Counted from the first letter of the stretch, positions 1 through 64,000 are shown. The stretch: 64,000 nucleotides of DNA from a virus (IMGVR_UViG_3300031993_000051); one strand, 5' to 3'. A program made the numbers and translations. Notes: generated by a model not told the origin, from the letters alone.

Positions 1-597
1 GCTGTTCTGGCTAACAAGGAAGACCAAGCAAAAGAAATTATGTTGAGAATTCGCTCAGCTATTTTGAAACTTCCGCTTTGGTTACAACAGGGAATTAATC
101 CTGATAGAGGCGGTTGGTCAAAAGAAAGTATCGGTTTTGATAATGGAACTAAGATATTCTGTGCTGCTTCTGGTTCTTCTGCTATTAGAGGTAAATCTGT
201 TGACTTGATGCTTGTCGACGAATTTGCATTCTTGCCTGAAGAAGAAGCTAAGGACTTTATTAAGTCAGTTTTCCCTACACAATCTGGTAGAAAGGATGCT
301 ATGATGATTCTTATTTCTACTCCGCATGGTATGAATGAATTTTATAACATCTGGATGAAAGCTATTTCTGGTGCAAGTTCTTATGTTCCTGCAAAGATTC
401 AATGGTATGAAATTCCTGGAAGAGATGAAGCTTGGAAGAAGAGAATGATTCGAGACTTCGGTATTCAGATGTTCCAACAGGAATATGCTTGTTTAACTGG
501 AGAACATAAAATAACAGTTCGATCCGAAGAAGGAATCGAACTAACGGAACCGATTTCAAAACTATATGAACTTTGGATGGACGGTTTCTTAAGATAA
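1..597 (+). CDS. terminase large subunit, ATPase domain only (5'-partial at window edge)
   Basis: Frame is open from nt 1. Walker B-like LMLVDEFAF, coupling motif ISTPHG, then the WYEIPGRDEAWKK...QQEY block typical of gp17-type terminase ATPase domains. The ORF stops about 25 aa after the expected ATPase/nuclease junction. Confidence 0.55.
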   Translation, partial: AVLANKEDQAKEIMLRIRSAILKLPLWLQQGINPDRGGWSKESIGFDNGTKIFCAASGSSAIRGKSVDLMLVDEFAFLPEEEAKDFIKSVFPTQSGRKDAMMILISTPHGMNEFYNIWMKAISGASSYVPAKIQWYEIPGRDEAWKKRMIRDFGIQMFQQEYACLTGEHKITVRSEEGIELTEPISKLYELWMDGFLR

Positions 598-602
598 AAA
601 TA

Positions 603-634
603 AAATCACCTTTTTGAAGGTGATTTTTTATTTT
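603..634. terminator. bidirectional intrinsic terminator between convergent genes
   Basis: Hairpin aatcacc-tttttgaa-ggtgatt followed by a T-run. The stops of the + terminase and the - glycosyltransferase ORFs flank it. Confidence 0.6.
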
Positions 635-1491
635 CGTTTAAACGGATTTAATAATTTTGTATATTCATTTTCAGGATAATCTATTGATTTATCAGTAGGT
701 TGATCCTTATATTTTAAATTTTCTACACTATCTATTCTTGTTCTATTTAATTTTTCTTCCCATTCATCTAATGAACGATGATAATAATGGAACAATCTAA
801 TATCACAATTTGATACATTTATTTTTGCTTTTGGTCCTACAACTTTTGGTTCAAATGTTGTATTATTTGGTAGTGTTACAGGATAATTATTAATAAAATG
901 TGGATATACAAATTTTATATGGTCCATAGTATTTTTTAAAAATCTATGAATAAATGGTTTTACATCAACAAATGTTTCTTGATTATATTTTTCACTGACA
1001 TACTTACAATCATCAATCATTGGTTTTTGTCTTGTTTTTGGTGTTTTAGATGATTTATAAGAAATATTTGTTCTAGGAACACCAAATTGATAAATATCAT
1101 TTTCATTTAATTTTTTTAAATAATCATTTATTGTTTTATATTTTGTTTTATCAAACCATAGATATTCGTCATCATCACAGAAAAATTGATATGTGTATTT
1201 ATTATTTGTATTAACATATCTAGTATAATAATATTGTTGAACATTTAAAAATTTAGATTTATCATATAATAAAACAACATCTACTTTTTCATTATCTTTA
1301 AATTTTTCTTTTATATTACAACAATTACTTTCATTATCTACAATAATAATATGGTCAAATCCACACCAATTTAAATAGTGGTCAACCCATGAATCTATAT
1401 CGCATTCTTTATATAATTTTGTTATTAATATAACTTCAGAAGAAATTGGTTTTGTTTTATATGGATTTTTCAATTCACTAGTTCTAAACAT
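628..1491 (-). CDS. GT-A fold glycosyltransferase (putative)
   Basis: HIIIVDNES, resembling the GT2 hhhVDDGS nucleotide-sugar binding motif, plus a downstream DxD (FFCDDDEY). Confidence 0.5.
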   Translation of the reverse strand: MFRTSELKNPYKTKPISSEVILITKLYKECDIDSWVDHYLNWCGFDHIIIVDNESNCCNIKEKFKDNEKVDVVLLYDKSKFLNVQQYYYTRYVNTNNKYTYQFFCDDDEYLWFDKTKYKTINDYLKKLNENDIYQFGVPRTNISYKSSKTPKTRQKPMIDDCKYVSEKYNQETFVDVKPFIHRFLKNTMDHIKFVYPHFINNYPVTLPNNTTFEPKVVGPKAKINVSNCDIRLFHYYHRSLDEWEEKLNRTRIDSVENLKYKDQPTDKSIDYPENEYTKLLNPFKRK

Positions 1492-1501
1492 TTTTCACCT
1501 A

Positions 1502-2278
1502 TTAAATTACACTTTGATATTGTTCAGCAAAAGTTCTGAAAATTTCAATATACATCTTAATTATATTAACTGTTTCTTTTGCACTGAACTGATTATTCTT
1601 AAATCCATCAGAGTCAATAAAATCTATCTTTAATTTGACTGTAGCATATACAGAACGCTGATTTACTGAATACCCTAGTATATCTATTCTGGAACCATTA
1701 TCGACGTTCTGGCGCACATATGGAGCGAAATATTTATTTAACTGCTTAATATAACTCTTGACATCTGTATTTATTTCATTACGCATTTCAAAGATTTTAA
1801 TTTTTAAAACAGCAAAAGCTTCAGTCTTAGTAACTTCGACACCTTTTAAGGCACAATTATCAATATTGTGAACTAATAATAAAAGTTGATTTTTTAACAA
1901 TATATTATCAGCCTTTTTCTTATCGACTTTTATAGTATTCTTTTTAAGCTGTTCAAGGCAATAATTTGTTGGGACCATCGCATTATAGCCTTCATTGTAA
2001 AAATTAACAACAGATTCCATAAGTTCTCTTGGCATCTTAATTATATTATAACCAAAAGTTCTGACATTTCTTACTATTTTATCATAATATTTTGAAAATT
2101 CATTATTTTGAGAATTCTCATTAAGTGAGATAGAAGAACGAATAAAATCAATGGGGTTAACGTCATTAATATAAGCTTCAAACATTTTTTCCATATTAAG
2201 CTTAACATCTTTATTGAGATGCTTAGCCTTTCTTTCCATAATTTTTTCGACTTCTTGTTTATAATCTAAAAATTCCAT
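1502..2278 (-). CDS. hypothetical protein
   Basis: 258-aa ORF with no recognisable motif. Co-oriented with the flanking glycosyltransferase genes. Confidence 0.4.
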   Translation of the reverse strand: MEFLDYKQEVEKIMERKAKHLNKDVKLNMEKMFEAYINDVNPIDFIRSSISLNENSQNNEFSKYYDKIVRNVRTFGYNIIKMPRELMESVVNFYNEGYNAMVPTNYCLEQLKKNTIKVDKKKADNILLKNQLLLLVHNIDNCALKGVEVTKTEAFAVLKIKIFEMRNEINTDVKSYIKQLNKYFAPYVRQNVDNGSRIDILGYSVNQRSVYATVKLKIDFIDSDGFKNNQFSAKETVNIIKMYIEIFRTFAEQYQSVI

Positions 2279-2388
2279 AAGTTTCGTGTCCCAATACTAG
2301 TCTTTTATTATTTATAGTTTAGGGGTTTACAATTATTTTGAAAAATGTTATATTTAGGTCAAACACTTAACAAAAAGGAAAAACATCT

Positions 2389-3165
2389 ATGAAAAAAATC
2401 TATTCAATCTTTATTATGTTGGCGTTTGCACTCTTTACGGGTTGTACGACAGTCGACGAAACCGAAAGAGCAGTTGTTCTTGAATTCGGTAAGTACAGCG
2501 AAACTTTCGGACCAGGATTGCACTTCTATAATGTGTTCATGAAGAGCATTGTTACGATTCCCGTCAAAACACAGCTTGAAGCAAGCACATTCGAAGCAGG
2601 TTCTAAGGACCTTCAGCAAGTTGTTGTATCGTCAAACGTTAACTATCACGTAGATCCGCAAGCAGTTGGTAAGGTATATTCGAATTATGGTGTAAATTAT
2701 GTTCAGACTATTCTTCAGCCTAAAATTAAGGAAACGGTTACGTCTATTACACCACAGTATGTCCCTGAAGAAATGTTGCAGAAGCGAGAAGAAATTAATA
2801 TTAGAATGAAAAATGCATTGAAGGCAAAGCTTGATTCTGCAGATGCACATATTGTTATCGATGGTTTTACTGTAACTGGTTTCCAATTTACTCCTGCATT
2901 TAATTCTGCTATTGAAGAAAAGCAGGTTGCAGAACAGAAGGCATTGAAGGAAAAGAACGTTCTTAAGCAGATTGAATATCAGAATGAACAGAAGGTCGCA
3001 AAGGCAAGAGCTGATTCTACCGAAATGGCAATTAAGATGGCAACATTGAAGTCCCAGTCTGGCAAGGAATACTTAATGCTCAAGTGGATTGAAAAGTGGA
3101 ATGGTCAGTTGCCGAATATGATGCCTGGTGATAACAAGATTATCCCAATGGTTAATGGACTTTAA
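2389..3165 (+). CDS. SPFH/band-7 (prohibitin-like) lipoprotein
   Basis: N-terminal signal peptide with lipobox LFTGC. SPFH-like core (VVLEFGKYSETFGPGLHFY...) followed by a coiled-coil tail. SD AAAGGA upstream. Confidence 0.65.
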   Translation: MKKIYSIFIMLAFALFTGCTTVDETERAVVLEFGKYSETFGPGLHFYNVFMKSIVTIPVKTQLEASTFEAGSKDLQQVVVSSNVNYHVDPQAVGKVYSNYGVNYVQTILQPKIKETVTSITPQYVPEEMLQKREEINIRMKNALKAKLDSADAHIVIDGFTVTGFQFTPAFNSAIEEKQVAEQKALKEKNVLKQIEYQNEQKVAKARADSTEMAIKMATLKSQSGKEYLMLKWIEKWNGQLPNMMPGDNKIIPMVNGL

Positions 3166-3231
3166 AAACACCTAAAAATCTCCATATTTAGGGTCAAATC
3201 AAAAATACCAGTATTTTATACTGGTATTTTT

Positions 3232-3576
3232 TTATTTTTTATTATTATTTCTATTATCTTTTGTCTTACTTAATCGCCACTTTAGAAAGTCTCTTACTTT
3301 TTGTAAATCTGGATATTTAACGACTTGGTTTTCTGTAATATCATTCCAAATGTCCATATAACCGTTATACCAGCAGATAAACCACCAATAGTTTTGTGTC
3401 CCATACGCACGATATGAAATAATATCTGGACGACATTCATCCATTTTTCTTACAAACAAATAAGATTCTTTACCAAAGTCATATCCGTCTTGGAAGAAAG
3501 AACCTAAGTCATATTGGGCAATATTATCAACCAATTCTTTATTTAAAAAGTTTGTTCTACTAGTTATATTATCCAT
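3232..3576 (-). CDS. hypothetical protein
   Basis: 114-aa ORF that ends in an intrinsic terminator hairpin (3190-3235). Confidence 0.35.
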   Translation of the reverse strand: MDNITSRTNFLNKELVDNIAQYDLGSFFQDGYDFGKESYLFVRKMDECRPDIISYRAYGTQNYWWFICWYNGYMDIWNDITENQVVKYPDLQKVRDFLKWRLSKTKDNRNNNKK

Positions 3577-3584
3577 ATTATTAT

Positions 3585-4442
3585 TTATATCTGATAATTA
3601 TTATATAAATTACGGTATCTTTCCATTATTAAATGTTTTCCTTTAATATGGTCAAATAATCCGTCAGTTCTTTCATGTGCTTGATGCATAATTTCAATAT
3701 CTTTTGAAATTCCAACATTTAAACCAGCATACATAGCATCTATACCCATAGCTACATCTTCATAACCCCAGCCTTTAGCAAATGTTTTACTGTCAAATAA
3801 GGCATTATCTATACCATATTCTTTTTTCATAAATTCTATGTGTTTTAGTAATCCTGTTTTAGTTATACCGAAATTACATGACCAGCCAATCATTCCAGTA
3901 AGCATTAAATCCATTTTTTCATCAAATGTTTTTGCATTATTCCATGCTTTTATTGCACCAGAAGTTATCCTAAGATCGTCATAATTTAATGGTCTTTTTT
4001 GCCAAAGTTCATCCATATTAGCGGTCAATAAATCAGATGCTGGAACTTTTATGTTATCGATTGGTGTATGTCTTCTAGTTCCAAAGACTAAATCATATTT
4101 TTCTAATAATTTTTTATAATTTACAATTACTTTTTTATTTGCTAGCCAAGAATCACCATCTATAAAAATTAATGCATCTGTTTTATTATTAAGAAAATAT
4201 GATATTACAGAATTTCTATTAGTGCATCTTCCAGGATTTTTACTATTATCAATTATATAAACATTTTTATAAAAATTAACTGGCATTTTACCATCTGATA
4301 ATACATATATCATTGTAGGTATTTCAGTTTGATTATATATTGAAAAAATGGCTTTACTTAAAGATTCTTCTTGATTATGATTTGTTATTGCTATTGTTAT
4401 ATCCATGACATATTTATAAAAAGAAAAACCGTCTTTATTCAA
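3585..4442 (-). CDS. family-2-like glycosyltransferase (putative)
   Basis: N-terminal ITIAITNHNQEESLSKAIFSIYNQTE...VLSDG matches the GT2 pattern (IPxYN..L...L.SL..QT...hhDDGS). Confidence 0.5.
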   Translation of the reverse strand: MNKDGFSFYKYVMDITIAITNHNQEESLSKAIFSIYNQTEIPTMIYVLSDGKMPVNFYKNVYIIDNSKNPGRCTNRNSVISYFLNNKTDALIFIDGDSWLANKKVIVNYKKLLEKYDLVFGTRRHTPIDNIKVPASDLLTANMDELWQKRPLNYDDLRITSGAIKAWNNAKTFDEKMDLMLTGMIGWSCNFGITKTGLLKHIEFMKKEYGIDNALFDSKTFAKGWGYEDVAMGIDAMYAGLNVGISKDIEIMHQAHERTDGLFDHIKGKHLIMERYRNLYNNYQI

Positions 4443-4468
4443 GACGGTTTATAATATTCTAATTTAAA

Positions 4469-7400
4469 TTATTGAAATGACCATGTACTTGTTGAAGCAT
4501 CCCAATGTAAATCACCTTGACCCATCGCAGTAGTAAGGAAATCAAATAGCTTACCAAGCATGCTATTAGGATCAGCTTTATATGTTTTTGCAGAAACTGT
4601 ACCATCAGCAGAAACAATCATTGCATTTGATAATTCTACAACATTTGGATTTTCAATATCTGCATAATTTACACTATTACAATTTGGGTCAGATACATCA
4701 TGATTTGCACCACTAAAGAAATAACCGTCATATTCATATGCTTTAAGGCGACCATTACCAATAGCAAATATTATACCACTATTTGGTATTGCTACCATCT
4801 CATCATTAATCCAAGCAGATGTAGTTCTTACACAACCATCTACTTTTTGGTTATACTGACCCATAATAGTTTGATGCTGATTTGCTTTTAAGTATGCGCC
4901 AATAGTTGTGGAATGATGTCCTCTATTAACGTTACCTATACCCATACCAATCTGACAAGAACCGCTTAAACCATTATTATAAGTACCAATTAAAATATTA
5001 TTACTATAATAAAGGTCACTATCACTAAATAATGTATTTCTATCACCAATTAATACATTAGAATTATATTTTTTAGAAACACCATTGAGAACACCAAACA
5101 TATAGTTTCTATCATTATGATCACTAGTATGTCCTAGTATATTTCCATGATCTGTAATACCAAATAATGTACCTGATTTAGTTGCACCAAAATAGTTATC
5201 AGTACCAATAATAGCATTATCAGTAGTAGTACCAGCAGATGTTTTAATATAGTTATTAGCACCATATACGAAGTTACGGTCTAATCTGTTATTAGTTGGT
5301 GGGACAGTAATTTCTAATCTATTACCTACACCATAAACGAAGTTTCTACTTGCATTATTACTGTCTGTAGTTAAGTGCGCAGTTTCTGAGCCTAAATAAC
5401 CAACACTATTCATTTCACCTATAACATAGGTTCCAATTGAATTTTGAAGAGTATTACCAATACCACAGAGTAAGCATTCACAAAGATATTTAGCAATAAA
5501 GTCTCCATAGATAAATGAACGGTTTGTATACATAGCAACAGAATCGCTAAGGTCATTATAAGAATCGGTTTCATGCATATTACCAAAAATATAAGTTTCA
5601 TTGGTATTATATGCAGCTCCTTTAAATATTATATTATTTTTTAAGCATTGAGTAGCGCCATTTAAGCTAGAACAAAAATTATTCGGTTTATCTGTTCTAT
5701 AATATCCTTTGAATAAGAAGTTTTCTGTGGTATATCTGTTATTTGCTGAAAGGACAGAACCGAATAATACATTTTGTGTAAATACTGAATTAACTTGTTT
5801 TTCAGTATCAAATGTAGCAGTAACTTGTGAATTAATTATAATATTATCAGCTAGATATTCAACACCAGAGAAACTTAAAGTATCACAGTTTTCAGAACCT
5901 TGAGAATTTAAGAAGATATTTTCGGTGAAATATCCCTGTGCAAATGTTGGTGCATATGCTTTCAAGTCAGTATTATGAAGAATATTAGCATTAGCTATAC
6001 AAAAATGATCAATTTCAACTTTTCTGGAATTAAACATTATGTTTTTACTAAATGAACCATTAAAATAAGGCCAACCAATATGTTTATGTAATATTATCTC
6101 ACCATCATTACCAAGACTTTCCAGATTATATAGGAAGTTATACTCAATATTACCTTCTTCTGCAGAGAATGTATCAGGAAAATCTACACCATGAGCATAG
6201 TTTCCGTGTATTGTGGTTGCATATATAGATGTTGATCTGATATATTGTAAATCATAAAGTTTGTTATCATCAAATGAATGTGAAAATATATTTACAGAAC
6301 CATTTGCATGATTTATAATATTATTTGTTCCATAAGTTGAAATAAGTTTAAAATTACCAGGACTACCAACATTTTCAAAGTAATTATTATATAATGAACC
6401 ACTTAATTCAAACCTACCGCCACCACCGGCAACATGTTTAACGGTATTACGATTAAACTCACCACCACCTGAAATAGTTACATTAGAGACATCGTAAAAT
6501 TCGTTTCCAATAATTCCTGGCGATCCTTCATTGTAGTTTCTTATATATTTTACTCCACGAGCATGAGTAAAATCATTATCTTGAAATGGCATTTCAACAA
6601 ATTGATTACCATAATAAGTGCTACGAATATTGCCGTAATCTATTTTTACTGTAGCATTAGTAAATTCATTGTGTTCAAAACCATACTTATACCAATCATC
6701 TGGTTTATTAACACCAACAATAGTAGAAAAATATATTTTATTAAGACCTACACCAGCATCAGAATGACCAAGTGAAAAGTCATAGCCAGAAAAAAGTGAT
6801 AAAAATGCAATATTATTATGGCCATCAATACGCGAACGAATATTGAAATTTTGATAACCGATACTTCTAGTGTCAAATTTTACCGTATTACTATAATCTG
6901 GCAAATAATAATTATTTGCATTTAAGTTAGTAACACCTATTACGATATTTTCACCACCAGATGCTAATACTCCTTTACCAATTGCAATATCATAGTTACG
7001 AATAGCAGAGTTTTCAAGACCAAATGCTAATGTAAAACCATCGTTATTCTGGCTAGTACTATCTAATTCCAAATCACTTTGTGTGGTTTCGGAATAGTTT
7101 TTAGAACCGAAAATGAAAGCGTTTCTTGTAGTGTTGGCAGAGTTATCGTTACCAACAATAAAATTCTGCGTATTATAAACTTTTGTATTATTGTCTTTAA
7201 TTAATTTATCAGTGCTTTTAGATTCATTACCATTACCAATAATGATAGAATTACCATGTGCGGAGTTACCAGAACCAATATAGTAATTATTATCGCCTTC
7301 TATATCAGTATCATGATCTTCAGACCAGTTTTTCCAGCTATTGCTGGCACCTTCAAGATCTTGCAATAATTCTATAATTTTATCATCACGATTCTTTAAC

Positions 7401-7513
7401 GGTCCAATTGTATTTGCTTGTAACCAGTTACCATCAGCAACGGTATTTCTATCCCAGCTTGAAACTGGCAATTCCTCATTAAATTCTTCTACGGTAGGTA
7501 TATTAGTTGCCAT
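4469..7513 (-). CDS. giant fibre/adhesin with Gly/Asn-rich beta-helix (YadA-head-like) repeats
   Basis: 1014 aa with dozens of short degenerate repeats of the type NxhhGxxN, RNFVYGxxN, NVLIGDRN and IGNGN. Resembles trimeric autotransporter head or phage fibre beta-helix repeats. Confidence 0.5.
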   Translation of the reverse strand: MATNIPTVEEFNEELPVSSWDRNTVADGNWLQANTIGPLKNRDDKIIELLQDLEGASNSWKNWSEDHDTDIEGDNNYYIGSGNSAHGNSIIIGNGNESKSTDKLIKDNNTKVYNTQNFIVGNDNSANTTRNAFIFGSKNYSETTQSDLELDSTSQNNDGFTLAFGLENSAIRNYDIAIGKGVLASGGENIVIGVTNLNANNYYLPDYSNTVKFDTRSIGYQNFNIRSRIDGHNNIAFLSLFSGYDFSLGHSDAGVGLNKIYFSTIVGVNKPDDWYKYGFEHNEFTNATVKIDYGNIRSTYYGNQFVEMPFQDNDFTHARGVKYIRNYNEGSPGIIGNEFYDVSNVTISGGGEFNRNTVKHVAGGGGRFELSGSLYNNYFENVGSPGNFKLISTYGTNNIINHANGSVNIFSHSFDDNKLYDLQYIRSTSIYATTIHGNYAHGVDFPDTFSAEEGNIEYNFLYNLESLGNDGEIILHKHIGWPYFNGSFSKNIMFNSRKVEIDHFCIANANILHNTDLKAYAPTFAQGYFTENIFLNSQGSENCDTLSFSGVEYLADNIIINSQVTATFDTEKQVNSVFTQNVLFGSVLSANNRYTTENFLFKGYYRTDKPNNFCSSLNGATQCLKNNIIFKGAAYNTNETYIFGNMHETDSYNDLSDSVAMYTNRSFIYGDFIAKYLCECLLCGIGNTLQNSIGTYVIGEMNSVGYLGSETAHLTTDSNNASRNFVYGVGNRLEITVPPTNNRLDRNFVYGANNYIKTSAGTTTDNAIIGTDNYFGATKSGTLFGITDHGNILGHTSDHNDRNYMFGVLNGVSKKYNSNVLIGDRNTLFSDSDLYYSNNILIGTYNNGLSGSCQIGMGIGNVNRGHHSTTIGAYLKANQHQTIMGQYNQKVDGCVRTTSAWINDEMVAIPNSGIIFAIGNGRLKAYEYDGYFFSGANHDVSDPNCNSVNYADIENPNVVELSNAMIVSADGTVSAKTYKADPNSMLGKLFDFLTTAMGQGDLHWDASTSTWSFQ

Positions 7514-7639
7514 ATTAAGTCCTTTTTTAATCTTATCTTATTTATAATATTTTCTGGACATTATAAAATATTATTTTAAAGAAATTTCAGAATTTATTTA
7601 AAATATGTTTACAAAATTCTATAAACCTTTTATATTTGT

Positions 7640-7935
7640 TTCATATTTTTTACATTAAAGTCCTATTACTGGCTCGGAGTTCAACTCAATGAATTGTCGG
7701 ATAAGTTTAGGCTAGTTGGAATCATAGGTGTGGTTCCAGGTAAAAACTAATTCACCATCGACGTATTACTATAGCATGTAATACTTTAAGCCGCCATTGG
7801 TATTGAAAGATGTAGCTGGAGTACAGGATGACCGACCCATAAGCTTTCAAATAAATCCACTTAGTCGAAGACAGATGATCTTTTGCCTATTTTCCTAAAT
7901 AGGCTTATTGTCTCAGAACAGATATTTTGAACGTG
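7640..7935. other. GC-enriched non-coding segment with several hairpins (candidate structured RNA) inside a divergent promoter region
   Basis: No ORF over about 400 nt between divergent genes. Local GC is clearly above the surrounding AT-rich DNA. Inverted repeats include gtattac-tatagcat-gtaatac (7763-7784) and gcctattt-tccta-aataggc (7884-7903). Confidence 0.2.
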
Positions 7936-7964
7936 TGTGTAGATAAGTTTAATATAAATAATAT

Positions 7965-8435
7965 ATGAATTTTAAAGATTATGTAGATAAACACTTAGAT
8001 TTATTAAATGAGGTCAAAGGTATTGATTTAATCAATAATTTTAAAAAAGTATTCCCATTTTCTAAGGAAAGTAATCTTACAGTAAAGCATTTTAATATAA
8101 AAGGTGAAGATACTGATACATTAGAAGCTACTGGTACAGTTTCTTCAGAATCTGAACCAGGTAATTCATATGTTTGTATGGCAAAATTTCATAGAGAAAA
8201 TAATGAATTGCCATTTTCTTTACAAAATATGTGTAAAGTTTCTTGTAATTGTAATGCTTATAGATATAATTTAAGCCATCCAAATTCCAAGAATTCTTCT
8301 CAAGCAGAGCCTATTCCAGGATATGCAAGTATAGCTAACACAGTAAGAAACCCGGATAAAAATGTAGGTGTTTGCAAACATTTATATGCATTTCTGCACT
8401 TTTTATATGAAAAAGGAATTATAAGAAATAACTAG
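7965..8435 (+). CDS. SWIM zinc-finger protein
   Basis: CNCNAYRYN...VCKHLYAF fits the SWIM signature CxC-x(n)-CxH. Confidence 0.45.
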   Translation: MNFKDYVDKHLDLLNEVKGIDLINNFKKVFPFSKESNLTVKHFNIKGEDTDTLEATGTVSSESEPGNSYVCMAKFHRENNELPFSLQNMCKVSCNCNAYRYNLSHPNSKNSSQAEPIPGYASIANTVRNPDKNVGVCKHLYAFLHFLYEKGIIRNN

Positions 8436-8445
8436 GAGATAAAAA

Positions 8446-8754
8446 ATGTATAAAAACAAGTATTTTACAAAGAATAACGAAATCGACGTTACAGAGATGC
8501 TTAACGCAATTCCTGCACAGATGACTCTTGACGAAAAGACCGATTGGCTTGAAGCATTCGATTGTCTTGATGAAGAGACACAGGATGAATTGGTAGGTGT
8601 TCGTAACATCATGTCTGAACGTCGCCATACCCCAGTTGCAGACGATGAAATCGAAGATGAAACTGAATTTTCTGACGAACCAGAAGATGAAGCAGAAGCT
8701 TATTTCATGCGTAAAGCAAATGAATTCGATAGAAAGAAATCAATGTCTCGATAA
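8446..8754 (+). CDS. small highly acidic protein (candidate DNA mimic / anti-restriction)
   Basis: 102 aa with an extremely acidic stretch DDEIEDETEFSDEPEDEAEAYF. GC-richer codons than its neighbours. SD GGAGAT upstream. Confidence 0.45.
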   Translation: MYKNKYFTKNNEIDVTEMLNAIPAQMTLDEKTDWLEAFDCLDEETQDELVGVRNIMSERRHTPVADDEIEDETEFSDEPEDEAEAYFMRKANEFDRKKSMSR

Positions 8755-8774
8755 TTAGAATAATTAGAAAAAAG

Positions 8775-8805
8775 TAACGTATTGTTTACATAGCAATACG
8801 TTTTT
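8775..8805 (+). terminator. intrinsic terminator
   Basis: aacgtattg-tttacatag-caatacgtt hairpin followed by TTTTT. Confidence 0.55.
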
Positions 8806-8813
8806 CTATATTT
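8784..8813 (+). promoter_or_regulatory. sigma-A-type promoter (TTTACA-N16-TATATT) nested in the terminator
   Basis: The -35-like TTTACA lies in the hairpin loop and the TATATTTG -10 sits 7 nt before the ATG of the DHH gene. Confidence 0.35.
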
Positions 8814-8819
8814 GTAAAT

Positions 8820-9695
8820 ATGATAAATTATAATAATCCTAAATTAAGAGTCCTTAATTGTACACACTATGACATGGACGGTTGCGGTGCTTCTATTGTC
8901 TTAAAGAATTTCTATGAAGATGTTATTGTAGTTCCTGTAACTTATAACACGGAATGGAAACTTCTTGATGACATTCGTCAATATGAAGGAAAGTATGATG
9001 CAATTATTTGCACAGACTTCTATCCAGCACAGACAATCAATGATTTAAGAAAGTTGTCAACTACATTAGTTCTTGACCATCATGAATCGGTTGTCGATAA
9101 GAATAACGATACTGATATTATTATCAATACGTTATATTCTGGAACTAAGCTTGCCTATAAGTTTGTCAGTAAGTTCAAAGACGTTTCATATCTTGAAAAG
9201 CTAGTTGATATTATTGATGATTATGACATGTTTAGACTGAAGATTCCAGCAAGTGTATATTTCAATAACCTTTTCTGGGAAATGGGTCATAAGTGGTTTA
9301 CCAGACGTTTCATTACTGGAAATACAGTAATGTACCCTGAAGAAAAGCGATATTTTATCGATGCCAAGAAAGAATTTGATAAAATGTATGAAACACTTGA
9401 AATTACAGATTTAGCTAGAAACGGTGTATTCTTTGAAACAGACCGATTCCATTATGAATGTATCGAAGCACTCAAGAAAGACGGTTATAAGTGGTTTGCA
9501 ATCAAGAATAAAGGTAATATTTCTGTTCGTTGTGATGATATTGATTTAACTGAAATTTTCAAGAAACTTGGTCGCGGAGGTGGTCATGCACATGCGGGTG
9601 GAGTTCCTCTTACTAAGACAGATAATGTTGCAGAATGGGTAAGAAAAATTGAATACTTTATCGATGATTATTACATGAATATGATTGATGATTAA
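8820..9695 (+). CDS. DHH-family phosphoesterase (NrnA/RecJ-like, DHH + DHHA1)
   Basis: Motifs HYDMDGCGAS (motif I), LDHHES (DHH) and GGGHAHAGG (the DHHA1 GGGH motif). Confidence 0.75.
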   Translation: MINYNNPKLRVLNCTHYDMDGCGASIVLKNFYEDVIVVPVTYNTEWKLLDDIRQYEGKYDAIICTDFYPAQTINDLRKLSTTLVLDHHESVVDKNNDTDIIINTLYSGTKLAYKFVSKFKDVSYLEKLVDIIDDYDMFRLKIPASVYFNNLFWEMGHKWFTRRFITGNTVMYPEEKRYFIDAKKEFDKMYETLEITDLARNGVFFETDRFHYECIEALKKDGYKWFAIKNKGNISVRCDDIDLTEIFKKLGRGGGHAHAGGVPLTKTDNVAEWVRKIEYFIDDYYMNMIDD

Positions 9696-9747
9696 AAAGA
9701 AAAGGATATATTTACATATATCCTTTTTTATATTTTAAATTTTTAAA

Positions 9748-10686
9748 TTAAAGAATTTTATAACCTTTTTGCTTTAAGAATTCAACCGCTTCTTGTACTT
9801 GCCTACTTGATCTTCTTTGCATGATTTCTTGTTGGAATTTTTGAGTAAATTTCTTAAGAGCATCTGGATCTTTTATCTCTGCAGGTAATCTATCGTAAAC
9901 ACCAAGTTCTTCAGCTTTTTTACAAAGGACGTTTGGTCTAAAACGTTTAGTAATAACAAGGTCCATAATTTCATCTTCTGTTCCAGTGCGAAGAATATCT
10001 ACAACTTCAGGTTGAGTTCTAATTTCCAATCTATTCCAAATCTTTGGTTTCATAATTGGTTGGTTGAAATTGAACTTATAACTATCTTTATTTGCTCTTG
10101 ATTGCAACTGACCGATAGTATAACCTTTTCTAATTAATTTACTATGGTTTCCAGAATAGAAATCAGCAATATCGCTTTCATCTTTCCAACCTTCAATAGT
10201 TGCTTTTAATATATGTTGACGAACAGCCTTTTGAACTTCTGCATCAGGTTTAATATCAATGTCTAAGTCATTATTCGGCATTGCAACATAATCTTGAGAA
10301 GTATCTTCATCGTCTTCCTTAGGGAAACGGTTGATAGTTCCGGTATATTCAGGAATATCGATATATTTGTTCTTATACTGTTCGATTACTTCATCAGTTA
10401 AAATTTCAGAAACGAACCAAGGAACACGATAATTTTCACCCATGGTTAAATAACCAAACATCAAAGCTCGTTTTGCAAAACTATCTGCTCTTTTTAAGAA
10501 CTCACTTTTTTCTTCCCTGTTATTACCAACATTGCCATTTTTTAAGAATTTGATTAAGTTAGTAATTGTATTATGACATGCTATAAAATAACTTTTTTTG
10601 TAGTTGCTATTTTTATTTTCTTCTACAAGTTCTTTGGTTTTTGTGAGTGCTTTTCTCAAACCAAGCATTAATGAATCATATCCCAT
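9748..10686 (-). CDS. hypothetical protein with C-terminal SAP/HeH-like motif
   Basis: 312 aa. The C-terminus VQEAVEFLKQKGYKIL matches the recurring h-x-E-A-x-x-L-L-K-x-x-G-Y-x-I motif of this window. Confidence 0.45.
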   Translation of the reverse strand: MGYDSLMLGLRKALTKTKELVEENKNSNYKKSYFIACHNTITNLIKFLKNGNVGNNREEKSEFLKRADSFAKRALMFGYLTMGENYRVPWFVSEILTDEVIEQYKNKYIDIPEYTGTINRFPKEDDEDTSQDYVAMPNNDLDIDIKPDAEVQKAVRQHILKATIEGWKDESDIADFYSGNHSKLIRKGYTIGQLQSRANKDSYKFNFNQPIMKPKIWNRLEIRTQPEVVDILRTGTEDEIMDLVITKRFRPNVLCKKAEELGVYDRLPAEIKDPDALKKFTQKFQQEIMQRRSSRQVQEAVEFLKQKGYKIL

Positions 10687-10744
10687 ATTAGTTCCCTTAA
10701 TTTTATTATATTTATAAAAAATTCGGATAAATGTAAAATTTTAT

Positions 10745-10772
10745 TTACAATAACCAGAAAATTTCTATATTT
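10745..10772 (+). promoter_or_regulatory. sigma-A-type promoter (TTTACA-N16-TATATT)
   Basis: Hexamers and spacing upstream of the helicase gene. Confidence 0.35.
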
Positions 10773-10803
10773 TATATGATAGAATATAAATAGAATAAAA
10801 AAT

Positions 10804-12285
10804 ATGGTTGATATTGTAATTGAAAAATCTAATGAATCTTTTGCTCAGCTACATTGTGACGAAGAAATAAATCATGAAATAAATAACCTTTTTTCGGCTT
10901 TTGCTCCAGGTTATAGATTCAATCCAAGATATGTAAATCACCTCTGGGATGGAAAAACCAGAGTTTATTCTCCTATTACACAGTTACTTCCAATAGGGTT
11001 AGTTTCTAACCTTATGAAGTGGTGTGATACTAAGAAATATACGTATAAAATGGATTTTTTCGATGATTTTACTGATGAAATTGATAAGGATGAATTAAGA
11101 GAAACTATCAATGGATATGTAAAAAAATTCGATGTAAGAGATTATCAGTTTAAGGCAGTTTATGAAGCATTAACTAATAAGAAAGGTATTTTGCTTTCTT
11201 GTACTGGTTCTGGTAAATCTTTGATGATTTATTGCATTTTCAGATATTTGCTTGAAAAGAAGAAATTGAAACATTTATTGCTTATTGTTCCTAATACATC
11301 GCTCGTAGAACAGATGTATACAGACTTTATTGATTATGGATGGGATAATATCGAAGATTCTGTTGAATTATTGTATTCTGGTAAGAAACCAACTTATAGA
11401 TTACCAGTTTTGATTTCCACTTGGCAAAGTTTACAAACTCAAGATAAGAGTTTCTTTGATAAGTATAATTGTGTTCTTGTTGACGAGTGCCAACAGAGTA
11501 AAGCAAACGTTCTTTCAAAAATTTTGAAAGCTTCATTCAATGCAGAATATAAGATAGGAACTACTGGTACTTTACCTAAGGAATTATCTGACCAGTTAGT
11601 TATTAATTCGGTCATTGGTAACGTTATTTTTGAATTGAAATCCTCTCAACTTATCGATGAAGGATATTTGGCTAAAATGTCTGTTGCTGGTATTTTCTTG
11701 AAATATCCAGATGAATTTATTGCAGAAAATAAGAATAGAACGTATCAAGAAGAAGTAAAGATGGTCGAGGAATATGAGAATAGAAATGACGTCCTCAAGT
11801 TTATTATTGACCATTCGAAACCTACTGACAATATGCTCGTTTTATTGACTCATAAGGCACATTTACAGTCTACTATTGAATATTTAAAGAAGTTATATCC
11901 TGATAGAAATGTAAGCGAAATTAGTGGTGATATTAAAACTAAGACTAGAGAAAATATTAGAACTGGAATTGAAAATGAAGAAGGTTCGATAATTGTTGCT
12001 ACTTATAAAACTATGGCAGCAGGTGTCAATATTCCGAAATTACACAGTGTCGTTCTTTATTCTAATAGTAAATCCAGAATCCAAGTTTTACAGTCTATTG
12101 GTAGAGGATTGAGACTTCACAAGACTAAAAATAAGGTCATTATTTACGATATTATTGACGATTTAAGTTATAAAACAAGAACTGGAAAAACCAAGAAAAA
12201 TTATTGTATGCAACATTACGATGAAAGATTGGAGTTCTATAAAGAACAGAATTTCCCAGTAATTACGATAAATCGCAACATTTAA
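10804..12285 (+). CDS. uvsW: SF2 DNA helicase, UvsW-like
   Basis: Walker A GSGKS, DExx box LVDECQQ, TTGT motif and motif VI QSIGRGLR. Sits next to uvsX/gp41/gp32 as in T4-like phages. Confidence 0.65.
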   Translation: MVDIVIEKSNESFAQLHCDEEINHEINNLFSAFAPGYRFNPRYVNHLWDGKTRVYSPITQLLPIGLVSNLMKWCDTKKYTYKMDFFDDFTDEIDKDELRETINGYVKKFDVRDYQFKAVYEALTNKKGILLSCTGSGKSLMIYCIFRYLLEKKKLKHLLLIVPNTSLVEQMYTDFIDYGWDNIEDSVELLYSGKKPTYRLPVLISTWQSLQTQDKSFFDKYNCVLVDECQQSKANVLSKILKASFNAEYKIGTTGTLPKELSDQLVINSVIGNVIFELKSSQLIDEGYLAKMSVAGIFLKYPDEFIAENKNRTYQEEVKMVEEYENRNDVLKFIIDHSKPTDNMLVLLTHKAHLQSTIEYLKKLYPDRNVSEISGDIKTKTRENIRTGIENEEGSIIVATYKTMAAGVNIPKLHSVVLYSNSKSRIQVLQSIGRGLRLHKTKNKVIIYDIIDDLSYKTRTGKTKKNYCMQHYDERLEFYKEQNFPVITINRNI

Positions 12286-12334
12286 ATATAAATATCATAC
12301 ACACAAACGTATAAACAAAAGTGAGGAATAAAAA

Positions 12335-12970
12335 ATGAACTATCTATATATTGGCATTCTATCAATTGCCGCAATCATAATAATTGGCTTGGGTATCAAG
12401 CTTGCAATCACAAAAGCAAACATCAAGAAGAAGAAGGAACTTGCAGCAAAACGTAAGGAACTTCTTGCAAAGCGTGACCATGAAATCATGGAAGACACAG
12501 CTAAGATTCTTGAAAAGTTCCCGCCTGCAAATGGTCCAGATCCGATTAAGGAACCAGACTATGATAACCAGTATACTTCTGAAAATTCAGAACCGTTGGT
12601 TATTGCAGAAAAGGATGAACTTACTGAACTTTCTGAAAAGCTTGATGAAGTCGATACTCATGGTAATGTTATTACAGCTGCAACCGATAAACTTGGAATC
12701 ATTGCATCTAAGCCAATTCCGGTTGAAGGTGTTATCGATGAAGAATCCTTAAAGACAATCGGTGAAGCAGTTGCAGCACTTGAACCTAAGAAGACTAGAA
12801 AGAAGACAACTAAGAAGGCTACAAAGAAGCCTGCCAAGAAACCAGCTAAGAAAGCAACTCCTAAGAAGGCAGTTAAACCAGTAAAGGCTAAGGATATTGG
12901 TGTTACAGTTGTTGAAGAACCAGTCAAGCCAAAACGTAAATACACTAAGAAAGCAAAGGTAACTAAATAA
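12335..12970 (+). CDS. membrane-anchored lysine-rich (histone H1-like tail) protein
   Basis: N-terminal TM helix (IGILSIAAIIIIGLGIKLAI). C-terminal KKPAKKPAKKATPKKAVKPVKAK repeats. SD GTGAGGA. Confidence 0.5.
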   Translation: MNYLYIGILSIAAIIIIGLGIKLAITKANIKKKKELAAKRKELLAKRDHEIMEDTAKILEKFPPANGPDPIKEPDYDNQYTSENSEPLVIAEKDELTELSEKLDEVDTHGNVITAATDKLGIIASKPIPVEGVIDEESLKTIGEAVAALEPKKTRKKTTKKATKKPAKKPAKKATPKKAVKPVKAKDIGVTVVEEPVKPKRKYTKKAKVTK

Positions 12971-13368
12971 TGAGTGATATGGTATGTGATATTTGTGGTG
13001 AACCATTTACATCTACCCGTCATAGAGGTTCACATTATTGGAATAAGCACAAGATTAAATATTCTGAATATGTAAATCAGAATTCTGCAATTAACAATGT
13101 TATTGACGAAATGAATAAGCCAGATGTTGCAGTCCAGCAACCACAGGTTATTCAAGAAGCTAAGACAGTAAAGCCTGCAGAAGCATTGTTCCAGCCGACT
13201 CAGATTACCGAAGCTAAGGAATTTGTCAATGAAGCACCAGCAGCAATTATTGACAGAGAACTTATGAAGGAAGCTGAACGTAAGGACACAGATTTTGTTC
13301 AGACTGTCAGAAATCCATATAAGGATTTATATAATGATGGTGGTCAGGTTCTTAATGAATGGCTTTAA
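12970..13368 (+). CDS. small zinc-finger protein (C2H2/zinc-ribbon-like)
   Basis: CDICGEPFTSTRHRGSH (C-x2-C-x8-H-x3-H) at the N-terminus. Confidence 0.4.
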   Translation: MSDMVCDICGEPFTSTRHRGSHYWNKHKIKYSEYVNQNSAINNVIDEMNKPDVAVQQPQVIQEAKTVKPAEALFQPTQITEAKEFVNEAPAAIIDRELMKEAERKDTDFVQTVRNPYKDLYNDGGQVLNEWL

Positions 13369-13391
13369 AAATTAAATAAAAAATACAAATA

Positions 13392-13426
13392 AATGTTTCC
13401 AAACGCAAAAATTTGGAAACATTTTT
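13392..13426 (+). terminator. intrinsic terminator
   Basis: atgtttccaaa-cgcaaaaa-tttggaaacat hairpin followed by TTTTT, then a TATATTTA -10-like box. Confidence 0.55.
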
Positions 13427-13543
13427 CTATATTTATTTATATAAATAAACTAGTTGATAATAATAAAATGATGAAGATTGGGCGTGGATTTTCATCAATT
13501 ATCAATGGAAAGCGCATGACGATGAATAATAAGGAAGATAAAT

Positions 13544-14674
13544 ATGGCAAATAAATTACTTGCGAAGATGAAGAAGGATAAGGCTTTTGTAGATTTGTTA
13601 ACTACAGAAAAGAAGCCGATTGAATGGTTAAGTACCAACTGTATCTCAGTAAACTTATTGCTTTCTGGTAAAATCAGAGGTGGTATTAAGAAAGGCTCAA
13701 TCAGTATGATTGCAGCAGGTTCTGGCTGGGGTAAATCTATGATTGGTTATGCGGTTCTCAAGTCCGCTCAGGATTCTGGTATGAACTGCTTTATTATCGA
13801 CACAGAAAACAGTGTCAACTATGAATTGCTTACAAAACTTGGTATTGATATGAAGGAAGTCGGTGTTTTCGGTCCGACAAACCTTATTCCAGCAATTAAG
13901 CAATTTATTATTAAGCTGGCTGATGGTCAGACTTTGGAAGAAAGACGTAATACCTTTATTTTGTTTGACTCTTGGGGCCCACTTGTTACCCAACAGTCTG
14001 TTGATAAGGGTGCAGAAGGTAGTTCCGCTGCTGATATGGGTAGCACTCCAAGATTCAAGAACGAACTTGCTAACCATTTGCTCGGTGCTGGTTTTACTAC
14101 TCTCGTTATGAACCACGTCTATGCTTCTCTCGAAATGTATGGTGATCCGTATAAGATTCCAGGTGGTATGAGACTTATCTTTAATGCTGATTCCATTATG
14201 CTTGGTTCTAGTGCTAAGAAGGAAAAGGATAAGGAAAAGAATATTCTCGGTAAGATTATTACTGCAGGTGTTGCAAAGGGTCGTTCTGCTAAGGAATTCG
14301 TTAAGACACAATATCTTATCTTGCATGCTGGTGGTATTTCTCCATATTACGGTTTGCTTGATGAAGCCATGGAATCTGGTTGTGTCTTCAAGCCGAAGCC
14401 GGGATATTATGCTAGAACTGATTATGACGTCGATAAGGAAACTGGCGAAGTCACTAAGCAGTGGAGAGAAACAGAACTTTATTGCGCACAATTCTGGATT
14501 CCATTATACAAGGATGAAAAGTTCAGACATTATGTAGAAAATAAGTTCGCATTCGAAGATCAGGTTCTTATTTCTTCTAACCAGGACGTCATGAAAATGC
14601 TCAATGGTGAACAGGAAATCGTTGATGATGCTCCAGAAATTATTGATTCTGAAGAGTATGAAGACGAAGAATAA
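13544..14674 (+). CDS. uvsX: UvsX (RecA-family) recombinase
   Basis: P-loop AAGSGWGKS. Aligns by eye along the whole length with T4 UvsX (LSGKIRGG..., VFKPKPGYYARTDYDVDKETGE..., FWIPLYKDEKFRHYVENKF). Acidic C-terminal tail. SD AAGGAAG. Confidence 0.85.
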   Translation: MANKLLAKMKKDKAFVDLLTTEKKPIEWLSTNCISVNLLLSGKIRGGIKKGSISMIAAGSGWGKSMIGYAVLKSAQDSGMNCFIIDTENSVNYELLTKLGIDMKEVGVFGPTNLIPAIKQFIIKLADGQTLEERRNTFILFDSWGPLVTQQSVDKGAEGSSAADMGSTPRFKNELANHLLGAGFTTLVMNHVYASLEMYGDPYKIPGGMRLIFNADSIMLGSSAKKEKDKEKNILGKIITAGVAKGRSAKEFVKTQYLILHAGGISPYYGLLDEAMESGCVFKPKPGYYARTDYDVDKETGEVTKQWRETELYCAQFWIPLYKDEKFRHYVENKFAFEDQVLISSNQDVMKMLNGEQEIVDDAPEIIDSEEYEDEE

Positions 14675-14697
14675 GAAAAAATCTAAATAAAAATTAA

Positions 14698-14724
14698 AGG
14701 TAACTGTCGCCAGTTACCTTTTTT
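14698..14724 (+). terminator. intrinsic terminator
   Basis: aggtaactg-tcgc-cagttacct followed by TTTTT, immediately followed by TATATTTG. Confidence 0.55.
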
Positions 14725-14783
14725 CTATATTTGCATAAAAATGATTACGATTATCCTGGTATATATAAGGATAAAGGTAAAAA

Positions 14784-16163
14784 ATGACTGATATTGAATT
14801 TGAACAAATAATTATTAAGACAATTTATGCAAATCCTGAAGTTTCTGGTAAGATAATTCCAGAACTTGATACTGGTTGGTTCACAAATGTTGACCACAAA
14901 TACATCGTTAATGCCATTTTGGAATATAATTCTAAGTTTTCTGCAGTTCCTAATGCGATTGAAGTTAAAAGACTTTTGTCTGATCAGAGAACAGTAGATG
15001 AATTCGAAAAGTGCATGTCTATTAACGATGCAGATGTTAATACACCATATATTCTTGATGAAATTCAGAATTTCATTAGAAAACGTTTAGGTAGACAAGT
15101 ATGTATGGATTATAACGAATATTGTTCTACAGGTAAGTCTAAAGGTAGTTTTGCTGATGAAATGGCTTATGCTGAAACATTTACGTTTGATACCAAGGTT
15201 GGTTTCTCATTCTTCGAAGAACCAGAAGTAATCTTTAATGACATTATTACTAATGAAAGATTATATCCTACTGGTTGTAGAGCAATCGATGAAATGATTG
15301 GTGGTGGTTTACATCCTAAGTCTATTTCTTTGATTATGGCTCCTACCAACGTTGGTAAAACTTTGTTTATGTGTTCTATCGCATCTGCATTATTACTTGC
15401 AGGTTTGAGAGTTCTTTATGTTTCATTCGAAGACTCTGAAGTTAAGATTGGTCAAAGAATCATGCAGAATTTGTTTGATATTAACCAAACAGAACTTAGA
15501 GCTTTGTCTAAGGATGCATATAAGAAGCTTTGGATGAAGAATACACAACAGATTGGTCATAATAAGCTTGTTATTAAGGAATATTCAGAAGGTTGTATTA
15601 ATGCACTTGCATTGAAGGCATTGATTAGAGAACTTAGAGACAAGCGTGGTTTCGTTCCTGATGTATTGATTGTTGACTATATCGGATGTATGATTCCTAA
15701 TGGACGACCAAATGCAAATGAAAACGATAACTCCAAGTTAAGAGAAATTTGTGCTCAGGTTAGAAGTATTGGTATGGAAATGGATATTCCAGTTCTTTCT
15801 GCAGCACAGTCTAACAGAGGTGGTTATGGTAAGGGTGAAATTGGACTTGATGATGCAGCTGACTCTTTCGGTCAGACAATGAAGGCAGACGTTATCTTTG
15901 GTGTTACTCAGTCTCCAGAACTTAAGGAAGGAAGTATGTATCTGGTTAAGCTTCTGAAGACCAGATATGGTCAACCAAAGTGTCCATTAGCTACGATTGG
16001 TGTCGATATTGGTAAACAGCGTATTTTTGACTTGAAGACATTTAATAATGCTGCAGTTCCAACACAAGGTGCCAATATATTTAATCAACCACAAGAGCAA
16101 CAATCTGTTTCTGCTTCTAATATTGAAGTAACACAGAATAATTTAAACACTTTTGAATTTTAA
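14784..16163 (+). CDS. replicative DNA helicase, DnaB/gp41-like
   Basis: Walker A APTNVGKT, Walker B LIVDYIG, and the DnaB-family H4 motif SAAQSNRG. Confidence 0.85.
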   Translation: MTDIEFEQIIIKTIYANPEVSGKIIPELDTGWFTNVDHKYIVNAILEYNSKFSAVPNAIEVKRLLSDQRTVDEFEKCMSINDADVNTPYILDEIQNFIRKRLGRQVCMDYNEYCSTGKSKGSFADEMAYAETFTFDTKVGFSFFEEPEVIFNDIITNERLYPTGCRAIDEMIGGGLHPKSISLIMAPTNVGKTLFMCSIASALLLAGLRVLYVSFEDSEVKIGQRIMQNLFDINQTELRALSKDAYKKLWMKNTQQIGHNKLVIKEYSEGCINALALKALIRELRDKRGFVPDVLIVDYIGCMIPNGRPNANENDNSKLREICAQVRSIGMEMDIPVLSAAQSNRGGYGKGEIGLDDAADSFGQTMKADVIFGVTQSPELKEGSMYLVKLLKTRYGQPKCPLATIGVDIGKQRIFDLKTFNNAAVPTQGANIFNQPQEQQSVSASNIEVTQNNLNTFEF

Positions 16164-16175
16164 TGAAGGTAACTT

Positions 16176-16556
16176 ATGATAAACGTATCAGACTTATCAG
16201 TAAATGAGGAAGTAACAGAATCTGAGAGCAAAGATTCTTTTTACAAGCGACTTAAAGCCGCTGGTATAGACTTTGACGACATCGATTCTGATTCCAGATT
16301 ACCTAAATATATGATTAAGGTAATCAAGAATGAACCCAAGGAATATAATAAGTTCAATAATGTTCTTTATAAGCTTAATAAGGATAAGATTGTTACTATT
16401 GTCGATTCTATGGCCTATTTGGTCGAGGATTGGTTTGAACCCAATATCTTGATTAAGTGTTTAGACGAAATGAACTATTATTCCCTTATGAACGGGTTAA
16501 AAAAGAAGTATTTAGTAGATAGAAGTTCATCTGATTTAGAAAATTTCTTTGTCTAA
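16176..16556 (+). CDS. hypothetical protein
   Basis: 126-aa ORF translationally coupled to its flanking genes. Confidence 0.4.
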   Translation: MINVSDLSVNEEVTESESKDSFYKRLKAAGIDFDDIDSDSRLPKYMIKVIKNEPKEYNKFNNVLYKLNKDKIVTIVDSMAYLVEDWFEPNILIKCLDEMNYYSLMNGLKKKYLVDRSSSDLENFFV

Positions 16557-17190
16557 TATGGTTGATAAATATCAAATTTATATGCTGTATAAAACCGTTA
16601 AGAAAATGTGGAATGCAAAACGGTTTAATACAGCAGTTTTTAACGATTTTTTTGATGATACTTTAGAGAACTATCTAATTTCTCAGTATATACATGAAAG
16701 TCCTAGAGTAGAATATATGGCAAATTACGGAATTAAGCTCGTAAATGAGATTAATTGCGGTTTAATTGATGTTGAACATTGGTTAATGTATGTCATGATG
16801 AAGTGTCTTTGTGACAAAAAATGTCCCGAAATGCCCGAAATAAATTCTATAAATAAATTAAAGGACAACATGATTTTCAAAAAACGTCCTATTATAGATT
16901 CTCAAATCAAGCTTATTCAGAGTTTAATTGCTGAGAAAGGTTCTGGTTTGAATGAATTTATGGACACAAGATTCTCTTTGTATGATCTGGACGCGAATCA
17001 AGAAAATCAAGCCTACAAAATGTATAGTATAAGCCAGTTGGATCCTGAGTTTTACATCCAGGGTTTTAAGGCAGGGAAGTTTAAAATAGATATGGACAAG
17101 ATTAAGAGTATTGATTACAAAAGATTTATAATGTTTACAAAGATGATATTAAAATTAAATCAAGAAATATCAGATAAAAATGTAAACTGA
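16549..17190 (+). CDS. hypothetical protein (in the position of the gp59 helicase loader)
   Basis: 213 aa immediately upstream of the gp32-like gene, as gene 59 is in T4. No sequence similarity recognised by eye. Confidence 0.3.
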   Translation: MSNMVDKYQIYMLYKTVKKMWNAKRFNTAVFNDFFDDTLENYLISQYIHESPRVEYMANYGIKLVNEINCGLIDVEHWLMYVMMKCLCDKKCPEMPEINSINKLKDNMIFKKRPIIDSQIKLIQSLIAEKGSGLNEFMDTRFSLYDLDANQENQAYKMYSISQLDPEFYIQGFKAGKFKIDMDKIKSIDYKRFIMFTKMILKLNQEISDKNVN

Positions 17191-17272
17191 TAGAAACGTA
17201 AAATTATGTTTCTATATTTAGAGCGTCAATTGAATGGTCAATTGGGATAAAAACAAAAGGATAAAATAAATT

Positions 17273-18340
17273 ATGCCAATAAAGAGAAATAACTTGAACG
17301 CACTTTATAGTGCAATGGATAACCTTAACATCGGTAAGAAAGACAACAAGCAGAAGTCATACGAAATCGAAGGCTTATTTAAGCCAAAGATGGGTGCTGA
17401 CGGTAAGTTTACTGTTGTTCTTAGATTCCTTCCAGCACACCCAGACGAGGAAATTCCTTGGGTAGAAAACCGTTCTCACATGTTCCAGCTTTCTAATGGT
17501 GCATGGTTCGGTTGTGACTGTGCTAAGAAGTGGAATGAACCATGTCCGATTTGTGATTATAACGCAAAGATTTGGAATAAGTATGGTAGAACCGATGAAG
17601 CTCGTTCCCGTGTAAAGGATAAGTGGAAGCCAAAGTTCTATTCTAACGTTTATATCGTTAAGAATCCGAATGCTCCAGAAACAGAAGGTCGTGTTTATCG
17701 TCTTGAATATGGTCGTGCAATCATGAAGATGATTCAAGATGCAATGGCTGATAAGGATGATGCCGAACTTGGTGTAATTCCAGGTATTAATCCGTTCTCC
17801 TGGTGGGGTCCGAACGATAAGGCAGTTCTTGCTGGTGATGATAAGGCTGGTGCAAACTTTGTTTGGGAAGGCGTTAAGGGTTCTAACGGTCCTAACTACT
17901 CTAGCTCTCACTTTAGCAATCCTCGTAGAATGTGCAAGCTTGGTCAGGATGGTAAGCTCGTCGAAATGACTGATGCAGAACTTGATGTCGTTGAATCTCA
18001 GCTCTTCACATTGAAGGATATTGAAAAGCAGAAGGATCAGCTCCGTTCTTACGAAGACATTCTTAAGTTCTACAAGACCAAGAGTGGTGAAGATTTGTTT
18101 GCAGAATTTGAAGATGGAACTGATTATACTGCAACTGTCAATACAGGTAAGACTGTAGAAGCTGATGATGACGATATGTTTGAATCAACTCCGAAGAAGA
18201 CTGCAGAAGTTCCAATGGAAAAGGAAGTTCCTACTGAACCGCTTTTCGAACCAGAATTTGAAGCAACAAAGCCAACAACTTCTAGTGTCGAAGCAGCGGA
18301 AGATGAAGAAGACTTCTTTGCAAGACTTGCAAATGGTTAA
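17273..18340 (+). CDS. gp32-type single-stranded DNA-binding protein
   Basis: VVLRFLPAHPDE, zinc site CDCAKKWNEPCPICDY, and YIVKNPNAPETEGRVYRLEYGRAIMKMIQDAM closely match T4 gp32. Acidic C-terminal tail. GC-richer codon usage. Confidence 0.85.
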   Translation: MPIKRNNLNALYSAMDNLNIGKKDNKQKSYEIEGLFKPKMGADGKFTVVLRFLPAHPDEEIPWVENRSHMFQLSNGAWFGCDCAKKWNEPCPICDYNAKIWNKYGRTDEARSRVKDKWKPKFYSNVYIVKNPNAPETEGRVYRLEYGRAIMKMIQDAMADKDDAELGVIPGINPFSWWGPNDKAVLAGDDKAGANFVWEGVKGSNGPNYSSSHFSNPRRMCKLGQDGKLVEMTDAELDVVESQLFTLKDIEKQKDQLRSYEDILKFYKTKSGEDLFAEFEDGTDYTATVNTGKTVEADDDDMFESTPKKTAEVPMEKEVPTEPLFEPEFEATKPTTSSVEAAEDEEDFFARLANG

Positions 18341-18413
18341 ATTTTAGTTCTCCGAAATAAAAAATGTAAAACATAAGATGTAAAAGTCTTATGTTTTATT
18401 TTAGGATTTTATT

Positions 18414-18731
18414 ATGACAAAAAAGACAGAAACAAAAACAAAGAAAGTTGATTTACAGAGAGCTAAGGATATTGCAGAAGTAATTGGTGCTCTTTCACAG
18501 TTTACACCGAGATTTGATACTGAAAATATTCCGCTCTTTTCAAGAAGATTTCTTCTCAAGAACTTACTTGGTTTTACAGAAGAAGAATTAGAAGAAAATG
18601 ACATTCTCATTAATGATGAATCTAATGCAATTCTTAAGTCATTAGAATATATGAGAGGTCCAGCAAATCAGGAAACTCCTGAAGTTGTAACAAAAACAAA
18701 AACTAAAAAGCCAACAACAAAGGTAAATTAA
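18414..18731 (+). CDS. hypothetical protein
   Basis: 105-aa ORF. Confidence 0.4.
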   Translation: MTKKTETKTKKVDLQRAKDIAEVIGALSQFTPRFDTENIPLFSRRFLLKNLLGFTEEELEENDILINDESNAILKSLEYMRGPANQETPEVVTKTKTKKPTTKVN

Positions 18732-18732
18732 A

Positions 18733-19485
18733 ATGATTGATACAAATAGCATGTATGGTAATGTTCAAGAAGAACAGGATTCATTCGTTCAACTTCAGAA
18801 GCAACTTAAGCAGAAGGTTGAAGGTCAAAAGTTAACAGCAGAAGAAATTCAACTTCCAGATTTCCCGAAGGAATATAATCCAGAAACTGCACTTCAGACT
18901 ATGTTCAATATGCAGGAAGCACTTCAAAATATTCTTGCTGCAAAGCGTGGAACTTTGGCTCCGACAAATAAGGAAGATAATTTCAAGAATGCAGTTCGTT
19001 CTGGTTATTTTATGATGTCCACTGTTACTGAGATTTGGGAATTCTTTGACCAACTCAAGAAGGATAATTATGAAATTACTGACCTTGTTAAGTATGAAAT
19101 TATTGATGCTTGGCACTTCGTTATGAATCAGCTTCTTTATCTCAAGTATAAGCCAACATTTACACTTCCACAGCTTTACGATTTTGCTGTCGCTGATTTG
19201 AAGACTGGTACAATCGGTACTTCTGACCTTCATTATCTCGTCGGTGAATTCATTGAAGCAGTTGGTGAACTTTATCAGAATTCGAGTTATAAGGATTGGA
19301 AGACTTATAAGGAATGGAAGGAAGATCCTCTTAAGATTAAGGAACTTGGCGATACAATGTTGATTAAGTTCTTTAAGATTTTTGTAGCAATTAACCTTAC
19401 ACCTGATCAGATTTATCAGTTCTATTATAATAAGAACATCGAAAATGTCGAAAGACAGAAGGTCGGTGGAAGATACGAAAAGTAA
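18733..19485 (+). CDS. MazG-like all-alpha NTP pyrophosphohydrolase (putative)
   Basis: EIWE ... EIID spacing fits the ExxE-x(n)-ExxD metal-binding signature. Confidence 0.5.
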   Translation: MIDTNSMYGNVQEEQDSFVQLQKQLKQKVEGQKLTAEEIQLPDFPKEYNPETALQTMFNMQEALQNILAAKRGTLAPTNKEDNFKNAVRSGYFMMSTVTEIWEFFDQLKKDNYEITDLVKYEIIDAWHFVMNQLLYLKYKPTFTLPQLYDFAVADLKTGTIGTSDLHYLVGEFIEAVGELYQNSSYKDWKTYKEWKEDPLKIKELGDTMLIKFFKIFVAINLTPDQIYQFYYNKNIENVERQKVGGRYEK

Positions 19486-19550
19486 TTAAATTCTGACATT
19501 TTTATAAGAAGAGAAGATTTCATATCTTCTCTTTTTATTATAAATAATGT

Positions 19551-20699
19551 ATGGCAGTTAATGAAGATAAAAAATTATCAGATTATGAACTAAAGACTTT
19601 GAGAGAGCTTCAACAGTCTAGCAATACAGCATATGTTCCAGCATTTACTGATACCGAAAACTATAAATTTGATTCTAAAGAATTAAATGGACAAGTTTTA
19701 CAGGCTGGAACTAATGTAACTATTGATAATAATAACGTAATTCGTGCTACAGATACAAAATTAAAAAGTAGTGATAATATTTCTGTTACATCAAATAATA
19801 AATTAGTATATACTGGTCCTCAAGGAGAAGGAACAGATCTTGAAGAAGATAGTACAAATTTATCAATTGGAAGACAATCAGATGGTAAATATAAAGTAAA
19901 TCTTAATCTTGGCTATGGTTCAGAAGTAGCACAAGTTCATAGCGGTGCAACAACTTATAATTGTACTTCTACATTTTTTACTTCTTCAGATGGCGGTAAA
20001 TCAATAAAAGGTAATTTTGCAGGATTTGTAAATAATGCCATAACATTTGGTAGAGACCCAAATGAAGGTAATGTTCCAAATAGTAACCTTAATCTTGTTA
20101 TTAGTGAAGATATTTCTGTGCAATATTGGAATGGTGGTTCAACAGATAGATGGATTTTAGCTACTCCAGATGATGTATTATCATTTAAAAAAGTAAATGG
20201 AACATATCCACCTTATGCAAGTCGTGTTCGTGGTGATTATTATTCTCAGCTTATTTTTAATATGCCAAATATTGCTGCATTAACTTTACATACATGGTGG
20301 CTTCAACATGTAACTCATAGAGAGAATATTTTTGTTCAAGTTAATATGGGTGAAAGAATGAAGGCATTATATGTTTTTAATGGTATTGGAGATGATAATG
20401 AAGGTGCAAATTTTTATTTCTATCATAATGGATTAGTATATAAAAAAGAAAATGTAAGTAAAGGAACTTTTGTTAATATTGCTAATATAGTTAACTGGAA
20501 ATTATATACTGATTTATCTGGGTATGGAATTGAAAATGGTGCAGGCAACTCAAGACTAGTTAATTCATTACCTTTTACAACAAACACTAGAGGTGATGGT
20601 CAGGATGAATGGCTGATTTGCACAGTTCAAAGATTTTATTGTATACATGAAACAGTTAATAATAAACATAATTATTATTTTATTGAATCTATGTATTAA
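19551..20699 (+). CDS. fibre/structural paralog 1 (shared N-terminus)
   Basis: The N-terminal ~90 aa align with the next two ORFs (KKLSDYELKTLRELQ / KKLSSFETKTLSELK; NVTIDNNNVIRATDTK / NIQITNEGRVNATDTRY). The C-termini are unrelated. Confidence 0.45.
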   Translation: MAVNEDKKLSDYELKTLRELQQSSNTAYVPAFTDTENYKFDSKELNGQVLQAGTNVTIDNNNVIRATDTKLKSSDNISVTSNNKLVYTGPQGEGTDLEEDSTNLSIGRQSDGKYKVNLNLGYGSEVAQVHSGATTYNCTSTFFTSSDGGKSIKGNFAGFVNNAITFGRDPNEGNVPNSNLNLVISEDISVQYWNGGSTDRWILATPDDVLSFKKVNGTYPPYASRVRGDYYSQLIFNMPNIAALTLHTWWLQHVTHRENIFVQVNMGERMKALYVFNGIGDDNEGANFYFYHNGLVYKKENVSKGTFVNIANIVNWKLYTDLSGYGIENGAGNSRLVNSLPFTTNTRGDGQDEWLICTVQRFYCIHETVNNKHNYYFIESMY

Positions 20700-20708
20700 T
20701 GAGGATTT

Positions 20709-21842
20709 ATGGGAAAAATTAAAAGAAAGAAATTGTCATCATTTGAAACTAAAACACTATCTGAATTAAAAGAAATGGATGATAGAGGTAATAGCGTTTA
20801 TATCCCATATATTCAACCTATTGACAATAACTATAAGCATGAAATTTCAGAATGTGCAGAAAAATTAACTGCTGGTGAAAATATTCAGATAACTAACGAA
20901 GGGAGAGTAAACGCTACTGACACCCGTTATGTTGCTGGTGATAATATTGAAATTAGTTCTGATGGAAAAGTGTCTTATGTAGGTGATGCTCCACAAACAT
21001 ATGCAACAGGAAGAGGATTAAGATTAACAAATAATACTAATATTTTAGCATTAAACCTAGAAACAGATGGTGGGTCAACGTTTACATCGCAATATGGTTC
21101 AAAATTATCGCCTGTTACATTTAAAAATAATTACACATTAGAATTAGCTGGAAATGCAATGGATTCACTTTTTGTTCAAGTTGCAGATAGTGATAGAACC
21201 GACGGTTATAAAGTAATATGTTTAGATAATGATGGAATTACATTAAGAACTTCTTTAACTGCTACTGATACTAAAAAATATTATTGCATAAATGGTACTA
21301 CTCGTGCTTGGTATAAATCCGCACAACAACCGTCAGGATATACAAAAATAAGAACATCTGATTATACTCATTTTGCTATTGATGTAGGAAATATTGGTCT
21401 ATTATCAATGTCTGCTTTATTTTTACAAAGTCATAATAATAGAGAAACAATTATTAATATGTTAAATAGAACAAGTGATAAAGAACCTGATTTAATACTT
21501 GTAAATGATACGTCATATCAGGCTGATGCATTTATATATGAACAAGGTTTATTATCAGGTGCTACTAATATAAGTTTAAATACATCATCTGCAAATTATG
21601 CAACTATTGCAAAATTTGAAAACTCACAAAATAAATGGGTATCGTCATTTACTCCTAATTATTATATTAAGACTGATGGAACGACACGTGTTGCATTACC
21701 GCCATTTTGTGGAAATGTTTTATCAATGGTAAATGGTAGTACATATACTGGCTTATTTTCTACACTTAGATTTATTCCAGCTGTTTCACTAGATACAACA
21801 AATTCAAAAACAACTATATCAATGGTATCAATGGAGTATTAA
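20709..21842 (+). CDS. fibre/structural paralog 2
   Basis: See paralog 1. Confidence 0.45.
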   Translation: MGKIKRKKLSSFETKTLSELKEMDDRGNSVYIPYIQPIDNNYKHEISECAEKLTAGENIQITNEGRVNATDTRYVAGDNIEISSDGKVSYVGDAPQTYATGRGLRLTNNTNILALNLETDGGSTFTSQYGSKLSPVTFKNNYTLELAGNAMDSLFVQVADSDRTDGYKVICLDNDGITLRTSLTATDTKKYYCINGTTRAWYKSAQQPSGYTKIRTSDYTHFAIDVGNIGLLSMSALFLQSHNNRETIINMLNRTSDKEPDLILVNDTSYQADAFIYEQGLLSGATNISLNTSSANYATIAKFENSQNKWVSSFTPNYYIKTDGTTRVALPPFCGNVLSMVNGSTYTGLFSTLRFIPAVSLDTTNSKTTISMVSMEY

Positions 21843-21845
21843 ATT

Positions 21846-23384
21846 ATGGCAGGATGGAAACAAAATAATAAAAATGAATTAGTAAAATTAAATAGTTATA
21901 GTAAAACTGATACTACGGATGCCGAGATACCTGTTGTTATTCCAGATGCAGGTAAAAATGCAAGATTTAAAGTTACTGATTTAGCTCCTGTATATAAAGA
22001 TGATGAAAATAATTGTCTTAAAATAGAAGATGGTGTTATTTCTAAAACAGACACAACATATCAGTCAGGTGATGATGTTATAAAAGTTAATACTGTTGGT
22101 AATGAAAATATTATTAGTTGTGATGGTTTTGGTGGTAAAAAATATGTTGCAGGAACAGCAATCCAAGTAACTGAAACTACTAATACTACCACTAATAAAG
22201 CAACATTTTCAACGCTTAAATCCTCAGAAGATAAATTGATGGGTAATATCCAAACCTATCAAAAACATCAACCTACTTACAGAAAAAATAGTAAAACAGA
22301 ATTTGCTGGTTTTGCCAATTTATATGGTGTTATTGGAGACCCATGGTGGTCAGAATCATCACCAAATTCATATACAACAATTGCTAGAATTTCTGGTGGC
22401 AGAATTCATTGTTATAATAGTCAAATACAAGAAAAAACATATTATATAAATGGTGATACTTCATCAGATGGATTATATAAATTTAATCAATATGCAATAC
22501 ATATGGCACGTGTTGGTGGTATATATGTAGATTATGCTTTTTTAACAAATCATTTTAATCGTGAATTATATATTTCAAGAACATATACTCAATTTGATGC
22601 TAATCAAGGATCAAATTATGGTTGTAAATTTTATATAACAGAAAATTCTGGAAGTACTCGTAGACTTAGAGTTATAATTTATTCATGCGGTTATATTTGT
22701 GAAGGTTATTCAACTTCAAGCAATCCAGAAATTTGTTTACAAGATATTTGTTATTGGAATTGGTCTAATGGCCAAAATGGAAATAGTTTTAATTATATAT
22801 TAAGACCAATAGATTCTTCATATAAGTTAAGAGATTATGGTTATAATGCAGTTTCTGTTCCAATAGAAAATGATGGCGGTGGACATGCTTTTATTACTGG
22901 AGGGATATGGCAGCTTGATAAATATTATGATTCAAATAATATACCATGTACAGTAATGAATGATATATGGACAGAATGGGACTATAACTGGGTATATAAT
23001 GAAGTTATTGGTTGGATCCCTCAAATAATACAAGGAACAGGTGTATCATATAGCGCGCCAAAAACTATAACACAATATTCTAATTTTTATAAAACAGCAG
23101 ATCCTCGTTATAATTATTGGCAAACAGCAAATAAAATTAGAACAAAATATTGTTATAATACAGATGTTGCAACAATAATGACCCTATCTCCTGATAATGC
23201 AAATTATGGTAAATATTCAACAATTTTACATGAAGGTGAAGTTCATAGAAATTTTAATGAAGTATGTCCAATCTCATATGATGAATATTTTTCTAGTTTT
23301 AAATTTATGGTTAATGGATATGGCGTAACAACAGTAAATGGTAAAGATTATGATACTGTTTATTTAGTTGATATGAGAAACTAA
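21846..23384 (+). CDS. fibre/structural paralog 3
   Basis: N-terminal ...TDTTYQSGDDVIKVNTVGNENIISCDG... is related to paralogs 1 and 2. Long divergent C-terminus. Confidence 0.4.
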   Translation: MAGWKQNNKNELVKLNSYSKTDTTDAEIPVVIPDAGKNARFKVTDLAPVYKDDENNCLKIEDGVISKTDTTYQSGDDVIKVNTVGNENIISCDGFGGKKYVAGTAIQVTETTNTTTNKATFSTLKSSEDKLMGNIQTYQKHQPTYRKNSKTEFAGFANLYGVIGDPWWSESSPNSYTTIARISGGRIHCYNSQIQEKTYYINGDTSSDGLYKFNQYAIHMARVGGIYVDYAFLTNHFNRELYISRTYTQFDANQGSNYGCKFYITENSGSTRRLRVIIYSCGYICEGYSTSSNPEICLQDICYWNWSNGQNGNSFNYILRPIDSSYKLRDYGYNAVSVPIENDGGGHAFITGGIWQLDKYYDSNNIPCTVMNDIWTEWDYNWVYNEVIGWIPQIIQGTGVSYSAPKTITQYSNFYKTADPRYNYWQTANKIRTKYCYNTDVATIMTLSPDNANYGKYSTILHEGEVHRNFNEVCPISYDEYFSSFKFMVNGYGVTTVNGKDYDTVYLVDMRN

Positions 23385-24064
23385 TGAATATAGTAGTAAT
23401 TAATAAAAATCAAGAAGATAAAATTAATTTAATTGAAGACAAGATACATGAGTTTAATCATGTATTTTGTTTTGATAGGTATAAACCAGATACAACAGTT
23501 CCAGCTGTTTATAATACAGAAGGAACTGGATTCTTGGCAGGTAAATGTAGAGACATCGGTGCAGCATATTTTGACTATAAAGGAGATTTTTTATTTCTTG
23601 ATGGCGATAAAGTTCCAAAAGGTGATTTGAATATTATTCCTGAAATCGGTGCAGACTGTGTTTTACTTGGTGTTGGTAAAAATGATCATCGCCGATTTAT
23701 GCAGCAAGAAAATATAACGAAAGAATATAATTGGGATGAAGGTTTCGATTGTAAAAATCCGTTAAACTTTGTATATAGTTGCGGTATTTATCTTTCTCAG
23801 AAAGCAGTAGATTTAATGAGAAAAATAAACGGTGGCAGGATATTTCATCCTTGTTTTGATGGAACTTGGGGAGATGAAGACCGTTGGATTGGTGATGTTT
23901 TAGGTTTTTATAAAATTCCGATTTTTTATACTACAAAGGTAACTCTATCAGGACATATTACTTCTACTAGAGAAGACCCGATGTCGGAAAAAGCACAGAA
24001 TTTACATATAAACATGATAAAACGAATTCATTTGAGGCAGGAAAAGTTGGGATTACAGTTCTAA
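23384..24064 (+). CDS. hypothetical protein
   Basis: 226-aa ORF that overlaps the preceding stop (ATGA). Confidence 0.4.
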   Translation: MNIVVINKNQEDKINLIEDKIHEFNHVFCFDRYKPDTTVPAVYNTEGTGFLAGKCRDIGAAYFDYKGDFLFLDGDKVPKGDLNIIPEIGADCVLLGVGKNDHRRFMQQENITKEYNWDEGFDCKNPLNFVYSCGIYLSQKAVDLMRKINGGRIFHPCFDGTWGDEDRWIGDVLGFYKIPIFYTTKVTLSGHITSTREDPMSEKAQNLHINMIKRIHLRQEKLGLQF

Positions 24065-24101
24065 TTTTTTATAAATAATATAAAATTATTAAGGAGAAAA
24101 A

Positions 24102-25388
24102 ATGAATTTAAATGAAGCAAGAGATATTCTCGGTAAATGTGGATATTCATTTTTGAAGGAATCTACAGAATTAACCAGAGATATTATGCTTAAATATGCT
24201 AAGCAATTAGCACAGCAAAATGATAAAATTGGTATTATCAAAGGAAAAAATCCGGAAGATGGCGATTTTGATATAATCATTTATTATAATAATGATAAGA
24301 TTAAAGTCGCATCATATAAGGGTTATGAAAATGAATTTTATGTAAGGGAATTTAAGAGTTCTTTATCTGGAATGCCAATAAAGAAAGTTGAAACCTTAGA
24401 AGAATTACGTTCATATATTGGTTCTACATTGAAATATATGGAAAAATATAAAGAAGACAACAATAATCAATACAAGACAAGTGTCGAAGATATTGAAAAA
24501 GATAAGGAAGAATGGGCTAACAACATGGATCAAAACGAATCATTAAAACTTAAAAAGGCATTACAGTTCCTTGCTGAATGCGGTTATACAATCAGTAAAG
24601 ATACAAGAATTGACGAAATGTCCCGTGCATCTGACCGTGTTCTTGGTCATGATTCTGCAGAAAACTTGCTTTATATGCTTGCTGACTGGAAGAAACAGTA
24701 TGACAGAACTGGTAAGAATGCTACATTAGGTCAATTTGCCAAATTTGTTCAAGATAATGGCATTAGTTGGGACTTAATTAGTGGTCTCAGCTTACCAGGA
24801 TTACCAAGAACAGAACCTCCTACACGTTCATCTAGGAGAATTGATTTGGAAGCTATTATTGCTTCTTTACAAGGTCAGCTTGGACAAGATGTTAGCGATG
24901 TTCGTAACCGTGTTGACCGTGGCAAGGATGATTATGATAGATTAATCGACACCTTCTGGGATTATTATGAAAAGAACCGTGATGGTGAAGATGTTTCTGC
25001 ACTTGTTGATTCTGAAAATTTCCAGGCACTCATTAGATTGTTTGCTGAAGAACCAGAAACTGCACAGGAAGTCTTTGGTAGAAACTATGACAAGGCTAAT
25101 AGCAAGTTACAGAGATTTATTAATCCTGATTCCGCAGCTGCTTTGATTGGCGAATTCTGGGATTGGTATTATGCTAAGAAGGCTGGTCGTGACATTGACT
25201 TCGATCCAGAAAAGGCAGAAAAGATTGCAGACTTGCTTGAAACCCCGAATGCTAAGGATGAAATTTTCGGCGGTAACGGTTCTTACTATACTGTTCTTAG
25301 AACAATTAGTAACATTGTTGGTAGACAGCTTGGTCAGAGAGATGCAGACTTCGATTACGATTCTTTGAATGGTGATTTGAGCCTCTAA
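24102..25388 (+). CDS. protein with two SAP/HeH-like motifs
   Basis: MNLNEARDILGKCGYSFL at the N-terminus and a second copy, LKLKKALQFLAECGYTIS, around residue 145. Strong SD AAGGAGA. Confidence 0.5.
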   Translation: MNLNEARDILGKCGYSFLKESTELTRDIMLKYAKQLAQQNDKIGIIKGKNPEDGDFDIIIYYNNDKIKVASYKGYENEFYVREFKSSLSGMPIKKVETLEELRSYIGSTLKYMEKYKEDNNNQYKTSVEDIEKDKEEWANNMDQNESLKLKKALQFLAECGYTISKDTRIDEMSRASDRVLGHDSAENLLYMLADWKKQYDRTGKNATLGQFAKFVQDNGISWDLISGLSLPGLPRTEPPTRSSRRIDLEAIIASLQGQLGQDVSDVRNRVDRGKDDYDRLIDTFWDYYEKNRDGEDVSALVDSENFQALIRLFAEEPETAQEVFGRNYDKANSKLQRFINPDSAAALIGEFWDWYYAKKAGRDIDFDPEKAEKIADLLETPNAKDEIFGGNGSYYTVLRTISNIVGRQLGQRDADFDYDSLNGDLSL

Positions 25389-25416
25389 TATATCGTTTCA
25401 GACAACATTAAATAAA

Positions 25417-25450
25417 AAGGGTTGACGGCAGTCACCCTTTTTGCTATATT
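25417..25450 (+). promoter_or_regulatory. terminator hairpin with nested sigma-A-type promoter (TTGACg-N19-TATATT)
   Basis: agggTTGACggcagtcaccc hairpin, T-run, then gcTATATTTAgg. Precedes the membrane-protein/flotillin operon. Confidence 0.45.
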
Positions 25451-25477
25451 TAGGAAAAACTTACAAGGAGATATAAA

Positions 25478-25969
25478 ATGATAGTAATCGCTTGGACGAT
25501 TGTTGGTTTAACTGCACTTTTCATTATCTGCAGCTGCATAAAGAGTTGCGTCAGAATGGCAACAATGGAACGCTTTAAAAACGTTCCCATTCAGACACCT
25601 ACCTTAATTGCAGATAAGAATAAGATTATTCAGTCATTATTTGATGATGACGCTGAAAAGTTTTTCAAATATAAAGGTATAACATTCTGGTATTATAAGG
25701 ATTCAAAGGATTACTTTGAAAAGCAGAGTTTTAGTGTTGCTGATGTAAAGAATAAGATTGCACAGAAGTATGATGAACTCAAACAAGAACATCCAGGAAT
25801 TACAGATTTTTTTGTTTCCATGACAAAACAAAATAATTATTTGACATGGGAATTTGATCCGATTGACTTAAACTCTTATGTTCCGCCAAAGTCAACTAAG
25901 GATATTTGTATCGATGAGCTTAACAAATTAATAGAAAACAATGAAATAAAGGAAAAACATGACATCTAA
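25478..25969 (+). CDS. membrane protein (possible NfeD-like partner of the flotillin)
   Basis: N-terminal TM helix. Its stop overlaps the start of the flotillin gene. Operon context as in floT/nfeD pairs. Confidence 0.35.
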   Translation: MIVIAWTIVGLTALFIICSCIKSCVRMATMERFKNVPIQTPTLIADKNKIIQSLFDDDAEKFFKYKGITFWYYKDSKDYFEKQSFSVADVKNKIAQKYDELKQEHPGITDFFVSMTKQNNYLTWEFDPIDLNSYVPPKSTKDICIDELNKLIENNEIKEKHDI

Positions 25970-27557
25970 TATGATCTACCCAATACTTATCGGAATTGCA
26001 GTAATTGCTTTAAGTATTCTCTTTTTTGCGTCTTATATCAAAGCCGCACCAGATGAAGTTAAAATCATCTCTGGTTTCCGACAACTAAGGACAATTATCG
26101 GACATTCAGGATTTAGAATTCCGTTCCTTGAACAAGTCGATACTTTAAGTCTAAAGCTTATTCCAATCGACGTTAAGACTTCTGGTATTCCAACGTCAGA
26201 TTATATTAATATCGCAGTTGATGCAGTTGTTCAGGTCAAAATTTCTGATGAAACAGCTGATATTAAGGTTGCTGCACAGAACTTCTTAAATAAGAATCCA
26301 GATGAAATTAAGAAGATGATTACTGAAGTTCTTGAAGCAAACATGAGAGAGATTGTTGGTCAGATGGAACTTATCAAGCTTGTTAACGATAGACAACAGG
26401 TTTCTAAGAAGGTTCTTGAAAATGCTTCTCCAGACTTAAAGAAACTCGGTATTGTTATTCAAACATTTAATATTCAGAACTTCTCTGATACAGCAAAGGT
26501 TATTGAAAACCTCGGTGTTGATAAGGCAGTTGCAATTCAGAAAGCAGCAGCAATTTCTAGGGCTAATGCAGAAAGAGACGTTAAGATTGCTCAGGCTGAA
26601 GCAGCTAAGGAAGCAAACGACGCACAAGTTGCATCTAATCTTGAAATCGCACAGAAGCAGAATGATCTCGAAGTTAAGAAGGCTGACCTTAAGAGAATTT
26701 CTGATAGTAAGAAGGCTGAAGCTGACGCTGCTTACGAAATTCAGAAGCAAGAACAGCAAAAGACCATTAACATCGCAGCTGCTGCAGCTGAAGTTGCAAA
26801 GCAGGAAAAGCAGATTGAAATTCGTGAAAGAATGGTAGCTGTTAGACAGAAGGAACTCGAAGCTGAAATCCAGAAGAAGGCAGAAGCAGAAAAGCAAGCA
26901 CAAATTCAGAAGTCTGATGCTGACCTTTATAGACAACAGAAGGAAGCTGAAGCAGCACTCTTCACACAGAAGCAACAGGCTGAAGCTATTAAGGCTAAGG
27001 CTGAAGCTGATAAGCAAAAAGCATTCGCTGAAGCTGCAGCAACTAAGGCTAAGGGTGAAGCAGAAGCTGATGCTGTAAAGGCTAAGGGTCTTGCAGAAGC
27101 AGCAGCACTTGACCAGAAGGCTGAAGCTATGAAGAAGTATGGTGATGCAGCAAGACAGGAAATGCAGCTCAGAACTATTGAAAAGTATTTCGAACAGTTA
27201 CCAGCTATTGCAAGTGCCGTTGCAAAACCGATGGAAAAGATTGGCAATATCAATATGTATGGTGAAAGCGGTACAGCTAAGCTCACTGGCGATATTACCA
27301 AGACACTTACACAAGTTTCTAGTGGTTTAACTGATTCTCTTGGTATTGATCTTAAGACTGTTCTCGGTTCTATGTTCGGTGCACATCTTGCTGGACTCGA
27401 AAAGAAACCGTCGCAGGTCCCTGTTGAAGTTGCAAAGAACGATCCAGCAGTTCCAGCTACCCCGGCTCAAGCTACTCCAGTAGAATCTCCGGTTCAAATG
27501 TCTCAATCTGATATTGAACAAGCAGCAGCCGCTTTTCTTAGAAAGCGTAAGCACTAA
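25959..27557 (+). CDS. flotillin-like SPFH protein (FloT/YqiK-like)
   Basis: N-terminal TM helix, SPFH core, and a long Ala/Glu/Lys/Gln-rich coiled-coil (EA repeats) typical of flotillins. Confidence 0.7.
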   Translation: MTSNMIYPILIGIAVIALSILFFASYIKAAPDEVKIISGFRQLRTIIGHSGFRIPFLEQVDTLSLKLIPIDVKTSGIPTSDYINIAVDAVVQVKISDETADIKVAAQNFLNKNPDEIKKMITEVLEANMREIVGQMELIKLVNDRQQVSKKVLENASPDLKKLGIVIQTFNIQNFSDTAKVIENLGVDKAVAIQKAAAISRANAERDVKIAQAEAAKEANDAQVASNLEIAQKQNDLEVKKADLKRISDSKKAEADAAYEIQKQEQQKTINIAAAAAEVAKQEKQIEIRERMVAVRQKELEAEIQKKAEAEKQAQIQKSDADLYRQQKEAEAALFTQKQQAEAIKAKAEADKQKAFAEAAATKAKGEAEADAVKAKGLAEAAALDQKAEAMKKYGDAARQEMQLRTIEKYFEQLPAIASAVAKPMEKIGNINMYGESGTAKLTGDITKTLTQVSSGLTDSLGIDLKTVLGSMFGAHLAGLEKKPSQVPVEVAKNDPAVPATPAQATPVESPVQMSQSDIEQAAAAFLRKRKH

Positions 27558-27670
27558 TAAGAAATAGTTTAAATAAAAAGATCAGACTTATGTCTGGTCT
27601 TTTTGTTGTATTTTTAAAAAATTAAAATATTTTTACATTTAATAAATAAGAAAATAGAAAAATACTATAT

Positions 27671-28546
27671 TTGTTATTGAATATGAGAACAATCCAGACA
27701 ATACAAAATCAATATGATAATATCATGAAGCCATTAGTATGGTCGGATAAAGTTGCAAAGAATTTTTTGAATTGTATAAAAAATCCAATTGTAGTAGAAA
27801 AGAAAGACATGATACCACAATGGAAGATTTGTACAGTTACCGACACTAAAAGACGAACTGAAAGTATTGGTTCTACTGATGTTTTAATTTTAGATTATGA
27901 TGATCCGAATTATAGCATAAAGGAATTTGAAGATAGTTTTAGAGAATATTTCTATGTATTACATACTTCACATTCTTATGATGGAACAAACCAGAAGTTC
28001 AGAGTATTTTTGTTTCTTGATAAAGAATATGATATAAATAGAATGTTTTATAAATGTTTTAATCAAGCATTTAGTCCATATCATTTTCTTGTAAATTATT
28101 TTCCACATGCAGATAAGGCATCATTCGTTAGAGCACAGTTCTTTAAGGTTCCTTGTGTAAAATATAAAGGAGCACCTTATTATTACAGTTGTCATAATGG
28201 TAAGTTATTTGACCCTGCTAGTGCAATCGGGTTTGAATTTAGAATGGCTTATGAATATTGTGTAGAGAAACAAGAAGAACATCTTAAGCAACTTGAAAAA
28301 CGAGCAAAATGGTATCGCAAGATGCATGGTTCAATCGATTTAACGAATGCAAAACAATATATAAATGAAAAGATTGAAACATGTGAAGCTGGTGGTAGAC
28401 ATATGCAGATTTTAGGTCTGGCATGTTGGTTTAAGAAGATTGGCGGAACGTTTAAAGAATTTGAGGAAATAATGCCATCATGGGCTGATAAAGGTTTCCA
28501 TAAACAGATGGAACATATTAGACATGAATGGGATAGATTTAGGTAA
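27671..28546 (+). CDS. archaeo-eukaryotic primase (AEP/PrimPol)-like protein (tentative)
   Basis: Candidate AEP motifs: I VLILDYDD (DxD), II YVLHTSHS, III RVFLFLD. No DnaG-type primase elsewhere in the window. Confidence 0.3.
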   Translation: MLLNMRTIQTIQNQYDNIMKPLVWSDKVAKNFLNCIKNPIVVEKKDMIPQWKICTVTDTKRRTESIGSTDVLILDYDDPNYSIKEFEDSFREYFYVLHTSHSYDGTNQKFRVFLFLDKEYDINRMFYKCFNQAFSPYHFLVNYFPHADKASFVRAQFFKVPCVKYKGAPYYYSCHNGKLFDPASAIGFEFRMAYEYCVEKQEEHLKQLEKRAKWYRKMHGSIDLTNAKQYINEKIETCEAGGRHMQILGLACWFKKIGGTFKEFEEIMPSWADKGFHKQMEHIRHEWDRFR

Positions 28547-28548
28547 TT

Positions 28549-29334
28549 ATGAAAGACGTATATCAACAATTATGGGAAGCATTCAGTGATATATATTTCG
28601 AAGAAGTTCCGCACAAATATACAGATAGTTACGGAACGAAATATACATCAGTTACTACATTTGTCGGTCAACTTGAAGTAGAAAAAGACTGGGATTTAAT
28701 TGCAGAAAAAGCAATTAAGAAAAAAGACAGTCAATATAAAGGAATGACTGTAGAACAAGTCAGAGCAGCTTGGAAAGCTTCAGGCGACTATGCTTGCCAG
28801 TTAGGAACTTATGTCCATAGTGTTATGGAACTTGGTTGGCAAAATAAGGAATTTTATCCTGATGAGAATGTTCTTGCAAAATATCCTGGAATGAAGGAAG
28901 ATTTTGAATATAGAAAACAAAGATGTAAGAAAGCTTTGTCTATTTTGAAAGAACGTTATATTCCCATCAAGAATGAAACAATTGTTTATGACCGTGACTG
29001 GCAGTTGTGTGGAACTATTGACTTCTTATGTTATAATAAAGTAAAGAATTGTATTGCAATCCTTGACTGGAAGACAAACAAGAAATGGGATTTTAACAAT
29101 AGGTATCAGAAACTTAGAGCTCCGTTCGATATGATGGACGATTGTAATATTAACCATTATGAGTTACAGTTAAATACCTATAAGGCAATTTTAGAGAAAC
29201 ATACGGATATTAAAGTTGGTGAAATGTTATTGGTTCAAATTCCAAATAAAGAAAAGGAATTAATCGAAACACATCAATGTAAGGATTGGCAAAAAGTTTT
29301 AGTTCCGTATTTAGACAGTTTACACAAAAAATAA
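28549..29334 (+). CDS. PD-(D/E)XK nuclease (RecB/Cas4/lambda-exo-like)
   Basis: GTIDFLCY ... AILDWKTNK matches hhhD ... hhDxK. Confidence 0.55.
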   Translation: MKDVYQQLWEAFSDIYFEEVPHKYTDSYGTKYTSVTTFVGQLEVEKDWDLIAEKAIKKKDSQYKGMTVEQVRAAWKASGDYACQLGTYVHSVMELGWQNKEFYPDENVLAKYPGMKEDFEYRKQRCKKALSILKERYIPIKNETIVYDRDWQLCGTIDFLCYNKVKNCIAILDWKTNKKWDFNNRYQKLRAPFDMMDDCNINHYELQLNTYKAILEKHTDIKVGEMLLVQIPNKEKELIETHQCKDWQKVLVPYLDSLHKK

Positions 29335-29367
29335 ATTATATATAAAAAACAATATAAAGGTGAAAAA

Positions 29368-29859
29368 ATGAAAGTATCAGAAGTACAGATTACAAATTTC
29401 CAGCTCCAGCAACTTTTTGAGGAATTTAATTCCCGTTTGACTGTAGATGGTATTAATGCTAAGTATTCTTGGTTCATGTATAAGAATAGCGAAGCAATGG
29501 CTCCATTGTATAGTCAGTTGATGAATGAACTTTATGATGAACGTAAGGAACCAGATTTTCCGGCTATGTTCTCTGAAGGTCAGCTTCTTATCGAAAAGTA
29601 TCGTGATCGTGATGCTGAAGGCAAGGAAATTAACGATAAGGCTGGTAATGCTCAGTTTACTCAGCATAGAGAAGAATATGTCAAAGAATATCAGGCTTTG
29701 AGAGAAAAGTATAAGGAATTATTCGAAAAGATTGACAAGAAACCCGAAGTAAACCGTGAAATTTATATGAAAAATGTAAGTTTTATGGCTACTCAGTTGG
29801 AATTGTCAGAATTCCCGAATAATACGAAGCCATATATTATTGGTCTTCTCGGCTATTAA
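29368..29859 (+). CDS. hypothetical protein
   Basis: 163-aa ORF followed by a terminator hairpin (29881-29908). Confidence 0.4.
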   Translation: MKVSEVQITNFQLQQLFEEFNSRLTVDGINAKYSWFMYKNSEAMAPLYSQLMNELYDERKEPDFPAMFSEGQLLIEKYRDRDAEGKEINDKAGNAQFTQHREEYVKEYQALREKYKELFEKIDKKPEVNREIYMKNVSFMATQLELSEFPNNTKPYIIGLLGY

Positions 29860-29923
29860 TTTAAAATAACATTTAAAAAGAAACCGCTTTTAACAAGCGG
29901 TTTTTTATTATAAATAATGTAAG

Positions 29924-30718
29924 ATGATAACTAATAAAACTGTATTTAATGTTAATCGTGTAGCAATACCATTCTCTAAGAAAGAATTAGAATCGGTAAT
30001 CAATCAGAATGTAGTAAATGGGTATATTTCTACTACATATGATAATTTAATACAAACTTTGGAAGATATTTCCCGTTCTAAGGAATATCCAGTTGTATTA
30101 AATCCGAATGAAATTTTTACTTCATCTAATAATCCGTTAATTAGAAATGACGTTTTGATTAGGGTTGAAGGATTACAGTCCTATGGTGAATTCATTAATA
30201 ATGTCATAAGAGATAGTGAAGATGGTTATTGGACCGATTTTATGACTTATTCTGAATTATTCAAGGATGAAATCAAGAAAGTCAAAATACTTGCTTATAA
30301 GAAGTTTTTGTGGAATTATCATAATATTGATGAATGGTTTACGTCTAAGAATATCGGTTTGATTGACGATGATAAGAATATGTTGGTTACTGATTTCCAG
30401 ACATTTAAGGAAAGAGTTTTATTAACAGATGACTATGAGACCTTTATTGATTCTTGTAAAACAGAAGATGTTGCTAATGCTATAAAGTATATCATAAGGA
30501 AAGGTTGTGAAGTTTTACAGAAATATAAGGTTGAACTAAATAATCATATTGCGATTGATAATAAAAGACAGACAAATATAATTTTGAAGAATCCAATTAT
30601 TACAAAGATATTCTTACAGTCTTCTGCTGCATCTCGTTGCAAGAAAGACTGGCCAAGAATTAAATTTACTACATTGGATAAGAAATCATTTGACACTATT
30701 GGTATTTGGGAAGTTTAA
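29924..30718 (+). CDS. hypothetical protein
   Basis: 264-aa ORF. Confidence 0.4.
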   Translation: MITNKTVFNVNRVAIPFSKKELESVINQNVVNGYISTTYDNLIQTLEDISRSKEYPVVLNPNEIFTSSNNPLIRNDVLIRVEGLQSYGEFINNVIRDSEDGYWTDFMTYSELFKDEIKKVKILAYKKFLWNYHNIDEWFTSKNIGLIDDDKNMLVTDFQTFKERVLLTDDYETFIDSCKTEDVANAIKYIIRKGCEVLQKYKVELNNHIAIDNKRQTNIILKNPIITKIFLQSSAASRCKKDWPRIKFTTLDKKSFDTIGIWEV

Positions 30719-32019
30719 TTATGTCATTTAAAAAATCAGAAACTATTACAAAGGAAGGCGGATATAGAAAGTTTGATTCCGTCGAGGAAATGCAATCAGC
30801 TACTAACTGGTTTTTTAAATACATTACTTATAATGATGGAACTACTGAAGAGTGGACTCCAGGACATTTACCAAATAAAAATAAGAATGATTATCCACCT
30901 CCGCTTGGAGAAGTAACTGGAACGATCTTCTTAGATTCTTCTCCTGGTATCATTTACATGACCAGTCTTATTGGTGATATTATCATCGATACGAAAGGTC
31001 CTGAATTTGTTTCTGAAGATGTTCAGTATGTAGTTATTGATTCTAACAGAAAGTGTAGCTTTACAATTAATTCTGATACGTTAATTGATGTTTGCCAATT
31101 AAGAATAAAATGTGGTGATGACGTTCTTTATGAATGTCTTAGAAAAGAAACAGAACATACAATTTCTGAAAGCATTTCTAAGCTATCTTATAATAAGACA
31201 GGAAATACTTATGTTTTGTCTTTTACATTAGATAAAAGCTATTCAGTTGATAAACTTAATGAAAATCAGCTTAAGATTGAAGTCTGGGATATTGCGGCAA
31301 ATAAAGTTGAATATACAACAGATGGAAAATGGGATTATATAACACTCGATGATGATGAGAAAATCCAACATCTTATTATTGACTTTATTGATATTTATCC
31401 AAAAAATATGATTGTTTCAAAAAATATTGAAGGAAAAGTATTAGTTAGGGTTACTAATCCAAATAAGTTTTTATGGGCTTATCAACCGACAGTAAATTTA
31501 TTTAATGATAGTATTGGTGTTATTGATGAATCAACATTAACATATTATGCAGATCAGGGAGTATTAACCTTTTATATTACACATATTAATAAGAAAGGAA
31601 ATATCAATGTTGAAGCATGGATTGATGTTGATAATAATGAAATTAAAGAATTTGTAAGAAATGCAACTTATGCTGATGCTACATTAGGACCATTTATATT
31701 TGCTGATGAAGGACGTAAGTATAAATTTAATTCTTATATTCCAGAATATCTTACTGACGAAATATATAAGGCATTTGTAAAATTTACAGAAGATTTCTTG
31801 AATACTTCGCAGGAAAGTTTGTCTACTGGAAATGCTGTAAGTACACTTGAAAAAATTGCTAGAATAAATAATTTTAATGACCCATTCAGAACAGAAACTC
31901 CTTTGCTTAGTGAATATGTAAAGCAGTTTAATATTGAAGTAAATCCAAATTTAAATGAATATGTATATTTCTTGGATGCGGCAAGAACTATAAAGGACAA
32001 GGAAACTGATGGAAATTAA
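30706..32019 (+). CDS. hypothetical (possibly virion/baseplate) protein
   Basis: 437-aa ORF, overlapping start/stop with its neighbours (operon). Confidence 0.4.
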   Translation: MGSLIMSFKKSETITKEGGYRKFDSVEEMQSATNWFFKYITYNDGTTEEWTPGHLPNKNKNDYPPPLGEVTGTIFLDSSPGIIYMTSLIGDIIIDTKGPEFVSEDVQYVVIDSNRKCSFTINSDTLIDVCQLRIKCGDDVLYECLRKETEHTISESISKLSYNKTGNTYVLSFTLDKSYSVDKLNENQLKIEVWDIAANKVEYTTDGKWDYITLDDDEKIQHLIIDFIDIYPKNMIVSKNIEGKVLVRVTNPNKFLWAYQPTVNLFNDSIGVIDESTLTYYADQGVLTFYITHINKKGNINVEAWIDVDNNEIKEFVRNATYADATLGPFIFADEGRKYKFNSYIPEYLTDEIYKAFVKFTEDFLNTSQESLSTGNAVSTLEKIARINNFNDPFRTETPLLSEYVKQFNIEVNPNLNEYVYFLDAARTIKDKETDGN

Positions 32020-33328
32020 CGATTTACCACAACAATATAAAGACGAAGCATACAGACTTCTTCGTTCTATCTATAAGTTTATTCCTTATTATAACCAGAT
32101 TAAAGGAACGTATCTTGGTATACAATTTATTTTAAATACCATGGGTTTATGTGCATCGATTGTCGAGCTTTGGGCAGCACCTAATAATATTACGAACTTT
32201 TCTGAAAATGCAGAATATTATAGAGAAGATGAAATCCATGCAGTTCGTAGATTTACTGAAGATGTCGCAATGCATGCAGGAGTTAAAGATTATTATTTAA
32301 CTTCTACATTTGATGTTGATTTGACTTCTCAAGCTGGCATTACATTTAAAGAATTTAACGGTATGGCTAAGACAATAATTACCGTTATTAATGAAGTTCG
32401 TCCAGTTACAAGATGTTTAAGAAAATTATATTACTTATTGCTTGTTAATTCAAATATTCATTTTGATTATTATTTTGAAAATCAAAAATCTCCTAATTTG
32501 GAATATGGTAATCCAGGTGTAGTTGGTGAAAATCCATATAATTTAGATTTTAGAAGATTTGACTATTTGTGGTATTGTTATAGAGATGAACCATTTAATA
32601 AATGTGAATATGATTTTAGATTAAAACAATTATCAAAAATATATTTACCTTATGATGCATTAGGTGCTAGATTTACTCCAAATGGTGATGATTATACAAC
32701 TGATAGCACTTATACAATGATTAATACTTATTTTAATCTAAATAAGTTAAATGTAAAGTTAAGAAAATCGCAAGTAGAAAAATTTAGATTTAAGATTTTT
32801 ATAAGACGTAGAGATAGGATTTTTGATATTCGTTCTACACCTGTTATAGAAGGAAATCTCGGAACTGATATTAGTATCAGTTTAGATCGTAACGGTATTT
32901 ATATAAATTTATTAAATGCTGGTTTACAAACTGCATTAAATTTAGATGAGTTATTTTCTGATTTACGTCCATTACCAACACCAGCTGGGAAAAAAGGACA
33001 ACTTGGTAATTATGATTTATTCATTGCGACTAATTTTATTATTGTCTTAGGAACTAATTACTTATTCCAAGATAAGGATATTTATGATTGGTCGCAGAAT
33101 GCAGAAATTAACTTCTTATTAGACGAATACTGTGGATTAATTCCAGAAGCATCGAGCTATGCTAGTGGTGTTCATCTTGCTTCTCAGCATAATGATGTAT
33201 TGGTTGGTGAAGATATGTCTGAAGAAGATGATACTGAATATCCAGATGGATTATTAACATATTCAGAAGATGATAATGATGATTCTGCATATATTACCAC
33301 AGAAGACGGTGAATATATATATAGATAA
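32009..33328 (+). CDS. hypothetical (possibly virion/baseplate) protein
   Basis: 439-aa ORF with an acidic C-terminus. Confidence 0.4.
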   Translation: MEINDLPQQYKDEAYRLLRSIYKFIPYYNQIKGTYLGIQFILNTMGLCASIVELWAAPNNITNFSENAEYYREDEIHAVRRFTEDVAMHAGVKDYYLTSTFDVDLTSQAGITFKEFNGMAKTIITVINEVRPVTRCLRKLYYLLLVNSNIHFDYYFENQKSPNLEYGNPGVVGENPYNLDFRRFDYLWYCYRDEPFNKCEYDFRLKQLSKIYLPYDALGARFTPNGDDYTTDSTYTMINTYFNLNKLNVKLRKSQVEKFRFKIFIRRRDRIFDIRSTPVIEGNLGTDISISLDRNGIYINLLNAGLQTALNLDELFSDLRPLPTPAGKKGQLGNYDLFIATNFIIVLGTNYLFQDKDIYDWSQNAEINFLLDEYCGLIPEASSYASGVHLASQHNDVLVGEDMSEEDDTEYPDGLLTYSEDDNDDSAYITTEDGEYIYR

Positions 33329-33339
33329 AGAGAGGATTT

Positions 33340-33810
33340 ATGGCAAGAGCAAAAACACTTAAATTAAAAGCTGGAACTAATATTACATTGACAAAAGATG
33401 ATACATCTGTAACAGTAGGATGTATTAGTGATGGTCCATCTGTTACTAATGAAAAAATCAAAATTTATGATATAAAAATTATAGCAGACCGGCAAGAATC
33501 AACAGGCTATCGTTTTGATGGTACGCCATCTGCAGAAGAATTAATATCTTTATTGGTTGGTGATACTGGAGCTGGTAGTTTAGCAATATTAAGAGCTATA
33601 GAAGATGTCGGTGAAGGCATAAAAAATGAAAAATGGTATTATTTACAAGATATTAGTGGTTGGCATATTGAAATGCAGTCAAACATGTATGTTTTTACAT
33701 TTATCCATACTAATGCAGTAACTAGTATTTCCCATGATGTTATTACATGTAATGTTGGAAAAACTGGTGAAGGATATAGTACAGTATGGACACTATCACA
33801 TATGCAATAA
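33340..33810 (+). CDS. hypothetical protein
   Basis: 156-aa ORF. Confidence 0.4.
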   Translation: MARAKTLKLKAGTNITLTKDDTSVTVGCISDGPSVTNEKIKIYDIKIIADRQESTGYRFDGTPSAEELISLLVGDTGAGSLAILRAIEDVGEGIKNEKWYYLQDISGWHIEMQSNMYVFTFIHTNAVTSISHDVITCNVGKTGEGYSTVWTLSHMQ

Positions 33811-33840
33811 TTTAAAACAATAATATTACAATAAAAAGGG

Positions 33841-33869
33841 TTGACAAAAGTCAGCTCTTTTTCTATATT
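33841..33869 (+). promoter_or_regulatory. sigma-A-type promoter TTGACA-N17-TATATT
   Basis: Perfect hexamers with a 17-bp spacer, inside a degenerate GGGTTGAC hairpin module. SD GAAGGT before the 33929 ATG. Confidence 0.5.
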
Positions 33870-33928
33870 TATTTAAATTAATTAGAAAACTATAAATATA
33901 TAGAATTTTTAATAAGAAGGTAATAAAA

Positions 33929-36900
33929 ATGAAAAAGATAATCGGAATATTATTAGTTTTAGCTGCATTTGTTTTTTCTGCAGACTATAAGCCGTTTAAC
34001 TTTGAAACTATCCCACAAGATTCTGCAAGTCAACAGGATCAATTTGATTATATGCTTCAATATAAGTTATATGGTCATGATTTTATCAAAATGGGAAATG
34101 ATGTTCGTATTCCAGACAAGTCAGGTTGGAATGGTACTGTAGGTAATATTACTTCTAATGCAAGATTGACCTTGGGCGGTCCGATTCTTGCAAATGGTAG
34201 TATTTCTATGGGTGATGGTCCAAATAATATTACTGGACCAGTTCGCTCAGTCGATTTTGATCTTGGAAATGTAAATAATTCCAAAATCGCAAGCCCTGTT
34301 TGCTTAAGCGGAACCGCAAATGCTAATGCATTGTCTGCGATTGAAGATCATAAGACTTATTCTTTCGATGCAAACATTTGTAAGGACAGCGTTCCTGCTG
34401 CACCTACAAATCTTTATATGCCGATTGTTGATTGGGATAATCTTGGTGCTGATGTTAAGTTGGATGATATTGTTTTAAGTGGCAATGATGCTACAGATAC
34501 TATTTTTGTTCCTAAAGGTGAAGGCGCATATAAGATTTTAATTGATAAGATTCAGTTTGGCCTTGGCGGAACTAATGCAAGCCATTTGTATGTTAAGATG
34601 CAAGATGGCGGTAGATTGACCCAGATTTTCGTAAAGAATTTTATTTATGGAAATCATGCTACAATTCAGGTTGTTTATGATACTGACAGTGGAAGCGTAG
34701 TATTGAATCAGGACCAATATCGTGGTAACTTGATGTTCTATTCTAATAATGTTATCAGTTTTGATAATATGGACTATGCTCCTATTCAAGGTTCATTTAT
34801 TTCTACTGATTCAATTTTCTTGGGAAGAAACGTTAATATTTCTGGTCAGTTATTGACTAATAAGCTTGAAATTGGAAATGATATTGATGGTAAAAACTTC
34901 AGATTTGTTAAATTCGACCCTGATACAATCGATGTTAAGCTTGATAAGTATGGTGGTTTGAGAGAAAATGATTCTACTGTTATTATTCCTATTGAACTAA
35001 GTGATACTGCTACTATCGCTGTATATTTTAGATATTGTTTTGATTTGAAAGATGGTGTAACTGTTGAAGATTTTAATATTCCGCCTACATTCCCTATTTG
35101 TAACATCGATCAACCGAAAGAAGTATCTATTCCTATCGGTTCAAAGATTCCAAGTGATCCAATTAAGGTAAATGTTAAAGTCGATACATTGACAGAAAAT
35201 GAATATCTTGTAATTAAGATTGATAGCATTTCTGGTGCTATTCTTCCTGATGGTAAGACTGAAGGAGAATTAAAGATTAAGATTATTGACGCTCCTATTG
35301 GACATGTTGAATTTGATACTACAAAGACATATGAGTTTGAGGAAAATAAACTTGGTGAAGTAGATGTAATCAAGATTTTAAATGGAACTGAAAATACTCG
35401 TTTCCATCTTGATAGTGCATATACTGATAGATATGAATTGGATAGCTTGACTGGTAAGTTGACACTTATTGGTGAACCATTAGATTATGAAAAGGCTGCA
35501 ATCGATGTTATTAAGGTTACATTGACTGATACTGGCAATGTAAGTGTAACTCGTAATATTCCTATTACAGTAATTGACGTTAATGAAGCACCTACTATCG
35601 ATGATGTAACTGCTAATCTTCCGGAAAATCTTATTCATCCATTCATGGTTGAAAAGTTAGTTGCAAAAGATCCAGATACTAAGACAACATTTACTCAAAA
35701 TGTTTTCAGTATGCTTGAAGGTGATACAAGCTTATTTAGAGTAGATTCTGATGGTGAAATTTGGGCAAAGAAGACATTTGACTATGAAACTGATCAGAAA
35801 ACCTATACTTTGAAGGTTTTGGTTCATGATAAGACTAATCCAGCATTGAAGGATAGTGCTATTGTTACTGTTAATATCACAAACAGCAATGATGGTCCTA
35901 AGTTTGACAGAAATGATACTACATTCCATGTAAATGAAAATGAACCATTTAAGGATAGTGTAAAGGCAACTGACCAGGATGGTGATAAGATTACTTATTC
36001 TATCATTGGAAGTGTTCCATTCAAAATTGATTCTACTGGCGTAATTACTTCTACTAGAACATTTGACTATGAAAAAGAAAAAGAATTTACATTCAAGGTC
36101 ATTGCTGATGATGGTAAAGCAAAAGATACAATGACTGTAAATATTATAGTAGACAATGTAAATGAGCCTGTTCATACCAAAGATACAACTTTTGTTGTAG
36201 ATGAAGGTAAAACTGGTGAAATCGGTAAAGTCAAAGGAGAAGATGAAGATGGAAAGCCTGTTAAATTTTCTTGCGATGATAGTGTGCATTACAGCATCGA
36301 TACTAATACTGGTATTCTTAGACTGGTAGACCCATTTGACTATGAGATTACAAAATCTGATACCATAAAGGTATTTGTTACTGATAGTCTATTTACAGAT
36401 ACTGCCATAGTTATTATTAATGTTAATAATGTAAATGAACCTCCTGTATTACAGCCAAATGATTCTCTTACAGTTCCAGAAAATTGTAAGAATTGTATTG
36501 TTGGTATTATTACAGCAGTTGACCCTGACAGTGATAAGGTAATTTACGAAGTTAAGGAACCTGGTTTCACAATCGATACAAATGGAGTATTAAAGCTCAC
36601 TGATCCTCTTGATTATGAGAAAACTCCAGAAGTTAAGATTACAGTTATTGCAAAGGATTCTAGTGGCGCAGCTGATACTGCCACCTATATAATTAAGATA
36701 ACTGATATTAATGAACCAGTCCATGTTCAAGATACAACTTGTTCTGTAAAGGAAAATTATACTGGTAAGGTTTGCAAGATTACAGCAACTGATGAAGATA
36801 AAACAACTCCTAAATATATAATTACCGATACTACAAATTATTCTATCGATTCTACTGGTGTAATTACTATTAAGAACCCGATTGATTATGAAAAGAAGAC

Positions 36901-38737
36901 TAAGGACACAGTAACTGTTATTGTAACTGATGACGAATTTTCTGATACCGCACAGGTAATTATCAGAGTTCTCGATGAACCTGAAAAGGTTGAAATTACC
37001 ACATGGGATGATGAAAAGCCTAAAGATACAGTAAAGACAAATGACCCAGATCATAAGTTCGAATGGGAACTTTGTGAAGGTGATAGCTGTATTAAGCATG
37101 AAGAATTTCCGCATATCAAGAAAGATACAACTATCAAGGTATGTAATGATAAGAAGACTGTTTGTGATTCAGTTGTAGTTTTATTCAATGATGCACCTCC
37201 AGTTGTTACTTTGACAAATGCAAAGTCTACTGATGCATTGATTGACTATATTACAATCGAAGAACAGAAGGACGATAAGATTTATGTCAACAAGAAAGAA
37301 AATCCAATTACTGTAACTGTTAGAGATACTGTTCATAAGACAGAAAAGAAATTTGATATTAAAGTTAAGCTTGATACAATTCCTACTAAGGATATTAAGA
37401 TTAAGGAATATAATTACTTGATTGATGAATCTCTTGCAACTCATACAGCAATAGGTAACAATCTTATTGAAGTTTCTGAAGTTATTTCTGTTGACGGTAA
37501 TAAGATAACAATTTCTAAGATTGTTGATAAGAAGACAATGGAACCAATCGATACAGTTCAAACTGTTACTTATCATAAGAAGGTTGGTGGTAAGGACGTA
37601 GTTGTTTCTTATAAGACTGATAATCTTACTGGTCAGAGAGTTTCTGATTATGAAATTTCTTACATGGCTGATTCTTGCACTAAGGTTACATATACTGTAA
37701 ATGATAAGAAGGAAATTGTTAAGAATAAGGAAGGAAATATTGCATATAATATCACTTATGATTATGTAGATGATTTTGGTAACAAAGCATCTGCGTCAGT
37801 TGAAATTATCTTCGACGATATTCCGCCTAAGGTTGAAATTCTTGGACCTGGTCCAATGGAACATTTCAATACAAATGCAATTCCAGTTAAGTGGACAGTT
37901 AATGGCGAAACACAAGATACTTTGACATTACAGAGACTTGAAAAAGGTGTTAACTATATTATCAGAAGATATGTAGATAAGGCTGGTAACGTCGCTGCTG
38001 ATACAGTCACAGTTCTTATGAATGAAGCCAAGGATATTGATATTGAAATTATCAATCCAGTAACCAAGGTTGACCAGGATAAAGTTGATGAATATTATTC
38101 TGAAGGTCATAAGTATAATGATAAGAAACCGTTTGACGTCAAGTTTGTTGACCCGAAGAACGATACAATTCCAGATGTAATTGGTGTTGGTTTCAAGGTT
38201 GATATTGTACTTCCGTCTGTTTCTCCTACTGGTTCTCTTGCAACATTGGATGACATTGTAAAGAATGGTCAGATTCCAGTTGATGATAAGGGAAATATCG
38301 TTGGTGCTTCTACAAAGGGAATTCCAGTAGATAAGTATGTTGAAGAACATTGTACTGAAGAATTCCAGAAGGATTACGATAAGTATGGTTTGAATATTCC
38401 GCTTTATGACGTTACTTATAAACTTCATCTTTGGGTATATACAACTACTGCAAACTATGTAAATGATTTTAATATTGAATTTACATTGAATGATGAAGCT
38501 AAGACTACTACAGCAGGAACTGTCCAGATGGTTATCGACTGGTTGTCTGATAAGGATGGAAACGTCAAGGCTAAGAACCATCATGCTTTAGGAACAGGCG
38601 CATATATAACCAAGTTGTTCAGCACTTCTGTTGCAAAACACCGTTGTGATTATAAGGATCAAGTTAAGGGTGATAGAACTGTAAAGAAGGATGAAACAAT
38701 GAAAACATTTGGTTATAAGCGACCAAACAACAAGTAA
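33929..38737 (+). CDS. giant secreted protein with about six cadherin-like repeats
   Basis: Sec signal peptide MKKIIGILLVLAAFVFSA. Repeat boundaries DVNEAPTID, NSNDGPKFD, DNVNEPVHT, NNVNEPPVL, DINEPVHVQ and LDEPEKVE recur every 265-310 nt. These match the cadherin DxNDxxP linker pattern. Confidence 0.65.
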   Translation: MKKIIGILLVLAAFVFSADYKPFNFETIPQDSASQQDQFDYMLQYKLYGHDFIKMGNDVRIPDKSGWNGTVGNITSNARLTLGGPILANGSISMGDGPNNITGPVRSVDFDLGNVNNSKIASPVCLSGTANANALSAIEDHKTYSFDANICKDSVPAAPTNLYMPIVDWDNLGADVKLDDIVLSGNDATDTIFVPKGEGAYKILIDKIQFGLGGTNASHLYVKMQDGGRLTQIFVKNFIYGNHATIQVVYDTDSGSVVLNQDQYRGNLMFYSNNVISFDNMDYAPIQGSFISTDSIFLGRNVNISGQLLTNKLEIGNDIDGKNFRFVKFDPDTIDVKLDKYGGLRENDSTVIIPIELSDTATIAVYFRYCFDLKDGVTVEDFNIPPTFPICNIDQPKEVSIPIGSKIPSDPIKVNVKVDTLTENEYLVIKIDSISGAILPDGKTEGELKIKIIDAPIGHVEFDTTKTYEFEENKLGEVDVIKILNGTENTRFHLDSAYTDRYELDSLTGKLTLIGEPLDYEKAAIDVIKVTLTDTGNVSVTRNIPITVIDVNEAPTIDDVTANLPENLIHPFMVEKLVAKDPDTKTTFTQNVFSMLEGDTSLFRVDSDGEIWAKKTFDYETDQKTYTLKVLVHDKTNPALKDSAIVTVNITNSNDGPKFDRNDTTFHVNENEPFKDSVKATDQDGDKITYSIIGSVPFKIDSTGVITSTRTFDYEKEKEFTFKVIADDGKAKDTMTVNIIVDNVNEPVHTKDTTFVVDEGKTGEIGKVKGEDEDGKPVKFSCDDSVHYSIDTNTGILRLVDPFDYEITKSDTIKVFVTDSLFTDTAIVIINVNNVNEPPVLQPNDSLTVPENCKNCIVGIITAVDPDSDKVIYEVKEPGFTIDTNGVLKLTDPLDYEKTPEVKITVIAKDSSGAADTATYIIKITDINEPVHVQDTTCSVKENYTGKVCKITATDEDKTTPKYIITDTTNYSIDSTGVITIKNPIDYEKKTKDTVTVIVTDDEFSDTAQVIIRVLDEPEKVEITTWDDEKPKDTVKTNDPDHKFEWELCEGDSCIKHEEFPHIKKDTTIKVCNDKKTVCDSVVVLFNDAPPVVTLTNAKSTDALIDYITIEEQKDDKIYVNKKENPITVTVRDTVHKTEKKFDIKVKLDTIPTKDIKIKEYNYLIDESLATHTAIGNNLIEVSEVISVDGNKITISKIVDKKTMEPIDTVQTVTYHKKVGGKDVVVSYKTDNLTGQRVSDYEISYMADSCTKVTYTVNDKKEIVKNKEGNIAYNITYDYVDDFGNKASASVEIIFDDIPPKVEILGPGPMEHFNTNAIPVKWTVNGETQDTLTLQRLEKGVNYIIRRYVDKAGNVAADTVTVLMNEAKDIDIEIINPVTKVDQDKVDEYYSEGHKYNDKKPFDVKFVDPKNDTIPDVIGVGFKVDIVLPSVSPTGSLATLDDIVKNGQIPVDDKGNIVGASTKGIPVDKYVEEHCTEEFQKDYDKYGLNIPLYDVTYKLHLWVYTTTANYVNDFNIEFTLNDEAKTTTAGTVQMVIDWLSDKDGNVKAKNHHALGTGAYITKLFSTSVAKHRCDYKDQVKGDRTVKKDETMKTFGYKRPNNK

Positions 38738-38795
38738 TAAATAAACCAGGAGTAAATCCTGGTTTTTTATTTTAGGGTTTACAACTAAAAAATAT

Positions 38796-38996
38796 TTGCT
38801 ATATTATAATATTATGCAAAAAACAAAAATTGATATCGTAGTATTTGTAGTTATTTTTATTTTCGTATTTAGTTTAATGATATTTGGATGTAGTTCTGAA
38901 AGTTCTACTTCTCCTGAAGATATGTATCAGAAGTGTATTACTGTTAACGAAGAAAATCCAGATGCATGTGACCAAGAATTTACAATATATAAATGA
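38796..38996 (+). CDS. small lipoprotein (Llp-like candidate superinfection-exclusion factor)
   Basis: 66 aa with a signal peptide and lipobox MIFGC, then a short Cys-containing mature part. Confidence 0.45.
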   Translation: MLYYNIMQKTKIDIVVFVVIFIFVFSLMIFGCSSESSTSPEDMYQKCITVNEENPDACDQEFTIYK

Positions 38997-39475
38997 ATTA
39001 TTTAAAAACATATTTCGCAATTATTGCCAAAGCGGCAGGGAGAGAGCCATCGATATTATATGATAAGCATCATATAATTCCTCAGTCATTGGGTGGTCCA
39101 GACGTGCCTACGAACTGGATTTATTTAACCCCTAGGGAACATATGATTGCACATCATTTGCTTGCCAGAGCTTATCCAGACGTCGAATTATTGCAGTCTG
39201 GATTTAACCTGAAGAAAGTCTGTATTAAGTATTATGACTATTATAGATGGTCTATGAGGTTAAAAGACTTAGCAGGTATGATAGAATATAGTAAGAATAA
39301 AAAAGAGATTGTAACGCGTTTAAGAGTGCTTCTGGACGCAATTGGTGATGTAGACCTAGATAAACATATTCCGGTAAAACAACAGCCTAATATGGTCAAA
39401 TCTAAAGCACCAGCAGTTACTGAAAAAACTGAAAAAATAGAAACTAAAAAAGGAAAAAAGAAATGCAAAGAATAA
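38993..39475 (+). CDS. HNH homing endonuclease
   Basis: HHIIPQSLGGPDVPTNWIYLTPREHMIAHH (the HNH motif). Confidence 0.7.
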   Translation: MNYLKTYFAIIAKAAGREPSILYDKHHIIPQSLGGPDVPTNWIYLTPREHMIAHHLLARAYPDVELLQSGFNLKKVCIKYYDYYRWSMRLKDLAGMIEYSKNKKEIVTRLRVLLDAIGDVDLDKHIPVKQQPNMVKSKAPAVTEKTEKIETKKGKKKCKE

Positions 39476-39666
39476 TTGGAATCTTACTGTTACTATGTGG
39501 CATGTCATTTGCATGTTCACCCTTCTTCACTTCTGAATTTTGTAAGGAGATAGATTTCTGGAATACTCAGTATTCTAGTTATCATTACAAATATTTTGAA
39601 ATTTCTCCTAACTGGCTACTCTGGATTAACGGTTATCAAGCGTTTAATTTCACGATTCGTTTCTAA
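39463..39666 (+). CDS. small secreted/membrane protein
   Basis: 67 aa with an N-terminal hydrophobic signal-like segment. Confidence 0.3.
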   Translation: MQRIIGILLLLCGMSFACSPFFTSEFCKEIDFWNTQYSSYHYKYFEISPNWLLWINGYQAFNFTIRF

Positions 39667-39939
39667 ATAAAAATTTACAAATTAATTTAAACTATGCAAA
39701 ATTTTGCATAGTTTTTTTTATATTTGATATGAAATTTGTAACGTAAAAAATAATAAATAATTATATTTGTCGGTTGAAGTTTATGTTAAATCTTAGTGAA
39801 AAAATTTCTCAAAAATGTAGCTTTAAAATAGTAAAGGCTACATTTTTCATTGTGCTATAAATATAAAACCGATAAAGAAAATGAAAGTTATTAGTGTTGT
39901 GAATTAAATGTTTATTGAGCGTTTATAAAGAGGAAATAG

Positions 39940-42411
39940 ATGATTAAAAACGTAATTAAGCGAGATAATCGCAGACGAAAATTCAACATTGCAAAAGTAT
40001 ATACAGCCATAGAAAATGCATTTAAATCAATAAATGAAAAATATACAGAAGAAGGTATAGACCAATTAGTTGATGAAGTAGTCGAGAAGATTTCCGCAAA
40101 TGATGCCAAGTCAGCAAGAGTTGAAGATATTCAGAATGTTATTGAAAAGACATTGATGAATAGCGGATTCGGAACAGTTGCTAAGGCATTTATTTTATAT
40201 AGAGACGAACGTAACCGTGCACGTGAAACAAAATCAGAAATTGTAAAGACCATTAAGGAAATTACAGAGTCTGATATTAAAAGTTCGAATATTTTAAGAG
40301 ACAATGCAAACGAATCTGGTGCTACTCCTGCTGGAACATACGGTAAGATTGCATCTGAAACGAATAAGATGTATAACCTGTTGAATAACATCAACAGAAA
40401 GTATGCACAGGAACATAAGGACGGACATTTACATATCCATGACCTTAACCAGTATAATTTGACATTCAACTGCTTGTTTGCTCCAGTTGGAAAGTTATTG
40501 AAGAACGGTTTTGACTCTGGAACTGGTTTCTTACGTTCCCCGAAGTCAATCCAGACTGCAGCAGCATTGACAGCAGTTATTCTTCAGCTCCAGTCCAACC
40601 AGCAATATGGTGGTATCGCTGATGATAATCTCGATTTTGATTTAGCACCGTTTGTCGATATTTCATTTAGAAAGAATCTTAAGGAAGAATTAGAAAGATA
40701 TATAGAATATAATCCAGATCATGAAGAAATGACCAATCTTGATGAAGTTGCAACAGCTTCTATGAACTGGCCTTCTGCACTTCTTTATACTAAGTTCCCT
40801 AAGATTTGTGTTATTAAGGCAATTCAGAAGACAGATGATGATACACATCAGGCTATGGAAGGTCTTATTGGTAATTTGAATTCTTTACAGTCTCGTTCTG
40901 GAAACCAAGTTCCATTTAGTTCTTTGAACTTCGGTCTTAATACTTCTAATTGTGGTCGTATGATTAGCAAGAATCTTATTAAGTCTCAGATGGAAGGTCT
41001 CGGTGACGGATTGACAGCAATTTTCCCAATCTTGATTTTCAAGTTGATGGAAGGTTACACAAAGAATCCAGAAGATCCTAACTATGATTTGTATCTCGAC
41101 TCTATTAAGTGTCTTGCTCGTAGATTCTACCCGAACTTTGTAAAGGTCGATAGTTCCTTCAATAAGCCATACATCAAGTATGAAACTAAGGAAGTTGAAA
41201 TTCTTGAAAATGTTATTGGTGTTAAGGTTCGTGGTAAAGATGAAGCAACAATTATCCCAATGCAAGACCAGAAGTTTGATAAGTTTGTCTATCAGTATGA
41301 TGTAGGTCAAGGTGACTATTGGGAAATTGAAGAAATTTCTGGAAATAAGTTGAAGTTGAAGAAACTCATTGAAAATACAACTATTTCTACTATGGGTTGT
41401 AGAACCAGAGTTATTGGTAATATCAATGGTGCTGAACAGACAACTGGTAGAGGTAACTTTGCATTCCATACAATTAACCTTCCTAGACTTGCTATTGAAG
41501 CTCATATCGCAGCAAAGGATGAAGAAGAACGTAAGACTATTTTCTTTGAAAAGCTTGCTGAAATGCTTGAAGATGCAAAGGGAAGTTTGCTTGACAGATT
41601 CGCATTGATTTCTAACAAGACATATGAGAATTTCCCATTTACTATGCAACAGGGTCTTTATCTCACATCTGATGACCAACCGCATGAAGTTACTGATAAG
41701 ATTGGTGAAGTTCTTAAACAGGCTTCGTTGTCAATCGGTTACGTCGGTCTTGCTGAAACCATGTTACTCTTGACAGGTAAGACTTATGGTGTTGACCATG
41801 AAATTGATGATTATGCTTTCTCTATTGTAAAGACTATTCGTGAATTTGTTGATAAGACACAGAAGGAAACTCATTTGAACTGGTCTTGTTTCGCTACTCC
41901 AGCTGAAGCAGTTGCAGGTCGTTTTGCTAACATCGATAAAAATCTTTTCCAGAATGAAAAGAAGCTTGCTGATGTAGATTTACAGAGAGTCTTCGGTAAG
42001 GGTTATTACACAAATAGCCACATGCTTGATTATTCTTTGGAAACTACTCTTGAAAACAAGATTAAGATGGAAGCTCCATATCATAAGATTACAAATGCTG
42101 GTCATATCTTCTATTACAAGTTGAATGGTGACTTGTCTAAGAATCTTGAAGCGGTCAAGGCAACTATTGATGCCATGTATGAAGGTGACCTTGGTTATTT
42201 CACTTGCACATTTGACAGTGATACTTGTACTAAGTGCCATTTCCATGGAATCATCAATAATGAATGTCCATGTTGTGGTAACAAGAATGAAGACGAGATT
42301 ATTCGTGTTAGAAGAATTACCGGATATTTGACTGGTTCTCCTAAGAAGACTATTTTTAAGTCTTGGAATGATGGAAAATTAGCAGAATTGAGAGACCGTC
42401 ATAATATTTAA
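39940..42411 (+). CDS. nrdD: anaerobic ribonucleoside-triphosphate reductase (class III)
   Basis: N-terminal ATP-cone (VIKRDNRRRKFNIAKVYTAIE), C-terminal Zn cysteines (CTKCHFHG...CPCCG) and glycyl-radical motif RRITGYLTG. Confidence 0.9.
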   Translation: MIKNVIKRDNRRRKFNIAKVYTAIENAFKSINEKYTEEGIDQLVDEVVEKISANDAKSARVEDIQNVIEKTLMNSGFGTVAKAFILYRDERNRARETKSEIVKTIKEITESDIKSSNILRDNANESGATPAGTYGKIASETNKMYNLLNNINRKYAQEHKDGHLHIHDLNQYNLTFNCLFAPVGKLLKNGFDSGTGFLRSPKSIQTAAALTAVILQLQSNQQYGGIADDNLDFDLAPFVDISFRKNLKEELERYIEYNPDHEEMTNLDEVATASMNWPSALLYTKFPKICVIKAIQKTDDDTHQAMEGLIGNLNSLQSRSGNQVPFSSLNFGLNTSNCGRMISKNLIKSQMEGLGDGLTAIFPILIFKLMEGYTKNPEDPNYDLYLDSIKCLARRFYPNFVKVDSSFNKPYIKYETKEVEILENVIGVKVRGKDEATIIPMQDQKFDKFVYQYDVGQGDYWEIEEISGNKLKLKKLIENTTISTMGCRTRVIGNINGAEQTTGRGNFAFHTINLPRLAIEAHIAAKDEEERKTIFFEKLAEMLEDAKGSLLDRFALISNKTYENFPFTMQQGLYLTSDDQPHEVTDKIGEVLKQASLSIGYVGLAETMLLLTGKTYGVDHEIDDYAFSIVKTIREFVDKTQKETHLNWSCFATPAEAVAGRFANIDKNLFQNEKKLADVDLQRVFGKGYYTNSHMLDYSLETTLENKIKMEAPYHKITNAGHIFYYKLNGDLSKNLEAVKATIDAMYEGDLGYFTCTFDSDTCTKCHFHGIINNECPCCGNKNEDEIIRVRRITGYLTGSPKKTIFKSWNDGKLAELRDRHNI

Positions 42412-42485
42412 TAAAAACAACTAGAAAAAAATCATACGGGTTGAAAAACCGTATGGTTTTTCTATCTTTAAGCAAAAGGAAGCGA

Positions 42486-42779
42486 ATGTTAGATACTTTA
42501 ATGTTAATCTGTGGTTTTTGTGGAGCTGGTGCTTTTGCAGTTTGTTCATTACCACAAGTTATTAAAGCTTATAAAACTAAGTCGACAGGTGATATAAGTA
42601 TTTTCTTTATTATCTTGTCAATTATCGGTAATTTATGTAGTGCTGCTTATATATTCTATACTAATTATATAAGTGGAATGTGGCAATATCCGCAATATGT
42701 AAATTATACTTTGGCAACTATACTTATATTTATCCTTCTCGGGTTAAAACTAAAATATGATAAGGAAAATAAAAAATGA
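42486..42779 (+). CDS. SemiSWEET / PQ-loop small transporter
   Basis: CSLPQVIKAYKTKSTGDIS, compared with the SemiSWEET pattern SFLPQVLRVVMTKQTRDIS. Three predicted TM helices over about 97 aa. The real start is probably the ATG at 42486 (SD AAGGAAG), not the TTG at 42441 that lies inside the terminator hairpin. Confidence 0.7.
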   Translation: MLDTLMLICGFCGAGAFAVCSLPQVIKAYKTKSTGDISIFFIILSIIGNLCSAAYIFYTNYISGMWQYPQYVNYTLATILIFILLGLKLKYDKENKK

Positions 42780-43435
42780 GTATAATGGATCTTATCGGTG
42801 TTCAAAGAGGAATTGATTTTGAACATAGTTTACCAACTGTAATGCGATATAAACCTGATATAAGAGAAGGTTATGAATATGGCAGTTTTGAACCTAAATA
42901 TGGTCATACGCCAAATTGGCAACCTTTATGTAGTAATTCTTCAGACTTATATAAAGAAATCGTTTTAGCATGTAAGCAAGTTGCAAAAGTTACAGAAATG
43001 AAAAATCCAATAGGTAATGATCCTTTTTGGCATCGTAGTGGACCTGAACGTGCAGGAACGATTGTTTCTAAGATAATACAGCTTTGTAATGATATTGCTA
43101 TTGCTACTCGACAAGGTCAAGGCAATGTTATTGTATTAAATACTAAGATGTATGATTTATTACGTGAGTTAACATTTGGTTTTATGGATTGCCCATTTAT
43201 TTCTGAATCTGCTCCAGGCGTATTAAAGATTGTTGGAAGAGATGCTTTTAAAATGGATTTTGACGATTATTCAAATTATCCAGAAGCTATTATGACATAT
43301 CATTCTAATAATTCGTGTGTATGTGGTGCTATTGCAGCACTTAGTCCTACCGAGACTTATTTTTCAATTAATACTGATATGGAAGGAACAGAGAATTATT
43401 ATAGACTTTTAAGGGTAAAAGATGAATTACAGTAA
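42776..43435 (+). CDS. hypothetical protein, paralog A (flanks nrdG)
   Basis: Related to 43903..44574 (DLIGVQ / DLIKVQ; GNVIVLNTKMYDLLREL / GNYILINNAFKKELEEL; C-terminal YYRLLRV / YYRLIKLV). Confidence 0.4.
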   Translation: MSIMDLIGVQRGIDFEHSLPTVMRYKPDIREGYEYGSFEPKYGHTPNWQPLCSNSSDLYKEIVLACKQVAKVTEMKNPIGNDPFWHRSGPERAGTIVSKIIQLCNDIAIATRQGQGNVIVLNTKMYDLLRELTFGFMDCPFISESAPGVLKIVGRDAFKMDFDDYSNYPEAIMTYHSNNSCVCGAIAALSPTETYFSINTDMEGTENYYRLLRVKDELQ

Positions 43436-43934
43436 AATTGATCCAATGAGTATTGTCGATGGTGACGGTTGTCGAGTAACACTTTTTGTTTCAGGTTGTA
43501 GAAATCATTGTAAAGGGTGTTTTAATCCAGAAACATGGAATTTTGACTATGGTCAACCATATACAGAAATTACAGAAAATGAAATTATTGAAGCCTGTAA
43601 GAAATCATATATTGCTGGGTTAACTGTTCTTGGTGGAGAACCAATGGAAAAAGAAAACCAAGCAGAAATTTATAAACTCATTACTAATTTCAAACGTGCA
43701 TATCCTGGTAAAAATGTTTGGTTATTTACTGGTTATATTTATGAAAAAGATTTATTAGAAGGTCAGCGTCAAAATATAAATGGGTTAACTTCTTCTTTAT
43801 TAGAAATGGTTGATATTCTGGTTGACGGACCATTTATTCTTGAACAGAGAGATTTGAATTTAAAGTTTAGGGGAAGCACGAATCAAAGGCTATTAACAAG
43901 AGATGAAAGACAAAGGTTACAAAATGACAATTAA
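43422..43934 (+). CDS. nrdG: anaerobic RNR activating enzyme (radical SAM)
   Basis: VTLFVSGCRNHCKGCFNPETW (CxxxCxxC) and GGEP. Confidence 0.8.
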   Translation: MNYSKIDPMSIVDGDGCRVTLFVSGCRNHCKGCFNPETWNFDYGQPYTEITENEIIEACKKSYIAGLTVLGGEPMEKENQAEIYKLITNFKRAYPGKNVWLFTGYIYEKDLLEGQRQNINGLTSSLLEMVDILVDGPFILEQRDLNLKFRGSTNQRLLTRDERQRLQNDN

Positions 43935-44574
43935 AGACTTAATTAAAGTCCAGAAGAAAGACGGATTATTTAAAAACTGTGCATCCGTTTTAAGATATAT
44001 TCCAAGAGAACTATTATTCGATGGTAGAGAAGCTGACCGTCCAGAATTAACATTGGGTCTTGAAAGACAACTTATCCATGAAAAAGATTGGAAAGATGCA
44101 AGTGATGAAAGTAAGAAAGAATTAGATGTAATTCATGCATGTATGGATGTTGCTAATGTTATTGAAATTCACAAAGATCCAGAGTCTACTGCTTCTAAAG
44201 AAGAACGTTGTGGTGTATTGTTGACTAATTTAATGAAGGAATGTAATTCTATTAGAACAAGTACTCGCCGTTGTGCAGGTAATTATATTCTTATTAATAA
44301 TGCATTTAAGAAAGAATTAGAAGAACTTGGTGCATTTTCAACTCCATTTATTAATGTTTCAACTGATAACACTGAATATCTTGTTAATGGTGTTATTAAA
44401 ATGAGTGTTGCTGAGTTTGATGAAGATACACCAATGGCATTAATAGGATATTCTGGAACTAGTAGGTTTGATGGTGGAATCGTTTTAGCAGAAGACGAAG
44501 AAAATAATAAGTATGCGATTGCTGACCGATTCTACGATAGTGATAAGTATTATAGATTAATTAAACTTGTATAG
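43903..44574 (+). CDS. hypothetical protein, paralog B (flanks nrdG)
   Basis: See paralog A. Confidence 0.4.
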   Translation: MKDKGYKMTIKDLIKVQKKDGLFKNCASVLRYIPRELLFDGREADRPELTLGLERQLIHEKDWKDASDESKKELDVIHACMDVANVIEIHKDPESTASKEERCGVLLTNLMKECNSIRTSTRRCAGNYILINNAFKKELEELGAFSTPFINVSTDNTEYLVNGVIKMSVAEFDEDTPMALIGYSGTSRFDGGIVLAEDEENNKYAIADRFYDSDKYYRLIKLV

Positions 44575-44577
44575 AAT

Positions 44578-45507
44578 ATGAGATATATTAAAGGGAGAAG
44601 TAATTTAAGTTGCACAATTTTTGTGCCATGGGATTGTAATAATCATTGCAAGTTCTGTACATCTAAGCAGATGTATAAACAAAGAACTTGTGATATTAAT
44701 GCAATTCTTGCACAAATCAAAAAACTTAATGAAAATCCGTTAATTGAAGAATTTGTATTAACAGGTGGAGAACCATTAGCAGATATTGAGAAATGTCAGA
44801 TTCTTATTGATGCTATGGAGAAACCTGTTTATATCAATACTACATTCCCAACATTTACAGATTTGCCTGGAACAGTAGAAATGTCTAAAGTCAAGACGTT
44901 AATCGATTTCATTAATAATAATGAAAAGATTGGTGGTTTGAATATTTCCAGACATATGCATCAACAGTTTTATGAACCAGTTTTGCCAGTAGATATGTTT
45001 GCACATTTAATTAAGAAACATATTAAATTAAATGTAGTTCTTTCTAAGGAGTTTGATATAAACGAATTTAAAACGTTTATAGAACCATATAAAGAATTAG
45101 AAAATATATCTATTTGTATTAGAGCAGATTATCGGAATATTACTAAAGATAACTTAAAGAATCGTGATGATGTATTTGAAAAGTTAATTTTGGAATATGA
45201 ATATGAAAGTTCTGGTGGATGTATGGTCTGTAATGACGACAGATTCTGGAATAATAATTTATTAATTAGTTATCATCGTGGAATGGAACATTCTAAAGTA
45301 GTTTATGGTAATAAGATATTTGTAAATGATATTTTGATTACTATTGACGGTCAAGTTTATGATGACTGGGATTTAGTAACAAATACAGAATTTGAAAGAT
45401 GGGTATTTGGTGAATATTCATTGACAGATGATATATCTGAATATGAAAATGATCCAGTATATGTTGATTGGTTATTGAAAAAGAATGGTGAAGAAGGTAT
45501 ATTATGA
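44578..45507 (+). CDS. second radical-SAM enzyme, glycyl-radical-activase-like
   Basis: CTIFVPWDCNNHCKFCTS (CxxxCxxC directly followed by Cys-x-x, as in PflA/NrdG activases) and LTGGEPL. An extra CMVC pair near the C-terminus. Confidence 0.65.
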   Translation: MRYIKGRSNLSCTIFVPWDCNNHCKFCTSKQMYKQRTCDINAILAQIKKLNENPLIEEFVLTGGEPLADIEKCQILIDAMEKPVYINTTFPTFTDLPGTVEMSKVKTLIDFINNNEKIGGLNISRHMHQQFYEPVLPVDMFAHLIKKHIKLNVVLSKEFDINEFKTFIEPYKELENISICIRADYRNITKDNLKNRDDVFEKLILEYEYESSGGCMVCNDDRFWNNNLLISYHRGMEHSKVVYGNKIFVNDILITIDGQVYDDWDLVTNTEFERWVFGEYSLTDDISEYENDPVYVDWLLKKNGEEGIL

Positions 45508-45704
45508 CATTAACTGAATTAAGACAAAAACTTAAAACCGCAGGTATGAAACAACTTAAAATTACAGGTTGCGGTGGATATGTAGGATGTGGAACTGGTG
45601 GTTATTATGACTATGCCAATGCACATTTTGGAAATCCTCCACAATGGGTATCGTATAGTTGCGGATTTTATATGAGATGTGGTGGTCCTACTACATGTGG
45701 TTAA
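45504..45704 (+). CDS. 66-aa Cys/Gly/Tyr-rich peptide translationally coupled to the radical-SAM gene
   Basis: ATGA overlap with the upstream stop. Degenerate SAP-like N-terminus (MTLTELRQKLKTAGMKQL), then ITGCGGYVGCGTGGYYDY...YSCGFYMRCGGPTTCG (5 Cys, 11 Gly). Confidence 0.4.
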   Translation: MTLTELRQKLKTAGMKQLKITGCGGYVGCGTGGYYDYANAHFGNPPQWVSYSCGFYMRCGGPTTCG

Positions 45705-45710
45705 AAAGAA

Positions 45711-45738
45711 AGAGTCAAGAAAACCTTGACTCTTTTTA
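45711..45738. terminator. bidirectional intrinsic terminator
   Basis: agagtcaag-aaaac-cttgactct followed by TTTTT, between convergent genes. Confidence 0.6.
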
Positions 45739-45744
45739 TATTAT

Positions 45745-46356
45745 TTAAATTGATGGTTTAACATGTGTTATAGGCAGTCTAAGTAATTTATCTGGAAGTA
45801 TATTTAATTTTGAAAGTAATGTATATGCGACTTCACGACTAATACCAGATTCATATAAAGTTTCAATTATTTCAACTGTTCTTATCTCGCTAGTTTTTAT
45901 TTTACGTGCAAGTTTATAAATTTTAGTGAATTTAGAATAGTCATTACTTTCATTTATATTAATTATAATTTTGCCAGTTTTAGGATTTTTATATTCTGCA
46001 CAACCATAATATGAATTATATCCAGTAAATTCATATCTTTTATTTTTGACAATAATAGTTGCTGGTGTTTCATCTTCATCATCGTCATAATAATAACTGC
46101 CACAACCGCTACTATGACAACTAGAAACATATCCGCAACCTACTCTGACACTTCTGGATATTGTACCACATCCACCACCATAACTACTGCTACTACCACA
46201 TCCAGAACTATAGCTGGAACCGCAACCACTGCTGCCGCACCCAGAACTATAACTGCTGCTTCCGCTACAACCACCACTATAACTACCGCATTCATTAAGC
46301 CTACGAACAGTGTAGCCTTTATTTTTAAGTAATTCTCTTGCTTCTAATAAATTCAT
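45745..46356 (-). CDS. SAP-like motif protein with Cys/Gly/Ser/Tyr low-complexity repeat region
   Basis: MNLLEARELLKNKGYTV at the N-terminus. Then about 75 aa of (S)SGCGSS(Y) repeats, an acidic DDDEDE stretch, and a ~100-aa C-terminal domain. Confidence 0.5.
   Translation of the reverse strand: MNLLEARELLKNKGYTVRRLNECGSYSGGCSGSSSYSSGCGSSGCGSSYSSGCGSSSSYGGGCGTISRSVRVGCGYVSSCHSSGCGSYYYDDDEDETPATIIVKNKRYEFTGYNSYYGCAEYKNPKTGKIIININESNDYSKFTKIYKLARKIKTSEIRTVEIIETLYESGISREVAYTLLSKLNILPDKLLRLPITHVKPSI
46140..46325. repeat. imperfect short tandem DNA repeats (ccacaacc / gctactacc / agaactata units) encoding the CGS-rich segment
   Basis: Visible direct repeats on the + strand inside the 45745..46356 CDS. 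Confidence 0.45.
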
Positions 46357-46370
46357 AAATGCCCCTTACA

Positions 46371-46745
46371 TTAGAACAACCAGTCTAATTCTATCATTAC
46401 TCCCCATTTACAATATCTAATAGTTACATCAAAGCCTCGTTCTTTTGCAAGTTTAAAGTATTTTTTAAATATTGTAGGATTATCTTCGTATTCTTTATCA
46501 TGTACTATAATACCTGTACTACCTTCTTCATATTTAGCATGACCATATTTAACATTTGATAATATAGCATCAAGGCCAACAAGTTTTGATTCTTCTGCAG
46601 TAAGTTCATTTTTTATTGCAGTAAATTCATCAAACAGTAATTTTTGTTTGTCAGAATCTAATTTTATTGGGGCTTCTTCAAGTTCTTCTTTAATAATAGC
46701 ATAGCCATTATCTTTAAGTAATTCTGTTGCTTCTTGTAAGTTCAT
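46371..46745 (-). CDS. small SAP-like motif protein
   Basis: N-terminus MNLQEATELLKDNGYAII. Confidence 0.5.
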   Translation of the reverse strand: MNLQEATELLKDNGYAIIKEELEEAPIKLDSDKQKLLFDEFTAIKNELTAEESKLVGLDAILSNVKYGHAKYEEGSTGIIVHDKEYEDNPTIFKKYFKLAKERGFDVTIRYCKWGVMIELDWLF

Positions 46746-46758
46746 TTTAAATCCTTTA

Positions 46759-47193
46759 TTAAAAATTATTTAAAAATGCATGCATTATTGCACCTTTTTG
46801 GTAAATAGCATTACATTCTTCATAAACTGCTTTTTTGCTTTTTAGTTTCTTAAAGTCTTCTTCAGTTAATGGATTAGGATCTTCAGATTTCCAACCTAAT
46901 TCCCATGCTTCCTGTAGGTCTTTTTTAGGGGTATCATAGTCTTTGCAATAACGTTTTAAAACAATTTCACCAATATCTTTACCGGTATCGTTCAATTCTT
47001 TTTCAGAGAGAATGGTATTTTGATAGCCTATTTGGACGGTATTCTGTGCCCAAGAAGAATTTATAAGTTTAGAACGATATGCTAGATAATCATCGGCACT
47101 ATTAAAACGTATTTCAGATTCATTCATTACAGGTTTATCTATAACCTTGTAATGATTTTCTTTTAATATAGATATAGCTTCTTTTAAGTTCAT
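46759..47193 (-). CDS. small SAP-like motif protein
   Basis: N-terminus MNLKEAISILKENHYKVI. Confidence 0.5.
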   Translation of the reverse strand: MNLKEAISILKENHYKVIDKPVMNESEIRFNSADDYLAYRSKLINSSWAQNTVQIGYQNTILSEKELNDTGKDIGEIVLKRYCKDYDTPKKDLQEAWELGWKSEDPNPLTEEDFKKLKSKKAVYEECNAIYQKGAIMHAFLNNF

Positions 47194-47211
47194 AAGAGTA
47201 TTCTTTAAATA

Positions 47212-47847
47212 TTAGAGTTCTTCGTTAATTCTATCAGCAGCATCTTGTGGAGCAATAAGACCTTGATTATAAAGGTCAGCAGCAATTTGCTTTGCCCTTG
47301 GTAAATCTTCATCATCGAGCATACCACCATCTTCCTGAGCTAAAGATAGAGCCTTAGCAATATAGTCTTCTTCAGCATTTGGAACTATAGTTTCGATTTC
47401 ATCATCGTCAATCGGTGCAAATTCCATTTCATCAAAGAAAAGTTCAATCTTACGGCCAGGTTTCTTTTCTTCTCTGACATAACCAAGTTCCTTAAGAACT
47501 TCAGACCATTGTGTATTTTTGTATGTTCTTAGGCGAGACTTTACAAAAGCAATTTCACGTGGAGTCAAAACTTCACCATTCTGAACTTTTTCTGCTAATG
47601 GAGAAAGATAAGCAGCATCAGTTTGGTTAAAACCCCTATAATTACGTAAAACGGTACGTCTACCTTGCTTTTCGAAATCTACCTGACGTCCATACATACC
47701 AATGAGAAGAACAATAACGAACTTATCATTTTCCAAATATTCCTTAATTCGCTGATTAAGCTGGAAATTTGATGTATAAACATCTTCCTTTATGATTTTA
47801 TAACCGTGTTCTTTAATAACTTTAATAGCTTCTGCCATTTTTTTCAT
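47212..47847 (-). CDS. SAP-like motif protein (two copies)
   Basis: N-terminus MAEAIKVIKEHGYKII and an internal copy WSEVLKELGYV. Acidic C-terminus. Confidence 0.5.
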   Translation of the reverse strand: MKKMAEAIKVIKEHGYKIIKEDVYTSNFQLNQRIKEYLENDKFVIVLLIGMYGRQVDFEKQGRRTVLRNYRGFNQTDAAYLSPLAEKVQNGEVLTPREIAFVKSRLRTYKNTQWSEVLKELGYVREEKKPGRKIELFFDEMEFAPIDDDEIETIVPNAEEDYIAKALSLAQEDGGMLDDEDLPRAKQIAADLYNQGLIAPQDAADRINEEL

Positions 47848-47940
47848 AATTTAATCTCCTTACTATTATTTATAAGATAAAAACAGATTATATCCGATTA
47901 TTTTGAGTTATAAATAATAATAGAAAAAGGAAAGCTGCAT

Positions 47941-50900
47941 ATGATTATAAAAAACGGTAAAGTACTTGCTATAAATTCAGTAAAACATGATGATACTCTT
48001 AAGGGTAATGGTCTTAGCGGAACGCCATTAGGACTAAGTGAAACTGTAAAACAGGTAATAGAAAGTAAGCAAAATAAATTATCTCCAGCCGATAATACTA
48101 TTGCTATTTCTAATGACAAAATTAAGGTTAATACATCTGGTATTTCTGCTCAACAGATTCATCCGTCTGTTTTTGACCCGTATGCTTCTAAAACTTGGGT
48201 TAATGAACAAGGATTTTTAAAACAAGTAGCCCTTGAACCATATGCTTTATCAGCTGATGTAAGACGTGAATTTGATGCCTCTGCAGCATGGGTCAATGAC
48301 CGTTTTGAACATATCCCTGGTGCTGAAGCTTATTATGGTGGCAATGGAATTAATGTAGATGGACACAAGATTGACCTTACTGCTGATGTTGTTTCTCATA
48401 ATGAATTAACAGAAGCATTAAATCCATATGCAACTCAGGAATGGGTTGAAGGACACGGCTATTTAACAGATGCAGATTTAAGTGATTTTGCAACAAAAGA
48501 ATATGCACGTCAAGCTTCAGCTGCAGCTGTTTCTACTACTCAAAGTTGGGTAAATGATCAGGGTTATTTAAAAGCTAACGCATTAGACCCATATGCAAAA
48601 ACTTCAGATGTTAATGCACAATTTAATGCTACTTCTGCTTGGGCAAATGATAAATTCCAAGTTAAAGGTGATTATCTTACAAGTGCAGATTTAAATAATT
48701 ATTATACAAAAGATAAAGTTTATAATAAAGAAGAAATTGATACATTACTTGCAAATTTTGGTGGTTTTAAAGTAGTATCTGGTGATGCACAACAAAATTA
48801 TGCACCATCTTTAGATGAACACGGTGAATTATCTGACCATACAAAGCCAAATGAAAAAACTATTTACTTGACAAAAGTAAGTACATTGTTAGAAGATAAT
48901 TATAAAGAATGGATTTGGAAAGGTGGATCCATCTTTGATTGCATTGGTATTGCAACTATCGATTTACAAGGCTATGTAACTGATGAAGAATTAGCGGCAG
49001 AATTATTAAAGTATTATAAAAAATCAGATGTTGATGAGATGTTCCGAGTAACTTCTGCTTGGGCTAATGAAACATTCCAGCCTATTGGTGAATATGTTAG
49101 TGCATCAAAGTTAAATGAGTATTATACAAAAACAGAAGTTGATGCAGAATTTAGAGAAACTTCTAGTTGGGCTAATGAAACATTCCAGCCTATTGGTAAA
49201 TATGTCAGTGCAACAGACTTAGACAATTATTATACTAAGTCTGAAGTTAATAATCAGTTTGAAGATTTATCTGCTACTGTTTCTAGCGAATATGCTAAGA
49301 AGACAGATATTCCAGAAGTTCCAGTTTATACTGCAGCTAATGAATATATTAAGATTACTAATGATTATGGTGTTTCTGGTTATGACTGGACAGATAAAAT
49401 TAATACAAAGCAAGATGTTTTAACAATCGAACAACTTTCTGCAATTAGTTCTGTAAGTTCTGTTCAAGTTGTTTCTGGCAATTGGGTTACTTCTGCTTCT
49501 GATATTATCAGTGCTGAGGGTTTAGCATATTTCTTAGTCAAGGACGGAGATAGTTCTAAGTGGGAAGGTGTTAATCTCTCTACATTGGGTAGTTCTTACG
49601 ATGTTACTTCTGAAGATGATACTTTATTACATGTTACAACAGCAGTTGATAATGGTGATGTAACATATACATTAAGCGCAAAAGATTGGACTACTGAGCT
49701 CGATGAAAAACAAGATAAACTCACAGAAGAACAAATCGAAGCAATTAGCTCTGTAAGTGCAATTCAGAATACTTCTGGAAATTGGGTTACTTCTGGTATT
49801 GATACAATCAGTGACCCTGCTCTTGCTTATGTTTTGGTCAGGGACGGTAATAGTTCTAAATGGAATGGTGTAGATTTATCTACATTAGGAAAAACATATA
49901 ATGTTTCTTCTGTAACTGAAAACTTGCTTACTGTTTCTGCTAAGACAGAAGATAACCAAACAACATATATTTTAAGTGCTGCTGATTATCCAGAAATTCC
50001 AGAAATTCCTGATATTGTTGGTAGTGGTCTTGAAGCAGAATATGATGATGTAAATAACGAATATCTTGTTACAATGAGTGCAAGAGGTAATAATGGTATT
50101 TCTGCTGCTTATGATGATGAAAATAATGTTTGGGATATTGGTTTAAGTGCAAATAATTTTGCATATATGTATGATTCTTATACAAACGGCTATGTTGGTG
50201 ATGTTAGTGCAAATACAATTCTTAATTTTAGTGGAACTAATCATAATAATATTACAGTTGATCAAGACGGTTATATTATATTACCAGAGACCGGTAATAA
50301 GTTTACTTTCTGTATAAATGAATATATTGATAATAATAACCCTGGAACACATAGTTACTTATTAAATAAATTAACATTAAGTTCTGATAAAGGTGATAAT
50401 CTTGCTTCTACAATGACATATTATCCAACCGAAGTTGGTGCAAGTAATGCAACATTGGCAATTACTATTGACCATTCTGTAGATCCTACAAGAAAATATG
50501 CGGTTGTTTATGAAGGAAGTACAATTCCACTTTCTGCATATTTGAATGCAACTATCAGCGTTGTTGAAGAAGTTTCAACACTTGGTATGATTAATCGTGG
50601 TGAAAGCGACGTTTATGTAGGTGATAAGCCAATTAATGTCAATAATGATACAAGACATATTAGCCTTGGTTTTGATACTGGTATTTTCACATTAAATAGT
50701 AATCAAGAATTAACACTTAATGCAAATGGTACTGGTGGTGGTGATACTCCAGTTGATCCTGTTGCATTTAATAAGTTACTTAATAGCATTAATGGTCGTA
50801 TTGTTGAAACAATCCCTATCGGTGTTATTAATTATGCAACTGCTCTTAATAATAATTATTCCATTGCATATCTATTCAGACCAATGATTGAATTCGATAT

Positions 50901-51327
50901 GACACCTCAGACAACTGCCAGATTTATTGCAGGTAATGCCAGTGCAGGTAATTCTACTGTCATGATTGACGTTTATGAATTAAATGAATCTAATTACACA
51001 ATAAATCTTATGTGGTGGAGTGAAACTAAGACATTAACTACATCTAAGGGCGAACAGGTATTAAATGCAAACAATGGTTGTACTCAAACAAAAACAATTT
51101 ATCCAGATAGATTGTATTATGCTAGAATTATTTGTACTGGACAACAGATACAACAGTTATTAGGTATAAATAATACAGTAACTGAAGATATAGGACCTTA
51201 TGACCTTGTATATGTCAACGACCATCCAGACACTAATCCATTTAACTTGGAGGGTAGAACAGTTAATAATCTTGGTGTTGTTGGAAATGCTAGCTTTAAA
51301 CCATATATCGGCTTTAAGAATACGTAG
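47941..51327 (+). CDS. long tail fibre protein
   Basis: 1128 aa with many TxxWVNDQGYL / YYTKxEVD-type phage tail-fibre repeats and internal tandem duplications. Confidence 0.7.
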   Translation: MIIKNGKVLAINSVKHDDTLKGNGLSGTPLGLSETVKQVIESKQNKLSPADNTIAISNDKIKVNTSGISAQQIHPSVFDPYASKTWVNEQGFLKQVALEPYALSADVRREFDASAAWVNDRFEHIPGAEAYYGGNGINVDGHKIDLTADVVSHNELTEALNPYATQEWVEGHGYLTDADLSDFATKEYARQASAAAVSTTQSWVNDQGYLKANALDPYAKTSDVNAQFNATSAWANDKFQVKGDYLTSADLNNYYTKDKVYNKEEIDTLLANFGGFKVVSGDAQQNYAPSLDEHGELSDHTKPNEKTIYLTKVSTLLEDNYKEWIWKGGSIFDCIGIATIDLQGYVTDEELAAELLKYYKKSDVDEMFRVTSAWANETFQPIGEYVSASKLNEYYTKTEVDAEFRETSSWANETFQPIGKYVSATDLDNYYTKSEVNNQFEDLSATVSSEYAKKTDIPEVPVYTAANEYIKITNDYGVSGYDWTDKINTKQDVLTIEQLSAISSVSSVQVVSGNWVTSASDIISAEGLAYFLVKDGDSSKWEGVNLSTLGSSYDVTSEDDTLLHVTTAVDNGDVTYTLSAKDWTTELDEKQDKLTEEQIEAISSVSAIQNTSGNWVTSGIDTISDPALAYVLVRDGNSSKWNGVDLSTLGKTYNVSSVTENLLTVSAKTEDNQTTYILSAADYPEIPEIPDIVGSGLEAEYDDVNNEYLVTMSARGNNGISAAYDDENNVWDIGLSANNFAYMYDSYTNGYVGDVSANTILNFSGTNHNNITVDQDGYIILPETGNKFTFCINEYIDNNNPGTHSYLLNKLTLSSDKGDNLASTMTYYPTEVGASNATLAITIDHSVDPTRKYAVVYEGSTIPLSAYLNATISVVEEVSTLGMINRGESDVYVGDKPINVNNDTRHISLGFDTGIFTLNSNQELTLNANGTGGGDTPVDPVAFNKLLNSINGRIVETIPIGVINYATALNNNYSIAYLFRPMIEFDMTPQTTARFIAGNASAGNSTVMIDVYELNESNYTINLMWWSETKTLTTSKGEQVLNANNGCTQTKTIYPDRLYYARIICTGQQIQQLLGINNTVTEDIGPYDLVYVNDHPDTNPFNLEGRTVNNLGVVGNASFKPYIGFKNT
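49040..49260 (+). repeat. 108-nt (36-aa) tandem duplication inside the tail-fibre gene
   Basis: gggctaatgaaacattccagcctattggt occurs at 49061 and again at 49169. Confidence 0.7.
49411..50010 (+). repeat. ~300-nt (100-aa) tandem duplicated module inside the tail-fibre gene
   Basis: QDVLTIEQLSAISSVSSVQVVSGNWVTS...LSAKDW at 49411 repeats as QDKLTEEQIEAISSVSAIQNTSGNWVTS...LSAADY at 49711. Confidence 0.65.
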
Positions 51328-51335
51328 GTAAGTAA

Positions 51336-51686
51336 ATGATTACAAGTTATAATAAAAAGACAATTAGTGAAGGAAAAGCCGGTTTTACACTTGGCATTCC
51401 TGAATTATGGAATGGCGCTCATAATCTTTCTGGTCTTGACTGGAATTATTGTGTTGCACCGTTTATTGACAGAGACTTACATGAAAAATTGTTGGCTGTC
51501 ACACAAAAAGAAATGGCACCAATCATTACTACTGTTACAATGATTCTTTCTTTAATTAGAAGCGGATATTTTTATACAGCAAGTTTATTGGTTCAACAGC
51601 TTGATGTTTCATCAAGCGCAACATTAACAGAAATTAAAGCTTGGTTACTTAAGACTTTGATTGAAGCAGACGATACAGAGGAATAA
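51336..51686 (+). CDS. hypothetical protein (possible fibre assembly factor)
   Basis: 116-aa ORF between two fibre genes. Confidence 0.35.
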   Translation: MITSYNKKTISEGKAGFTLGIPELWNGAHNLSGLDWNYCVAPFIDRDLHEKLLAVTQKEMAPIITTVTMILSLIRSGYFYTASLLVQQLDVSSSATLTEIKAWLLKTLIEADDTEE

Positions 51687-51689
51687 TTT

Positions 51690-53627
51690 ATGGCAGAATT
51701 GATAATTCAAAATCCAAGTATAACAACAGACGCCTTTGAATATGATGAAGCAGGGCGTGTTTCTGCTATTGCTGAACATCCTCTTGCTGGTGGAGGTGGT
51801 GGCACAATTGAAAAAAGTGACTTAATGTGGAAACCTAATGTTGGAAGTGATGGCTATGTTCGCTGGACACTCGCATCTTCTGCTACGACACCAGACGCAG
51901 CCTACATTTCTGGTGCACAAGGTCCCGCTGGTCCACAAGGTGTTTCTGGTAATCCTGGTAAAAATCCACTATTCCAGATTAACTCAGAAAATGCTCATTG
52001 GGAATGGAAATATTCAGGAGATGAGGGTTGGACAGATCTCGGAGTAGTAGCTTCTGGTGCTGTTGGTCCACAAGGTCTTTCTGGTGATGATGGTATTTCG
52101 CCAAAAGTCAGAATTAATAATTCAACTAATTTTTGGGAAATTTCTGAAGATGATGGTAAAACATGGACATCCACTAATGTTTCTGCAACCGGTCCTGCAG
52201 GTGAAGATGGTACAAATGGAACTAACGGTGTTTCTCCGACAGTTTCTACTTCTGCAATTCCTGGTGGTAACAGAGTTATATTTACTTACGACAATGGCGG
52301 AACTACTGCAACAGAATCAATCGATGTTATGAGCGGTGTTTCTGGTGCTAACGGTTCTGACGGTTTTTCTCCGACAGTTGTTACTGCTGCCATTCCAGTA
52401 TCAGAACAATTCCCGGCAGGTGGTACCGAGGTTACTATTACAGATAGTGATGGTCAGCATATATTTAATATTTCAAACGGCCTGGATGGGCAAGGTGCAA
52501 CAGTTAATCTTCTTGGTGGAGAAGGTATTGAAGTCACTAAAGTTGCCTCAAATTATACTATTTCTGTTTCTGCTGATTATGCAACTAAAGCTTATGTTGA
52601 AGCCGCAAGTGCTAATGCTTATAATGAAGCAGAAACTTGGGTTAGAAATCAAGGTTATTTGACATCAGTTCCTCCTGAATATGCCTTGACATCTGATATT
52701 CCTACAGCAGTTGCTCAATTAACAGATAGTGGAAATTATTATAAAAAGGCAGAAACAAGTGGCGCAACTGAAATTACCAATGCTTTGAGTACAAAACTTG
52801 ATTCAACTGCTGCTGCTCAAACATATCAAACTAAATCTGATATGGCTAATTACTTGACAACAAGCGACGCTTCTACTACATATCAGCCAAAAGGAAATTA
52901 TGCTTCTGCATCAGATATTGTTGGAATGGCTACTCAGACATGGGTTGGACAGCAAGGATTTATAACGAAAGATGCTAACGATTTAACATATTACTATAAG
53001 AAGACAGAAACAAGTGGTGCAAGTGAGTTATCTACTGAATTTGCAAAGTATGTTACCAAACCAGATTCTTCATTAGTAAATAATTATTTAGTATTAAGAA
53101 CAGATAATGCTGGTAATGTAAGTGGTTGGTGTGACTTCAATGATCAATGTTATTCAAAATCAGAAGCATTAGGAACATTTGTTGCTACAGCTAACATAGA
53201 CACTACAACATTATCAGGTGATGGTAAATCTGTAAGTACAAAACTAGGTGTAAAGACAGATGTTATTGCTACTACAGATTATGTAAATAGTAGTTTCTTA
53301 CCAACTTCAGGTGGAACAGTATCTGGTGAAACAATACTAAGTGCCGCAACAGGAACATTTGATGGTAGTTATCTTAAATGTGTCAATGATGGTAATAATG
53401 GTTATGCCAGATTTGGTGTCGGTAGTTATGGTGGGGCTGTAATTAAAGCAGTAGATGGTAGTAATAATAGAGTTCAAGTAAATGTAAAAACAAATTCAAA
53501 TAATAATGAATTAATTTCAGTACAAACAAATGATTCTACTATTGGTTATTTAATTCCTGCCGTAACTTCAACAACAACTGCTGGACTAACAAATGATGGT
53601 ATTCTACATATTATTGTAGAGAGTTAA
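51690..53627 (+). CDS. collagen-like repeat tail fibre protein
   Basis: Four ~47-aa modules, each with a short G-X-Y run (GAQGPAGPQGVSGNPG, GAVGPQGLSGDDG, GPAGEDGTNGTNG, GVSGANGSDG) followed by SP(K/T)V. Tail-fibre repeats (TWVRNQGYLT...) lie further downstream. Confidence 0.7.
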   Translation: MAELIIQNPSITTDAFEYDEAGRVSAIAEHPLAGGGGGTIEKSDLMWKPNVGSDGYVRWTLASSATTPDAAYISGAQGPAGPQGVSGNPGKNPLFQINSENAHWEWKYSGDEGWTDLGVVASGAVGPQGLSGDDGISPKVRINNSTNFWEISEDDGKTWTSTNVSATGPAGEDGTNGTNGVSPTVSTSAIPGGNRVIFTYDNGGTTATESIDVMSGVSGANGSDGFSPTVVTAAIPVSEQFPAGGTEVTITDSDGQHIFNISNGLDGQGATVNLLGGEGIEVTKVASNYTISVSADYATKAYVEAASANAYNEAETWVRNQGYLTSVPPEYALTSDIPTAVAQLTDSGNYYKKAETSGATEITNALSTKLDSTAAAQTYQTKSDMANYLTTSDASTTYQPKGNYASASDIVGMATQTWVGQQGFITKDANDLTYYYKKTETSGASELSTEFAKYVTKPDSSLVNNYLVLRTDNAGNVSGWCDFNDQCYSKSEALGTFVATANIDTTTLSGDGKSVSTKLGVKTDVIATTDYVNSSFLPTSGGTVSGETILSAATGTFDGSYLKCVNDGNNGYARFGVGSYGGAVIKAVDGSNNRVQVNVKTNSNNNELISVQTNDSTIGYLIPAVTSTTTAGLTNDGILHIIVES

Positions 53628-53628
53628 T

Positions 53629-54981
53629 ATGGCTAATGATTTTAAATTTGGAAATAAAGCAATACAAGACTTGTATTTCGGCAACAAAGCCGTTTTACAG
53701 GTCTATTTTGGTGATAAATTAATCTGGCAAAAATTACAAAAAATACTTTTAACACAAAACGATAATGTGGTAATTGAATATGAACCTTCTGCAAATGAAG
53801 AAATAGAACATATATCTTGTTTCTTTAACCCAACGGATGATAATAGCACACAAATCTTTTTTAAGATTTTCCACGAATCTGGTCTAGTTGTAGCACAGGT
53901 AGGAAGTGATAGTATTGACTCCCAGGTTACAGAATTATATGAATTACAAGGTCAAAAAAGAATTGTAACATTAAATCCAAAACTAACATTACGTGCTGGA
54001 GAAAAATACTATTTCCAATATACTTATAATAATGGTGTTCAAATTAAACCAACTTATTTCCAAGGTATGACTGGAAACTATAAAGTATTTAGAAATAATG
54101 AAAATAAAAATGTAGCAAATATATCTTCATTAGGTGATTATCTTGGTTATGTAGATGATTTAGGCGATTTTATGGAAGCATCTAATAATGATTTTATGGT
54201 TTGGGATGTTAATGGAGAAAACCTTACACAAGGAAATGTCTATGTTAGAGGCAGTCAAACTTGCACAAAGTATTATGGTAATTTAGGTAGTGGTTCGTAT
54301 GGTGGTGCAGAAGCACAACAAATTTATTTTATGCAAGTTGGTGAAATTTTTAAATGGACTGGTTATAATGGTGCCGGTGATGATAGATTACATTCAAATT
54401 ATTTTTATAGAAGATTAGACTATCCTATGAAACTGTATACAACAGAAGTTAATTTAAACAACTATTCAAATAATATGCAAAAAATAACGGCTGTTATTCT
54501 TGGAGCAAGTAAAAAGAATGATGATGAAAATACGGCCGGTGCTAAATTTACAGGTAACATTTGGGGATATGCTCCATACTTTGACAACATAATTTACACA
54601 TTAAATGATGGATATACTGTTGATTTTGACTGGGCAGATGCAGATGCAAAAACACTTGTTTTGGAAAATGACCCTGGTACTTATGTAGAAAAAAGATTTT
54701 ATTATATGAATCATAATAATACTGCAGGGCTATACCTTTATCTAAATGGTAATTTAATATTAATGAATGAATATAATGGTGCACATCAAGAAGGTCAATA
54801 TGATAGAATCATTGACTATATAACTGAAGTAGATGCTCTTAATGCTGTAACAGAAGTAGGAACAATAACTTCATTTATTTCAAATACTTTTGATGGAAAC
54901 TATTATTCAAATAATTTTAGACAAGCGTCATTAGAAACAACAAAGAAATTTTATCTACAAATTGATGGTAGAGAGGTTTAA
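53629..54981 (+). CDS. hypothetical protein (candidate distal fibre / receptor-binding component)
   Basis: 450-aa ORF directly downstream of the fibre genes. Confidence 0.35.
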   Translation: MANDFKFGNKAIQDLYFGNKAVLQVYFGDKLIWQKLQKILLTQNDNVVIEYEPSANEEIEHISCFFNPTDDNSTQIFFKIFHESGLVVAQVGSDSIDSQVTELYELQGQKRIVTLNPKLTLRAGEKYYFQYTYNNGVQIKPTYFQGMTGNYKVFRNNENKNVANISSLGDYLGYVDDLGDFMEASNNDFMVWDVNGENLTQGNVYVRGSQTCTKYYGNLGSGSYGGAEAQQIYFMQVGEIFKWTGYNGAGDDRLHSNYFYRRLDYPMKLYTTEVNLNNYSNNMQKITAVILGASKKNDDENTAGAKFTGNIWGYAPYFDNIIYTLNDGYTVDFDWADADAKTLVLENDPGTYVEKRFYYMNHNNTAGLYLYLNGNLILMNEYNGAHQEGQYDRIIDYITEVDALNAVTEVGTITSFISNTFDGNYYSNNFRQASLETTKKFYLQIDGREV

Positions 54982-56377
54982 AATGCATCAGTTTTATGCT
55001 ATTGAAAAATTTACAAAAAAATTATTATATCAGTCAGCAAGTTTATATTTGCTAAAAGATATGATTAAATTTAAAGGACTAACCGAGAGCGATTGTATTA
55101 TAACAGAGGATGTAGATATGAAGTACATATCACGAATTGTTTATGTGGATGGTGAATGTGTTTATAACAATAAAGAATTTTGGGTAAATTCAGCTCCTGA
55201 AATTTTAGAGAATTTTGAAGAACACGAAGTTCTTGATTTTATGGATAAACCAGTTGATAAATTTAGATTTGAAACTGAATATAATTCTAATTCATCAAGA
55301 ATTTCAAACATTGATGGTGTAGCGGGCGAAGTTGACTATAACATCACAGTTGGTAACGAATTCATTTCGTTGTTCCGTGAAGAATGTATCTTCACTGACT
55401 TCCAGACGGTCACACCGCTTGACATCGCTCAGAAACTTCTAACAGTCATCTCGCTTGTTCAGACAGGTTCATTCCGAGAAGCAAAGATAGTTTTGAAGAC
55501 AGTAGAGCCTGATGCATTCTTGACAGCTGAACGTTTGAAGAAGTATGAAGACATGCTTGATGCCGCTGACGCAATAACTTACGCAACAGCTGAAGATTAC
55601 TTTTATACAGCCGCTGACATTACAGAAGAACAACTTGAAGAAACATATCAAAGAATTTATGGAATGTTTACTTCGGAAAAGAAAAGAACTGTAAAATATA
55701 TTCTTCCACAACTTTCCGAAACTGATAAGATTATTTACTTGATTAGACACTCTGAAAGAGGAAGCGATACATCTCAGAATGGCGATTTAACAGATAATGG
55801 TATTACATTAGCTCAGAATTTTGGTAAGTTGATAACACATGGTTATGAAACTTCTAGTGGTGCCGTTAATTGTGAACCAAATAATGCACATTATTTCTCT
55901 ACTGATTTTGCAAGAACAAAGCATACTGCTCAAATTATTGCAGAAACTAGAGGCGATACTGATTATGCTAGTTCTGACTATGAAAATATTACATTAATTG
56001 ATAATTTAATTGCTGGTGATAAATTCTGGGATGCGCATACTTCTGCATTGAAGACATATGCTTATCATCCTGAAGATTTAACTGAATCTCAACTTGAATC
56101 TTTGGGCGTTTCTACAGTAGAAGAAGCAATAACTAAGAGACAGAACGATTTTGAATCTATTAACCAGAGCTTAATTGCATTAGCTGATAAACGTTTAAAT
56201 GTAATGATTACACATGATTATTTCTTATATGTTTATCTTGGTGCTGCAGTTTATACCGATGAATCATGTACAAATCCGGCAAATGTTTGTTCAGAAGTGA
56301 ATTATCTTGACGGCGCAGTAATTATTATACATGATGATAAAACTTATGAAGTATATCCAGTAGATTGCACACCATAA
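54962..56377 (+). CDS. protein with C-terminal histidine-phosphatase (PGM/SixA-like) domain
   Basis: IIYLIRHSERGSD (RHG-type catalytic motif) and a later MITHDYF. The N-terminal ~250 aa are unassigned. Confidence 0.45.
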   Translation: MMVERFKMHQFYAIEKFTKKLLYQSASLYLLKDMIKFKGLTESDCIITEDVDMKYISRIVYVDGECVYNNKEFWVNSAPEILENFEEHEVLDFMDKPVDKFRFETEYNSNSSRISNIDGVAGEVDYNITVGNEFISLFREECIFTDFQTVTPLDIAQKLLTVISLVQTGSFREAKIVLKTVEPDAFLTAERLKKYEDMLDAADAITYATAEDYFYTAADITEEQLEETYQRIYGMFTSEKKRTVKYILPQLSETDKIIYLIRHSERGSDTSQNGDLTDNGITLAQNFGKLITHGYETSSGAVNCEPNNAHYFSTDFARTKHTAQIIAETRGDTDYASSDYENITLIDNLIAGDKFWDAHTSALKTYAYHPEDLTESQLESLGVSTVEEAITKRQNDFESINQSLIALADKRLNVMITHDYFLYVYLGAAVYTDESCTNPANVCSEVNYLDGAVIIIHDDKTYEVYPVDCTP

Positions 56378-56400
56378 TTAAAAATACATAAAATAAAAAA

Positions 56401-56428
56401 GGTAAGTCAATTAAGACTTACCTTTATA
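56401..56428. terminator. bidirectional intrinsic terminator
   Basis: aggtaagtc-aatta-agacttacct, between convergent genes. Confidence 0.55.
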
Positions 56429-56449
56429 TTTTTGATTTAAAATCGGTTA

Positions 56450-56878
56450 TTAGCCAACGTTAAATTCAACCGGACGGGCTTCAGGACAGACCGGAATGTT
56501 GATGGTCAAGAGACCATTTTCAACCTTAGCGGTGAGTTCCTTCATGCTGAGGTTAGCCGGAACAAAGATCTTGATAGAGAGCTTACCGCTACCCTTGATC
56601 TTACGAACTGTGTAAACACGCTTTGCTTCAGCATCCTTTTCAGCGTCGGTGACTTCCTTCTCAACAGTTTCGATAGTAAGATATGCCTTACCGTCTTCAA
56701 TGGTGCCCTTGAGCTTGATGTCTTCACGGGTCTTACCAACGACTGCAACTTCAATAGTGCTCGAACCATCTTCTTCGTGAATGATGTTGAGCGGGACATT
56801 GACCTTTTCAGCAGTGTCATTAAAAGATGCATCGAATGCATTGAGTTCCTTGAGAAGATTTTCAAAAATATTATTCAT
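56450..56878 (-). CDS. Hsp20/alpha-crystallin small heat-shock protein
   Basis: C-terminal AKVENGLLTINIP matches the alpha-crystallin AxxxNGVLTIxxP hallmark. Codon usage is markedly GC-richer than the neighbouring genes. Confidence 0.65.
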   Translation of the reverse strand: MNNIFENLLKELNAFDASFNDTAEKVNVPLNIIHEEDGSSTIEVAVVGKTREDIKLKGTIEDGKAYLTIETVEKEVTDAEKDAEAKRVYTVRKIKGSGKLSIKIFVPANLSMKELTAKVENGLLTINIPVCPEARPVEFNVG

Positions 56879-57026
56879 AGTATTCTATCCTTTCGAGACC
56901 TTACGTGTCTCTTTTCGTTTCATTGTTAAGACATAAATCACATTTGTGTATTCATGTTTTAATTGGCGAAACTAACCAATTAAACTCTTGTTAAACTCAT
57001 TTTCGTTATATTTATAACGAAAATTT

Positions 57027-57482
57027 TTACGATGTCGCCATCATGAGTTTCTTGTAATCAAGGTAATTCTTGATAGCGAAAGATAAATTCTTTATGTTAT
57101 TCAGTGTGTTTTCGATGAATTCCAAAAAGTATTTCTGTTGGTTGACCTGTTTTAGTTTTGCTACATAAGGAGTACAACAATTAATCTGAGAATCAATTTC
57201 TTTTGCTGTTTCCCAAAATTCATTGATTGAGATATTGTATTTCTTTTGTAATTCCACTGTATTTCTAGGTCTTTTGAAACACTTTGTCAAATCACCGTAT
57301 AATTCCAACAATTCTACATTTAAGCTTGCACAGACATATTTTTGGTCTTGATACAATTTAATCCATTCTTGAATAACAGCTGGCAAAATATTATTCTTTT
57401 TAATAATTGCCTCCAAAGTATCAGGCATAGATAAATCTGTTTTTGCTTTTTCCTCAACTTGTTTAAACGTCTCTAAATTCAT
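57027..57482 (-). CDS. hypothetical protein
   Basis: 151-aa ORF whose stop overlaps the NUDIX start. Confidence 0.4.
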   Translation of the reverse strand: MNLETFKQVEEKAKTDLSMPDTLEAIIKKNNILPAVIQEWIKLYQDQKYVCASLNVELLELYGDLTKCFKRPRNTVELQKKYNISINEFWETAKEIDSQINCCTPYVAKLKQVNQQKYFLEFIENTLNNIKNLSFAIKNYLDYKKLMMATS

Positions 57483-57925
57483 ACCTTATTTATGTCACGC
57501 TCTTTGTAGCGTTTAATGCAATCGGCTACGAGCGGTCCCAAACTTCTGTAATATGTTTGGGTAGCGGTGTCATCAATCAGTTTGTAATCATCTACTTCCA
57601 AAGGAGTTCTTCCTTCGAAATTGAAAGTAGTAGAACAGCTTAAGTCTTTAAGATTGATGTCAGTTTCTGCGACATAAAGATGTAAATCTTTATACTTGGT
57701 ATATAAGAACATACCACAGTCATAAAGATCAGATTCGGTAAGTATAATATTAGCTTCTTCTTTTAATTCACGTAAAGCTGTTTCTACATGAGTCTCGTTA
57801 CCTTCTACATGTCCCTTGGGAATATCCCAATTACCGTCTCTATATGAGTGACAAGACGGATGACATGCCAAAAGCTTACGAGATGCTTTATCAATAATAA
57901 TTACACCACAACTAATAGCCTTCAT
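57479..57925 (-). CDS. NUDIX hydrolase
   Basis: GHVEGNETHVETALRELKEEANI matches the Nudix box Gx5Ex7REUxEExGU. Confidence 0.75.
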   Translation of the reverse strand: MKAISCGVIIIDKASRKLLACHPSCHSYRDGNWDIPKGHVEGNETHVETALRELKEEANIILTESDLYDCGMFLYTKYKDLHLYVAETDINLKDLSCSTTFNFEGRTPLEVDDYKLIDDTATQTYYRSLGPLVADCIKRYKERDINKV

Positions 57926-57987
57926 ATAATTCCTTTATCACAAATATAGTAAAAACGGTTGGTTTTGTAAACGGTTAAAGATTTATT

Positions 57988-58299
57988 TTAAATATATTCC
58001 GGATGAGTATCTTTAATATGCTCATATTGGTTCATGAGACTAACATAAAATTCAGAAAGCTTGTCAATTTGCATATTAAGCGTTTTAGACTTGTCTTTTA
58101 CAGTAGGTATAGATTCTTTCGCCTCTGCAAAAGAAACAAGTTTAAACGGCGTTTTAAAGCAATCTGGATGCGTTTCGCTAATACCCTTTAAAAGATTATA
58201 CTTCTCAGTATAAAACTCCTCCAGGGTATGCATACGGTTAGTTAAAGTCTCATTAGTAGCCTCTTGACGAGCTACACTTTCGTTTAATGTTTCTGCCAT
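57988..58299 (-). CDS. hypothetical protein
   Basis: 103-aa ORF. Confidence 0.4.
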   Translation of the reverse strand: MAETLNESVARQEATNETLTNRMHTLEEFYTEKYNLLKGISETHPDCFKTPFKLVSFAEAKESIPTVKDKSKTLNMQIDKLSEFYVSLMNQYEHIKDTHPEYI

Positions 58300-58308
58300 A
58301 GAATTTCC

Positions 58309-59607
58309 TTAAATACTGTAGTTAGGATTCTTGACCTTGAACGAAACGTTATAGTCGTCACGAAGTCTAAGAACGAAACCTTCTCTCTTATGACTGAGGT
58401 TGTTACCGAAAACGGTATTTGCATCAGATTCTTGAAGCATGATGTCAGCACCAGAAACGAATACACCCTTGTCATTTACATGACCTTCTGGTAATTCGTA
58501 ATTGTCATCAAGAACTGGAACGAACTTCAATCCCCATTGTTCAGCGAAAAGAACAGAATCTTCGAAATTCAACTTTTCCCACTTGAACAATACCTTTCTA
58601 TTTATAGTATCTTCAAAATAGACTTTCTTGTAAAAGTCGAAGAAGATAATATCAGTTCTTGGAAGGTTATAGATATTCTTTTGAATACCTGGACCGACAT
58701 GTTCACCACGGCAGAACCATTCACCTGGAATCTTCTTGATTTTTTCATCAAGTCCAAGTCTAAGAACAGTGTCCCAGAAAGCCTTTCCAGAACCGTTCTT
58801 ATTAAGTTCCCTAGTCCTAGAGCATACACCGATTCTCTTAGATTCCACATTGCGATGGAAAATCTTATCGAACCAACTTGGTTCAACCTTTTCAGAGAAA
58901 ACAGTAATGTTTTGACCTTCGAGTTTTTCAGTCTTAACCCATTTCTTACCCTTGTATTGTTCAAACATCTTGGTGTAAACCTTTTGGACGTTTTCTTCAT
59001 CAGACTTTCCAGGGTTAGTTGGATCCCAAGTTTCAGAAACGTTATGACGCTTTCTCCAATTACGATACCAAGTATATCTCATAAGTTTGCGAACAAACCA
59101 GTTATCCTTTTTACCAGTATTAAGACCAGCTTCTTCTTCATCTTGAACAATTTCAGTGATACCAAATTGAAGAGTATAATCCTTACCAACCTTTGCATCA
59201 GTAATGCCAAGGTCAGATGGCTTGAAAAGAATACCTTGAGAAATAACTCCAAACTTTCCGAGCTTCATACTCTTGATTTTGAACTTCTTATCTCTGAGAA
59301 ATTCAAAATATGGGTACTTAGAAGATTCTTGAATTGCCTTCAAAGCAGCTTCAATTTCTTCCTTTGTAGCATCTGCTAATTCTCGACCTTCCTTGATAGC
59401 AGTATATTTAGCACGAAGTTCATCAGACAAACCATCTGGAAGCAACGAGTCAATTTCGACATACATTGCCAAATCACCAGGCTGATATTCACCTTTCTTA
59501 ACGACTACGGTATAATCCATAACTGTAGCAAGTTCAATTCTGTCCGCCCCAGGAATCTCTCGGATATCCTTAATTCTTACAATATATGCTAATGGTTTTC
59601 CAAACAT
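58309..59607 (-). CDS. Rnl2-family RNA ligase-like nucleotidyltransferase (putative)
   Basis: EKLEGQNITVFS resembles ligase motif I (T4 Rnl2 EKIHGTNFS, catalytic Lys). The N-terminal IVRIKDIREIPGADRIELATV module is like bacterial/phage Rnl-type ligases. SD GAGGT. Confidence 0.5.
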   Translation of the reverse strand: MFGKPLAYIVRIKDIREIPGADRIELATVMDYTVVVKKGEYQPGDLAMYVEIDSLLPDGLSDELRAKYTAIKEGRELADATKEEIEAALKAIQESSKYPYFEFLRDKKFKIKSMKLGKFGVISQGILFKPSDLGITDAKVGKDYTLQFGITEIVQDEEEAGLNTGKKDNWFVRKLMRYTWYRNWRKRHNVSETWDPTNPGKSDEENVQKVYTKMFEQYKGKKWVKTEKLEGQNITVFSEKVEPSWFDKIFHRNVESKRIGVCSRTRELNKNGSGKAFWDTVLRLGLDEKIKKIPGEWFCRGEHVGPGIQKNIYNLPRTDIIFFDFYKKVYFEDTINRKVLFKWEKLNFEDSVLFAEQWGLKFVPVLDDNYELPEGHVNDKGVFVSGADIMLQESDANTVFGNNLSHKREGFVLRLRDDYNVSFKVKNPNYSI

Positions 59608-59633
59608 TTTATTATTACCTCTTTGTTGATTAC

Positions 59634-59662
59634 AATATAGAAAAAGGGGTGACTTTCGTCAA
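59634..59662 (-). promoter_or_regulatory. sigma-A-type promoter TTGACg-N17-TATATT embedded in a GGGGTTGAC hairpin
   Basis: Minus-strand reading: ggggTTGACgaaagtcacccctttttcTATATTg. Confidence 0.45.
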
Positions 59663-59690
59663 CCCCCTACACATGATTAAAGGATAATCT

Positions 59691-59921
59691 TTAATATATA
59701 GCTTTGAATTTTTCAAGCATTTCTTCAACATCCATTCTGAATTTTACAGAACAACCAAGTGGAATAGTATCAATTACTGACTTTTTCCAAACATTAATTG
59801 TCGCATCGAATTCTTCAGGATCATGAAGTTCTGGTGCATCGTCGAGTTCATATGCAATACTGTCGACTAATTCTTGAATTTTGTTAAACTTTTCTTTTAC
59901 TGTATTTTCAACTGCAATCAT
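59691..59921 (-). CDS. hypothetical protein
   Basis: 76-aa ORF. Confidence 0.35.
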   Translation of the reverse strand: MIAVENTVKEKFNKIQELVDSIAYELDDAPELHDPEEFDATINVWKKSVIDTIPLGCSVKFRMDVEEMLEKFKAIY

Positions 59922-60189
59922 TTATTTCCTTTATGTTATTGGTTAGGAGTTCATGATTATTAGCAAGAATAGTATACTCAGCTGCATGGACAAACATATC
60001 AGTTTCATATTTTTCATCTATGTCCACCTTAGAAGGATCATAGTCTGAAACTACTCCCCTACTACAGAACTCCATAAAACCTAATATTTTATAACGTTTG
60101 TCTATAATATAGAAATTTATTACATGGGCGTTGATGACCCTAGTAATTTTTTTCAAAATTTTCACTTTCTTGCTAAAAAGAAAAGACAT
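59908..60189 (-). CDS. hypothetical protein
   Basis: 93-aa ORF. Confidence 0.35.
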   Translation of the reverse strand: MSFLFSKKVKILKKITRVINAHVINFYIIDKRYKILGFMEFCSRGVVSDYDPSKVDIDEKYETDMFVHAAEYTILANNHELLTNNIKEINDCS

Positions 60190-60398
60190 TATTTAAGTTT
60201 CCTTGCATACTTTTCACATTTTTCTGCAATATTTTCCCATTTATCACGCATTTCACAATTATATGACCAATTTTCATAATAGCAATCAGCATTATGGTCA
60301 AAAATATTGGCAATATAACGTGCCATCTTTGCACGAGAAATGTATAATTCGTATTTAGACATAATGGTTATAATATTCTTTTTCGATAGTAAGGTCAA
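60189..60398 (-). CDS. hypothetical protein
   Basis: 69-aa ORF. Confidence 0.3.
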   Translation of the reverse strand: MTLLSKKNIITIMSKYELYISRAKMARYIANIFDHNADCYYENWSYNCEMRDKWENIAEKCEKYARKLK

Positions 60399-60780
60399 CT
60401 TCTTTTTGAATAATCTTTACATTATCCTTTGTAGGATTTGCAAATCCAACAGAACCTCCGAGCGGTGACCAGAAAATAACATCATGTTCTCTGGAAATAC
60501 CTTCATCAGGTTCCATAAATTCTACCTTGTCGATTAGACAAGTTTCAAAAAGATGATTTCTTGTTCCAATATCAGTAATACCTTCTACAACAGCAGTCTT
60601 GATAATCGGCTTTGTAAAATACATGTAAAGCGTAGGAATTCTAAAATCGATGGGAAGTTTATTTTCCTTTCTCCAATTCTGAATTGCTGCTCTGATTTCA
60701 GAACCAATCATTGCTGTAACAACAGAATGATTCTTTTTCTTTTCATTATTATAGATATAAACAGGTGTTTTAACTGACAT
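60355..60780 (-). CDS. hypothetical protein (weak dUTPase/dCTP-deaminase-like C-terminus)
   Basis: The start is re-set to the ATG at 60780 (MSVKTPVYIY; SD GGAGA). The track's TTG start at 60831 falls inside the promoter hairpin. SPLGGSVGFANP faintly resembles dUTPase motif 5. Confidence 0.35.
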   Translation of the reverse strand: MSVKTPVYIYNNEKKKNHSVVTAMIGSEIRAAIQNWRKENKLPIDFRIPTLYMYFTKPIIKTAVVEGITDIGTRNHLFETCLIDKVEFMEPDEGISREHDVIFWSPLGGSVGFANPTKDNVKIIQKEVDLTIEKEYYNHYV

Positions 60781-60802
60781 AAAATTCTCCAAAATTTTAC
60801 AA

Positions 60803-60831
60803 AATATAATAAAAAATAGGGTTGTTGTCAA
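60803..60831 (-). promoter_or_regulatory. sigma-A-type promoter TTGACA-N17-TATATT in hairpin tagggttg-ttgt-caacccta
   Basis: Perfect hexamers and spacing on the minus strand. Confidence 0.5.
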
Positions 60832-60840
60832 CCCTACTTT

Positions 60841-61158
60841 TTAGTCATTAGCTAATTCTATAATTTTTTCACGTAATTCGTCAAATGATTTAAAATCAGT
60901 TCGATCAATTACACGTTTACAACCGTCACCTAAATGGTCATGAATCATATAAAGCATTGGTTTTGATAGACCAATAACGAAACGACGTCTAAACATAACC
61001 ATTTCAAGTCGGTCATCCTTACTGTCTTCATCGACATAAGAATTATAACCAAATGAATGTCTGAGTTCAAATGTTATTCCGGCTTCAAACAACTCATCAA
61101 TCAAATTATGCATTTGAGTTTTGAGTGGTTCTGTCCAGTTATCAATTTCTAAACTCAT
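60841..61158 (-). CDS. hypothetical protein
   Basis: 105-aa ORF. Confidence 0.4.
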   Translation of the reverse strand: MSLEIDNWTEPLKTQMHNLIDELFEAGITFELRHSFGYNSYVDEDSKDDRLEMVMFRRRFVIGLSKPMLYMIHDHLGDGCKRVIDRTDFKSFDELREKIIELAND

Positions 61159-61159
61159 A

Positions 61160-61363
61160 TTATTCGCCTAAAAGTGTAATACCGCCTTGAGCATTATTAT
61201 AGCTTACTACAGTACCACCACGATGATCCATAATAACAACATTATTAACACCTTCAGCTTTCAAAAGTTCTGCGATAACAGTATTATACTTTCCAGGTTT
61301 TTCCTGTTCTACTGACATTTTAAGCAGTGTCGTAATGAGTGAATTAAGTTTCTTCTCGTCCAT
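61160..61363 (-). CDS. hypothetical protein
   Basis: 67-aa ORF. Confidence 0.35.
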   Translation of the reverse strand: MDEKKLNSLITTLLKMSVEQEKPGKYNTVIAELLKAEGVNNVVIMDHRGGTVVSYNNAQGGITLLGE

Positions 61364-61364
61364 A

Positions 61365-61565
61365 TTAATCCTTATTTAAATGTTCTAATAAATTTGATAA
61401 TACAATTCTAGCTTGTTTCCTATATAATTCTGTGCTGAAGTCATGATATGTCTCTTCTATCTTATCAAGAAGCTTCATAAATTTAGGCATTTTCATAGAA
61501 TCACTATTTAATGATTGTGTTTCTATTTCAACTTTAGTTTTAGGAGCACTTCGCCAATTAAGCAT
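61365..61565 (-). CDS. hypothetical protein
   Basis: 66-aa ORF. Confidence 0.35.
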   Translation of the reverse strand: MLNWRSAPKTKVEIETQSLNSDSMKMPKFMKLLDKIEETYHDFSTELYRKQARIVLSNLLEHLNKD

Positions 61566-61589
61566 ACTTTACCTTTATATTTAAAATAA

Positions 61590-61618
61590 AATATAGCAAA
61601 ATAGTTGTCTGCTGTCAA
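61590..61618 (-). promoter_or_regulatory. sigma-A-type promoter TTGACA-N17-TATATT
   Basis: Minus-strand reading: aggggTTGACAgcagacaactattttgcTATATTtta. Confidence 0.5.
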
Positions 61619-61621
61619 CCC

Positions 61622-62455
61622 CTAATTTTCAAGGTATCTGAAATGATAATTATTTGTCTGCTTATATTTGCCATTACAACACCAAATAATACAATGTTTA
61701 TTTAAATTCATTTGTCTTGCTGCTTCAGAGGCAGATTCAAAAACTTGTTGGGTCTCAATGCAAAGAACTTGTTTTTTATTTGGTTTTGTTTGTCTACAAT
61801 AATATTGTTTTAATGTTATATTATGTTCTTTTAAATATTCATCTACCTGCTGACATGATTCAATAAATTCATTTATATTATCAGATATTTTACAAAATCT
61901 ATAATTTATCGCATATTTGTCTTGATTAATTATAACATGTCTAATTGAATCTTTACAAATACCTAATTCTTTTGCCGCTTTACCTATTGATGGATAATAT
62001 TTGTTCGTTTCATAACAAAATATAACTATTTGATTAGGATCTATTTTATACTTATTAATTTCTCTAATATTAATTAATTGTTCTTCTGTTAATTTACGAC
62101 CAGTATTGGCTTTTCTAATTTTTTCTTTTTGTTCTTCAGACATTATAAAATGTCTTCCTAAATTACCATCACCGCCTAAAGTTTTATTATAACCAAAATT
62201 TTTATCTGCTGAATTATATAAATTTATCCAAAACTGTTCTCTTTCATTTAATAATTCACGTTGACATTCTTCGATAATTTCAAATTCAAAATTATTTGTT
62301 CCATATTTTTCAAATGCTCTTGCTAAATGTGGATTTAATTTCGCATTTGGTGATAATTCTTGTCGCCATCGTCTATTAATGTCATTAGATTGACCAATAT
62401 AACATTTACCATTAATTTTATTTGTTATTTTATAAATTCCACAAATTTTTGTCAT
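61622..62455 (-). CDS. GIY-YIG homing endonuclease (I-TevI-like)
   Basis: CGIYKITNKINGKCYIGQS...RRW...E (the GIY-YIG motif). Long C-terminal DNA-binding extension. Confidence 0.8.
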   Translation of the reverse strand: MTKICGIYKITNKINGKCYIGQSNDINRRWRQELSPNAKLNPHLARAFEKYGTNNFEFEIIEECQRELLNEREQFWINLYNSADKNFGYNKTLGGDGNLGRHFIMSEEQKEKIRKANTGRKLTEEQLINIREINKYKIDPNQIVIFCYETNKYYPSIGKAAKELGICKDSIRHVIINQDKYAINYRFCKISDNINEFIESCQQVDEYLKEHNITLKQYYCRQTKPNKKQVLCIETQQVFESASEAARQMNLNKHCIIWCCNGKYKQTNNYHFRYLEN

Positions 62456-62603
62456 AAATTACCTAAAAGAAAAACGGTTAGAAATCGTTATTGTGGTAGT
62501 TACGAAATCTAACCGTTTTTAAAACTTAGATATTTTAATAAGAATAAAACTACCACATATTATTCTTTTATAATATATTTATAATTTTATTCTTTTAAAA
62601 TAA

Positions 62604-63350
62604 TTAAATGCCAAAATTTTCTAAGAAATAATCAGGAAGCTTTGGATTGAAATGTTGAATACGTATCGTTTCCAGTTTAAATTTTCCTGCATTATACGCA
62701 CGAATAATCTTATCGTAATTTGGACCTTGAATACCTTTTCTAATAAGTTCATTAACTTCATGATATGTAAAGCCTAACTTTTCTTCGTCAGAAAGTGGTT
62801 GAAGCCCATCAATCGGTGTTTTATGCGTAAGTTCATATGGAAGTCCAAGGTCATCACCAATTTCGATAACTTCTTCCGTGGTTAGCATATCAATCGGTGC
62901 AAAGGAACCACAAGTATCTCCCCAAAGCGTAGCATAGGAAACTATATTTTCGCTGCGATTGCATGTGTTAGCCATTAACCAACCATTAGTTTGTGCTGTT
63001 ACCATAATCTGATTAGTACGAAGCCTTGCACCAACATTTGTCTTAGCATCATAAGACTTGTCTGCACCAGGAACAAGCGCCAAAGATTCCTTGACAAGTG
63101 TTTCAATATCTTGAACATCATAACTAATGCCAAGATGATCAACTAATTGATAAGAACAAGAAATGTCTTTTTGAATACCACATGGAAGCAATATGCCATG
63201 TACATGCTCTTTACCTAATGCTGCTGCACAAATTGCTGCTACTACACTAGAATCTTTGCCACCAGAAATACCAAGAACCGCGTCGGTTTTACCTACACGA
63301 TTAAAAAAATCTGCTGTCCAATCTATCACGTTTTTAGTTAATGTCTTCAT
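62604..63350 (-). CDS. nadE: NH3-dependent NAD+ synthetase
   Basis: PP-loop VLGISGGKDSS. Aligns along its length with E. coli NadE (ARLRTNQIMVTAQ, WGDTCGSFAPID, PLSDEEKLGFTYHEVNELIRKG, HFNPKLP). Confidence 0.85.
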   Translation of the reverse strand: MKTLTKNVIDWTADFFNRVGKTDAVLGISGGKDSSVVAAICAAALGKEHVHGILLPCGIQKDISCSYQLVDHLGISYDVQDIETLVKESLALVPGADKSYDAKTNVGARLRTNQIMVTAQTNGWLMANTCNRSENIVSYATLWGDTCGSFAPIDMLTTEEVIEIGDDLGLPYELTHKTPIDGLQPLSDEEKLGFTYHEVNELIRKGIQGPNYDKIIRAYNAGKFKLETIRIQHFNPKLPDYFLENFGI

Positions 63351-63430
63351 AATTTTGTCCTTGATTAATTTTAAACTTTTATGTTATCAAAGATAGCAAA
63401 GAAAACAAAGCTGAAATGTAAATTTATTTT

Positions 63431-63574
63431 TTACTTTCCCTCTCCCTTTTCGAACCAACGAAGTTCTCGAAGTTGCTTTCTAATGTCATTAAATGTATTT
63501 CTTTCCTTGATAATTACACCTCCAACCAGTGTAATCCCCAAAAGTGCCAAAACGGCTTTAAAAAATTTATTCAT
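63431..63574 (-). CDS. small (47-aa) membrane/secreted ORF, not in the supplied track
   Basis: MNKFFKAVLALLGITLVGGVIIKERNTFNDIRKQLRELRWFEKGEGK. More plausible than the overlapping + ORF at 63381..63590. Confidence 0.25.
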   Translation of the reverse strand: MNKFFKAVLALLGITLVGGVIIKERNTFNDIRKQLRELRWFEKGEGK

Positions 63575-63634
63575 AATATATCCTTTTTAAAATGTCTGGC
63601 ACAAATATAGTAAATTTTACTTAAATTGTAAACC

Positions 63635-64000
63635 TTACTTCTTTTTTAATAATTCAGTAAATTTATCGGCTAATTTGCCAGCATCTGATTTTTCTCTTTC
63701 CTGAAACATCGGATCAACTTTCTTTTTAGGAGGAGTTGATTTTGCTTTAGGATAATGTTGTGGAAAATTACCTTTAATTTTTTGTCTTGGATATGATGAG
63801 TCACGTGCAGACATAAAGCTATTGAATCTTTTATCAATATCATCAAGATTTTTTTCAACCTGTTCGATACCAGCTTCTATAGATTTAATAGTTGCATCTA
63901 CTGAATCTTCAACTCTTGGAATAGTCTTAATCCACTTACCAAATTTTTGATCTTGTGGTTCAGGACCAAGAACACGCCAGCCCATGCCTTCCATCATACC
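63635..64000 (-). CDS. hypothetical protein (5' end may extend beyond the window)
   Basis: ORF that is open to the window edge. Confidence 0.35.
   Translation of the reverse strand, partial: GMMEGMGWRVLGPEPQDQKFGKWIKTIPRVEDSVDATIKSIEAGIEQVEKNLDDIDKRFNSFMSARDSSYPRQKIKGNFPQHYPKAKSTPPKKKVDPMFQEREKSDAGKLADKFTELLKKK

Follow-up and report, generated by a model that had tools for sequence, protein, structure and literature searches.

Do the NAD+ synthetase, RNA ligase, Nudix hydrolase and small heat-shock protein that a phage encodes in one co-oriented block work together, or are they only neighbours? In an initial annotation of a 64,000-nucleotide stretch of viral DNA (IMGVR_UViG_3300031993_000051; hereafter the window), these four genes, at 56450-63350, were taken as a candidate counter-defence block for RNA repair and NAD+ replenishment. 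All four lie where they had been placed (Table 1). The window comes from a ruminant-gut T4-like jumbo phage, and the minus-strand block that holds the four genes forms the distal portion of a long early, hyperplastic region on that strand. On its left, the block ends at a bidirectional hairpin between the convergent plus-strand block, whose last ORF ends at 56377, and the end of the Hsp20 gene at 56450. On its right it does not stop at 63350, as had been proposed, but continues past the window end. Beyond the named genes, the block holds a UvsY-like gene, a GIY-YIG homing endonuclease and about ten small ORFs without family matches.

Table 1. Features of the minus-strand block and of its continuation on the overlapping contig (window-equivalent positions).
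Feature	Position	Strand	Evidence and remarks
Bidirectional terminator-like hairpin	56398..56425	.	11-bp stem, T-runs on both strands
Hsp20/alpha-crystallin small heat-shock protein, 142 aa	56450..56878	-	Pfam HSP20 E 2.5e-6, 28 bits (cutoff 20.8); phrog_432 E 5.9e-7
UvsY-like recombination mediator (probable), 151 aa	57027..57482	-	phrog_231 E 1.7e-6, full length
Nudix hydrolase, T4 NudE.1 (gene e.1) family, 148 aa	57479..57925	-	PF00293 E 1.1e-11; phrog_1185 E 3.7e-26
Early-type promoter TTTACA-N17-TATATT	57943..57971	-	In front of Nudix/UvsY-like genes; without hairpin; fold no better than shuffles
103-aa ORF, no assigned function	57988..58299	-	Directly downstream of Rnl5 gene, always so in close relatives; no match in Pfam, PHROG or NCBIfam
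ATP-dependent RNA ligase, Rnl5 type, 432 aa	58309..59607	-	PF21189 OB domain E 6.7e-19; PF09414 E 2.3e-12
PeSL-like terminator/promoter cassette	59625..59680	-	In front of RNA ligase; fold z -2.5
Four small ORFs (76, 93, 69, ~141-158 aa), no assigned function	59691..60780	-	No Pfam/PHROG family match; patchily present among relatives
PeSL-like terminator/promoter cassette	60795..60850	-	Fold -18.8 kcal/mol, z -5.8
Three small ORFs (105, 67, 66 aa), no assigned function	60841..61565	-	No Pfam/PHROG family match
Early-type promoter TTGACA-N17-TATATT, TG extension	61590..61618	-	
Free-standing GIY-YIG homing endonuclease, 277 aa	61622..62455	-	PF01541 E 2.8e-12 and NUMOD domains; TIGR01453 103.8 bits (cutoff 56)
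Structured spacer after NadE, 148 nt	62456..62603	-	Two long hairpins, with a terminator-like U-run after the second; MFE -45.8 vs -17.0±3.0 kcal/mol in shuffles, z -9.7; no Rfam family matched
NadE, single-domain NH3-dependent-type NAD+ synthetase, 248 aa	62604..63350	-	PF02540 E 1.7e-40; TIGR00552 136 bits (cutoff 63.65); PDB 2E18
47-aa predicted membrane peptide	63431..63574	-	Directly upstream of NadE, also in relatives
Early-type promoter TTTACA-N17-TATATT	63604..63632	-	
3' part of 128-133-aa ORF, no assigned function	63635..64000	-	Start beyond window end; PARG gene precedes off-window
PARG, bacterial-type	64033-64845	-	PF10021 E 9.6e-33; PDB 5ZDA E 3.5e-29; GGG..QEE loop
PncB	70369-71652	-	NF003704 451 bits (cutoff 379); TIGR01514 381 (cutoff 270)
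PncA	72975-73562	-	PF00857; isochorismatase fold

The NadE call is genuine: the protein carries the P-loop SGGKDS at residue 29, and a glutaminase domain is absent from its 248 residues. NadE is the only member of its pathway in the window, and the suggested check for partners was informative. Over 3,549 nt, without a single mismatch, the window overlaps a contig that carries genes for PARG, PncB and PncA, 0.7-10 kb beyond NadE and on its strand. PncB is well supported (PDB 1YIR, E 1e-87). PncA is a weak family assignment, with a nicotinamidase as best PDB match (E 3.8e-4), a Pfam E of 2.6e-8 on a fragment and no match in an NCBIfam search; its motifs, which we take to be D9, D47/H49, H80, K114 and C146, were aligned by a tool only at H80 and C146. 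The NAD genes do not form an operon, being spread with separate promoters over at least 10 kb amid many unrelated ORFs, and the PARG gene is interleaved among them. NadE occurs with PncB and PncA in about 20 related viral contigs (up to 424 kb), often directly adjacent, and in three relatives (L014-L016) NadE is present with PncA and PncB absent within ±10 kb. Deposited genomes of jumbo and huge phages also have adjacent PncB and NadE genes, and in phage Phosso both are annotated.

The proposed search for Nmnat, NadV or Pnk partners was answered in part: a NadD-like adenylyltransferase-Nudix and a PNK-like kinase and phosphoesterase occur in a relative, but no adenylyltransferase appears on the DNA of this phage itself, where the contig breaks off 185 nt upstream of PncA. 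In that relative (L081/L079), with 92-95% nucleotide identity to this phage's contig, the fusion gene lies ~8.6 kb upstream of PncA. The NadD-like enzyme with its fused Nudix domain of the ADP-ribose type is found in the cluster of L022, L026, L034, L040, L043, L045 and L081. Its AF2 model (pLDDT 90) matches NadM-Nudix over its full length (2QJT, E 7.5e-16), its N-terminal domain matches NadD (TM 0.77-0.79; TIGR00482 match), and the structure of its Nudix domain matches ADPR-binding NrtR. Directly upstream of it in L081 are a metallophosphoesterase and a P-loop kinase, together a candidate PNK by weak similarity (T4 PNK kinase domain, E 0.02). In relatives this region also holds an M18 aminopeptidase, radical SAM enzymes, an FMN reductase and an adenylosuccinate-synthetase-like gene.

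Taken together, these genes very probably encode a deamidated (Preiss-Handler) salvage pathway from nicotinamide to NAD+, of which NadE is a member. We infer the enzyme activities and their order from the gene assignments: PncA would convert nicotinamide to nicotinate, PncB would combine nicotinate with PRPP to give NaMN, an adenylyltransferase would make NaAD from NaMN and ATP, and NadE would produce NAD+ from NaAD, NH3 and ATP. The third step would most likely come from the phage NadD-like fusion enzyme; should this phage lack it, host NadD would make NaAD. A Francisella-type order, in which NadE acts as an NMN synthetase (NaMN to NMN) and the adenylyltransferase then converts NMN to NAD+, seems unlikely. 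NadE is indeed short (~250 aa) and has F. tularensis NadE among its matches (3FIU, E 3.8e-15), and the whole fusion resembles Francisella/Synechocystis NadM-Nudix, but NadE is nearer to canonical NH3-dependent NAD synthetases (2E18, E 3.9e-29) and the adenylyltransferase domain taken alone best matches NaMN-preferring NadD.

The RNA ligase had been read as Rnl2-like. It is instead of the Rnl5 type, with an N-terminal OB domain followed by a nucleotidyltransferase domain, and both domains align with Naegleria gruberi NgrRnl (PDB 5COT, E 2.1e-15); its score against the DRB0094 family (TIGR02306, 87.5 bits) is below the cutoff. It shares domain order and the KxDG-type, EGxV and KxK motifs (here K228-LEG, E409-GFV and K424-V-K) with NgrRnl and Deinococcus DraRnl, and differs from them in ~90 additional residues between the domains and in having KLEG instead of KLDG. 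Rnl5 ligases seal nicks in duplexes, and the class is not known to act in tRNA anticodon repair. The suggested T4-like repair of anticodon-nuclease damage is not supported, as this is a class without such a demonstrated role. As in the T4 Rnl1 and Pnk system, an RNA ligase is present here, and relatives have a candidate kinase and phosphoesterase as well as Rnl1-like ligases; in contrast to that system, the window's ligase is not Rnl1 and a PNK was not found in the window. Several relatives lack an Rnl5 gene within 10 kb of NadE, and in a cultured T4-like phage the same ligase type is encoded in the gp32-frd-td early region, where no NAD genes are near.

RNA ligases that are not orthologous to one another nevertheless recur beside NAD genes in relatives. 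L022 has an Rnl5 gene between its PncB and adenylyltransferase genes; in L034 the gene directly upstream of adenylyltransferase-PncB encodes an Rnl1-like ligase; and in L024 PncA has both an Rnl1-like ligase and a metallophosphoesterase beside it. Because of this recurrence, to call the neighbours of the NAD genes unrelated may be too strong.

The Nudix hydrolase had been counted among the NAD-island enzymes, but it belongs to the NudE.1 family rather than an ADPRase family and adjoins the UvsY-like gene, and its distance to NadE varies. Its Nudix box (residues 38-60) is catalytically intact, as in T4 NudE.1. It shares phrog_1185 with RB69 NudE (4.4e-74), which is of similar length (152 aa vs 148 aa), and 792 phage records match by tblastn, many of them nudE of T4-like phages. 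T4 NudE.1 hydrolyses ADP-ribose, Ap3A and FAD, and in vitro it decaps NAD-RNA. The AF2 model (pLDDT 94.4) is closest in fold to RNA-decapping and ApnA-type Nudix enzymes, the nearest PDB folds being Dcp2 decapping enzyme, YmfB, Ap4A hydrolases and RppH. Since identity to RB69 NudE is only ~34% (BLASTP, E 5e-13), the substrate is putative. Whereas RB69 nudE adjoins the lysozyme gene e, the Nudix gene here is coupled to the UvsY-like gene, with 4 nt shared between the end of the former and the start of the latter. In relatives it stays beside UvsY and the boundary with the plus-strand block to the left, while NadE is 4 to >9 kb away. The UvsY-like protein scores 17.7 bits against Pfam UvsY, below the 22.8 cutoff; UvsX, UvsW and gp32 homologues are present elsewhere in the window. 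In close relatives, too, Hsp20 adjoins the UvsY-like gene.

How the block is transcribed also bears on whether it is one unit. The TTGACA-N17-TATATT promoters are present as annotated: the window has 9 TTKACR-N17-TATATT sites where 0.25 would be expected, and five of them lie on the minus strand in intergenic gaps of this block. The one at 63604-63632 likely drives the 47-aa ORF and NadE. Yet rather than a single co-oriented operon, the block is a series of at least five promoter/terminator cassettes, as in a T4-style hyperplastic early region. In the cassette before the ligase gene, a GC hairpin contains the -35 element TTGACG and is followed by a T-run and TATATT; in the second, a 15-bp hairpin carries TTGACA in its loop, again followed by a T-run and TATATT (terminator 60843-60810, promoter 60831-60803). 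The hairpin-embedded -35 elements have fold z-scores of -2.5 to -5.8. These resemble the PeSL cassettes of T4-like hyperplastic regions (Arbiol 2010; Comeau 2014, PMC4122927) in combining hairpin, T-run and early sigma70-like promoter between small variable ORFs, and the cassette-flanked modules vary between near-identical genomes. They differ in consensus, which in this phage is GGGTTGACA-N17-cTATATTT, and recombination at the cassettes is putative. The homing endonuclease is a mobile insertion, found at its site in some relatives and absent from others.

That ligase, Nudix hydrolase, NadE and Hsp20 form one counter-defence island is therefore very unlikely, given at least five separate transcription units, a core recombination gene and a homing endonuclease interspersed among the four, and a Nudix gene that keeps UvsY with or without NAD genes near. 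The Rnl5 gene argues likewise, both by its absence near NadE in several relatives and its place among nucleotide-metabolism genes in the cultured phage, and by the nick-sealing activity of its class. The genes do share orientation and promoter type, and in relatives the NAD salvage genes have RNA ligases of three non-orthologous kinds no more than a few kb away, and a candidate PNK directly upstream of the adenylyltransferase in L081.

The NadE route had been considered undescribed among phage pathways. This holds for the experimentally proven NARP1-3 and is limited to them, because pncB-nadD-nadE clusters have already been reported in silico, with a proposed counter-defence role, in "NAD-jumbo phages" of animal guts (Li et al., Microbiome 2024, PMC11662467). 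Those phages, too, are jumbo phages of ruminant and other animal guts with clustered pncB, nadD and nadE, and pncA is mentioned. Here, in contrast, the cluster includes a bacterial-type PARG, the adenylyltransferase bears a fused Nudix domain of the ADP-ribose type, separate PeSL-like cassettes hold the scattered genes, PncB comes as two swapped lineages, and RNA ligases recur nearby; the main text of that paper does not mention glycohydrolase, macro, RNA ligase or Nudix. NARP2 (Nampt and Nmnat; NadV/NatV of Vibrio phage KVP40), which defeats NADase defences (bioRxiv 10.1101/2024.02.11.579819), likewise uses classical salvage enzymes to make NAD+ anew from nicotinamide, PRPP and ATP, and the relatives' fusion has the NadM-Nudix/NatV architecture. 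The present route differs in its four predicted steps by way of deamidated intermediates, and in a phosphoribosyltransferase that passes nicotinate-specific models rather than Nampt. NARP1 and NARP1-AP (Adps and Namat, with or without the Macro-domain phosphatase Adpp) and NARP3 (PnuC and NadR) share the logic of restoring a depleted metabolite, and NARP1-AP also links a macrodomain-fold enzyme with phage NAD+ genes; the one here is PARG-type (GGG..QEE loop), not Poa1p-type, and a search of roughly 73 kb found no gene for an Adps/PRPS-like protein, Namat, PnuC or NadR.

What the pathway is for is a separate matter. Its selective value may lie in sustaining NAD+ under depletion, as a counter-defence like NARP2, a reading to which we give slightly less than an even chance. 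NADases release nicotinamide and ADP-ribose; PncA, which makes the former the pathway's entry point, would return it to NAD+, and the fused ADP-ribose-type Nudix could return the latter as AMP and ribose-5-phosphate. All phage NAD+ pathways tested so far, NARP1-3, act as counter-defence (NARP2: bioRxiv 10.1101/2024.02.11.579819). Alternatively, and possibly, the phage has needs of its own for NAD+ in an anaerobic host, and the salvage genes increase or sustain the supply, with no specific role against NADase immunity. Such needs could be NAD-consuming enzymes, of which many are reported in NAD-jumbo phages (PMC11662467), redox metabolism, or the ADP-ribosylation cycles implied by PARG, whose turnover would release nicotinamide without a host NADase. 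The other metabolic genes crowding the region in relatives fit this, as does the finding that NARP2-type salvage overproduces NAD+ also where no defence system is present. Both readings could hold at once.

As a whole, the locus is probably best explained as an early region partitioned by PeSL-type cassettes that would carry two kinds of cargo: a nicotinamide salvage pathway, and T4-type accessory and core genes in transcription units of their own, namely the Rnl5-type ligase, the NudE.1-family Nudix translationally coupled to the UvsY-like gene, the small heat-shock protein and the homing endonuclease.

On the minus strand, open reading frames follow one another without interruption between 56450 and the right end of the window. 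The four genes that the initial annotation had named in this block, encoding Hsp20, a NUDIX hydrolase, an RNA ligase and NadE, are genuine, each with a family-profile match at its coordinates (see table), and they lie among a probable UvsY gene, a GIY-YIG homing endonuclease gene and about 10 small ORFs for which family-profile searches gave no match. The NadE assignment holds. At 248 aa, NadE is a single-domain protein that aligns solely with the synthetase part of glutamine-dependent enzymes and has no N-terminal glutaminase (CN-hydrolase) domain; in a PDB search it matches canonical NadE (2E18) and also the Francisella enzyme (3FIU). Between NadE and the homing endonuclease, a 148-nt minus-strand spacer (62456-62603) forms two long hairpins, with a minimum free energy of -45.8 kcal/mol compared with -17.0±3.0 kcal/mol for shuffled sequences (z -9.7). 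The spacer had no Rfam match, and an Rfam search of the block found no family at significance; it may serve as a terminator and as a regulator of endonuclease expression. Left of the block, a 471-aa ORF (54962-56377) was considered as a histidine phosphatase on the basis of an RHSERG motif seen by eye, and was rejected: PDB and NCBIfam searches gave no match, and the protein is dissimilar to a His_Phos_1 protein of a relative.

Features of the block, of the overlapping contig L001/L031 and of related phages (window positions unless a contig is named)
Feature	Location	Strand	Evidence or context
Early-type promoter sites	2326, 7608, 25422, 33841	+	motif search
Early-type promoter sites	57971, 59662, 60831, 61618, 63632	-	motif search
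Hsp20	56450-56878	-	Pfam 28 bits vs 20.8 gathering score; phrog_432
UvsY (probable)	57027-57482	-	phrog_231 E 1.7e-6 over full length; Pfam under gathering score
NUDIX	57479-57925	-	PF00293 E 1.1e-11; Nudix box residues 38-60
RNA ligase	58309-59607	-	PF21189 E 6.7e-19 (OB); PF09414 E 2.3e-12 (nucleotidyltransferase)
GIY-YIG homing endonuclease	61622-62455	-	profile matches
NadE	62604-63350	-	PF02540 E 1.7e-40; TIGR00552 136 bits vs 63.65 cutoff; SGGKDS P-loop at residue 29
PARG, bacterial-type	starts 33 nt past window end		PF10021 E 9.6e-33; TIGR02452 178 bits
PncB	L001 1699-2982		NF003704 451 vs 379 bits; TIGR01514 381 vs 269.55; PDB 1YIR E 1e-87
PncA (read as), 195 aa	L001/L031		isochorismatase fold; best PDB match nicotinamidase 3S2S, E 3.8e-4
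Adenylyltransferase-Nudix	L022		between Rnl5 and PncA
Adenylyltransferase-Nudix	L034		immediately upstream of PncB; that PncB 94% identical to this phage's
Adenylyltransferase-Nudix	L040, L043		7-9 kb upstream of PncA
Adenylyltransferase-Nudix	165-kb contig of L017		elsewhere on contig

An exact look-up of the NadE protein led to a 13.3-kb JGI/IMG-VR contig of the same phage (L001/L031), which shares 3,549 nt with the window without a single mismatch and extends it by 9.35 kb. Upstream of NadE and on the same strand, this contig carries genes for PARG, PncB and PncA. PARG has a macrodomain with the GGG-X6-8-QEE catalytic loop (GGGVTKGSNAQEE at residue 86) and matches the Deinococcus (5ZDA, E 3.5e-29) and T. 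curvata (3SIG, E 1.6e-25) enzymes in the PDB. PncA is the weakest of the off-window assignments: it had no NCBIfam match, and its relatives match PRK11609 under that model's cutoff. H80 and C146 were aligned with nicotinamidase by the search tool, and D9, D47/H49 and K114, placed by eye from the positions of motif strings, are candidates for the other residues of an Asp-Lys-Cys triad and an Asp/His metal site. Between PncB and PARG (L001 3083-8503, equivalent to about 64848-70268 of the window) lie about 10 small ORFs with no family match, mostly predicted membrane proteins and including two paralogues of 177 and 147 aa. We also considered whether these membrane proteins form a transporter for niacin or NR, of the PnuC or ECF S-component kind, and discarded this reading, with no Pfam support and no detectable paralogy.

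NadE recurs at 49-89% identity in about 20 related IMG/VR contigs. Since some of these reach 411-424 kb, the relatives are jumbo phages. PncB often lies immediately upstream of NadE, and in two more distant relatives PncA takes that position; three contigs of one common architecture have NadE with neither PncA nor PncB within ±10 kb. In L038 and L039, whose backbones each have a PncA 98% identical to that of this phage, one and the same slot is filled by two PncB lineages only 36% identical to one another, which is an in-situ xenologous replacement; both lineages pass the nicotinate-specific models. As a separate observation, a divergent, 374-aa adenylosuccinate-synthetase-like gene stands immediately upstream of PncB in four related loci (L011, at 7321-8445, and L032, L033 and L043). 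It matches Pfam at E 1.8e-23 and falls under the cutoffs of both NCBIfam PurA and PurZ, and its product could be a PurZ-like enzyme that serves adenine modification; no copy was seen in the ~73 kb examined of this phage.

One step between PncB and NadE requires an adenylyltransferase, and Pfam searches (52 window proteins, best 25 of 36 families, and the L001 proteins) found neither NadD nor NMNAT in the window or L001/L031. The relatives, however, repeatedly carry an adenylyltransferase-Nudix fusion in their NAD cluster. At least 475 proteins belong to this family, encoded on contigs as long as 464 kb, and all 120 members listed match PF01467 and/or PF00293, one of them being truncated. One member is encoded on L081, a 218-kb ENA contig (ERZ28018966 k141_1266179) that is collinear with the contig of this phage at 92-95% nucleotide identity and 99.97% identical to the 191-kb MAG contig L079; there, 8.6 kb separate the fusion gene from PncA, which lies downstream. 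Modelled with AlphaFold (pLDDT 90.1), the fusion protein matches bifunctional NMN adenylyltransferase/ADP-ribose pyrophosphatases over its full length (2QJT, E 7.5e-16), NadD NaMN adenylyltransferases over its N-terminal domain (TM 0.77-0.79) and the ADP-ribose-binding NrtR domain over its Nudix domain. A sequence-pattern search, a pattern-limited method, found no adenylyltransferase in the 411-424 kb relatives. With the adenylyltransferase of the relatives, the clade therefore has predicted enzymes for the whole route between nicotinamide and NAD+; in the phage studied here, we infer the adenylyltransferase step from those relatives. As for the partners that the initial annotation had proposed to look for (Nmnat, NadV and Pnk), the window and L001 yielded no adenylyltransferase and no Nampt was seen, but the relatives supplied the fusion and a weak PNK-like match.

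The TTGACA-type promoters reported at the outset were borne out: TTKACR-N17-TATATT occurs nine times in the window (0.25 expected), and five of the nine sites are on the minus strand in intergenic gaps of the block. They belong to a cassette, present in fifteen copies over the window, L031 and L081, with the consensus GGGTT(G/T)ACA-N17-cTATATTT followed by an SD-like AAGGA. Copies precede PncB, the ORF that follows PncB, the unit of PARG, the unit of a 47-aa ORF and NadE, and four further units down to NUDIX. In four of six folded cassettes (z -5.8, -5.4, -3.5 and -2.5) the -35 element lies within a GC hairpin followed by a T-run, and each of these is therefore a terminator fused to a promoter. 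In this they resemble the PeSL elements of T4-like hyperplastic regions, where a terminator hairpin and an early promoter stand between variable ORFs (PMC4122927). The repeated cassettes divide the block into several early-type transcription units, so the single co-oriented island first described is not an operon. The gene modules between cassettes differ among relatives. The presence of the homing endonuclease at its site in some relatives and its absence from others, together with the swap of PncB lineages, fits cassette-mediated shuffling.

The Rnl2-like label originally given to the RNA ligase had to be abandoned. Rnl2 (T4 RnlB) has an N-terminal nucleotidyltransferase followed by an Rnl2-specific C-terminal domain, whereas the window ligase has an N-terminal OB domain (residues 6-59) and a C-terminal nucleotidyltransferase (residues 222-426) with the lysine motif, the architecture of Rnl5 (NgrRnl/DraRnl). 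The alignment to Naegleria NgrRnl (5COT, E 2.1e-15) takes in both domains; NgrRnl entries were the sole RNA-ligase matches in the PDB, the remaining matches being at chance level. The motifs K228-LEG, E409-GFV and K424-V-K are present, and the protein scores under the curated TIGR02306 cutoff. Ligases of this type occur in 279 deposited phage records. A cultured Aeromonas T4-like phage has its copy in the gp32-frd-td early region, close to RnlA and Pnk, and there are no NAD genes in that neighbourhood.

The NUDIX protein belongs to phrog_1185, the PHROG of RB69 NudE, to which it is 34% identical, and its tblastn search matched 792 phage records, many of them nudE of T4-like phages. The Nudix box GX5EX7REUXEE is intact, with N in place of the final G. 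The nearest folds to its model (pLDDT 94.4) are Dcp2 decapping domains, YmfB, Ap4A hydrolases and RppH, in a ranking across which Nudix subfamilies differ little. We rejected the idea that it is a detached NadM-type ADPRase: it aligns with the adenylyltransferase-fused Nudix at the Nudix box alone (12/30 residues, E 0.002), and the two fall in different PHROGs. A tie to NAD chemistry is possible, because ADP-ribose, Ap3A and FAD are substrates of T4 NudE.1, which also decaps NAD-RNA in vitro; within the family, these activities are known for the T4 enzyme only. In 18 related loci the UvsY-like gene comes after NUDIX, with the two adjacent in 14 and separated by an insertion of ~2 kb in the other 4, and most of these loci continue with convergent plus-strand genes; across related loci, NUDIX and NadE lie between 4 and more than 9 kb apart.

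Genes for RNA processing are repeatedly found next to NAD genes in this clade, the ligases among them being non-orthologous. In L022, Rnl5 lies between PncB and the adenylyltransferase; several relatives have no Rnl5 gene within 10 kb of NadE. L034 has an Rnl1-like ligase (T4 Rnl1 2C5U, E 8e-8) immediately upstream of adenylyltransferase-PncB, and in L024 another Rnl1-like ligase and a metallophosphoesterase adjoin PncA. Immediately upstream of the adenylyltransferase-Nudix in L081 (4528-5607) is a 359-aa protein combining a metallophosphoesterase with a P-loop kinase; it contains GIPGSGKST, weakly matches the T4 PNK kinase domain (E 0.02) and is a candidate RNA end-healing enzyme. This recurrence argues against pure coincidence, and would reflect either a common accessory region or a functional link.

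The remainder of the window contains T4-type core genes (gp23, gp32, UvsW, UvsX, a DnaB-like helicase and terminase) as well as anaerobic NrdD/NrdG. The GC content of the whole window is ~32%. Further genes in 1-56377 encode two SPFH/Band-7 proteins, a cadherin/Big_9-domain protein, a PQ-loop protein and a DHH phosphoesterase. Near the left end of the window, a 185-aa plus-strand ORF (40-597) covers only part of the T4-type terminase N-domain profile (positions 61-201 of 215), and the gene for the large terminase may be divided or interrupted at this edge. A full-length cow-rumen-2 RNA (RF02947; 102.8 bits against a gathering score of 66, E 1e-18) lies on the plus strand at 7757-7863, in a divergent intergenic region ~120 nt downstream of the early-type promoter at 7608-7636. 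This orphan Rfam match places an RNA motif known only from metagenomes in a T4-like jumbo phage.

The relatives come from rumen and gut metagenomes. The sole hint of a host is that PncB is found at 99-100% identity on 173-191-kb contigs, L079 and L080 (JAFQXD010000042.1 and JAFRFB010000097.1), deposited within two goat-gut 'Methanobrevibacter sp.' MAGs, probably because low-GC phage DNA was mis-binned. Promoters, SD sequences and terminators all have a bacterial look, and we judged an archaeal host unlikely: the -35/-10 elements are conserved and spaced 17 nt apart, SD sequences are present, and the terminators are of the hairpin-plus-U kind. Bacteroidota hosts have been predicted for all Kuafu-clade phages (PMC11662467); for the present phage, the promoter motif neither favours nor speaks against such a host.

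Alongside the observed gene identities, contiguity, synteny and cassette structure, a deamidated route to NAD+ can be proposed. PncA would deamidate nicotinamide to nicotinate, which PncB would join to PRPP to give NaMN; the NadD-like enzyme would convert this to NaAD, and NadE would use NaAD and ammonia to make NAD+. The fused Nudix would split ADP-ribose into AMP and ribose-5-phosphate, and PARG would take ADP-ribose off polymers or modified targets. Sir2, TIR and SEFIR effectors yield nicotinamide and ADP-ribose, and NARP2, which follows the same logic through the amidated branch, defeats such systems (bioRxiv 10.1101/2024.02.11.579819); we therefore tentatively regard counter-defence as the likeliest selective role of the salvage pathway, at a little short of an even chance. 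Its main rival, that the genes serve general NAD+ supply, is a serious possibility of somewhat lower probability. A broader proposal is that the region forms a combined anti-abortive-infection locus, in which the deamidated route (PncA, PncB, the NadD-like/ADPRase fusion, NadE and PARG) opposes NADase immunity and is functionally coupled to RNA end-processing by the Rnl5/Rnl1-like ligases, the PNK-like kinase/phosphoesterase and the decapping-type NudE.1 Nudix. Such coupling would account for the landing of non-orthologous RNA ligases beside NAD genes, but we consider it improbable. The initial interpretation, of RNA repair and NAD+ replenishment against host defence, is partly supported.

To our knowledge, rebuilding of NAD+ by phages against NADase immunity has been demonstrated experimentally for NARP1, NARP2 and NARP3 only. 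None of NARP1, NARP2, NARP1-AP and NARP3 uses NadE, PncA or PncB. The Adps (PRPS-like) and Namat of NARP1 were not found among the proteins of the window, L001 and L040; the Nampt of NARP2 was not seen in the DNA examined here, where the phosphoribosyltransferases are of the nicotinate type. A 2022 survey of viral NAD+ systems covered NadV, NadM and NadR only. Complete salvage or Preiss-Handler pathways have been reported in 174 of 668 animal-gut jumbo phages, including pncB-nadD-nadE clusters and with mention of pncA, and counter-defence was proposed (Li et al., 2024; PMC11662467). The claim that a NadE route is absent from described phage pathways therefore stands for NARP1-3 and does not hold for these clusters, with which the present finding belongs. 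Megablast against deposited phages returned nothing, and sensitive blastn matched homing-endonuclease fragments only. Of 50,697 deposited phage records, 13 contain PncB. The gene adjoins NadE in Sinorhizobium phage Phosso, where both carry annotations, and in a 735-kb huge phage with an unannotated record; Lak megaphages and Bacillus phage G have homologues of PARG.

Because the idea has already been published from metagenome annotation, the added value is modest. It consists of the precise anatomy of the cluster, its PARG and Nudix-fusion parts, the cassette architecture and the unexplained recurrence of RNA ligases by NAD genes. If complete, the route from nicotinamide through nicotinate, NaMN and NaAD to NAD+ would be a fourth one, directly clonable and carried by abundant rumen jumbo phages, and it would come with extra enzymes: a fused ADP-ribose hydrolase, and a PARG that hints at the handling of ADP-ribose derivatives.
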